Shown here: piece after piece, positions 1-64,000 of the stretch
How positions within the stretch are numbered: position 1 is the first letter of the stretch
Layout of the letters: every line of letters begins with the position of its first letter
Origin: Pecten maximus
Lineage: Eukaryota
Assembly (NCBI RefSeq): GCF_902652985.1
Contig: NC_047029.1
Span: 32,922,001-32,986,000 of the forward strand
Reading direction: 5' to 3'
Length of the DNA: 64,000 nucleotides
The notes under the pieces: generated by a model
Told to the model about the DNA's origin: nothing
Database searches by the model: none
Seen by the model: the letters and a program-made list of their open reading frames with translations, nothing else
Translations under genes and position numbers: made by a program

Positions 1-39
1 GCAAGCTCACCTTGTAGTAGCTAGTGTCTACCTCAATGA

Positions 40-279
40 AAAACATAATGTGATCGGGTGGGGTGAGCTGCTGAGTGTCTTCGCAGTATGCTTCAGTGAG
101 GTAGCACTATAAATCGGCAAAAGTTCCGGCCTATCACAAGGAGACTTAACACGAACATACCGCAGCCTCCCAAAAAACACATACGCTCTCACCACACGCA
201 TGCATATCGCACGCATGGGAGGCCGTCCTTAAATGACCTTGGCTGTTGATACGACGTTAAACAAAACCAAACCAAACCA
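40..279 (+). mobile_element. 3' part of a mollusc SINE (Meta-core-like), 5' end probably outside the window
   Basis: Core-like GTGTCTTCGCAGTATGCTTCAGTGAGGTAGCACTATAAA, 3' end AAATGACCTTGGCTGTTGATACGACGTTAAAC and (CCAAA)n tail. Diverged copies recur at ~21880-22018, ~27510-27605, ~45980-46120, ~51090-51230 and ~55560-55700. The subfamily name is from recall, not a search. Confidence 0.7.
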
Positions 280-2264
280 GAGCAATTAAGGACACAACCA
301 CGACTGTACAGATCGGCCTTTTTCTCAGCTTCCCAAGCAACACAAAGCATCGAAGTATACACACTTCAGTTCTTCACCTGAGGTTACACGGATGGCGAAT
401 GAGTTGTCAGAGCACCTGCTAAGCTATGAAACTACACCTATTAGCATTTGAACAACAACACAATACATTTTGGTGGGCCTATCATCAGGCATGGGTTTAC
501 AGCCATTTAAATATTGTATATATTTTTTGTCATTAGAAATTCTTTTTGAAAAGATACATGGTAGAAACTTAACAAATGAAAGAAATACTGGTACCTCCAA
601 GCAAAGAGATAAAACAACTTGTCCAAAATAAAACCATCAAATCAGAATCTCCGAGAACGTACCTGATATTTTTCAGAACAGATTAGTAAGCAAACTTTCC
701 CAGCTGGACAGTCCGAATGTTGGCTATTGCAGACGAGAATCCCCTCTCTGAATGGGAAGCATTCTGTCAATTTCACCGGAAATATAGGATTGGACAGCTT
801 GTCCGTCTGAAAACCATTACTCTAAACACTGTAACGAAGGACTATTTGGAGGTTAGCTTAGCTGGCCAATGTGTCGGTTCCATCCTATTGGGGTGTATTG
901 ATTCGGACCACATGATCAATCTTGCAGAGAAAGCTGGTGTATTCACAGTAGTGATTTGGATGATTAGAAGCGACTTGTTTACAGGAAATCACACAGACTC
1001 CTATACGGTTCCCAGTACACCCTAGTTAAAGTACAGTCATATCATGTTCCTGATTCACTTTGATATCCTGATTCAAGAATATCAAACAAGATTATTTTAT
1101 TTTAAATCACAGAGAAACTACACCAGTTATTTTACTTATTTCATGTTTTTTTCTTTTTAATTTTACAGGCTTATATGGTCATTATTTCTTTGTGTGGAAC
1201 CTTGGCACAGTATATATATATATATATATAGTTTTAATTATCATACATTACATGTGTCCAGACGATTAACATTTAAGTTTTTCCAAAATACATGTAATAT
1301 CTTAGAGACAATACAAATATATTGATTTAATCGAGTTTCAAATGTCAAATTTAAATGTAACATTGAACTATTGGTATAATACCATGCAAACAGCTTGACA
1401 CCAAACATTGTAGATCTTGAAGTCTGTATTAGATCTTCAGCATCCAATGAGCTTATGATGAAGAAAGTGATCTGATTATAATATATATTCAACTACACCA
1501 ATTCAGCCACAAATCTCAGTCTCTCTGTTTCAATAAAGTCCATGAAGATATGATTGACAGTTATCAATCATTAATGTCGAAGTGACCCAGGGATCCAATT
1601 AAACATGTACTGATTTTACTATTATTGACTATTTTATCGAGAAAGCTCTTCAATGTAAAGTACAGTAAAGCAGGGCTTAACATAACACCTTAAGTCGGGG
1701 ATGTGTTGTTGTCATGACAGTATTATAACACGGCTCGACATGCTTGAAATGAAACCTCAATATAAGGCACCCCTTATTTATATCTAAACCTCAACATAGA
1801 CCCTTTAGGTATGATACTGCCCTGGACTTCAAATGTATGAAATATTGATGTGATTGAATGGTTAATATGATGTCATTATCTTAATTGTTGTCATGATGTC
1901 ATACACTTGTCATGCATGATGTCATACACTTGTCATGATAATCGTCCAGAGAAGGAAAAAGTAATTGTATAATTTTGCAGGGAAAAAGAATAATTTATTG
2001 TAATAAGGAAGCTCTATATTGTTCCAACGAGAGTTATCAGAAGACAACATATTAGCTCGCTGAGTGGGTTGAAATTCATAATTAAGAGTTTTAAATGTAG
2101 ATCAAGGGTTAGGGTCAAGGCCTGAGTAGATCTGGAACTGTCGCACCAATGACCAATATGGAAAGGTTTTCTTACAAGGAACATCTGTCATTTACCCAAG
2201 GTGTATCATTAAGGTATCATTGACACTACACTGTTTTATTTAAACTTTAGTGACTGTCAATATA

Positions 2265-2538
2265 TAGCCCAGGTTTCCTCTGGCCCTGACACCATGGCCG
2301 AAGTGAGGGTCTATACAGGCGGAATATAACACTGATATGGGACTAAATGGGTATTTTCGGGTAAATAAATATCTCATTTATCTATATATTATGTAAGGTA
2401 GGTGTTATGTCAAGCCCGATTTTATTGTGTTTGCACCAAAATCTTAGCAACACAAAACGGTGTCGGAGAATTCCATGTTTTCATTGTGGCTCGATCTACA
2501 CCAGACATGGGTGTCAGGGTCAGAGGAAACTCAGACTA
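2265..2538. mobile_element. Non-autonomous DNA transposon (MITE) with TAG...CTA termini and ~9-bp TSD (AcademH- or hAT-like)
   Basis: Imperfect ~30-bp TIRs TAGCCCAGGTTTCCTCTGGCCCTGACACC / GGTGTCAGGGTCAGAGGAAACTCAGACTA; flanks GTCAATATA / GTCAATATT. Confidence 0.75.
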
Positions 2539-2839
2539 GTCAATATTTAGATGCCGCCAGGTGAGCTGAAAACACACTGGTCAGTGTGCAATTACATTAA
2601 AGTTGCATTTTACAGGAGTTTAAAAGTGACACAATGTATTTATGATATTATTGTGATTATTTTGGCTATCAATCAAACATCTTAATAACCTTACAAATTC
2701 AAGTTATGTGGACCTTTGTTCAAGGTATAATGTCATTCTGGTCTAATATCTTAACCACATTTCTTATAATTATACCGACTCAATGCAGGCACTACATAAT
2801 CTTATAAATCCCATGACCAGTTCACAGATCTAAACGATG

Positions 2840-3008
2840 AAGGCGCCTGGGGTTCGATTCATCCTAACACGTGAATTACATGTAAGGTATATGTGTCACC
2901 TGTAACCACCCAAGATTTGTCCTGGTTTCCTCAAAACAGACCCAAAAATGCACTTTCATCCCAGACAAAAGCGAAATGTGAAATAAATTAAACTTTAAAC
3001 AATTAAAT
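2840..3008 (+). mobile_element. Highly degenerate tRNA-derived SINE remnant
   Basis: B-box-like GGTTCGATTC, internal CTGGTTTCCTC and an A-rich tail. Confidence 0.35.
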
Positions 3009-3785
3009 GAGCTGACAATAAATTACTGCATAATACACTCCTTCACCAGATGTAATACTTTTTAAACAACATTCTACAAAAACTTTTTTTGAAATCGATC
3101 TTTTGTAAAACATCTATAATTCCAAATTAATGTACACCTGTATACTCGTTAAACTAACTAAGCAGAGGTCGACCTACTATTGCTGATAATCCTCGTAGCA
3201 TAAATTCAAACAAAGTGTACTCGATCCTGTTGAAATAATGGTATTTTATAGCTAATTCAGCAGACACATTCCTTTAAAATATGCAAACAATTTATCATTT
3301 ACAAAGTTCTGAGACCGATTCTTTGAAAGTTTTCTTGAATGAATTGAAAACACAACAATCTGTAATAATACATTACCCATGTAAAGAAAAAAGTACCCAG
3401 TATCAATTGTGACAAATTTGGTTGTCGTACTTTGTACATACCGTATTTTACCAAATTAAAAAGATATTTCATCAAACTGACTATAAGTTCATAAAAGCAA
3501 AAAAATCTTTTAGTTTCATTTTTTTTGGACAAGCAAACTTTCCAGGACTATTTCAGATGAAGGATTAAGGGTTAACACAATTTTGTTATTTCAAATACAT
3601 GTATCCATCAACAAACAGCTGGGCATTAAAATAAAATTGACTTTTGATTTAAAACGAAAAATACTCTGTAAATCTGGCTTAGGAACCTCCTATAAACTAT
3701 GGCCCATAGTTTGTTATGTTATAGGTAATTGTTGTGGGATAATCCACCTCGGGTGAGGTTAGGTCATTTTTACCGAGACTTAATA

Positions 3786-4254
3786 CCGTATTATCCTGTA
3801 ATAATACCCAGGGGGCCAACACCTAAACTTTATGTCAAAGAAGAATGAGGGCTATTGTTATATTTCAGGACAATGAAATCATCTTTGCTAGTTTTTTTTC
3901 AAGACCAGCTGCAAGAGAAAAGGGTGGGCTTATTTGACCAAGGCAAAAGTTTGTTGCTGGATTATACGGTAACACACACCATATTTCTTCTCAAATAAGC
4001 TCCCCTCCCCTAATATTAAAAAAAAATGAGTTGGCTAATTACCAGGCAAGAGTTTGATGCTGGAAAACATGGTAATACACACTGTCTTTATCCTAAAATA
4101 AGCCCCTCCCCACCGTAAGTTTTGTATTAAGGTTTTAGGAGCTGGGCTTATTTGTGAACTTCCTTTGAAGCTTATATGCTATTTTAAAATTTACTATTCT
4201 GTAATATGAACAGGGCTTATTTGTTGGTGAGGGTTTATGTGTGGATAATTACGG
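3786..4254. mobile_element. Tc1/mariner-pogo-type MITE
   Basis: TA|CCGTATTATCC ... GGATAATTACGG|TA termini with TA target site; internal AAATAAGCCC/GGGCTTATTT motifs in both orientations; partial internal terminus near 3959-3971. Confidence 0.6.
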
Positions 4255-5459
4255 TAATTATCTGTATAACTTGCAATATAGATATGGACACAATTCCAAA
4301 GGAGTCTTAGAGATGTATACATGATGTAATTTGTGAAAACTTTCAAACATCAACAGTGGTCGAGTGTCTGTGAAAATCTTACCTATACAAATCACTTGAC
4401 CCTCAGTTTTACTGGTTAATCGGCCTAAATCATCTTTACATTCACAGCGGATGCCACAGTAGGTAGCGACCGTTTCTTCACTAAATGGTCAGGTAACAAA
4501 CTATATCTTTTCAACGATAAACGTAAATGTATTTTACTGTAGCTTCGTCAATCCTTAGACTATACTTAACAATTTGAAGAAAACTTTAAAACATATGTTA
4601 CCTCTAAGCTGTGTTTCTGTAGTGATACTTGTATGTCCCATGTCATGGATCTACAGGATGATCACTAAAATCCAGAATCCAAACTCTAATCTCCGATAAG
4701 TACCTCATTATCCCTTTCAGAGCTCCCTGATCTGTAAATGTTCTATATACCTACACAGAAATATCCACGTAAACATTCACCACAAATCTCAAAATTACCA
4801 ATTGAACAACAAAACTTTGGTAAATCCCCTGTGTTCATTTTGTTGTTCGACTATTTTTTTTACAAAAGCCTTTCTCCTCTTTTTATTGTCCATCTTAAAG
4901 TATAATGGAAGTTTTATTGTCAATTACATGGTTTAGGTGGCTGGAAATCTAGTCTGGCCCATAAGTTCCTGGCTAAATTTCACATCATTCACACAATTTT
5001 CCATACCTCTGTATCTTTTGAAGGATTCATGCCATAAATTTAAGTTGGATAGAATTATATACTGCGGTATATATGTTTTTTTAATTTTGAAACAATGACC
5101 TTGAAAATTGGTAAAAACCTCCCACATAAATAGTGATACAGGTAAATTAGGACAGATGCTTCACAATTTTTTCCACAAAGAATCAATTTATTACATAAAT
5201 ATATACATAAGGTGTACATTGTTGAACTTCGTAGTATACATAATACCAAAATTACAAAACAAAGAGAGGTAACTCTTGCATCAAAACTTAGCTAATTTCT
5301 TTTTGTAATGCAGTGGTCTTGAAAAGTTCTTGAATGATATTTTCTCCACATACATACAATGGCAGCTATTTCAGCATTTTACTAAGAAGGGTGTGACATG
5401 CGGATTCAAAATTTACATCAAGGCCAAATGCATGATTTAAGATTAATTATGATTAAAGG

Positions 5460-5625
5460 TTGAACTTTGACCCAAGATTTTGCCAAGAGGTCAAAGATAT
5501 TGCCAAGGTGTTAAACTTTGAACCACTATTTTGCCAAGAGGTGTTCAACTATTTTGACCCACTATTTTGCCCTATTTATAACCCAGAGTAACATTCAACT
5601 TTCAACCAATATTTAGCCAAGAAGA
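5460..5625. repeat. Degenerate minisatellite (AACTTTGACCCANNATTTTGCCAAGAGG-like units)
   Basis: Four to five imperfect tandem copies visible. Confidence 0.55.
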
Positions 5626-6941
5626 GTATACAACTTCTGCCAGAAGGGACTGGAGTAAACTTTGGGAATACAATGTGATTTATCTTCAGTTAAACTTTGC
5701 TGCCTGTTACGTTAATATTTCAAGGACTCTAGCTGTACATCACTGTCGGTTTCCTTTATCATGCAGTGAGTTCAAGGTACTGTTAAAACTCGTGTAATTT
5801 GCACAGTTTTTTTGTACTTAACCAAAGTTTAAAGTTGGGGGTGTGCAAATTATACAGGTAGAGACATTTTCAAATGTTTTTTAACAGAAAAAACATTGTC
5901 AATTCTCCATGTCCGCCATCTTGGAAAACAACAGAAATTCCTGTTAGAAACTTCAAGACTGTTAAACATACACAGCAATTTATTCTTATTAAATATATCA
6001 GATAATGAAGTGATATTGTATAGCTACCTACTATATATGTTGATACTTGAGTTAATTAGTATGGGTATTCAAATAAATACAGTACTTCAAATACCCTGGT
6101 AAGTTATTTTGATTTTTTATCATCAACACAATATATTAAACAGATCATTATATACAGTCTACAAATGGTCAGTCAAAAGTTAGTATTAAACAAAACAACA
6201 TCACTTCCCTTCTTTAAAATGTCTTACATCAAGTCTTATTAAGTGGTGGAACAACCAAGTTTTACACAAAAAAATGTTAACGAGACCTTGAATCCTTCAC
6301 CTAGCTGCTATCTTTCTGCTGGCCTTCTCACCACCAGACTGTGTGTTGTTCATTCATATGAAAACATGTTTAAAGAGTACAAAAATGTACAAACTTACAC
6401 ACATTACCCCAAATCTATTGTCACAAAATAATGTCTTTTTAAAAGCTTTGCATCATACAAATTTGGAGGAAATTTGAAACTTCCGGAACATGTACACATA
6501 CTACCTGTTCTCAGTATATAAATTACTAAACAGACTAAAGTGATTTTAATTTAATTCACAACTTTACAATTATAAATAGATTTTGTAAACTTGGAGAACA
6601 TCAGAGTGAATGGAAGTTTATTTTCTGTAAATAACACCTGGTATAACCAGTTTATCAACAGTAGATTTTTAGAAGCTGATTCAGTGTTGTTGTCTGTGTC
6701 TGATTCAACCGTCGTTAAAATATCTACAGGTATATACGTGTATATGAGTCACCATATTAAAGCTAATAAATGCACCTGCTATTATGCACGACTCTCTGTG
6801 GGTTTTTTGTCTTGGAAAAAATAAGGGGAAGGTTATATTAAGATTGTCAAATAGCATCCTCAATACTGCGGAAGTTCATCATACTGCTGGGTGTCTTCAG
6901 CGAGGTACTGCTGTAAAGTCAACAACGTTAAAACTTATGAA

Positions 6942-7275
6942 AATAATAATTTCATATACTACTATATCACAGCAACATAGCCATCTCAAAGTGGTTCACA
7001 AATTATTATCCAGGTTATAGGACCTTCAGCAACCAGCCAATGTCTTTCTCAACTCCCTAGGGAGCATACAGCCGGAGCTGCCATTTCGACCCCAACACTT
7101 TACACAATGACAATTTCTTACACTGCCCTAGGGCGTACTCATTTACAGATGAGCCAATCAAAACACAAGGGGGTAGAGTATCTTGTTTAACGATACAACA
7201 CAATTCATTGGGATTCGAACCAGAGACCCTTTGGTTACATAGCCATGGACTGTGTCCTACCAATACACCACTGTA
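6942..7275 (-). mobile_element. tRNA-headed CORE-type SINE, near full length
   Basis: Minus strand shows a tRNA-like head with B-box GGTTCGAATCC, CORE-like AACAAGATACTCTACCCC...CTGTAAATGAGTAC, then GAAATGGCAGCTCCGGCTGTATGCTCCCTAGGGAGTTGAG and an ATT tail. The 3' half matches plus-strand copies at ~17716-17885, ~22975-23142 and ~47065-47212. Confidence 0.75.
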
Positions 7276-8529
7276 GTGCCTCACGCTTTCACAAGTAAAC
7301 CACAAAACAAAGTCATGGACCTGGAGGCGGTGAATCATGGCCAGTTACTAACTAAAGCACATATTGGGACAAGAGGGTCTGTATTAGGACTCAAATATAC
7401 AGGCAGGAAATGACTGGACTGCATTGATATTCCTTTAGATATTTCAAGATAACCAATTAAGGTATCAATTGGTGTACCTAAGAGGTATAGAAGATACAAT
7501 TTACAACAATTAACAATTGGTTGTCAGTGAAGTAAATTTAGCATAACTGAAAGAAGTCAGTGATGCAGATCCATGACTTGGTGCATTCTTGACCTATGAA
7601 ATCACTCTTCTACAGCTAGGGTTGTCAAATCTCATCGCAGAAAATGTATATGGCTTTCTAAACAATGCCAAACATCATTCTAAGGTTTAAAACTTACTTC
7701 CCTCATATATGTAACAATACCGGTTTATACATCTGGACAGACTTGAACAATCAAAAACAAATGTCTTAAGATCTTTTAACCAACAGAGCATCAAATATAT
7801 TCCAAAAAGTATTGTTAATCATTGTTTTTGTATGTGTTTCAAGCTTAAATAGAACTTTGAGAGTATGTTTTTGACTCCCAAAAATTATATTTGACTCCTG
7901 GGATTGAAGGAGCATATGTCTGTTTGACATACATTTTGATATTTTGACCCCTCAGATTTCTGCAAAAAAAGTTATTTAATTCTGAAATTGCTAAAATCAA
8001 GAGTAATCTAGATGCCAGAAGCCCTGTGGTTACAATTCATACATTGTATTAAATCAAGATGTTTCCAAAAATAGATATGTGGAACTCTTTTGCATTTCAC
8101 AAAAAGACAGTCACCCTACAAATCTTTTTACAAAATATTGATGTTTATGTATTTGGGTAAATGCGCTTTACAGAACAAAACCTTTTGTTTGTAGTGATTA
8201 TGAATTATTGATGACATAGAAATCAATATATTTCCAGCTAGTGTACTGACAAATAGTTAGCATTAGGTCGTACCAATAGGATTTTTGAGCTTTCAGATTT
8301 TAAGAGTATGTCAGTTGAGATTTCATATATTGGCTTGCAATTCAAAGAAGCACATATTTTAAAATCTTCCTTACAACCTCAATTTTAAAATTTTTAGCTT
8401 ACTGTAGATTCTTAAAGTGTGTGATATGTCTAATAACAAAGCCATTAATTCAAACTTGGATCGATTAAACAAGTGCAAAATTTTGGAAAATTATCAATGT
8501 GCATGGAGACTTCTGGAAAAGTACCAGGA

Positions 8530-9090
8530 TATTTGGACCAGGTGTCCAGGAGGAGCAAGCGTCCTCATCCATGTCACCCACCGTGTATTAATCTAGGTCA
8601 CACTCTCAAATGAGAGTGACAGGGTGTTGACAATGGAACCCCTGCGCAAATCAACAAGCATCAAACATATACATATGTATGTAACAGATTGCAGGATTAA
8701 ATTAATTTATCATGCGCTCATATTGTTTCAGGCAATCTAGAACATCTATTTTTAAATGAGATCATGATGTTTGGTCTTCACAACGTGTATCGCTCAAAAC
8801 CTTCAATATATTGACATCTGTCATGGAACTCATGACAGCGGGAACAACTCAGATCCTTAAACATTGAATCAACTGTGACAAGTAAACAGTGTTGGTTGGG
8901 GATGCAGGCATGCTGCTATCTATCAAGGGAAACTTAACAATTTGGATAATGGAATCATCATCCTTATTATGCAGCTTAGTTGTAAGTTATCCTGTTGGCC
9001 ACATTTTAAGTACAAATCAAGGTAAAAATGGTCCCTGTTGATGAGTCTGTATATGTATAGTGTCCTTGATTTCAAGTTCAATTAGAAACT
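8530..9090 (-). mobile_element. Decayed Penelope-like retroelement relic (RT C-terminus plus 3' region)
   Basis: Minus-strand translation of ~8900-9085 gives fragments ELEIKDT..DSST..YLDLYL....LTTKL...DD....IVKFP, matching the bivalve Penelope-like RT end; many disruptions. Confidence 0.6.
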
Positions 9091-9549
9091 CTAATTACTA
9101 TATATATAGTGCTTGTAAACTATATATATATATATATACAAATTATTGTCATTGATCAATCAAATGTTGTGTTAAAGAATTAATGATTGTATCCTATTTA
9201 GGTAAAAATGTAAGCTAGCAATAGTACAAATACCAGTTTAGTTTGATCTTATACATATCTATATGGTCTATTGAATAGATATATATGTTTTCATTACAGA
9301 TTTTACTGACTCGAGTTCAGTTATAACGGACGATAAAACATTATCTTAACATAAAACATTCTCGTGCTTACATTTTAGGATCCCTTGGCTGTATCATACA
9401 AAGTTTAAGTGATTACTGCGCGAGACGAAACCTTCCTAAAAATATACTAAATGGAAGTTGTGACACATATCACGATCATGTACATGTAGCGAGAACACAT
9501 GTCTTGAAAGTCTCTACCAAAACCTGACAAACTGGTCCAAAAAACTTAC

Positions 9550-9870
9550 CGGCGCCGTACCCACTTCAACATCACGAGAACCGATGTCCGTAATCGTCTG
9601 CAGTACCTTGGGAACTCTACGCGAACATGTCAGGATGTCGAAAGTCCTATGGAACGACTTCCTCAACTGTTTCCCCCATTCCACGTTGTTGTATATACGA
9701 AACACAATCCAGTTAAATGCCCTGTTAAAATAGACTGCCCGAGAAAAGGTACTGCTACCCTGTTGCCTTTTGTGTTCTGCGGTATGTGACCTTCAAGCAA
9801 TGACCCGTGACGCGACTTTGAGCACACACCCGTGTCAATAGCATCGCGCGCGGGCTTGGTTTTCCGTGGA
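9550..9870 (-). promoter_or_regulatory. Putative promoter and first exon of a minus-strand spliced transcript running leftwards
   Basis: Local CpG/GC-rich patch (TGACGCGA, TCGCGCGCG) in AT-rich DNA and a strong donor CCG|GTAAGT at 9550/9549. No convincing long ORF. Confidence 0.4.
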
Positions 9871-10334
9871 TAATTGCTCTAAAACGATACCTTGTTGAAA
9901 ATACAGTAATTCATACGTATTGCTATATACCTTTCGTGTATAACGAGCTTACTTGTACATATTTAAGCTAGCTCTAGATCTACAACATTTCGTTTACAAA
10001 CCAGACTGGCAATCGGATAGATTTTAAAGATAATGGCTCTGTAACAAAAACGTATGATAGATTACATAATATGTCTGTATTTTTAAGCGGTTATTGATAA
10101 CAGCTAGATGCCAATCTATTCGTCTATTGTCTTATCGCTTAAGTACACAAGTAACGTATACGTACTTGAGTACGTAAGCACTGCTAAACTAGCGAGCAAA
10201 ACATATTACTATTGGTCGAGAGTTCGAAACCCACTTAGGGCAGTTGCCTGGTACTCTTTCAAGGGGAAATTTCACCACCAATTTTGTATTCCACGGATGA
10301 TAATGATTGTTTTATTTTGAAATGTACTTTTTAA

Positions 10335-10990
10335 AAGAAGGATGTCCATCGTTAAAAATAAATATGATAAATATATTTCTTTTGATGTATGCAGACGACA
10401 TGGTCTTATTTGCAGAATCGCCAAATAAATTACAAAGAATGTTGGATAAATTGAAGAAATATAATACGAGTATAAACTAACGTTAAATACGGAAAAGACA
10501 AAAATAACGGATTTAAGAAATGGCGGTGATATTAGAAACAATGAGATATGGTATTGTGATGATATAAAACTAGAAATTGTAAATCAATTTAATTATATTG
10601 GTATACTATTCAACTTCAATGGTAAATTTAATGTAACCCAAAAACATGTGGCGGATCAAGGGGAAAAGGCATATAACTCTCTCAAAAGCAAGTTAAAAAA
10701 TCATAAATTTAATATTCAAGAAGAAAGGGTAGCATCTAATGACACCTTGGTATTGACAGAGACCTATATAGTATATAGGTCTCTGGTATTGAATATTCAG
10801 GCTGTGAACAAAATAGGATAAAGTTATTTATGGAATTCTGATTGTAGCGAGAAAAATAGCTTTTAATGTGATTAAACAAAGATTTTATGATATGTTTATC
10901 AACAGGAGCTTCTATATAATATTAGTGATATTTCTAAAGGTAAACTATAGAATGATAAATTCTCTTTACAGTTCTACTTGCACTAGCGAA
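10335..10990 (+). mobile_element. LINE reverse-transcriptase fragment (RTE-X/L2-like), decayed
   Basis: Translation IFLLMYADDMVLFAESPNKLQRMLDKL...LNTEKTKI...LEIVNQFNYIGILF (YADD motif), with frameshifts. Confidence 0.8.
10757..10785. mobile_element. 29-bp palindromic mini-transposon with 7-bp TSD
   Basis: CAGAGACCTATATAGTATATAGGTCTCTG flanked by GTATTGA on both sides (10750-10756 and 10786-10792). Confidence 0.75.
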
Positions 10991-11450
10991 TCCGCGGGGG
11001 GGGGGGTCCAATTAATAACAATATATATTTACATTTGCCTGGCACTGTCACTATATAGTCTGTTTGAGAGCAGCTCTGGCATTGATGTACGTTTAAATGC
11101 CATCCATCACGCGCTACAATTATCAGCGTATTAATACAACATAAACCGGAACTACACTATCCAGGATAATCAAGTTTAACGACTAATTATTTTGTCTACA
11201 TTATTTGTTATAAAAAATATGCCATTTCCGCATTACGTTGATAATAAAATGATTAACAAAATAGAGTTTGAAAAAAAATCCATGTACTATTTTGTTTGCC
11301 AAAAAGCACACGACCATGTTCCGGCTGTTCCAACGACTGACAAAAAATGTGCTGACTGTCGGCTGTCGGTAAGGTCGGACTTATGAGTTGATGAATTTTA
11401 GATATGAATTATAGCATTGAAAACATAAACAAGTAAAAGGAATGTAAATA

Positions 11451-11595
11451 TAAGCGTTGAACTGTTTTTGTATGGTATTTATGATCTATTTGAATGCCAG
11501 AGTTTTGCAAGCAAACAACATTATGATTTGTTTGCTTACAAAACTCTGGCATTCAAATCCATCATAAATACCATACAAAAACAGTTCAATGTTTA
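11451..11595. repeat. ~145-bp near-perfect inverted repeat (end of a fold-back type non-autonomous element)
   Basis: Arms TAAGCGTTGAACTGTTTTTGTATGGTATTTATGAT...GCAAACAA / TTGTTTGC...ATCATAAATACCATACAAAAACAGTTCAATGTTTA. The lead-in GAATGTAAATATAAGC.TTGAACTGTT is shared with ~38923-38948. Confidence 0.8.
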
Positions 11596-11639
11596 AGTAT
11601 ATTCATTTCTAATACGACAACTTACGTTCAAGATAATGA

Positions 11640-12063
11640 ACGAAATCATCTACAAGAAAAGTACTGGCATACAAATCAGACTGGAGATCGTCTGTGATCA
11701 TTCCCATTTCTCGATGAACTAAGTAATAGATACAATGTTGACCACACACTAGAGAGTTCAAATGCTGTACTGCAAAGGGTTATGACTCCATGTTTTGCAT
11801 TGCCTATCTAAAAATCGATAAAATCTAAATGAAAGGGAGACAATCCATAAGGATCATAATATTCTCCATGTCCTTTCTTCATCTATATAGATAGCAATCC
11901 AATGTTGGCCTTGTTTAGTATATGTGTCAGTATTATAAACCATGAAACTAGGAACACTTAAAGGACATGTAGGTAATGTATTTCTGGCATACACTCCTGC
12001 TAAATGTGGAGAAACAGCTTGTAGGATCAGCTCTATTTCTAATGTAACATGCACTATAATCAA
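11640..12063 (-). pseudogene. Polinton adenain-like maturation cysteine protease, frameshifted
   Basis: VYNTD...GQHWIAIYI (catalytic His), then in other frames GEYYDPYG (Asp) and VCGQHCIYYL (Cys). Confidence 0.85.
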
Positions 12064-12635
12064 AAAGAATTTGCCTGTTACGATCTATTTTTTTTTTATA
12101 ATGTTGTCGAATTCAGCACACACTACAACGTTGATGGTGTTGGGTAGAGCTGTCCCAAAATGCACTTCCAAAGACATGTTTCCCCTCTGATGAAATGTGC
12201 CCACTTCTGAAAGAATGGTGTCATATCAAAACCAAACAACGTAAAACCAGTGCCATACTCGTCTCTCGAAATATTATTTCCTTCATCGTGATGTATTTTA
12301 CCAGTTGTCGTAAATAGACCCATGTACCTTCTTATGTTATGTTTAACCGTGAAATTGGGCTGCAAAGGCTTGGTGGGCCTCTTGCCATCCACGTTCAAGA
12401 CAACAAAATCATTATAAAAATCTTTAAAATGAAAAGGATTCTTGGTGATGAGTCCACTATAGGCATCACTGTCCACACATCCGATGACCAATCTCTTAGG
12501 CACTTGTCCTAGAAACAGATTATCCTTTACAAAATTGTGATTTCCCCTTGGAACAGAAAATACTTTCATTTCGATTCTTCTGATTTGGTATTTGACAGGT
12601 GATAGTTCCAAAGCTTTTGCATGGGCTAGTCTCAC
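12052..12635 (-). pseudogene. Polinton major capsid protein (PY/hexon-like), C-terminal half only
   Basis: LAHAKALELSPVKY...DNLFLGQVPKRLVIGCVDSDAYSGLITKNPFHF...GFTLFGFDMTP, continuing after a frameshift as MSLEVHFGTALPNTINVVVCAEFDNII. The N-terminal half is absent and the relic abuts the upstream ORF. Confidence 0.9.
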
Positions 12636-12639
12636 CGAT

Positions 12640-13075
12640 GGACTCCATTTTATCTAAATATTCGTTATTACTTATCCAGCTCTGCGGGACATTTACATTC
12701 CTGAGAGCTGTTAGAAAGGTATTCATACCATGTGGATTGACATGTTTCAGAGACCTTTGACGTGTAGCGTTGCCCACTAAATCCACCAAATTTGAACCTG
12801 GGATCACTGTTTGGCCTTTATATCCGAATTCCACCCTGTCGTTCCAATCTACGACCTGTTTTAACCAATCCATCAGCATTTCTGTTTTAGAGTGAGCAGT
12901 TTTTTGGCACACTTTGTAAAACAATTTGACGTGTGACATCCTCTTTGGGGGTATCGATCTTTTCAGTTGTATTCACGATCCTGTGTGGAACACCATCTTT
13001 TTCTAATTGCTGATATCTTAACATGTACGTTTCTAAATTTTGATTGTATTTTTTAATCCACAGGAACATACTCAC
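12640..13075 (-). pseudogene. Conserved Polinton hypothetical protein
   Basis: IVLQSVPK...VDWNDRVEFGYKGQTVIPGSNLVDLV...PHGMNTFLTALRNVNVPQSWISN, a motif pattern typical of Polinton/adintovirus ORFs. Confidence 0.7.
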
Positions 13076-13179
13076 ATTGTAATGTATTTGTCATTTCTTC
13101 ATTTATATCGGGCATAGATTTTACCAAGGAGTCTAAAGGAGGCTTAGGTTTGACGTTCGTCTTCTTCTTCTTCTTTTGA

Positions 13180-13514
13180 ATAGACTGGATAGGACTTGTG
13201 TTGCCAAGGGAAGTAGGTTGGGAGCGATGGCCAGTAAACAAAACCTTTGTTAAATGATACGTTTGTTTAGTTTTTAATGATGATTTCAGCAATTGACGAG
13301 ACTTGTTTCTTTAATGGGACAATTGTTTCTTTTGATTTGGTGTTAAAGGCAAATGACCCTGTAGAATGTTTTGTATGCATTTACATATACAGTAAATGAA
13401 ACACTTATCAGCTTTCTCGACAATGGCTTTGTGTATGGAAGGCTTGGCATGGCAAAAATAGACAATTTTCAGAATGTTTTTCACAGATATGAAGACATCT
13501 TCGTCAAACGCCAT
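13180..13514 (-). pseudogene. Conserved small basic Polinton protein ending in an amphipathic segment
   Basis: KAIVEKADKCFIYCICKCIQNILQGHLPLTPNQKKQLS, then frameshifted LLAIAPNLLPLATQVLSSLF. Confidence 0.7.
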
Positions 13515-13544
13515 CTACCTTCTAGAAAACTTCCTTTTATAAGT

Positions 13545-14160
13545 TTTAAGGGGACATACACAAACTGATACTCAAGAAATATACGTATACGTTATCTGAG
13601 ATCTGAAGGAGTGTCTTGTTTTTAATCGATTAGCAGATATCCATGAGGCTGTCAAGTAACGTAAGCGTCCTTGTAGGTTTCCATCAGTAGCGTCCTTCCT
13701 GGAAACATCTGCTGAGACAAACATCTGACCTGTGTTGAATCTCTAGGATTTTTCATCAAAACAATGTAATGAGTATTTAAACTGATGTCTATATAGGTTT
13801 TTTACTCTAACAAAATAAATTATGAACTATGTACATGACGCTGATGTTGTAATGATGACTCTTCTTAGTGAATATTGACGCTACGTCAGAGTTAACTTCA
13901 GACATCAAATCATCTATCACTATCAAATTATTCACAGACGTGTCTAGTTCCATTAGATCAGGCAAACCTTCTTGGAAATCTACTTTGTCAATGAAACCAT
14001 AGATTGTTTGATATTCTCCATAACACCACAGTATCTTATCGGATATGGGAGTCATCATCTGTTGAATGTTGTCTATAAACCTCTTCACAAACGTTATTTT
14101 TCCACTTCCTGTGGGACCTGCTATTATGCACGTAAATGGATGTTTCCATGGAAGAAAATA
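13545..14160 (-). pseudogene. Polinton FtsK/A32-like DNA-packaging ATPase
   Basis: KHPFTCIIAGPTGSGK (Walker A, upstream frame), LIVIDDLM (Walker B), FTKKSHHYNISVMYIVHNLF, SLNTHYIVLMKNPRD, PHGYLL; stops and frameshifts. Confidence 0.9.
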
Positions 14161-14409
14161 TCCTCTCGTACTGGAGGTAAAGTACTTACCGGTATATTTT
14201 CAATACCAAATTCCTCCTGAAAGGTTACTTTGCCAGATGATGAGCACTATATTTTACGTAGATCTTTAAAATGTTTTCTTCTGATCTGTTGATCTAGAGA
14301 GTTTTTCAACGTGTACGTTTTAGAGCAAAATTGACATACGTAAGCCATGATTTTCTTTATTTTCATGGTTTCCGTTTCTTTAATATATCTTTCTTTGGTG
14401 ATTCAATGT

Positions 14410-15430
14410 CTTCATGATTTATCCAGGAATTGAATTTCTTTGGCCATCCTAACAATCTAACTAAAGCTTATTTCTTTCCTTTTGCTTTCTTAACTTTTCA
14501 GACTTATTGTATTTTCCATTTCGTTTCTTTTGATTATATGACTTTCATATCTTGGACTTTGTAAACAGGGATACTTCCTTTATAATAACTGTGGGAGATT
14601 ATGAATATTTCGTCGGTCCACTTCTGTTGCCATCCTCGACGAAACTCACGTAGCTTATATCTTAATTTCACTTGATCTCCCTTTTAAATTGGTGTGGCAT
14701 CTTCTTCATGGAAGGTTTATACTCTCTTTTGAAAAAGATGGTGTTTTGTGTGTCTTCGTTCATATCTTTTGGTGCTAATCACTATAGGCTACAGTGTGCT
14801 CTACTGTTGTAACTTCTAATGGTATCAGGTAACACATCGATAAAGGTAAAAGTCTTATTGGAATGCAAGTATCTATACAAAATATTTTTCAACTTCCCTA
14901 TAAACGATTCAGCAAATGCAGCTTTATGAGCACTGTGACATGCAATGTGGGTGACCCCAATGGCTTTGCAATGTTCATGAAATGCATTGTTTGAGAACGT
15001 TTTTCCATGGTGTGATCTGATGATGATGATGATGGGTTGACGTTCTGCAAATTTGTTTTTGAAAACCTCCAACACTGTGTTGGCCTTCTTGTTCTTCAGA
15101 GGTAGTACCCAAGCATAACGTGAAAAATGATCCACAACAACTAGTAAGAAAGTGATGCCATCATTATAGTCATTGATATTGGAGACATCTGCTAAATCAG
15201 CATGCCACATGTAATCCACACTCACCAAAGGAGTTTTGACATTTGGTGTTTTGTGTCTAACTTGTCTTCTTACACTAAAAAGATCTTGATTCTGCAACCA
15301 AGCAGTGACCTGTGATAGACTTTTCTTCAATTTGCCTTTCTTTTTTATAATCTCATACAACCTCTTGGGGCCAGTGAATTACGTGTTTTGGGTCATACAA
15401 TATCCCGTTGAGAAAATCTGTGCTTTTTTG
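14410..15430 (-). pseudogene. Polinton retroviral-like (rve) integrase with C-terminal chromodomain
   Basis: WHADLAD...LLVVVDHFSRYAWVLPLKNK...KAAFAESFIGKLK; the second catalytic Asp appears replaced (IRSHHGKTF). Downstream ALVRLLGWPKKFNSWI is chromodomain-like. Confidence 0.9.
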
Positions 15431-16941
15431 ACAACATACTTTTGCATTTACTACAACTCACAATCAGTTCTTTTTAGACACTTTTATGTGCTACTAACAG
15501 TTCGAATTGTTTAAGAAATGAATCGGTTCTTTGCACTTCACATAAATCGTTGGTAAATATTTCATAAACTAATGTTCCACGTAAACTTGTACGGTATACA
15601 TCATTTATCACTTCCCAATAATCTTTTTTTTAAATGCTCATTATCACTGATATCCAGCTTTTGCTTTTTCAAAGTTTCCACCTCAGGTAAAGATTGGAGA
15701 CTGTATGATTTTTAACATGGTTTATGCTGAATTTCATAACATCATAGAAATGATACATATTTCCCTAAGAGGATTCCTTTTATACACTTGTTGGCCACTT
15801 TTTCCTTGGAACAGAGGACTCATTTTAATTGTCTTTATTCCAAAAATAGATTTGACCAAATTTACATGTATATCTTTTCAAAACATCAGGGTAATTTAAT
15901 GTGAATTCTGTTATTTTTTCAACTAGAGTTCTATTGAATTGGTTCCAATGTTTGTTTGGTGTTTATATTTTTGAATTGCATGTACCGTTAGTAAAAGAAT
16001 CCAGCGTGTACCTTTTTTATAAACGACAACTATTTCCACAATAAGTGATTTACACATTACTTTGTGATTATATATCATGTAATGAGTCGACCCCCTAACT
16101 CTGGAGTGGACCAGGGGAGATAACTCGCATAAAATACCGGTCAGGACACTAAATGGGCCAAGACCGCCTGGCAATGTAATGCCTTGTACCTTTTGGTATA
16201 GGGTACTTTTACCAGTCTAAATTAAAACTATATACGGATTAACTATTCCTGTGGCAGAGGAAGTAGTCAAGTAACTTTATTTTATTTATCACTTTCACTG
16301 ACTAGCTGGTAATATTTTAAACCAAATTTCAACTCTACTTCACTTCCCAATTAAAACCATCATCATCGTATTTCTCTCTTTTATTTTTTTTGGTAAACTC
16401 CCACGTTTTGGCCAGGACACTAAAGGATACAGTCCACCTGGCAACTATTACATATTTGTTCAGTAAATCAGTACAGACAACTATTCCTGTGGCAGAGGAA
16501 TTAGTTGATTTTTTTTTCTTTTCTTTTAAAATTTTTTAACATATAAATTTAATACGTAGTTAATACGTAACTTGTTAAAATAAGCTGGGAACATTAGCCC
16601 TCACATATAAATTACTTATATACTAGTAATTACATATATAATTACTTTTATAAGTATAAGACAACTACTGATTTTTTTCTCCTCCCTTTCAATTTAAATC
16701 CTCTGTCTTTTTGTGAATCGTCTACTTTTTCCGCATTGTATTATTTTACTTATATACTATTATTATTATCCACGCTTACACCCGCACGCCATATTTTTTG
16801 TAAAGATAACTGACATACATATAAAGATAAATTTTCGATATAATTATAAAGTTAGCCTCTTGGCTCCCTTCGGTCGCCCTCCCACGACAAGAAAACTATA
16901 ACTTGGAAATATTTCTACACCACTATAAAGCGATTGGCGTA

Positions 16942-17712
16942 CTATATGGAAGGATCGGGAGGAGAAAGAATCCAACTGGAACATGTCAAGAACGAAAAGG
17001 ACATTGGTGTCACCATAGATGAGGATTTAAACTTCAAAACGCACATAGAGTTCTACAGTTAATTGTCAAAAAAGCTAACAGTATAGTTGGACTGATAAGA
17101 AGATCTTTCGTGTATCTGGACGAACTCATGTTCAAAATGCTATTTAAAGCTCTAGTTAGACCCCACCTTGAGTATGCTGCAAGTGTTTGGAACCCATCAT
17201 AAGTAAAAGATATAGAACTCATTGAAAATGTGCAGAGAAGGGCAACAAAACTGATCCCTGGATTTAAAAATATATCGTACCCGGAACGGCTACAACGGTT
17301 AAATCTCCCAACGCTACAACACCGTAGGACCAGAGGAGATATGATTATACGATAGTAGAATAACAAAAAACTTTTTCCAAATGGACAATATGAGTAGAAC
17401 CAGAGGTCACGATAAGAAAATATTCAAAAAGCGATGTCGTCTTGATGAAAGGAAACATTTTTTCAGTTACCGAGTTATTGATTTATGGAATAGCTTGCCA
17501 CAAATTGTTGTCAATTCTGATTCTGTCATAAAATTTGAAATAATGTTAGATGATCATTGGAAAAATAACCGTTTTTATTCATGAATGTACAGGAACTAAT
17601 ATAAAGCCATTAATTACATAGGAAATATTCATATTATACTATGTATTGATATTGATATGGATATAGAGGCTACAAGCCTGCGTCCATTATTTATGCTAAT
17701 AAATGCTAATAA
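16942..17712 (+). mobile_element. 5'-truncated CR1 LINE (ORF2 C-terminus plus 3' UTR) inserted into a SINE
   Basis: EKDIGVTIDEDLNF...LFKALVRPHLEYAASVWNP...IENVQRRATKLIPG...YPERLQRLNLPTLQHRRTRGDMI; tail (ATGCTAATAA)2. Absent from the paralogous units at ~22820-22970 and ~46910-47060. Confidence 0.9.
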
Positions 17713-18269
17713 ATAAGCTGAAAGGCCGAAATGGCAGATCCGAATGTATGTTCGCCAGGGAGTTGAGAAAGACATTGGCTGGTTGTTAAAATCCAAATAA
17801 CCACGGAAAATAATCTGTGAAACACTTTAAGGCGGTTATGTTGCTGTGATATAACTGTATATACAATTTCAAGCTATTATCATTACATGTATTACATATT
17901 CCCATTGAACTCTTCTGTTGGTTCATTTTGTTCTCTGTGGTTTATTCATCTTCATTTGGGATTAAGATTTTGTTTTTCACATCGGGTTTCTCTTAATATA
18001 TCATAGGAGAGGTCAGAAATAATTAAAAATTATCTAATTAATTTCTTAAGGCATTTCGAAGAGCCTCAATTATATGAAATATCGGCACTTTTCCTTACAC
18101 TTTCGTTTTGGCTTGCAGTAACACAAATAATATAATTTTTAGTTGAAAGCATTTGTTGAAATTCAATCCTCTATTTTTGATTGGAACATATTTACTTCGT
18201 GTTGTCTCCCTTAGCACTGAAACGAGGTACACAAAGTCCAGAGTAGGTGTATACACAATCTGGAACGGT

Positions 18270-19334
18270 GTAAGTATCCATATATAGGCATTTTTCAGCA
18301 TAATAGATGTTGGATGTCTTCTTTTGTTTTTATATATTGTGTAAGAAACCCAAATTGTAAGATTATATGTGTAATCAACAACAGCATAAACTGAACGTGT
18401 TTTATTTTATATGTCGTCTTAGATAAGATTAAAACATTTCCTTTGTGATGTACTTGTATGTGTACCGTTGTTGAACAGGTGTCTGTACCGAAAGTGGATA
18501 CCACACAAGGGCAATATGCTATTCATGAAGATGAATCATTATATCAATGGTGTAAGAGAAGATTGAGGGAGGAAGGGTATCAAAGTGCCATGATTGATTA
18601 TTACTTATTAAATGAGTGAATCTTTAAACGTCTGTTGTTTTTCGATGTACAATCCTGTTATACGTATATGGAAATCGAAAGTACAGACAAGGGTTTCCCG
18701 TGTAAATTTATTGTTTTTTTATTGATATTCAACAACGATTAGTTGTTGGATATCAGACCTATGTTTCACTTAAGTTTAAACAATTTATGGCTATTTTAAC
18801 CACAGAATAAGCAAAATCTACACGTTTACACAGGCAAATGTTTCCCAGATACCAAGTTTACAAAATTATGTCCCACCAGTTACAAGCCAACTCCGACCTC
18901 AAAATAACTAATTTTACTCCTAAGCAATAACGAATTCATTTTTGTTTTAAATACTTTGAAAAGGTAATATGGTTATAATGGCAACATACATTTTATTATG
19001 TTTTCTAAAGAAACAGGAAGGAAACCTACAAACGCTAATATTCTAGAGTACATATACATACTGTTGACAGATATTTTCATACAAAACCCCAAACAATATA
19101 ATAATTCAATTATTTGACTTGTCAATATCCTATCTTCAAGCAATTTGTCTATATTTTGTAACACCACTAAACGTTATATCTTACACTTAATTATAAAGTA
19201 ATCGTTCTGTGGTCTTTGATCAAACTTGTCGTTGTCAAGTTTATGGCATATTGTAAAACATGATATTTATAATTAATCAATAGAAATTATAATACACTCG
19301 TGAAATGATTTATGTTTTCGATTTTTACTTGCAG
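18270..19334 (+). other. Intron 1 (5' UTR intron) of TRIM copy 1; equivalents are 23510-24529, 36046-43444 and 47587-48613
   Basis: GTAAGT donor conserved in all four units, including the diverged copy 3; pyrimidine-rich ...ACTTGCAG acceptor 17 nt before the ATG in each copy. Confidence 0.65.
18671..18699 (+). promoter_or_regulatory. IRF/ISRE-like site (GAAATCGAAAGT) with adjacent NF-kB-like site (AGGGTTTCCC)
   Basis: Matches GAAANNGAAA. Repeated at 23865-23893 and 47942-47970; the ISRE alone is retained at 36234-36245. Confidence 0.55.
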
Positions 19335-19351
19335 ATACAACAACAATAGTC

Positions 19352-21420
19352 ATGGCGGAGGCTCTTATAGACAATCAAACCTTCAAATGTCTGATATGTC
19401 TCCAGGAATGTAACATACCCCGACAGCTACCATGTTTTCACACGTTCTGTACGGGTTGTCTGAACACCTATATCAATTCTGAATACGTCACAGAAGATAA
19501 CAGGACGTACTTCCCCTGTCCGGTATGCGAAAGTCCGTGTTACCCTCACGACAAGGATGCTCCCGTTAGTTCTTGGGCCGGTTCGTTTCCTCGGAACCAG
19601 CTGTTCGCTTCATCAACGTATAAAGAGACAGAATCAGGTCAGACATTCTGCCACGGATGTCTAACTGACGACGAAGAGAACTTTGCTTCCTTCTGGTGTA
19701 AAGCATGCTCGGAAGCCTTGTGTCAGCCATGTCGCATTGCACACCGACGAAGCAAATTACTTTCAACGCACAAAGTCATAGCCATAGACGAGGTTTCTAA
19801 GACAGATATACGCATGCCTGTATCCATTGACAACACGTGTCCTCGTCATACGGGGAAGACGATCGAAGTATACTGCCACGACCACAACGCCTTATGCTGT
19901 GTTCTGTGCGTGACACTGTCACATAGAAGGTGTACGAATGTTAGTAGCCTTGGAGATACTACAAAGATGTTCTCACTTGATGTCATCGAATGTGAGTTAG
20001 GCAAGATGAAGGACCAGTCAAAAACGATTGTTGAAGAGGACGAAAACAAACTGACCACTCTCGAAGACGATTACCAGAAAATGACCAGAAATGTGGCCAT
20101 GATGATCAAGAAAGCGAAAGATAAGCTGGATGATCTTCACAAACGTTTTCAAACCGGGTTAGACGTAACATACCGACGTCATCGAGAAAGTCTACATGAA
20201 CGCTTACGCACCAATAGGATATTTCAGGCAAACATTGAAAACACCAACCAACTGATGAGGGTGGTAAAAGGAAAAAGTCCTGACGTTGATACATTTATTG
20301 TAACGGAACAATCCAAGACACAACTTCTAAGTCACGTGCGGACGTTTACAGCAGAGGACTGGAGACAAGCACAATACATTTGAATTGAAGATGGGGTATG
20401 ACGACGTATTAGAGAAGGTCATCAACGTGATGACAACTGTGGGAAGATAAGAAGTCTCCTCTTCATTGTCATCGTCATCACAATGACTCCCTCACATCTA
20501 TCAGACAAATCATTGACACACTCCAGGCAACATCGTCCGTGACATCGTTTTCCGAATCAACGTCCTCCTCGGACATGGTGAGTGATGTAGGACACGTGGC
20601 AGTTCCATCTTCATCAGTAGCGCCTCGTATTGACGTGTGGACTGGGTCTTTATCTCTGGTCAAGTCTGTACATAAAGGTGCCATCGGTGGGTCAATGACT
20701 CCATGGCTGACAGGAGGGATATTTATTGAAGGAGAAGGTCTACTCACAACAGACTACAAAAACAGAAAACTTTTACTGTTTGATGATAGTTATGAGTATA
20801 TCAGGCATTATGGTGTGGCTGATCGTCCTATTGATATCACACGTGGATTTCAACCGAATGAGTTACTAATAACACAAATTGATAGGTCAGTCATTAGGTG
20901 TACATTTCGGGATGGTGTCCTAACCACTGTCGACAGTATAAGAAGTTATCCAAATCAATGGGGTATAGATACTCTGGGAGATAAGATACTGATCGGGACT
21001 GAGAGTTCTGTCCAGATTTTAACATCAGACTTTAAACAGGTATCGTCCATACCTAAACGCGGTTACAACATATACGTGCCCGCATCACCGAAAGGACTAT
21101 TTTACCACAGAGATGAAGACGTCATCGTATGTCGGTCACATGATGGGAAGGAAGTGTTCCGGCATATGTGTAAAGGTATCAAAGAGCTACGAGGAATTGT
21201 TGTTGACCAGGATGGTAATGTATACGTGTGTGGAATGAAATCGGGAGACATACACCTGATATCACATGACGGCTTCAAGGATCGAATCCTTCTCCCAAGA
21301 ATATGTTGGAATCAGCTCGACCGTACGCCTGTAGTTCTCCATCCAACAAGACAGGAGATCATTGTGACATCATGGCGGGAAAACGTGGCGTTTGAAGTGT
21401 ACAAGTTTTGTGACCAGTGA
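19352..21420 (+). pseudogene. TRIM copy 1 (RING, B-box1, B-box2, coiled coil, NHL-like propeller), disrupted
   Basis: Near-identical to copy 4, but with a +1 insertion at ~20342, an in-frame TTA>TAA at 20448-20450 and three single-base insertions at ~21305-21330. AATAAA at 21485. Confidence 0.9.
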
Positions 21421-24400
21421 TTGGTGTTACTACACTGACTATCGAAATGCTTTCTGTGATTTCTATAATGGGTGTTTTACGAGAAATAAATACAATTCAA
21501 GTCACTGCATTCTACTTCATATAAGTACGGAAATTGTTTTGTGCTCTGGTATTAATAATTTTTTCTTCATCGACTATTCAGTGTGTAATAGGCAATAAAA
21601 TGCATAAAGCTTGAGTATAAATATATGTCATGTAGGAATGACGAAATTAAAATAAGTTTCTACTAACATCTTATTTGTTTCAAATTATTCATCCGATTGT
21701 TAACGTGACGAAATGATTTTTTTCTCTCACATGTAATGGGAAACGTAATAAAAGTTGTACAGGATATCACTTTCTGTGTGTGCTTCTATGACTTATCATT
21801 TATCTGTATCAACATAGAAAAGGTCTGTCTTCAGAGAAGTCAGCATTAACCCGTAAATATAACTTGAACTTCTATTACATATTTGGTTTGGGTTTTAAAT
21901 TTCGACAGCTATGGTCATTGACTTGTATATGAGGGATACATGCGTGTAGTAACTGTTTGTGTGTTTGGCGGAGACTACAGTATGTCCGTGCGTGTCTCTT
22001 TGTGATAGCGGGGAATTTATCTCTGATTTAATTTTTGATCTCAAAATATATTATTGTTAACATAACAAGGATAATGCAAATAGGTATAACATAGAAAATA
22101 TATAGAATATATATAGAAAATAAATCAGTACAGACAACTATTCCTGTGGCAGAGGAATTAGTTGAAAACAAAATTCTTTTCTTTTTTTTTATTTTTTTTA
22201 ACATATAAATTTAATACGTAGTTAATACGTAAATAAGCTGGTAAGATTATCCCCCTCACATATAAATTACTTATATGATTACATATATTACATATATAAT
22301 TACTTTTATAAGTATCAGAAAGCTACTGATTTTTTTCTCTTCCCTTTCAAATTAAATCCTGTCTTTTTGTGAATCGTCTACTGCCGCTTTTTGCCGCATT
22401 GTTTTATTTTACTTATATACTATTATTATCCACGCATACAGCCGCACGCACCATATGGACTCCCCGGACCATATATACATCCAGCCAAGCCCGGCAAAAA
22501 CATTAAGTACTGTACCTTACAGAAGCAGTGACGTCCTGGTCTGTCGGGTGTAACTGGTGGTCTTAGACCCGGGGTCCATAACAGACAAAATATATACCGC
22601 CCCTATTTGACCACCAATCTACAAACAATAATTTCGCTTTTGAACATACATACATATATACCCATATTTTTTTGTAAAGATAACTAACATACATATAAAG
22701 ATAAGTTTTTATTTACATGTAATTATAAAGTTAGCCTCTTGGCTCCCTTCGGTCGCCCTCCCACGACAAGAAAACTATAACTTGGAAATATTTCTGCACC
22801 CCAATAGAGCGACTGGCGTACATGGGCTTGCCCAAGACGCTACACCCCATGATTTGTTCTATAAACGTTTGCAGGAGTTCGATTATCATTTTCAGTCGAT
22901 ACCAGCAACACAATTGGCAGTAATCCATGAAATGAGTAAGTGGTAGGACAATGCTAGAAATGTCGTATGTATAAGCTGAAACGCCGAAATGGCAGCTCCG
23001 AATGTATGTTCGCCAGGGAGTTGAGAAAGACATTGACTGGTTGTTAAAATCCAAATAACCACTGAAAATAATTTGTGAAACACTTTAAGGCGGTTATGTT
23101 GCTGTGATATAACTGTATATAAAATTTCAAGCTATTATCATTATAAATTCACCTATTGAAATCTTCTGTTGATTCATTTTGTTTTCATCTTCATTTGAGA
23201 TTAAGATTTTGTTTTTCACATCGGGTTTCTCTTAATATATCATAGGAGAGGTCAGAAATAATTAAAAATTATCTAATTAGTTTCTTAAGGCATTTCAAAG
23301 AGCCTCAATTATATGAAATATCGGCACTTTTCTTTACACTTTCGTCTTGGCTTGTAGTAACACAGGTAATATAATTTTTAGTTGAAAGCAATTGTTGAAA
23401 TTCAATCATCGATTTTTGATGGGAACATATTTACTCCGTGTTGTCTCCCTTAGCACGGAAACGAGGCGCACAAAGTGTCATGCAGACGTCTGTTCTTAGG
23501 AAAAACGGTGTAAGTATATCCATATGTAGGCATTTATTCAACACAATAGATGTTGGTTGTTTGTTCTTCTTTTGTTTTATATACAGTAATGTGTAAGATT
23601 ATAAGATTGTCTGTGTAGTCAACAGCATAAACTGAAAATACATTAATTCTCACGGTTTCTACTGAGGACCAAAATCGCGTTTGTTTGCACACCCATGTAC
23701 AACGTGTTTTGTTTTATATGACGTCTTAGATAAGATTAAAACATTTCAATTAATTGTGATGTATGTGTTTGTATACCGTTGTGGAACAGGTGTCTGTACC
23801 GGAAGTGGAGTGAATCTTTAAACGTCTGTTGTTTTTTAATGTACAATCCTGTTATACGTATATGGAAATCGAAAGTACAGACAAGGGTTTCCCGTGTAAA
23901 TTTATTGTTTTTTATTGATGCTCAACAACGCTTAGTTGTTGGATATCAATCCTATGTTTCACTTAAGTTTGAACAATTTATGGCTATTTTAACCACAGAA
24001 TAAGCAAAATCTACACGTTTACACAGGCAAATGTTTGCCAGATACCAATGTTTACAAAAATATGTCCCAACAGTTACCAGCCAACTCCGACCTCAAAATA
24101 ACTAATGTTATTCCTAAGCAATAACGAATTCATTTTTGTTTTTAAATACTTTAAAAGGGTAATATGGTTATAATGGCAACATACATTTTTATTATGTTTT
24201 CTAAAGAAACTGGAACAAAAGCTACAAACGATAATATTCTAGAGTACATATACATATTGTTGGCAGATATTTTCATACAAAACCGCAACAATATAATAAT
24301 TCAATTATTTGACTTGTCAATATCCTATCTTCAAGCAATTTGTTTATATTTTATTACACCACTAAACGTTATATCTTACACTTAATTATAAAGTAATCGT

Positions 24401-24546
24401 TCTGTGGTTTTTGATCAAACTTGTCGTTGTCAAGTTTATGGCATATTGTAAAACATGATATTTATAATTAATCAGTAGAAATTATAAAACACTCGTGAAA
24501 TGATTTATGTTTTCGATTTTTACTTGCAGATACAACAACAATAGTC

Positions 24547-26617
24547 ATGGCGGAGGCTCTTATAGACAATCAAACCTTCAAATGTCTGATATGTCTCCAG
24601 GAATGTAACATACCCCGACAGCTACCATGTTTTCACACGTTTTGCACGGGTTGTTTAAACACCTATATTAATTCCGAATACGTCACAGAAGATAACAGGA
24701 CGTACTTCCCCTGTCCGGTATGCGAAAGTCCGTGTTACCCTCACAACAAGGATGCTCCCGTTAGTTCTTGGGCCGGTTCGTTTCCTCGGAACCAGCTGTT
24801 CGCTTCATCAACGTATAACGAGACAGAATCAGGTCAGACATTCTGCCACGGATGTCTAACTGACGACGAAGAGAACGTTGCTTCCTTCTGGTGTAAAGCA
24901 TGCTCGGAAGCCTTGTGTCAGCCATGTCGCATTGCACACCGACGAAGCAAATTACTTTCAACACACAAAGTCATTGCCATAGCCGAGGTTTCTAAGACAG
25001 ATATACGCATGCCTGTATCCATTGACAACACGTGTCCTCGTCATACGGGGAAGAAGATCGAAGTATACTGCCACGACCACAACGCCTTATGCTGTGTTCT
25101 GTGCGTGACACTGTCACATAGAAGGTGTACGAATGTCAACAGCCTTGAAGATAATACAAAGATGTTCTCACTTGATGTCATCGAATGTGAGTTAGGCAAG
25201 ATGAAGGACGAGTCAAAAACAATTGTTGAAGAGGACGAAAACAAATTGACCACTCTCGAAGACGATTACCAGAAAATGACCAGAAATGTGGCCATGATGA
25301 TCAAGAGAGCGATAGGTAAGCTGGATGATCTCCTACCAACGTTTTCAAACCGGTTTAGATGTAACATACCGACGTCATCGAGAACGTCTACATGAACGCT
25401 TACGCACTAATAGAATATTTCAAGCAAACATTGAAAACACCAACCAACTGATGAGGGTGGTAAAAGGAAAAAGTCCTGTCGTTGATACATTTATTGTAAC
25501 GGAACAATCCAAGACACAACTTCTGAGACACGTCCGGCGTTTACAGCAGAGGACTGGAGACAAACACAATACATTTCAATTGAAGATGATATATGACGAC
25601 GTATTAGAGAAGGTCGTCAACGTGATGACAACTGTGGGAAGATTAGAAGTCTCATCTTCATTGTCATCGTCATCACATGACTCCCTCACATCTATTAGAC
25701 AAATCATTGACAAACTCCATGCCACATCGTCCATGACATCGTTTTCCGAATCAACGTCCTCCTCGGACATGTTGAGAGATGTAGGACACGTGGCAGTTCC
25801 ATCTTCGTCAATAGCGCCTCGTATTGACGTATGGACTGGGTCTTTATCTCTGGTTAAGTCTGTACATAAAGGTTCCATCGGTGGGTCAATGACTCCATGG
25901 CTGACAGGAGGGGTATTTATTGAAGGAGGTCTACTCGCTACAGACTATAATAATAAGAAACTATTACTATTTGATGATAGCTATGAGTATATAAGGCATT
26001 ATGATGTGGAGAACAGTCCTATTGATATCACACGTGGATTCGAACCGAATGAGTTACTAATTACCCATATCGATAGGTCTGTCAATAGCTGTATATTTCA
26101 GAATCGTGTCCGTACTGGTTCGACCTCTATCGGCAGGAAAGATTGTGTTGGAATGGTTTTGGGTATTGATACTCTGGGAGATAACATACTGATCGGGACT
26201 GATTATTCTGTCGAGATTTCAACATCTGATTTTAAACAGGTATCATCCATACCTAAACGCGGTTACAACATATACGTGGCCGCATCACCGGAAGGACTAT
26301 TTTACCACAGAGATGAATACGTCATCGTTTGTCGGTTACGTGACGGGAATGAAGAGTTCCGACATATGTGCAAAGGTATCAAAGAGCCACGAGGAACTGT
26401 TGTTGATCAGGATGGTAATGTATACGTGTGTGGAATGGAGTCGAGAGACATACACCTGATATCACATGACGGCTCCAAGGATCGAATCCTTCTCCCAAGA
26501 ATGTCTGGAATCACCCGACCGTACGCAATACTTCTCCATCCAACAAGACAGGAGATCATTGTGACGTCATGGCAGGAAAACGTGGTCTTTGAAGTATTCA
26601 AGTTTTGTGACCAGTGA
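24547..26617 (+). pseudogene. TRIM copy 2, single frameshift (real or consensus error)
   Basis: ORFs 24547-25395 and 25325-26617 join across a +1 frameshift at ~25332-25337 (GATCTCCTACCAACG vs GATCTTCACAAACG). AATAAA at 26682. Confidence 0.85.
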
Positions 26618-27129
26618 TTGGTGTTACTACACTGACTATCGAAATGTTTCATATGATTTCTACAATGGGTATTTTACGAGAAATAAATACAATTCAAGTC
26701 ACTGCATACTACTTCATATAAGTACGGAAATTGTTTTGTGCTCTGTTATTAATCATGTTATCTAAATCGACTAATCAGTGTTTAATAGGCAATCACATGC
26801 ATACAGCTTGAGTATAAATATATGTCATGTAGGAATGAAGAGATCAAACACTGTTGATCAAAATAAGTATATACTAACATCTTATTTGTTTCTAATTATT
26901 CATCCGATTGTTAACGTGACGAAATCTTTTTCCCCTCACATATATTGTGAAACGTAATTCTTATAGGACATCTATTTCTGCGTGTACTTCTACGTCTTAT
27001 TATTTACCTGTATCAACATAGAAAAGGTCTTACTCCAGAGAAGTCAAAATTAACCGTAAATATACCCTCGAACATATTTGGTTTTGGTTTTGAGCTTCAA
27101 CGGCTATGGTCATGAACCTGTATATAAAA

Positions 27130-27430
27130 TATAACTATACCACTATAAGGTTAGTAGGACCAACAAATGATCAGTAAAATCAGAATTAGCAAACGAAACA
27201 TGATAACATGTTAATACATATTGTTTCACTCATGTTAAAATACATAATGGCTATGTTAACTGAAATCTTGTGATAAAGACTAACTGATCTCAAATAATTG
27301 AAAATTGTGTATATGCTAACAATTTTGAAAAGAACCTTTAGACTTGCTTTGTTGTAAAAACTCTCTCTTATATGTTGTAGATCAATGTAATCCAATAAAA
27401 ACGTTTAACGGGAAATGGTTCATTGCATGA
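27130..27430 (-). mobile_element. 3' end of an I/Nimb-clade LINE
   Basis: CNEPF.V...LDYIDLQHIRESFYNKASLKVLF....TIFNYLRSVSLYHKI, typical of the I-group ORF2 C-terminus. Confidence 0.65.
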
Positions 27431-27826
27431 TGATTATACAGCTACAAAATAAAGTATTGTTGGTGTATGGTATTATATTATATTTTTTCAGATACGGAAC
27501 CTCTTAATTTCCTCCGCAGCCTCAAAAACACACACTACAGCATTTACACGCATGTATCTTGCACATAGGAGAAGCCGTACTGAAATGACATTATCTGTTC
27601 AAAGCAAACAATTTTATCTTACCATGAAAAAAAACACACAAGTGGGGGAAATGGCTATAACTGTGCTGTATAGCAGTTTTGTGTTTCTAGTACTCACCTG
27701 TGGTATTGATGGTCACCATTGTTATAGAAATCAAATTCAGAGTAAACAATTATTAAATAATAAGGGACAACTGTTTAAATACTCAAATATGTTGTTCATC
27801 TGTTCTCTATGATTAATATATCTTTA

Positions 27827-28529
27827 TGTAACCGGGTTGCCTAGACAGGATCCTTTGTAGTGAAAAACCAGAAGACAACCGGGTCGGGTTCGAGTTCTTT
27901 ATTGATGAATATGAGGAATTGATGAATCAACGAATTTATTGACCCTCGACTATGGGTTGAGGGTCACCAATATAATTTTACATATAGTGTACACAGGATC
28001 AATGGTTTTGATACATTTCAATTGTAGCTGGAAATATGAAAAGTTTCCTAGAATCAGGAAAACCTCCAGCTGTCACCACAGCTCCTTTAATTCTGGCTAA
28101 TACAAATATTTGACAAAGAACTTTCCCTCCAAAATATCTTAGCCAATAAAATTTAAGGTCAACTAAAAGGTCAGGTCAAGATAATACTGGACATTATATA
28201 CATATATCATGTGCACAGGACATGGACAGTGCACCACTGGACAACACAAAGATAGACTTATCACATGACTGTGCATACATACCACACGTACAGGTAAAAT
28301 CTATTTATAGCTTACAGACTCACAGGTAGTGTGAGTGAGCACTATATAGAGTATGTGTATACCTGCATGCAGAGTACCTACCAACTCTGCAACGCACACA
28401 GTAATATTGGATACATTAACTTGACCTGTAATAACAATACTTATAAAAATAGATAGCATTAAAACAAGCATATCATAGAATGTATAAAATCTTAATTGTA
28501 GCAATACTGAAATAGTTCACCTGGTCACA
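27827..28529 (-). repeat. Gypsy 3' LTR (703 bp)
   Basis: TGTAACC...GGTCACA, direct repeat of 34992-35698 with scattered substitutions and small indels. Adjacent PPT on minus strand (AAAAGGAGGGAG, ~28534-28545). Confidence 0.95.
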
Positions 28530-31500
28530 TACACTCCCTCCTTTTGGAAGACGTCCTCGTCTGCATCCTTTTTCATCCATACACGGTTTTCCCCCAATTA
28601 TGACGCTTAGTAACGCATCAGCTACCCTGTTTGATGCCGAGTCAAAAGTGCCTTCCTGTGCTAGGGACTTTATAAAATTGGCTCGGATCAACCAATCTGG
28701 CTCTGCTCTGGTACCTGCCATGACATATTCTCCAGTTCTCTGCCATGCAGGTGCCTGTCTGTGTTGACTGGACCTCCTGGTCTGAACTGCTTCCCTGAGC
28801 TCTATGGCAACCGGAACTTCCTCGTCCGTATCGCTGTCCGCGTGCGACGTTTCTGGTTGTCGTTTTCTTGGAGGGTTCCTTCTCGGCATTTTCCGTGGCA
28901 GTGGTTTGGGTGCTCTTGGTTCCTGTGATACCTGTGGGGGAAGTGAACCAATAGGGAGCAGGATGTTCCGGTGAAGTGTCTTGATCCGGCCTTCTCCATT
29001 ATCCTGCTGTACGTCATATACTGGAATGTCCTGGTTAGGTTGCTTGAGGACGATATAAACATTGTCTTCCCAGCGCTTTGCAATTTTATGCTTGCCGTCC
29101 CATGCTACCACTTTTACCAGGACTCGGTCTCCCTCCTGTATTACAGCACCTCTTGTTTTCCTGTCATAGTACTTCTTCTGTTTCTCTTGTGCTTTCTGGT
29201 TGTACTCAGAGGCTATCCTGTATGCTTCCTTCAATCTTGCACGTAGTTCCCTTCCATAGCCTGATAAGGTGTTGGATTGCTGCTTAGTATCCACCCCAAA
29301 AACCAGGTCAATCGGCAGTCGTGGTTCCCTCCCAAACATCAAAAAGAATGGGGATTGGTTCGTTGTTTCATGGCGGGTACAATTGTAGGAATGTACCATA
29401 TGTCCAACAAACTTCTTCCAATCGGCCTTCTCTATATTGGTCAGGGTTCGAAGCATGTCGAAAAGTGTCCTGTTAAATCTCTCGCACTGGCCATTACCCA
29501 TCGGGTGGTATGGGGTGGTTCTGGATTTGGTGATCCCAGTTAATTGGCAAAGTTCATGGATGAGCTTTCCTTCAAAGTTAGCACCTTGGTCACTATGTAT
29601 GCGTTTAGGCATCCCATAGTGCATGATGAAGTGATTAAATATGACGTCAGCTGTCGTCTTAGCTGTCATGTTTCTAGTTGGGATGGCCTGTGCATACTTG
29701 GTAAAATGGTCTGTAATGACCAAGATGTGTTGGAATCCTCCCTTAGATGTTTCAAGAGTAGTGAAGTCCACACATACCAACTCGAGTGGCTGGCTGGTCT
29801 TAATGTTCACAAGTGGGGCTACCTGCTTAGTATGGGCTTTTCTCGTAAGGCACCGACTACACCTGTTGCCAGATTCTTCTATGTCCAGGTACATGTTTGG
29901 CCAATAGAATCGGTCTCTCACTAATGAGATGGTCTGGTCACGAGCAGGATGTCCTATTTCATCATGAAGTCCTTGCAATACCTCTAGCTTCAATGCCTTA
30001 GGTATAACCAGTCTATAGGAAGGTCCTCCATCTCCTATTACCTCCTTATAGAGCATTCCCTCTCTAAGCTTCAGTTTCCCTCAGGCCTTATAGAGTGCGG
30101 CTTCTGTCCTAGGAACATCTTTCCACTTGGGCTTCACCCCTTTTCGAACATGCTCAATCCATGTGCCTAAAACAGGGTCCTCCAACTGTGTGGTCTTCAG
30201 TTCCGAGGCTGTCATCTTAGAGAAACTCAGACCTGGCGTATCCGCATCCTCAGCAGACTCTGGTAATGTGTGTGCCAAACACAAACTCTCCACATAGGGG
30301 TAATGACGTATAGCTTCACAGACTGCTCTCACTGCATCCGTCGATATGGTTTCCGGTAGCCTTGATAGCCCATCTACATCTGCATTGCTAGACCCTGGTC
30401 GGTATACAATGCTGAAATTGTAGTTTGCTAGGGCCGCTATCCATCTATGTCCTGTGGCATCGAGTTTTGCTGAGGGTAAGACATAGGTGAGAGGATTGTT
30501 GTCGGTCATTACTGTGACTGTGAAAGTTTGTCCATACAAGTAGTCGTGGAACTTTTCGCTGATTGCCCATTTAAGGGCGAGGAATTCCAGTGTGTGGGCT
30601 GGGTAGTTCCTCTCTGACTTACTCAAGCCTCTACTGGCATAGGCTATGACCCTCTTCCTCCCCTCCTGCTCTTGATAAAGCACAGCACTAGTGATGCATC
30701 TGTGTGGACCTCGAAGGGTTTCTGGAAGTTGGGATAGCCAAGGATTGGTGGGGACACTAAGGCTTTCTTGAGTGCTGTGAATGCATTCTCCTGCTCCACT
30801 TCCCATCTCCATTCCTTTACCGCTCCTACTTGCTTGGACTTCCCTTTCGGTGTCTTCCTAGGTGTAGGCATGAGGTCGGTAAGAGGTCTGGCAACTTTAG
30901 AGAAATCCTTTATGAATTTTCTATAATACCCAATGAAACCAAGGAACTGCCTCACTTCTTCTGGGGAGGTTGGGCGTGGCCATGACTTCACCTTCTCCAC
31001 TTTTTCTGGGTCTGGTTCAACTGCGTCTGCGGAGACTATGTGGCCTACGTATTTGATCTTCTGCATGAAAAAGGCGCACTTACTGGGCGAAAGCTTGAGG
31101 CTAGACTCACGTAGTCGCTGTAGAACTTTCTCCATCCTCTCTAAATGTTCCTCATAGGTGTCCGAAAAGAATATGAGATCATCAAGATAGATAAAACAAT
31201 ATTTGAGGTGAAGGTCTCCTAAACACTCTTCCATGAGCCGCTGGTATGTCTATTGAACTCGTAGAAACCAAGTGCTCCAACGGTAAAAGCTGTTCTGGCC
31301 TTGTGTTGCTCATCTATCTCCAACTGGTGATATCCTGACTTCATGTCCAGCACGGTGAAATACTTATTTCCAGCTAAGGAGTCCAGGATATCGTCAATCC
31401 TTGGGACAGCATATGCATCCTTGATTGTTCGCTGGTTAAGCTGCCTGTAATCCACACACATGAGGAGTTTTCCATCTTTCTTTCTGCATAAGACAACATT

Positions 31501-32600
31501 GGAGGTCCAAGGAGAGTGCGACTTGCGGATAATCCCTGCAGCAAGTAACTGTTGGAGATGGCTCCTGACCTCATCAATCATCGAGGGTGGTATCCTTCGG
31601 TGTCGTTGCCTGAAAGGTATACCATCTGTTGCCTCAATCCGATGCTTGACGAGACGGGAATGCCCAATATCAAGATCGTCCTTTGAGAAGATGTCATCAA
31701 ACTTACAGATGAGTTCTCTCCCCTTCAGCAGCTGCTCGGCCGTCAAGTCTTCTGTACTGATACTTACCGGTATATCATTAAGTTCTCCCAAATCCTTGTA
31801 TTCCTCAGAGGTGGCCCTGATCGTCTCCACTGTAACTGGCTGGAGCTCACAAAGGAGTGCTTTTGACGATATGGTCACTGTCCGAGTACTAACATTGGAG
31901 ATCTGAACTGGTATAAATCCGGTGGCATCCTGGTTGTATGGTATCAATGTGGGTGTAATGTCCAGGTCCTCCATAACTACTGCATTTGGTGTTGGTTGTA
32001 GGATTGCACAAACAGGTAAATATGGCAGCTTCTTATCCATGTATGCCTGTATGGTCATTGTAATGTTAGGCATGACAGTGATCCGTTTGGCCTCTGCTGA
32101 CCTCACTAGCGCTAGTCGGTTGTCATTCCACTCCAGTTGCCTATCCCTTAGTAGGATACAACGGAATACCAAGTACCATGGGGTCCTCAGACTGGCTGTC
32201 TGTAAAAATCTCCTTCCAAGATGTTCCTGTAAATCATCCATGATAGCATTTAAAACGTTAGTATCTAGCAGTATAGGTACCGACGAGTTGTACCTACTAT
32301 CCGGCACTACTAGAAATAAACAATGGTAATTGCTTTCCTTACCTGCGAGTAACGGGGTAATGCTAGCTTCTATGTACCCGAGGTACGGCAATGCTTCTCC
32401 ATCTGTGCATTCCACATGTAGAACCATTCTCCAATGGTGTTATGGGCATATCCTTAAAATACATATTATAAAAAAAACTGTGGCTCAATGTCGATACGGC
32501 AGATCCTGTGTCCAAAAGGGCTCTCGTCTCTGTCCCTTCTACAACCAATGTTACCTCGTTCGGGTGTCCAATTAGGCCCCCAGTATCGCTGTGGCCTCTA
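28473..32600 (-). pseudogene. Gypsy pol (protease, dUTPase-like spacer, RT, RNase H, integrase) split by frameshifts
   Basis: LLDTGS protease; LDMKSGYHQ and YLDD RT; HTDAS / LEFLALKWA / TDNNPL RNase H; HDEIGH..C..C and VCVDF / HSDQG / CERFNRTL integrase. Confidence 0.95.
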
Positions 32601-33643
32601 TCTTGCTCTGCCTTCTTGGTGTTTCCTTGTCTCCTTTCATTCTTTCTCCCTCCATCGTTATAGTTGTCCTGCCAGGCTCTAACCTTTGACACTTCTGTGC
32701 TTAACTGGTTGATCATGGCCTTCAGCTCCTGCATCTCTGATGCCTGGTCAGGGTTGTTGGAAGAGGTGTTGGCCATCTTGGCGACTGCTTTCCTGGATGA
32801 CTTTGTCTACCCTTCGAACAGACGCTATAAGTTCATCGAAATCCTGAATGGTGTCATACTTGTGAGCGGTGAGCTGTCGAAGTTGTTTTCGTAGACCTTT
32901 CCAATAAATCTTTCTGAGTAACATATTGGCCTTTGATGGAACCACATACTCACCTTGCCTCATGGCTTTGGTGAAGAGCTGCTCTAGTCTACATCCCAAT
33001 CTGGTGGCATCTTCATCCTCCTTCTGCTGTGCAGTGTAGACTATCTGCATCAAGTCGTCACACTTTGTTCGTCGGTCTTGTATATCCCATCAAGTTTGTC
33101 CAGGACTTCTGATAATGTGGCGTCATATCCAACTGTCATGGCTACTTGTCCTGCCTCTCCTTTCAAAGAGCGTATGACTGGCTGAAGGATCGTAGGCCTG
33201 GAATGCTGCCTATCCCGTAAATAGCCGTCGACCTCATAGCGCCATTGCTCGTAGGTAATATCCGTCTTACCTTTCTCGCCAGAGAATGTGGACAGGCGTG
33301 GCATCTGTTGATGGACTGTTACGGTCTGTGACGTCATTGGTATAGGCTCTGTCCTATGTTTATCAGGCTGCTGTCTGTCCAATAACTCTAACTTTTGTCT
33401 GGCGTATTCCAACATCCATAGTTCCAGATCAGCAGGAGAGTCAAACTTAGGTTTAACACCTAATCTAGAGAATGTGTCCAGTAGAGATGCCCCTTCCTCT
33501 GTGTGCTCCCTATCCTCCTCCTGCTGCTCCTCTGTCTTCTCAACAAGATCCGACATATCTAGGTACTTAGGATGTAGCAAGACTGACGCCAATAATAGTA
33601 CTAGACAATAAAATTCTACAATGTGAACCCGAATCATAAACAC
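32600..33643 (-). pseudogene. Gypsy gag with PNMA-like capsid domain, frameshifted
   Basis: PRLSTFSGE...TYEQWRYEV...IRSLKGEAGQV...LDKLDGIY...YTAQQKEDE; no CCHC knuckle seen. Confidence 0.85.
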
Positions 33644-34731
33644 ACAAGTTCAAAGTCTGATAATGCCTGAATATTCAAGAAACGCAAATATATTTCACTG
33701 AAATAAAATGTTCAATTAGTATTAAAGAGGCACAGTAAAGTTCTAATCCAACAATGAGACAAGATGAAACAAGGGAGATAATTCAGTAAACCACGTCAAA
33801 TTCTGAGTGACTGAAACAACCAATCTACATAACAACCTAGTCTGCGAAGGAACATTTAAATTAACATTTGACACAGAAAACCAAACATATAACACATGTA
33901 AACATAGCATGCATCATACATACACATAGTATAACACAGATATTAGTACAGTATCCGTACCAGTCGGGTCCTGTCAATAGCAAAGTCTCAACCTTTCCCA
34001 AAACTATCCCAAAGAATCCAATCCTCTATTCCTATCCAAAAACATAGAGCAGAAATAATAAAAAAAAAACAAAAATAGAAAAATAAAGTATAAAAAAAAT
34101 AAAGTATGACAAAAAATATATATAGGCCTGCATAAAAATGCAGTTATAACTTCGTGGACCTCTAATCACTGAGCCCAAAAAACCAAGTCTAAACCGACCT
34201 AATATAATCTACATGCTTCTATAAAGTAGATGAGAAAATTCAAAAATCTAACAATCTACAATGTTAGAATGAGCAATAGAATAATAAAAAAAAATCTACA
34301 AAAGACTTTTTAAACACAGACACATACAGTAATAGGGCCGTTCAAAACATGATGGATAACTTGTCACATAAATGTCCAGTTCCACAAGTTCTTGCAGGTT
34401 GAACTCACAAACTCCCAACTTAATCACATGTAAGCAAAATTAGAAGAGTACCTTTGAACCGGAAGTGCATCATGGGGTCAAGGTAACATCCGGTACAAGT
34501 CAATCAACAACGTAGCATTACTTTGCAGATAAAGTTTTTTATCAAAGACGTCAATGTCAACCAATTCCACCTACCGTGTGTTGTATCTCATTGTCTTTGA
34601 CGGCACGAATCAAGCGGCTCCTCCGAGGTCCATCATATGACACAAGTGATAAACCATGCACACTGCACTACTTCTCCTTTCGAAAATATAATTCCTATTA
34701 CAGAATTCACAATGTAACACTCCGGTCACAT

Positions 34732-34912
34732 CACAGGTGGTGTGCTAGTCCTACACAGATGGTGTGTTAGTCCTACACACAGGTGGTGTGCTAGTCCTAC
34801 ACACACAGGTGGTGTGCTAGTCCTACACACAGGTGGTGTGCTAGTCCTATACAGGAGGTGGTGTGCTAGTCCTACACACAGATGGTGTGTTAGTCCTACA
34901 CACATAGGTGGT
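34732..34912. repeat. ~25-bp minisatellite (ACACAGGTGGTGTGCTAGTCCTAC) x~7 in the Gypsy 5' leader
   Basis: Direct tandem copies differing in CA count; no unique spacers. Confidence 0.9.
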
Positions 34913-34979
34913 ACTTGTGTGCTCCTCCCGGGTCCTCTCACTTGGAAGCCGAGTAACCTCGATCCGTTCGGTACCTACA

Positions 34980-34988
34980 TGGGCGCCA
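34980..34988 (-). promoter_or_regulatory. Gypsy primer-binding site, tRNA-Lys-like
   Basis: Minus strand TGGCGCCCA 3 nt inside the 5' LTR, complementary to the tRNA-Lys 3' end. Confidence 0.75.
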
Positions 34989-34991
34989 ATT

Positions 34992-35698
34992 TGTAACCAG
35001 GTTGCCTAGACAGGATCCGTTGTAGTGAAAAACCAGAAGACAACCGGGTCGGGTTCGAGTTCTTTATTGATGAATATGATAATTGATGAATTTATTGACC
35101 CTCGACTATGGGTTGAGGGTCACCAATATAATTTTACATATAGTGTACACAGGATCAATGTTTTTGATACATTTCAACTGTAGCTGGAAATATGAAAAGT
35201 TTCCAAGAATCAGGAAAACCTCCAGCTGTCACCACAGCTCCTTTACTTCTGGCTTATACAAATATTTGACAAAGAACTTTCCCTCCAAAATATCTTAGCC
35301 AATAAAATTTAAGGTCAACTAAAAGGTCAGGTCAAGGTCAAGTTAATACTGGATATTACATACATATATCATGTGCACAGGACATGGACAGTACATGCAC
35401 CACTGGACAACACAAAGATAGACTAGTCACATGACTGTACATAAAATAATGTACATACCACCCGTACAGGTAAAATCTATTTATAGATTACATACTCACA
35501 GGTAGTGTGAGTGAGCACTATATAGAGTATGTGTATACCTGCATGCAGAGTACCTACCAATTCTGCAACGCACACAGTAATATTGGATACATTAACTTGA
35601 CCTGTAATAACAATACTTATAAAAATATTAAAACAAGCATATCACAGAATGTTTAACACCTTAATTGTAGCAATACTGAAATAGTTCACCTGGTCACA
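34992..35698 (-). repeat. Gypsy 5' LTR (707 bp)
   Basis: Direct repeat of 27827-28529, adjacent to the PBS. Confidence 0.95.
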
Positions 35699-35702
35699 TT
35701 TA

Positions 35703-36751
35703 CATAGGATTTAGATTTTATTTTCACATCGGGTTTTTATTCATAGTTCATAGGAGAGTTCAGAGGTCATTTAAACGTGATCTTTTTAATTTGTTAAGGA
35801 TTTTCAAAGACTCAAATATATGAAATGGCGACACTTTTCGAAAAACTTTTGTCATGGCTTGCAGTAACATAAATAATCTTACTTTAGTTGACAGCATTTG
35901 TCAAAGTTTTATTTTTTATATGAACATATCAACCTAGTTGTCCCCCTTAACATGGAAACGAGCCAAACGATGTCCGTGTGTTGTGTACAGATGTAAAAAC
36001 CAGGGAGAGCATTATCTTATTTCATCGGTTCGGAGGCTAAAATGTGTAAGTATATCCATATATTGACCTATATTAAACATTTTGGATGTTGGATTCTATT
36101 TTTTTCAACATTTAGTTTGGGAGAAGATTAAGAGAGGAAAGGTATGGAAGTTTCAGAAGTAATTATTACATATTAAATGAGTAAATCTTTAAATATCATT
36201 TTTCATAACTTACAATCCCATTATGGGTATATGGAAATCGAAAGTAGATTATTTTGTTAAAGTTGATGTTCAACAACGAAAAGTGGCTGGATATTATATA
36301 TTTGCCTAAGTATAAGCAAACTATGCCTACTTTTACCACGGACTAAGCAATAGGTATGTTGTGTTTTTACACATTTACACATTAACATGTAAAGATTTTT
36401 CCAAAATATGTCCCAGCAGATATTAGTCATTTCCGACCCCAATATAACTAATTTTCTTCCGAAGCAATAATGAACCCATCTTCGATAAGATAAAGAAACT
36501 GGAAAGAATTCTACAGGAATTGATATAGAGTACATGTACTAACTGTAAGCAGATATTTTTCCAAAAAGGTGTAATTATTTGACTTGTCAATGTTCTGTCT
36601 TCAATTAATTTGTCTATATTTAGTAATATCGCTACTTAAAAAAGTGTAATTATCAAGCAACAGCTCTGTGGTCTATGATCAACCTTTTCATTATCAATTT
36701 TATGGTACAGTGTACATTGTATAAGATTATATTTAGAATTAAAAAATCTGT
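35703..36751 (+). promoter_or_regulatory. Diverged promoter, exon 1 and proximal intron of TRIM copy 3
   Basis: Collinear but clearly diverged homologue of ~17950-19280 (TTTTCACATCGGGTTT, CATAGGAGAG, GTAAGTAT donor, GGAAATCGAAAGTA, TTATTTGACTTGTCAAT). Confidence 0.75.
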
Positions 36752-37960
36752 TACATGCATTGTAACTTCATATCAAGTACTGTGCATTGTAATTAATCAG
36801 TGTCATCTAAACACCTAATAAAAAAAAAACACGTATTAATGTGAATGAGCATATGAATGTACATGCACTTGATTTCTCCCGGAGTACTGCTTGAAATAAT
36901 GTGTATATCTACATGATTTTTTTAAGAAAATAAGTATACTTATTATAATAAGCTTGTTTTGTACTTTCCACACAAAGGCAGGTCCTAGGTTGATGGTAAT
37001 ATTTAAAAAAATAATATGACGCAATGTTTGCATCTCCACCTTTATAATCAGAGATGTAAAATTGTAGATCCAAATTATACACGTGTATACGTACGTGTCT
37101 CGTATATATACATGTACATACTATACCTCTTCTCCATATGAATAATACTTGTAGCAATATATATATGAAATGACACTCATATTGTATACCTCATCGCGTT
37201 TCCTGGGGTTTCTTATTAATTATTTTCTTTTTAATGTATTCCAAAAGTAAATGATAGTTTAATATATCCAATGTAAATCCACGTGCACACTCAGTGTTAC
37301 AAATCGGCGTGCCTGCTTTTATGCGTATGGCTATCATACTACTCTTATGAAAGTGCACACCTCTCAACTGAATATGATTACACTTAGTTATGTATATAGT
37401 CTCTCAAATGTAAGTTTAATTATTTATGTCATGTATTCATTATTGCTAATCTCTTTACTCAAAAGGAATTATCTGACCCATTGTTTGATACTTTGAAAAT
37501 AATACAATCTAACTGTACTGAACAGTAAATGGTAAGCAAACTGAAACTTAGTTAAGCGTTTGAGAGACTATGATGATACTATATGATCGTGATCACTAGA
37601 GTGCTTTCACGTGGTCTGTATATAAATAGTTGTACGTTTTGTTTACAGTTTTGAAGATGTCCATCCATGTAAATAGCGGAATGTCTTCTATGATTTTTCA
37701 TCCATGTATGGTAATTACTTGTATATATGTATTACTTTTGTGGACTTTGCCCACAAATCGCTTATTTTTTCACATTTTGTTTTATTATAACAATTTTAAG
37801 ACTTGCCAATGTATCTCAATGTATACATTTTCACTCGTACAGGTACACACAAATACCAGCTGTATCACATGCCCTATCAAATATATTATATTTACATTCT
37901 GTGTTGCATTTGCCTATATATCGTTAGTAAACCAAATTGTATTCATGAGACTGTATACTA

Positions 37961-39045
37961 CAATTTACAGTGATTCGGTCAGAGTAGGAATACAGCCCCA
38001 GGTGTTGCTGGTCAAAACAATGGCCGCCAGTTACTTTCGGCCTGGGGAGATTTCGAATGCTAGCATTTATTATCCACAACACAAAAAATAAGCAACTTCA
38101 CAAGTTATGAGAATAATATTGTATAATTAAAACAAAATGTAGTCAACACAAAATAACTATAAGCGCCGTTCTTGATCTAAGAATTATCAAATTGTCAATG
38201 TCGTCACACTCACCGGGGCTCGTTTCCGAATTTTCAGAAATGTGAGACACGATAACATTAAAAGTCTAGTATTTATAAAAAATAATAAAATAAAAATCTT
38301 GTGAAAAATCGGGAGCATCGACATGGTTTCCGGTCGTGTATGTATATTAGATTTTAGTTTTGTGGTTATTCACTAATGTTAAAGGCCTACCTTACAAAAT
38401 TGAGCCCCTGTGAAGTTGAAAAGTCGTCTGCTAAGATGCGACTGGTTAGACTTGAATCTGTTTCGAACGAAATATCTTTGGAATCGTTTTCATCTACTGT
38501 CAAGACGACTTTCATTTAGAATTTAAGAACTGATATTCTTCTGAAAATAATGTAAATCCAGTCGATAGAAACTGAAGTATTTCCGAGGAATCGAGTCTGT
38601 CCTGTGCAATACCCGTTCAAAGCCGCATCACTTCTAATTGTTAACCGTATAGCATTGCGCTGAAAAACGGCTTGGATTTTAAACAATCAGAAATTATGCA
38701 ATTGTGAATAATTTGACGATATCTACAAACGTATATGAAATAGAAAATAAAGCCAAATTTGTGCAAAACCAATGTATGTGTTTGGTATTAATAACGACAT
38801 GAGGGACTATATTAATCCTTCTGGAAGTTTCGGCTGTTCCGGTATTTGAACCTGATGACGTCAGTGATAGGGGGACCGGCAAATTTAAACGCGTCTTAAG
38901 CTACAGTAAATAAAAAAATTATGAATGTAAATATAAGCATTGAACTGTTACCAAATGGTAGTATACAGTCGATATGAATACAATTTGGGTGACAGATAAA
39001 TATTTCATGTCGCCCTAACGGGCGACATTCTATTTATCTGTACTA
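37961..39045. mobile_element. ~1.08-kb non-coding element nested at the start of LINE ORF2
   Basis: Removing it restores GAC TGT ATA CTA AAT CCA GGT CCC (D-C-I-L-N-P-G-P), with TACTA duplicated at the junctions. It ends in a hairpin ACAGATAAATA..TGTCGCCC/GGGCGACA..TATTTATCTGT and shares a motif with 11440-11467. Confidence 0.6.
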
Positions 39046-51590: not shown

Positions 51591-53279
51591 TAGAACAACC
51601 TATATAACACGTTATGCTGTTCTATGCTTTGATAGTTTTGATGTGTTCTTACAGTTTCCAAATTATGCAAATTATCTAATCTTTGAAAGAGGATTAAAAT
51701 ACCGTTGTTGAAGAGCAATGTACATAACAGATGCAGTATAAGGTATTCCATTCAAGAATTCACTATTCGATATCCAGGACAAGTCACGGGGCTCAAGCAT
51801 TTACCAAAGTAACTTTTTCTCGGCGTGCAGACATAAATAGTTGGACACACTATGTGAAGTAATTTTTGAAAAATAGGGAAAAAATGGGTGATAGATACCT
51901 CTCATTTTATTTCGCCACAAAACTTCCCTCAGCTGCACAATTTTACATAAACATAAAGTTAAATATTCCGCTAAATTATTAAGATTTTGAATGGTGCATA
52001 GCTCGACATATGACAATTAACATTTAGAATTATTCAGATTTATAATAAACAATCAGAACATGAATTTTGAGTAGCTCGTTTTGCGACATTCAACATCCAG
52101 AATCATTCAAAATTTAAATGTTGTGAATCTCGCCTCTTTTTGAGCATCGTAATAAGTATGAGACACATTATCTTACTCCTCTATGCCAGTAACACCAGTC
52201 GATTCACCCGCGTTGATGACTAAAAAAAATAGAACTACACAGCACAAAATGCAAATAAAATAATACTTGGAAGGGGTTTATTCGGATAGCATTGATACTG
52301 TAAAACACATCACACATACTGTTGTGCTTCCGTCAATTCGAACGACACGTGCTTGTATAACGGATATCAAGGTAGGCGCTTGTCATATTTTGAAATTTCC
52401 TTTCTTGTAACTGGCAATGTATGGCAAAATCGTACAGCTTATATCTTTTTCAAAATAATTAAATGTTGTAAAATCTTCCATTGTCTTCCTTTTGTGCTTC
52501 AGTTATTACAAAACGTAATAAATCGTACCTTTCGCCGCCGTAACTAAGTAGACATTCATTGAGTGTCGTGTAACATACGTGGGATAAATACCTCTAATGG
52601 TCTAGGACTAGGCTCTGATAACTCGACTACTCCATGTTCCTCGAACTATTGAGTTGGTTACCTTTTCAGAAAGTTTCTTAAGTTAAGAATTTTAAACATG
52701 TACGAAATTTTGTAAGTGATGGAGCTTGAAGGGAACCCGTGGTACATAACATTTCGAATTAGCGGACATTGTAGGTCACAGTGACCTTGTTTAGCACCTG
52801 GTTTATTTTGATATCAAATACTTGATGTACATTCAATTAATTAACCCTCTAACTGTATACATTGGCCGTTGTTTAATTATATTTACTATTTAAAAACTGC
52901 TCGCCTCTTCAAAAAGTAATATGTGTTTCCTCTGTCTCTCTGGCTATATAGCTATACTTAATCAGCGTCTAATGCATATGTAAGTGATAAGGTATAATAC
53001 ATTCACGTGATGTTAAAATGTTTCGTTTATAAAGTATGAACAACAATTGTATTAATTAAGATCAACAGTTGTAAAAGCATTTGATATTTATTTATAACAT
53101 CAGGTTGAACATATTCTAAATAAATAATAGCAGAAAATCCAATTGAATTTTGTTGATGACAGGTTGAGCTTCAGGATATTAACTTTTGGATGTCAGTATT
53201 TTGTGTGGGTTCCAAAAGAAATAAAAATATATTTCATCGATTTTGTTGGTATATTAAGACAGTTACGCCAAAATCATGA

Positions 53280-53497
53280 TTAAGCTGTACAAAGGGGTGT
53301 CAATATCAGGTTACACGGAGCGACGCACTGCGCAGGGTTTGCAATCAGCCGACATCTCACACATTCCGGAATGTTTTGTGGACTTGCCAAATTTTCCTGG
53401 GTACAAATCGCTGTTACCAGGTCGATAGCTCCTTTGTTTTCGTTGTTACTCTTTCCCTGTTCGACTCCCTTACGATAAAAGTAGAAGTTAATCAATC
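53280..53497 (-). CDS. Duplicate (distal) copy of the terminal coding exon of the secreted Cys-rich protein gene
   Basis: Identical to 57747-57964, including acceptor and downstream AATAAA (53087-53092). Confidence 0.65.
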
Positions 53498-53584
53498 CTG
53501 AAATGATAATATCAGTTCAAATTGGCGCAAAGTATGAAAAGTATGTGATCATATTAATCATTAACACGTTTTAAGTAAGTAACT

Positions 53585-53790
53585 GTTAACTATATCATTT
53601 GAATATGTATACTAAAGTATCTAAATGTCTTAACTATATCATATATATGTGCTTACTACATTATCTCAAGGTGTTAACTAAATTATCTAAATGTGTTAAC
53701 TATATTATTTGAAAGTGTTAACTATATTATTTCAATTGGTTAACTACATTATTTGAATATTTTACCTACATTGTTTAAATATGTTTAAAA
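53585..53790. repeat. Degenerate ~22-bp AT-rich minisatellite (GTTAACTATATTATTTGAAAGT-like); duplicate at ~58052-58257
   Basis: Several imperfect tandem units. Confidence 0.65.
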
Positions 53791-53850
53791 TGATAACTTA
53801 TTCATATCCTGTGATAAAGTGTATATTTTGCGTCCACGAACGTGATCGCT

Positions 53851-54935
53851 CGCGCATGTGGGTTAATGTTGCATTTATAATTAAAAAGAACAAAAAACGT
53901 CATGTTTTAACATAAATTCAATATTTAATGATTTCCCGGTTAGTTCTGTTTGTTTTCTTGATCGGATTTTAATGTTAGGTGTCCAACGTCTTTATCGGGA
54001 TGTTTTCGTCGTTCCTCGTGTTCTCGCGTGGTCACGTGACCGGCACGAAGGACTACATTAACACTTGGTCGGTAAATATGGCCAGAGCACCCGACCAACG
54101 TATTTTGTCGTACAAACAAATATGATACACTTATTCATCGTGCTAAGAAACCGAGAAAAAGTGCTGTACATTCTATTTATTCAAGTATGGTTACATAACG
54201 GCGTTATAAACTGGTGTTAATTGAAGAAGTGCCGATTAATTGACTACTTTTTAAGTAATTTTGACGATGTTTGTCATTTTCGTAAGAATGTACAGCACTT
54301 TTCGTTGTTCTCATACAATTACCTTCACGCTCTTACCTGTTTCATAAGTATTGATTTAGGGTAGTCGGGTGCTCTAGGACGATTCTCCAATATTGGAACT
54401 CTTCAGTGTTTTAAGTATCGAAATCGGCATATAGAAACGAACAAACGTTAATAAACGAATGCAATGGATCGTAATTAATTCAATTAATTATTTACAGATG
54501 ATTTCCAAAGACATAAGGTATAGTTAGAAGTTTTCGGCTGTACACATGCAAGTTTGTAAATTCGTCAGTGATGAAACCACCGTCCTCGTCGTTGCCATGA
54601 CAGCCGATCGAAGCTGCGATCACGAATGCACTGACAAAGTGAAAGTTGAAGTATTTTTCGCAACATGCGGTTTAAACTTAAAATTACATTCCCACCTCAT
54701 ATTGATTGGGGTTGTTTAATTATACCTGATCAATTGAATTATCAGAAAACTAACAAAAACACTAAAAAAACACAGAATGAAGCCTTCGTGTCAGGCAGTG
54801 CAGACACAACGCGGGATCTGTAAACAATATGACGTCATTGGAATGTACAAGTTGCAACCATGTACAACAATGTATATTTTACATGAATACACTAATGAGC
54901 AACAAAACGGGACGCAACATTAACCCACATGCGCG
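53851..54935. mobile_element. Fold-back type non-autonomous element with nested inverted repeats; duplicate at 58318-59402; true ends uncertain
   Basis: Perfect 22-bp inverted repeat CGCGCATGTGGGTTAATGTTGC (53851-53872 / 54914-54935); inner pairs AGAGCACCCGAC/GTCGGGTGCTCT and AAAAGTGCTGTACATTCT/AGAATGTACAGCACTTTT. Confidence 0.6.
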
Positions 54936-55896
54936 CTTTTTCACTAGCATTTTAAGAAACTTGTTCGCATTAGGTAGTTTGCGCCTTCATTGTGGCATCA
55001 TCGTTCGCTGAAAATATTACATAAAACCTATTCACAAAGGTTAATAAGATACTTTTCATAAGTAACAACAGAGTATACAATGAACAATTAACTCTGTCAT
55101 ACAGTTATTTTAGCCTATTCCACTTTTTTTTGTTTCTTTCTTGTTGTTTTTTTGTATTTTTTACGATACACATATTTTATTCACCCAACATTTCGTTCTG
55201 GTGAAAAAGGTGTGGATTTAAAGGGAAGCTACCCAACCTGTCTTAACCTACGACGTTATATGCGTCATAACTAATATTTACTGCCGCGAACGGCATCAAT
55301 ATTTACATGTTCATCATTTTCGTTCTCTTCGAACAGTGAAGTGGTGTGAACTATTCATAAGGATCAAATACAGATAATTGATACGAAATTAAAATAAGTT
55401 TCTACTAACATCTTATTTGTTTCAAATTATTCATCCGATTGTTAACGTGACGAAATAATTTTCCCTCACATGTAATGGGAAACGTAATAAAAGTTTTACA
55501 GAATATCACTTTCTGTGTGTGCTTCTATGACTTAAAATATAACTTGAACTTCTATTACATATTTGGTTTGGGTTTTGAATTTCGACAGCTATGGTCATTG
55601 ACTTGTATGTGAGGGATACATGCGTGTAGTAACTGTTTGTGTGTTTGGCGGAGACTACAGTATGTCCGTGCGTGTCTCTTTGTGATAGCAGGGAATTAAT
55701 CTCTGATTTAATTTTTGATCTCAAAATATATTATTGTTAACATAACAAGTATAATGCAAATAGGTAAAACATAGAAAATATAAGTTATGTATTGACTAAA
55801 GGGATTATACAACAGACTAAGACTATACAAGACTTTTCCTATAAGTTCCTATAGAATCGATTCCGGATTTATAGTGTTACCTGATTGAAATACACT

Positions 55897-56057
55897 GCCG
55901 AGGACATGTTGGAGACTCCATGGCTAACAGGAGGGACATTTATTAAAGGCGACAGTCTTCTTACAGACTTTAACAACAAAAGACCGTTCGATGATAACTA
56001 TGATTATATCAGACAGTATGATGTAGAAAGTGTCGCTATTGATATTACATGTAGAAC
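55897..56057 (+). pseudogene. Duplicate of the TRIM propeller relic
   Basis: Identical to 51430-51590. Confidence 0.85.
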
Positions 56058-57746
56058 TAGAACAACCTATATAACACGTTATGCTGTTCTATGCTTTGAT
56101 AGTTTTGATGTGTTCTTACAGTTTCCAAATTATGCAAATTATCTAATCTTTGAAAGAGGATTAAAATACCGTTGTTGAAGAGCAATGTACATAACAGATG
56201 CAGTATAAGGTATTCCATTCAAGAATTCACTATTCGATATCCAGGACAAGTCACGGGGCTCAAGCATTTACCAAAGTAACTTTTTCTCGGCGTGCAGACA
56301 TAAATAGTTGGACACACTATGTGAAGTAATTTTTGAAAAATAGGGAAAAAATGGGTGATAGATACCTCTCATTTTATTTCGCCACAAAACTTCCCTCAGC
56401 TGCACAATTTTACATAAACATAAAGTTAAATATTCCGCTAAATTATTAAGATTTTGAATGGTGCATAGCTCGACATATGACAATTAACATTTAGAATTAT
56501 TCAGATTTATAATAAACAATCAGAACATGAATTTTGAGTAGCTCGTTTTGCGACATTCAACATCCAGAATCATTCAAAATTTAAATGTTGTGAATCTCGC
56601 CTCTTTTTGAGCATCGTAATAAGTATGAGACACATTATCTTACTCCTCTATGCCAGTAACACCAGTCGATTCACCCGCGTTGATGACTAAAAAAAATAGA
56701 ACTACACAGCACAAAATGCAAATAAAATAATACTTGGAAGGGGTTTATTCGGATAGCATTGATACTGTAAAACACATCACACATACTGTTGTGCTTCCGT
56801 CAATTCGAACGACACGTGCTTGTATAACGGATATCAAGGTAGGCGCTTGTCATATTTTGAAATTTCCTTTCTTGTAACTGGCAATGTATGGCAAAATCGT
56901 ACAGCTTATATCTTTTTCAAAATAATTAAATGTTGTAAAATCTTCCATTGTCTTCCTTTTGTGCTTCAGTTATTACAAAACGTAATAAATCGTACCTTTC
57001 GCCGCCGTAACTAAGTAGACATTCATTGAGTGTCGTGTAACATACGTGGGATAAATACCTCTAATGGTCTAGGACTAGGCTCTGATAACTCGACTACTCC
57101 ATGTTCCTCGAACTATTGAGTTGGTTACCTTTTCAGAAAGTTTCTTAAGTTAAGAATTTTAAACATGTACGAAATTTTGTAAGTGATGGAGCTTGAAGGG
57201 AACCCGTGGTACATAACATTTCGAATTAGCGGACATTGTAGGTCACAGTGACCTTGTTTAGCACCTGGTTTATTTTGATATCAAATACTTGATGTACATT
57301 CAATTAATTAACCCTCTAACTGTATACATTGGCCGTTGTTTAATTATATTTACTATTTAAAAACTGCTCGCCTCTTCAAAAAGTAATATGTGTTTCCTCT
57401 GTCTCTCTGGCTATATAGCTATACTTAATCAGCGTCTAATGCATATGTAAGTGATAAGGTATAATACATTCACGTGATGTTAAAATGTTTCGTTTATAAA
57501 GTATGAACAACAATTGTATTAATTAAGATCAACAGTTGTAAAAGCATTTGATATTTATTTATAACATCAGGTTGAACATATTCTAAATAAATAATAGCAG
57601 AAAATCCAATTGAATTTTGTTGATGACAGGTTGAGCTTCAGGATATTAACTTTTGGATGTCAGTATTTTGTGTGGGTTCCAAAAGAAATAAAAATATATT
57701 TCATCGATTTTGTTGGTATATTAAGACAGTTACGCCAAAATCATGA

Positions 57747-57964
57747 TTAAGCTGTACAAAGGGGTGTCAATATCAGGTTACACGGAGCGACGCACTGCGC
57801 AGGGTTTGCAATCAGCCGACATCTCACACATTCCGGAATGTTTTGTGGACTTGCCAAATTTTCCTGGGTACAAATCGCTGTTACCAGGTCGATAGCTCCT
57901 TTGTTTTCGTTGTTACTCTTTCCCTGTTCGACTCCCTTACGATAAAAGTAGAAGTTAATCAATC
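57747..57964 (-). CDS. Terminal coding exon of a small secreted Cys-rich protein
   Basis: Acceptor ATTTCAG|GA, phase 1; encodes (G)LINFYFYRKGVEQGKSNNENKGAIDLVTAICTQENLASPQNIPECVRCRLIANPAQCVAPCNLILTPLCTA*; AATAAA on minus strand at 57554-57559. Confidence 0.75.
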
Positions 57965-60038
57965 CTGAAATGATAATATCAGTTCAAATTGGCGCAAAGT
58001 ATGAAAAGTATGTGATCATATTAATCATTAACACGTTTTAAGTAAGTAACTGTTAACTATATCATTTGAATATGTATACTAAAGTATCTAAATGTCTTAA
58101 CTATATCATATATATGTGCTTACTACATTATCTCAAGGTGTTAACTAAATTATCTAAATGTGTTAACTATATTATTTGAAAGTGTTAACTATATTATTTC
58201 AATTGGTTAACTACATTATTTGAATAGTTTACCTACATTGTTTAAATATGTTAAAAATGATAACTTATTCATATCCTGTGATAAAGCGTATATTTTGCGT
58301 CCACGAACATGATCGCTCGCGCATGTGGGTTAATGTTGCATTTATAATTAAAAAGAACAAAAAACGTCATGTTTTAACATAAATTCAATATTTAATGATT
58401 TCCCGGTTAGTTCTGTTTGTTTTCTTGATCGGATTTTAATGTTAGGTGTCCAACGTCTTTATCGGGATGTTTTCGTCGTTCCTCGTGTTCTCGCGTGGTC
58501 ACGTGACCGGCACGAAGGACTACATTAACACTTGGTCGGTAAATATGGCCAGAGCACCCGACCAACGTATTTTGTCGTACAAACAAATATGATACACTTA
58601 TTCATCGTGCTAAGAAACCGAGAAAAAGTGCTGTACATTCTATTTATTCAAGTATGGTTACATAACGGCGTTATAAACTGGTGTTAATTGAAGAAGTGCC
58701 GATTAATTGACTACTTTTTAAGTAATTTTGACGATGTTTGTCATTTTCGTAAGAATGTACAGCACTTTTCGTTGTTCTCATACAATTACCTTCACGCTCT
58801 TACCTGTTTCATAAGTATTGATTTAGGGTAGTCGGGTGCTCTAGGACGATTCTCCAATATTGGAACTCTTCAGTGTTTTAAGTATCGAAATCGGCATATA
58901 GAAACGAACAAACGTTAATAAACGAATGCAATGGATCGTAATTAATTCAATTAATTATTTACAGATGATTTCCAAAGACATAAGGTATAGTTAGAAGTTT
59001 TCGGCTGTACACATGCAAGTTTGTAAATTCGTCAGTGATGAAACCACCGTCCTCGTCGTTGCCATGACAGCCGATCGAAGCTGCGATCACGAATGCACTG
59101 ACAAAGTGAAAGTTGAAGTATTTTTCGCAACATGCGGTTTAAACTTAAAATTACATTCCCACCTCATATTGATTGGGGTTGTTTAATTATACCTGATCAA
59201 TTGAATTATCAGAAAACTAACAAAAACACTAAAAAAACACAGAATGAAGCCTTCGTGTCAGGCAGTGCAGACACAACGCGGGATCTGTAAACAATATGAC
59301 GTCATTGGAATGTACAAGTTGCAACCATGTACAACAATGTATATTTTACATGAATACACTAATGAGCAACAAAACGGGACGCAACATTAACCCACATGCG
59401 CGCTTTTTCACTAGCATTTTAAGAAACTTGTTCGCATTAGGTAGTTTGCGCCTTCATTGTGGCATCATCGTTCGCTGAAAATATTACATAAAACCTATTC
59501 ACAAAGGTTAATAAGATACTTTTCATAAGTAACAACAGAGTATACAATGAACAATTAACTCTGTTATACAGTTATTTTAGCCTATTCCACTTTTTTTGTT
59601 TCTTTCTTGATTTTTTTGTGTGTGTATTTTACCATACACATATTTTATTCACCCAACATTTCGTTCTGGTGAAAAAGGTGTGGATTTAAAGGGAAGCTAC
59701 CCAACCTGTCTTAACCTACGACGTTATATGCGTCATAACTAATATTTACTGCCGCGAACGGCATCAATATTTACATGTTCATCATTTTCGTTCTCTTCGA
59801 ACAGTGAAGTGGTGTGAAACTATTCATAAGGATCAAAATAAGTATATAGCTATGTGTTAAGTGTACAACATACAGGAAAACAAAAACATGTACAATAACC
59901 TAACTACAAAAACCTGTAAGATGATAAATGCATATAAGATACTCTAAGAATTATATGAAATAATATTCGCAGACACAAGCCCCTTTCATTACATTTGAAT
60001 GAGATTTAGATAGAGTAGAGCTTAAAACTAAATCAAGC

Positions 60039-60230
60039 TACATCATGCAGCTGTTCCGTCCTTCTAGGACTCGTCAGTGATGTAAGAGACATCATACAGC
60101 TGTTTCTTCCTCCTAGGACTCGTTAGTGATGTTAGAGAATTATATAGTTGCTCCGTCCTTCTAGCACTCGTCAGTGATGTAGGAGACACCATACAGCTGT
60201 TTTGTCATTCTAGGACTTGTTAATTATGTA
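60039..60230 (-). ncRNA. Tandem array (4 x ~49 bp) of degenerate minimal type I hammerhead ribozyme motifs
   Basis: Minus-strand consensus TACATCA-CTGACGA-GTCCT-AGA-AGGAC-GAAA-CAGCT-GTA-TGATGT: stem I, CUGANGA core, stem II hairpin, GAAA, palindromic stem III (ACAGCUGU) and a GUA cleavage triplet. Confidence 0.75.
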
Positions 60231-60462
60231 TATAATAACCTCATAGTACAATAAATTTAATAATTTTCAATACCTTTACTCTGAACTATTCAAATGAATA
60301 AAATCTTGAAATACAGGTTAAACTAAACACAGGAATTGAAAGATGAAAAAAAAACCTAATATATCAAAGATAATCAAAACATAAATATCATGACATTATC
60401 TAAACAAAAATAGAGGTTGTAAGATAATCTACAAGACTAAATTCATTGTATGAGGTCTTTAC

Positions 60463-60571
60463 CACATCCAAGGAGGGCGCCGTCATCGATATCTGCCACC
60501 ACTGGCCGTAGCTGGACAATGGTCAGTGCTAGTATCACGGACAGGTGATACAACAGCTGTAGACGTCGCAT
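60463..60571 (-). CDS. First coding exon (signal peptide) of the small secreted Cys-rich protein
   Basis: Acceptor TTCTTTTGGTGTTGCAG| at 60579/60578, ATG at 60571, MRRLQLLYHLSVILALTIVQLRPVVA-DIDDGALLGC, phase-1 donor G|GTAAAG at 60463/60462, which matches the phase of the terminal exon. Confidence 0.78.
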
Positions 60572-62125
60572 CACGATACTGCAACACCAAAAGAAATTAA
60601 ATACAAAACAAATAAAATAAAACAGTGCATTATTATTGTAAATCGATAGTATTGGTCCATGGTCATAAGGCAAAACACACTGTGAACTCGTTTGTGAAAT
60701 ATACTTGATACAGGGAGACCTAAACCAAAATAACCATAACTTTGTATGAATCTGCCCGTCGCCGTGGCGTCTAATGCAATAGTTTATTTGTAAATTATAG
60801 TTGGACAGCGATTCTAAAAAATTAACAACCGATGGAAACATTTAAAGGTGACATGGTGCTCTCTATTACCAAGGAGTTTCAGGTGAAGGTCAGAGGAGCA
60901 GACCCTTTTGTGATCGTCGTTACGGGTACAGAAAGAGAAGGATCAGGTAATAAGGGGGTAAATGTCTATAATATATAAGAATCTCTAAAACAAGATCAAA
61001 TTGTTCAGAACAAAGCATGCATAAAAGTAGTAACATATATAAGTAATAAAGTCTGTAACTGAACACGAGAACAATAAAATAACGTTTGACGCATGGGGAC
61101 ACTCTTCTGCGTTGAATTTCAACATCATTTTCTTCGTTCGTCGAATTTTCAATGCAAACCAATCATAAAGTTTTGATTGGATTGCAAGAGAGTTTTGTAA
61201 TGTGAGTTATTTTATTTTGTAAATAAACATAATATATTAATTCGCATGCTTTCCTGCCTAATTATTATGCAATATTTCCCTCGTTTGTGAACGAATATTC
61301 GTTTGAATCATGTACTGTTTCATAGCGTTACAAGTGTAACATATCATCACTACTACAGCGAATAGATTAAGCGTCCAAGGATATCTAACTCTGATGAGTT
61401 AACACATTGATAAGTGTCAAACCAGATACTTCCTTGGTGGTGTCACAGGATAACTGGATCTCCAACGAGGTCAAATTATGTTCGCAAAACACACACATGT
61501 ATATACCAGGTATATGGTGATGTGTATATTAGAAGTGGATTCAGGATTTTGCCAGGGGTGTGTTTACCTTTGCCTAGGCATGTACGGGTATATAAATTCT
61601 GTTTCGATAAAGGGGGACAATTTAGTTTATATCCCCACCTTCCACCCACAGGATTCGCCACTGTCGATACCCGACTACTGCCAAACCAGACACGATTTTT
61701 GCATGCATCAAAATAGTTCAATTCTTTCATTACTGAAATATATTTCTGTAAAAAATATTTAGAAAAATAATTTATATCGCAATATCCATGTAGTTAAATG
61801 TGCATTGTTTCAGTTGTTCTATAACGTAAGTACATCTATATCAGTGAGTACTACAGTTTGTATACATTTAAACGAAATGTTATCAATAAATATGAATGTC
61901 AATATGAAGGCCACTCCAATATTCAACCCGACCATCCCGTACTGTTTATGTGCTTGAGTATCTCAAAACAATGTTATTTAAACAGAAATAACATTTAATT
62001 GAACTTAAATTAGAAACCAAATGAATATGGATATGATAAGGACAGCTTAATACAATTCATGTTTACTTTCAACCCTTGGTAACCCTTTCCAAATATTACT
62101 CAAAATTTCATCTCGTTAGTGTCCC

Positions 62126-62159
62126 CAGAGACTTATATACTAATTAATATAGGTCTCTG
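62126..62159. mobile_element. Second copy of the CAGAGAC...GTCTCTG mini-palindromic element
   Basis: CAGAGACTTATATACTAATTAATATAGGTCTCTG; flanks GTGTCCC / GTCTCCC (6 of 7 match). Confidence 0.65.
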
Positions 62160-62503
62160 GTCTCCCAAACTGAATATTGAGAAAATGTATTTCTATGTTT
62201 GGTTGTGTAATAAATAGACATTAATATATATATTAAAACATATAAACTTAGAACTCTGAGGTCAAGAGGACAAAATGATCATATCTAATAACGTTGCATG
62301 CATAGACATTTATAATAATTATCACACTAAAACCAACACCTGATGCTATCTAATGAAAACACTAGCCATAAATCTACAATGTAGAATATTACTCGATATG
62401 TCCTAAAACAGCGTTTATATATGATAAACCATCGTACTGACTATAGTTTTACAGTAATTGACCGATGGCTGTAAGCTTTGACACGGGTCATCAGATAACT
62501 TAC

Positions 62504-62580
62504 CTAAGCTGGTTATCAGGATTCCAACGGCAACCACAGGTGAGGAAACGGTGCTCTCCTTAACGGAGGGAGTTCAGTGG
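62504..62580 (-). other. Probable non-coding first exon of the secreted-protein gene (start approximate)
   Basis: GC-richer patch ending in a consensus donor TAG|GTAAGT at 62504/62503, upstream of the acceptor at 60579. Confidence 0.45.
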
Positions 62581-64000
62581 ATCAGCCGTTCTAAAAGGTT
62601 TGCATATGACATACCCCCCTTTCCATGTCAGTTAACACTGGCAGATGATTTATGGCGTGAATATGTTTAAATCCTGAGATCCAACACACACGGTAATTTA
62701 TTTCCCGGGTTGAAATGCGTAATTCTTTTTTTTTAAACGGGCTACACCTACATTTGATAAATGAGTTAAATGAAAACTGACATTGTTGTTGTTCGTTAAT
62801 GTAGCAATAATGTTAATTTTTATCTAAGTATGCATAAAATATTCAGGGAAAGGATAAGATCATTTTGTTCAGTTGTTTCGCTGATACTAACATTTATTTT
62901 GATGATAACATCATTTTTGTTATGATTGAACATTTGTTTTGCTTATATCAACATTTTGCCTAAATACGAACACATGTTTTGGTAATATCAACACTTGGTT
63001 AGATGAAATAAAGTACTAAAGTCCTATTTTTTTCTGAAATAAACACTATAGTTTTGCCGAAATATACACGTATATAAATACTTGTGTTGTGATATAACAC
63101 CTGTGTTCTAAGCATTCGGTGTTGTTCCTATTGTCTGTGATGCCCATGTTTAACTGATAGCAACACGTTTCAACACGTGCTTTGAACTATTGACCAACAT
63201 CAGCACCAACACCGATGCAAGCCTAAGTAAGATTTGTAAATAGTTTCATTGATTTCATTAAATACTGTAAATGTATAATTATATTTTAGGGGTAGTATTA
63301 TTTTAGCGCTGTGTTGAGAGCTTTCCCTACTGATTAAAACTTGAGTGGACTGAAATAGGTAGATATGCTGTAACAACTCCCATTTATTGAAAGATTTGAT
63401 GGAGTTTATATTTGAATCGTTTTCATGGATTAATTTTTTATCACTAAAAGATATAAAACGACTTACGAAATATAAATCTAGTAAAGGAATGACATTATGT
63501 GCCCGCCATGAAATAGACGAGAATAAAATATCCAAGCGTGATGTATTGTTCTGGAATGGTTACGTTTGTTTAAGGAAAACAAACGGTATAAAAGCAGTCC
63601 ATAACTTTATGCTGGATTCCCCTCTTTTATTTTTTATAAAAAAAAAACCTTTTTTATTCAGATAAAACATATTTCCAACATTACAAGCATTGTTCTCTCG
63701 CAGAAGTTCTTTCGCCATTCATCTATCTCCACATTCATTTCACTTTCATGCATCATAGTTTTATATTCCGTATATAACATTGATATTATTATTGTTTTCA
63801 TCATATTCAACTACGATGGTATTTATTTCAATTTTCGTCACTCTCATTCGTTTTCTTTCATCTGAAAGAATGAATTTGAATTAAAGAGAAAGAAAACGGT
63901 ATGCTAGTTCATAATAAACAGAAAAACAATGAAAACATGACAATGCATTTTTCTTCGCTGCACTGATCGAGTCAGCAGTACAGTACGACATTGTAATTAT

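What the first reader, a model, noticed from the sequence alone, without database searches (positions are those of the whole stretch)
57747..62580. Hidden spliced gene for a 108-aa secreted Cys-rich protein, convergent with the TRIM cluster
Two ORF-track fragments 2.5 kb apart splice in phase (G|GTAAAG ... TTTCAG|GA) to give MRRLQLLYHLSVILALTIVQLRPVVA^DIDDGALLGCGLINFYFYRKGVEQGKSNNENKGAIDLVTAICTQENLASPQNIPECVRCRLIANPAQCVAPCNLILTPLCTA. Seen directly: splice sites, phase match, basic-hydrophobic-VxA signal peptide, poly(A) signal. The 82-aa mature part has 7 Cys with CxxC and CxxxC spacing. I do not recognise it as a mytilin, myticin, defensin, big defensin or macin. The odd Cys count suggests a disulfide-linked dimer or a missed micro-exon. 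A defence or signalling role is inference only.
Basis: partly seen in the sequence, partly recalled or inferred. Interest (0 to 1): 0.8.

Follow-up and report, generated by a model that had tools for sequence, protein, structure and literature searches.

The report
Scallop-only small secreted cysteine-rich protein gene

Summary
Observation confirmed. Assembled transcripts from four public king-scallop (Pecten maximus) studies join 62504>60578 and 60463>57964 on the minus strand, with GT..AG introns and nothing between the exons. This rules out a missed micro-exon.

- **Transcript:** at least 636 nt, running from 62597 or beyond down to about 57539, with AATAAA at 57559-57554.
- **Relatives:** the Yesso scallop has a 108-aa ortholog (OWF40488.1, 72-73% identical) with the same seven mature cysteines. 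I also found a diverged paralog about 15 kb away on the opposite strand, annotated as LOC117343648 (129 aa, nine cysteines). It has the same phase-1 intron one base after the first cysteine.
- **Family size:** nothing else turned up in the genome or among 1.84 billion protein representatives. Pfam and NCBIfam gave no hit.
- **Weak similarities:** hits to phosphoglycerate kinase and to the EGFR cysteine-rich domain disappear when a family profile or the paralog is used. UniRef's "Kazal-like" name is not supported.
- **Function:** the mature proteins are acidic (pI 4.2-4.8), which argues against a classical cationic antimicrobial peptide. The odd cysteine count is conserved, which fits a covalent dimer or a partner-linked protein.
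- **Duplication:** the last exon lies in a 4.46-kb near-identical tandem duplication, so a second identical terminal exon exists.

The scan has already recorded several other scallop-only secreted gene families on other DNA of this genome, so this is a moderate-interest orphan family.

The parts
62504..62597 (-). Exon 1, non-coding 5' UTR. The 5' end lies at least at 62597. It contains no ATG. The donor is CTTAG|GTAAGT.
   Evidence: Sequence. The RNA contig X6 record 23 covers 62504-62597 and is joined to 60578.
60579..62503 (-). Intron 1 (1925 nt, GT..AG).
   Evidence: The joint 60578>62504 appears in 4 runs of 4 studies.
60463..60578 (-). Exon 2. The ATG is at 60571-60569. It encodes 36 codons, MRRLQLLYHLSVILALTIVQLRPVVA followed by DIDDGALLGC: the signal peptide plus the first 10 mature residues, ending at Cys1. 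It also carries the first base of the split Gly codon.
   Evidence: Translation, hydrophobicity, RNA contigs. The exon is single-copy in the genome.
57965..60462 (-). Intron 2 (2498 nt, phase 1, GT..AG). It holds a hammerhead-like array, a dispersed expressed repeat and a 22-bp tandem array.
   Evidence: The joint 57963>60462 appears in 4 runs. See also the Rfam hit and the repeats.
57539..57964 (-). Exon 3. It encodes 71 further residues with Cys2 to Cys7, coding down to 57750. The stop TAA is at 57749-57747, followed by about 210 nt of 3' UTR.
   Evidence: Translation. RNA contigs reach 57539-57588.
57554..57559 (-). AATAAA poly(A) signal, about 15 nt before the furthest transcript contig end.
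   Evidence: Alignment and sequence; contig ends.
53072..53497 (-). Second copy of exon 3, identical at every base and including the acceptor and poly(A) signal. It may be an alternative terminal exon, a dead duplicate or an assembly artefact.
50916..59837 (.). Tandem duplication: 50916-55368 matches 55383-59837 (4.46 kb, 99.7%). The stretches 50916-53759 and 55383-58226 are 100% identical. It carries exon 3, most of intron 2 and the region just downstream of the TRIM ORF's stop codon.
   Evidence: Self-BLAST; list of differences.

Best explanation
This is an expressed protein-coding gene of the king scallop, and it belongs to a small family not yet described and known only from scallops. The gene has a non-coding first exon. 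The second exon encodes a cleavable signal peptide and the first ten mature residues, up to the first cysteine. A phase-1 intron falls one base after that cysteine codon. The last exon encodes the rest of the protein. The product is an 82-residue, mildly acidic secreted protein with the cysteine framework C-x31-C-x13-C-x2-C-x8-C-x3-C-x7-C and a conserved motif G-V/I-x-x-G-x-x-x-N-E-N-x-G-A.

Shown: the splicing, the expression, the conservation of length and of all seven cysteines in the Yesso scallop, and a neighbouring paralog with the same architecture plus one extra cysteine pair.

Inferred: the protein enters the secretory pathway and forms three internal disulfides. The seventh cysteine is conserved and left over, so it most likely makes an intermolecular disulfide, either a homodimer or a link to a partner or matrix. 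The protein then acts outside the cell by binding something, as a signalling ligand, carrier or matrix or mucus component. It probably does not work as a membrane-disrupting cationic antimicrobial peptide.
For: - **Splicing and expression:** spliced contigs occur in 4 runs of 4 studies, with exact GT..AG joints and no extra exon.
- **N-terminus:** a signal-peptide-like start is conserved in three proteins.
- **Ortholog:** P0001 has 108 aa, is 72-73% identical with no indels, and has identical cysteine spacing.
- **Paralog:** P0002 (LOC117343648) gives BLASTP E 3e-06 in a single comparison and has the same x31 spacing between Cys1 and Cys2 and the same C-x2-C-x8-C core. It has the same phase-1 intron, one base after Cys1, and lies about 15 kb away.
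- **Odd cysteine count:** kept at 7, 7 and 9.
- **Charge:** acidic, with pI 4.77 and 4.16.
- **Allele comparison:** the coding part of exon 3 differs from the C3905 allele at 3 of 213 bases (1 non-synonymous). The wider match differs at about 4.4%.
Against: - No protein-level evidence (mass spectrometry) is available.
- No signal-peptide predictor was available, so secretion rests on sequence inspection and hydrophobicity only.
- AlphaFold models are of low confidence (pLDDT 48-49), so neither the fold nor the disulfide pairing is known.
- The tissue of expression is unknown because run metadata are coded.
- A free thiol, rather than a dimer, would explain the odd cysteine equally well.
- Only two species and three proteins define the family.
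Confidence: 0.6

Rival explanations
1. It is a host-defence (antimicrobial) peptide. It would be secreted on challenge and would kill microbes directly.
For: It is small, secreted and cysteine-rich. It sits beside an expanded TRIM cluster. Transcripts are present in runs labelled metatranscriptomic.
Against: The mature proteins are acidic (net charge -2 and -7, pI 4.77 and 4.16), whereas classical bivalve antimicrobial peptides are cationic (own knowledge). There is no Pfam hit to any defensin, macin or similar family. The sequence is not hypervariable: the ortholog is 72-73% identical with no indels, and there is only one non-synonymous difference between alleles.
Confidence: 0.12
2. It is a Kazal-type serine protease inhibitor, as UniRef's automatic name for the Yesso scallop ortholog implies.
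For: The UniRef name is 'Kazal-like domain-containing protein'. There are six cysteines in the C-terminal two thirds.
Against: Neither Kazal_1 nor Kazal_2 of Pfam hits, even at E up to 10, in the ortholog, the paralog or the window's exon pieces. The cysteine spacing x13, x2, x8, x3, x7 does not fit the Kazal spacing of roughly x7, x10, x2, x17 (own knowledge). The ortholog's mature part has no tyrosine at all, so the conserved Kazal Tyr is missing.
Confidence: 0.03
3. The C-terminal half is a single furin-like or growth-factor-receptor type cysteine-rich module (as in EGFR domain IV). The protein would then be a stripped-down derivative of such a repeat.
For: phmmer aligns exon 3 to EGFR residues 203-251, sharing C..P....CV.CR.......CV..CNL, at E 0.19. 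The EGFR stretch shown there has spacing C-x4-C-x7-C-x2-C-x8-C-x3-C. The paralog has C-x6-C-x7-C-x2-C-x8-C-x5-C, so its extra cysteine falls where EGFR has one.
Against: E 0.19 is not significant. The hit disappears with the family profile and with the paralog. Pfam Furin-like and GF_recep_IV do not hit. Cysteine-rich sequences often give such chance matches.
Confidence: 0.1
4. It is a prohormone. It would be cut at the dibasic Arg-Lys after FYFY into an 18-residue N-peptide carrying one cysteine and a six-cysteine C-peptide, which would also explain the odd cysteine count.
For: The RK pair is conserved in P. maximus and in the Yesso scallop. A cut there would split the cysteines 1 + 6.
Against: The paralog has K-I at that position, so the site is not a family feature. 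RK is a rarely used convertase site (own knowledge). The sequence was not found in the held supplementary files of the Yesso scallop neuropeptide survey. Pfam's crustacean neurohormone family does not hit.
Confidence: 0.08
5. The N-terminal half of the mature protein descends from a fragment of a bacterial-type phosphoglycerate kinase (the GGG-I-A-N-T-F ... G-K-S region).
For: The ortholog P0001 aligns to E. coli PGK residues 205-259 at E 0.012. Other PGK chains match the same region.
Against: The match is lost with the paralog, with the P. maximus exon 3 piece and with the family profile. Pfam PGK does not hit. The genome-wide PF00162 search finds only the true PGK gene on C6 and nothing at this locus. 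The scallop's own PGK reads IIGGGMAFTF and has no intron at the matching place.
Confidence: 0.03
6. The transcript is non-coding and the 108-codon frame is a chance ORF.
For: There is no proteomic evidence. The protein is apparently missing from the annotated P. maximus protein set.
Against: The frame, the length and all cysteines are conserved in another scallop genus. A paralog with the same intron phase is annotated as coding. The ATG has a purine at -3 and no upstream ATG in exon 1.
Confidence: 0.04

Closest known systems
Hypothetical protein KP79_PYT19030 (OWF40488.1, UniRef A0A210PVH0) of Mizuhopecten yessoensis
   Same: It has 108 aa and 72-73% identity over exon 3 and 64% over exon 2. 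There are no indels, the seven mature cysteines are identical and the signal peptide is of the same type. It is the ortholog.
   Different: It comes from another genus. It has one extra cysteine inside the signal peptide. It is uncharacterized, and its automatic 'Kazal-like' name is not backed by Pfam or by the cysteine spacing.
Uncharacterized protein LOC117343648 of Pecten maximus (P0002, 129 aa)
   Same: It is a neighbouring paralog. It shares the exon plan, the phase-1 intron one base after Cys1, the x31 spacing to Cys2, the NEN-x-GA motif and the C-V-x-C-x-L-I-x-N-x-A-x-C core.
   Different: It is only 33% identical. It has a longer N-terminus with a DDDDD run, two extra cysteines (nine in total) and a pI of 4.16. 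It lies on the opposite strand, outside the window.
Furin-like / EGFR domain IV cysteine-rich module
   Same: Local spacing C-x7-C-x2-C-x8-C-x3-C and a few shared residues (CV.CR, CV..CNL).
   Different: The match is not significant (E 0.19). There is no Pfam hit, and the match is lost with the profile and with the paralog. The scallop proteins are single small secreted units with an additional N-terminal part and an odd cysteine count.
Taxonomically restricted secreted cysteine-rich peptides of bivalves (defensins, big defensins, mytilins, myticins, macins)
   Same: A small precursor with a signal peptide, a disulfide-rich mature part, a lineage-restricted distribution and local gene duplication.
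   Different: There is no sequence or cysteine-framework match. The proteins are acidic rather than cationic, and they are not hypervariable.

Membership tests
Scallop 7-Cys secreted protein family (unnamed; this gene, OWF40488.1, LOC117343648) | N-terminal signal peptide followed by a short acidic stretch ending in Cys1 | tested here: met
   No dedicated signal-peptide predictor was available.
Scallop 7-Cys secreted protein family (unnamed; this gene, OWF40488.1, LOC117343648) | Phase-1 intron one base after the Cys1 codon, with the ATG a few bases into the second exon | tested here: met
   Window: TGT G|GTAAAG ... CAG|GA. Paralog: TGC C|GTAAGT ... AAG|TA, and its annotated protein reads ...GWC-L-ISPG....
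Scallop 7-Cys secreted protein family (unnamed; this gene, OWF40488.1, LOC117343648) | Framework C-x31-C-x13/14-C-x2-C-x8-C-x3/5-C-x6/7-C and the motif N-E-N-x-G-A | tested here: met
Kazal-type inhibitor domain (Pfam PF00050 / PF07648) | Profile match to the Kazal domain | tested here: not met
   No Pfam family hits at E up to 10 for the exon pieces, P0001 or P0002.
Kazal-type inhibitor domain (Pfam PF00050 / PF07648) | Six cysteines spaced about x7, x10, x2, x17 with a conserved Tyr (own knowledge) | tested here: not met
   The spacing is x13, x2, x8, x3, x7. There is no Tyr in the mature ortholog.
Furin-like / growth-factor-receptor cysteine-rich repeat (PF00757, PF14843) | Profile match | tested here: not met
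   No Pfam hit. The PDB hit to EGFR is only E 0.19 and is absent with the profile and with the paralog.
Furin-like / growth-factor-receptor cysteine-rich repeat (PF00757, PF14843) | Cysteine spacing of a two-disulfide module | tested here: inconclusive
   The C-x7-C-x2-C-x8-C-x3/5-C core is similar to the EGFR stretch shown. The disulfide connectivity is unknown.
Phosphoglycerate kinase (PF00162) | Profile match and extended similarity beyond one motif | tested here: not met
   No Pfam hit. There is no PF00162 signal at this locus. The PDB hit of E 0.012 comes from the ortholog only and is lost.
Cationic cysteine-rich antimicrobial peptides of bivalves (defensin, big defensin, mytilin, myticin, macin) | Family profile or cysteine framework, and a net positive charge | tested here: not met
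   No Pfam hit. The net charge is -2 and -7.
Cationic cysteine-rich antimicrobial peptides of bivalves (defensin, big defensin, mytilin, myticin, macin) | Antimicrobial activity, and induction on challenge | not testable with these tools
   This needs bench work and labelled RNA-seq.
CHH / ITP neurohormone family (PF01147) | Profile match; six cysteines spaced about x15-16, x2, x12, x3, x8 (own knowledge) | tested here: not met
   No Pfam hit. The spacing x13, x2, x8, x3, x7 is only loosely similar, and the paralog deviates further.

The most novel reading that the evidence does not exclude
The two scallop genes define a new fold family of covalently dimerising (or partner-linked) secreted ligands unique to Pectinidae. 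The conserved odd cysteine would be the functional cross-link, for example in a scallop-specific signalling or pheromone-like factor or a calcium- or matrix-binding protein.
Probability: 0.2. Interest if true: 0.5.

Novelty: new variant of a known kind. Interest (0 to 1): 0.33.

Why it matters
It adds a real, expressed and apparently unannotated gene to the king scallop genome. It also links three proteins that have no characterized function or supported family (one unannotated, one "hypothetical", one "uncharacterized") into a single scallop-restricted family with a defined cysteine framework and a shared exon plan. It shows that the automatic "Kazal-like" label on the Yesso scallop protein is unreliable.

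Such lineage-restricted secreted proteins are where bivalves keep much of their species-specific extracellular biology, including immunity, shell, mucus and signalling. Many such families exist in this genome, however, and no function can yet be assigned, so the value is modest until the tissue and the partner are known.

Tried and rejected
- **Family scans:** Pfam and NCBIfam scans of both exon pieces, the ortholog and the paralog found nothing.
- **Word-index protein searches (three):** these returned only the ortholog and the paralog.
- **Exhaustive HMMER search:** 1.84 billion representatives, queried with the ortholog, returned only the query itself.
- **ESM Atlas:** no usable feature hit, and the Atlas models have pLDDT 0.39-0.45.
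- **PDB sequence searches:** PGK at E 0.012 and EGFR at E 0.19 were followed up and rejected. Both vanish with the family profile and with the paralog.
- **AlphaFold2:** one run on the single sequence and one on a 4-row alignment gave pLDDT 49 and 48. I ran no fold search, because such models give meaningless matches.
- **More paralogs:** profile and protein searches of the genome gave only chance-level hits elsewhere.
- **Unplaced scaffold C3905:** it is an allelic copy (95.6% identical) that breaks off at a 500-N gap inside intron 2. It cannot show whether the tandem duplication is real. I left the gap untouched.
- **Literature:** accession numbers, locus tags and peptide motifs gave no paper. 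The held supplements of a scallop neuropeptide survey and of a bivalve biomineralization paper do not contain the sequence. No supplement of the shell-proteome paper was held. A cadmium-binding protein paper was irrelevant.
- **Joined sequence:** Searches used the two exon pieces separately and the natural full-length ortholog. For that reason I also could not check by exact look-up whether the joined protein is annotated.


Full report
**Where we are.** The window is G000:C15:32922001-32986000 of a 918.3-Mb assembly in 3983 contigs. A protein encoded 15 kb beyond the window is held in public databases as "uncharacterized protein LOC117343648 [Pecten maximus]", on a contig of 38,817,130 bases. 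That is the length of C15. The genome is therefore the king scallop.

Reading the minus strand gives three exons:
- Exon 1 ends CTTAG|GTAAGT at 62504.
- Exon 2 begins GTTGCAG|TATCGTGATG at 60578, with the ATG at 60571, and ends GGATGTG|GTAAAG at 60463.
- Exon 3 begins CATTTCAG|GATTG at 57964. The stop TAA is at 57749-57747.

The split codon G|GA keeps the frame.

**RNA evidence.** I laid Logan contigs from four public runs of four different studies on 57200-62700. One run is on record as RNA-Seq; the kind of the other three is a guess.
- Each run has one contig of 427-558 nt carrying the joint 57963>60462, which skips 2498 nt.
- Each also carries the joint 60578>62504, which skips 1925 nt.
- Both joints read CT..AC on the plus strand, which is GT..AG on the gene's strand.
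- In X6 the record coordinates run 2-340, 341-457 and 458-551 without any inserted letters. There is therefore no micro-exon.

Exon 2 occurs once in the whole assembly. Exon 3 occurs only with its intron flanks. The joined form is therefore RNA-derived and not a retrocopy.

It reaches at least 62597 at the 5' end and 57539 at the 3' end. The AATAAA signal is at 57559-57554. Exon 1 has no ATG, and the start codon has a G at -3.

A self-comparison shows that 50916-55368 and 55383-59837 form a 4.46-kb tandem duplication, 99.7% identical.
- It contains exon 3, most of intron 2 and a few hundred bases of the neighbouring TRIM gene's downstream region.
- The two copies of exon 3 (57964-57539 and 53497-53072) are identical at every base, including acceptor and poly(A) signal.
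- All 15 differences between the copies fall in a 22-bp tandem array and a low-complexity patch. The stretches 50916-53759 and 55383-58226 are 100% identical.

RNA contigs cannot tell which copy is spliced. I also cannot tell whether the duplication is very recent or an assembly artefact.

The unplaced scaffold C3905 carries an allelic version that is 95.6% identical. It ends in a 500-N gap inside intron 2, which I left alone. That allele differs in the coding part of exon 3 at three bases: one non-synonymous (Asn to Asp, the residue the Yesso scallop also has) and two synonymous.

- **Ortholog.** The exon 3 piece finds one protein among 5.8 billion clusters. It is OWF40488.1 of Mizuhopecten yessoensis, 108 aa, 72% identical. 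Its length is the same, there are no indels, and all seven cysteines of the mature part are in place.
- **Paralog.** A weak genome hit (E 2.6) lay only 14 kb past the window's end, which is far too close to be chance in 918 Mb. Reading that region gives an upstream exon with an ATG four bases after an acceptor. It encodes a signal peptide and an acidic stretch ending ...NIGWC, with the donor TGC C|GTAAGT. A last exon follows, AAG|TA ATA AGT..., and AATAAA comes 9 nt after the stop codon.
- **Shared architecture.** In both genes the intron falls one base after the first cysteine codon, in phase 1. Cys1 and Cys2 are 31 residues apart in both. Both share Y-[RK]-x-G-V-x-x-G-x3-N-E-N-x-G-A and C-V-x-C-x-L-I-x-N-x-A-x-C. 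Pairwise BLASTP gives E 3e-06.
- **Annotation agrees.** The database then returned exactly this protein as LOC117343648, 129 aa, with the junction ...GWC-L-ISPG... that I had predicted. It has nine cysteines, which are the family's seven plus two.
- **No further members.** Searches of the genome with a profile and with the paralog found no further member.
- **Apparently unannotated.** The main gene's own protein was not returned from the protein collection, although its neighbour's was. It therefore seems to be unannotated in P. maximus. I could not check this by exact look-up, because the joined sequence was not to be submitted.

**Is it a known family?**
- **Profile libraries.** Pfam and NCBIfam give nothing for any piece or relative, even at E up to 10.
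- **Exhaustive search.** An HMMER search of 1.84 billion representatives with the ortholog returns only itself.
- **ESM Atlas.** It has no feature neighbours.
- **Weak PDB hit to PGK.** The ortholog aligns to E. coli phosphoglycerate kinase 205-259 at E 0.012. This hit is absent with the P. maximus exon 3 piece, with the paralog and with a family profile. The PGK family model finds only the true PGK gene on C6, whose motif and intron positions differ.
- **Weak PDB hit to EGFR.** The P. maximus exon 3 piece aligns to EGFR domain IV at E 0.19. This hit is also absent with the paralog and the family profile. The local cysteine spacing does resemble one growth-factor-receptor module, and the paralog's extra cysteine falls where EGFR has one. 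I keep that as a resemblance only.
- **"Kazal-like" label.** UniRef's name for the ortholog fails both tests that I could run: there is no Pfam Kazal hit, and the spacing is wrong with no conserved Tyr.
- **Structure prediction.** AlphaFold2 gave helical models of low confidence (pLDDT 49 and 48). I therefore did not run fold searches.

**How it probably works.**
- **Shown:** the gene is transcribed and spliced. It encodes a precursor whose first 26 residues have a basic start, a hydrophobic core (12-residue Kyte-Doolittle mean 2.3-3.5 in the three proteins) and small residues at -3 and -1.
- **Inferred:** the signal peptide is cleaved, the protein is secreted and disulfides form.
- **Charge:** the mature proteins are acidic. 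The ortholog has pI 4.77 and net charge -2. The paralog has pI 4.16 and net charge -7, with a DDDDD run. The window's own pieces sum to -2. That argues against a classical cationic, membrane-active antimicrobial peptide.
- **Odd cysteine count:** the count is conserved at 7, 7 and 9. No exon is missing, so one cysteine is left over in every member. The simplest reading is an intermolecular disulfide (a homodimer, or a link to a partner or matrix). A free thiol is the alternative.
- **RK pair:** the conserved RK after FYFY would split the cysteines 1 + 6 if it were cleaved. The paralog has KI there, so I rate a prohormone mechanism as unlikely.
- **Open questions:** tissue and partner are unknown. 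Literature and supplement searches gave nothing.

**Context and verdict.** The gene lies tail-to-tail with the last intact TRIM-type gene of a cluster. That gene has RING, B-box and a weak NHL/SGL-like match, with a 687-aa ORF at 48631-50694. This confirms "convergent with the TRIM cluster", but nothing links the two functionally.

Other reports of this scan describe several further scallop-only secreted gene families on other DNA of the same genome. The kind is therefore common here.

The finding is real, cleanly confirmed and extended: ortholog, paralog, shared exon plan, duplicated terminal exon. It remains an orphan secreted protein family of unknown function, so I score interest as moderate to low.

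**Limits.** There was only one reads call and one large search. Run metadata were coded.

Noticed in passing
window 60039-60230 (minus strand, inside intron 2): Array of hammerhead-like units. Rfam Hammerhead_3 hits at 60048-60102 on the minus strand (39.5 bits, E 4e-06, below the gathering score). RNA contigs pile up here at very high depth (up to about 8960 in X2). They show many 'goes back 44-51' joints, as expected for tandem or circular RNAs of a dispersed retrozyme-like repeat.
   Followed up: partly
window 58320-59400 (and its duplicate about 53853-54933): An intronic stretch is covered in all four runs by deep contigs that differ from the window at many bases and by a 25-nt insertion, and that run on into unrelated sequence at both ends. 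It is a dispersed, transcribed repeat of unknown type, not part of the gene's mRNA.
   Followed up: no
window 58007-58297 and 53540-53830: Tandem array of 22-bp units just upstream of each copy of exon 3. The allelic scaffold C3905 breaks into a 500-N gap right after this array.
   Followed up: partly
L015:1661-3936 (G000:C15:32997661-32999936, plus strand; about 15 kb beyond the gene, outside the window): Diverged paralog LOC117343648 (129 aa, nine cysteines, DDDDD run), arranged head-to-head with the gene in the window.
   Followed up: yes
window 19352-21420, 24547-26617, 43918-44724, 48631-50694 (plus strand): Cluster of TRIM-type genes (RING, B-box, weak NHL/SGL-like C-terminus) in segmentally duplicated blocks that are 83-97% identical. 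Only the last (687-aa ORF) looks intact as a single frame.
   Followed up: partly
window 28473-32427 (minus strand) and 39767-40975 (plus strand): Retrotransposon ORFs (integrase with H2C2 and rve domains; reverse transcriptase) lie between the TRIM copies.
   Followed up: no
G000:C3905:63502-70344: An unplaced 100-kb scaffold carries an allelic copy of the TRIM 3' part plus exon 3 (about 91-96% identical). It is probably a haplotig. After its gap the sequence is unrelated to this locus.
   Followed up: partly
P0001 residues 26-81: The Yesso scallop ortholog shows a curious local likeness to the GGG-IANTF...GKS region of bacterial phosphoglycerate kinase (E 0.012 against the PDB). I judge it a chance match after the paralog and the profile failed to reproduce it.
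   Followed up: yes
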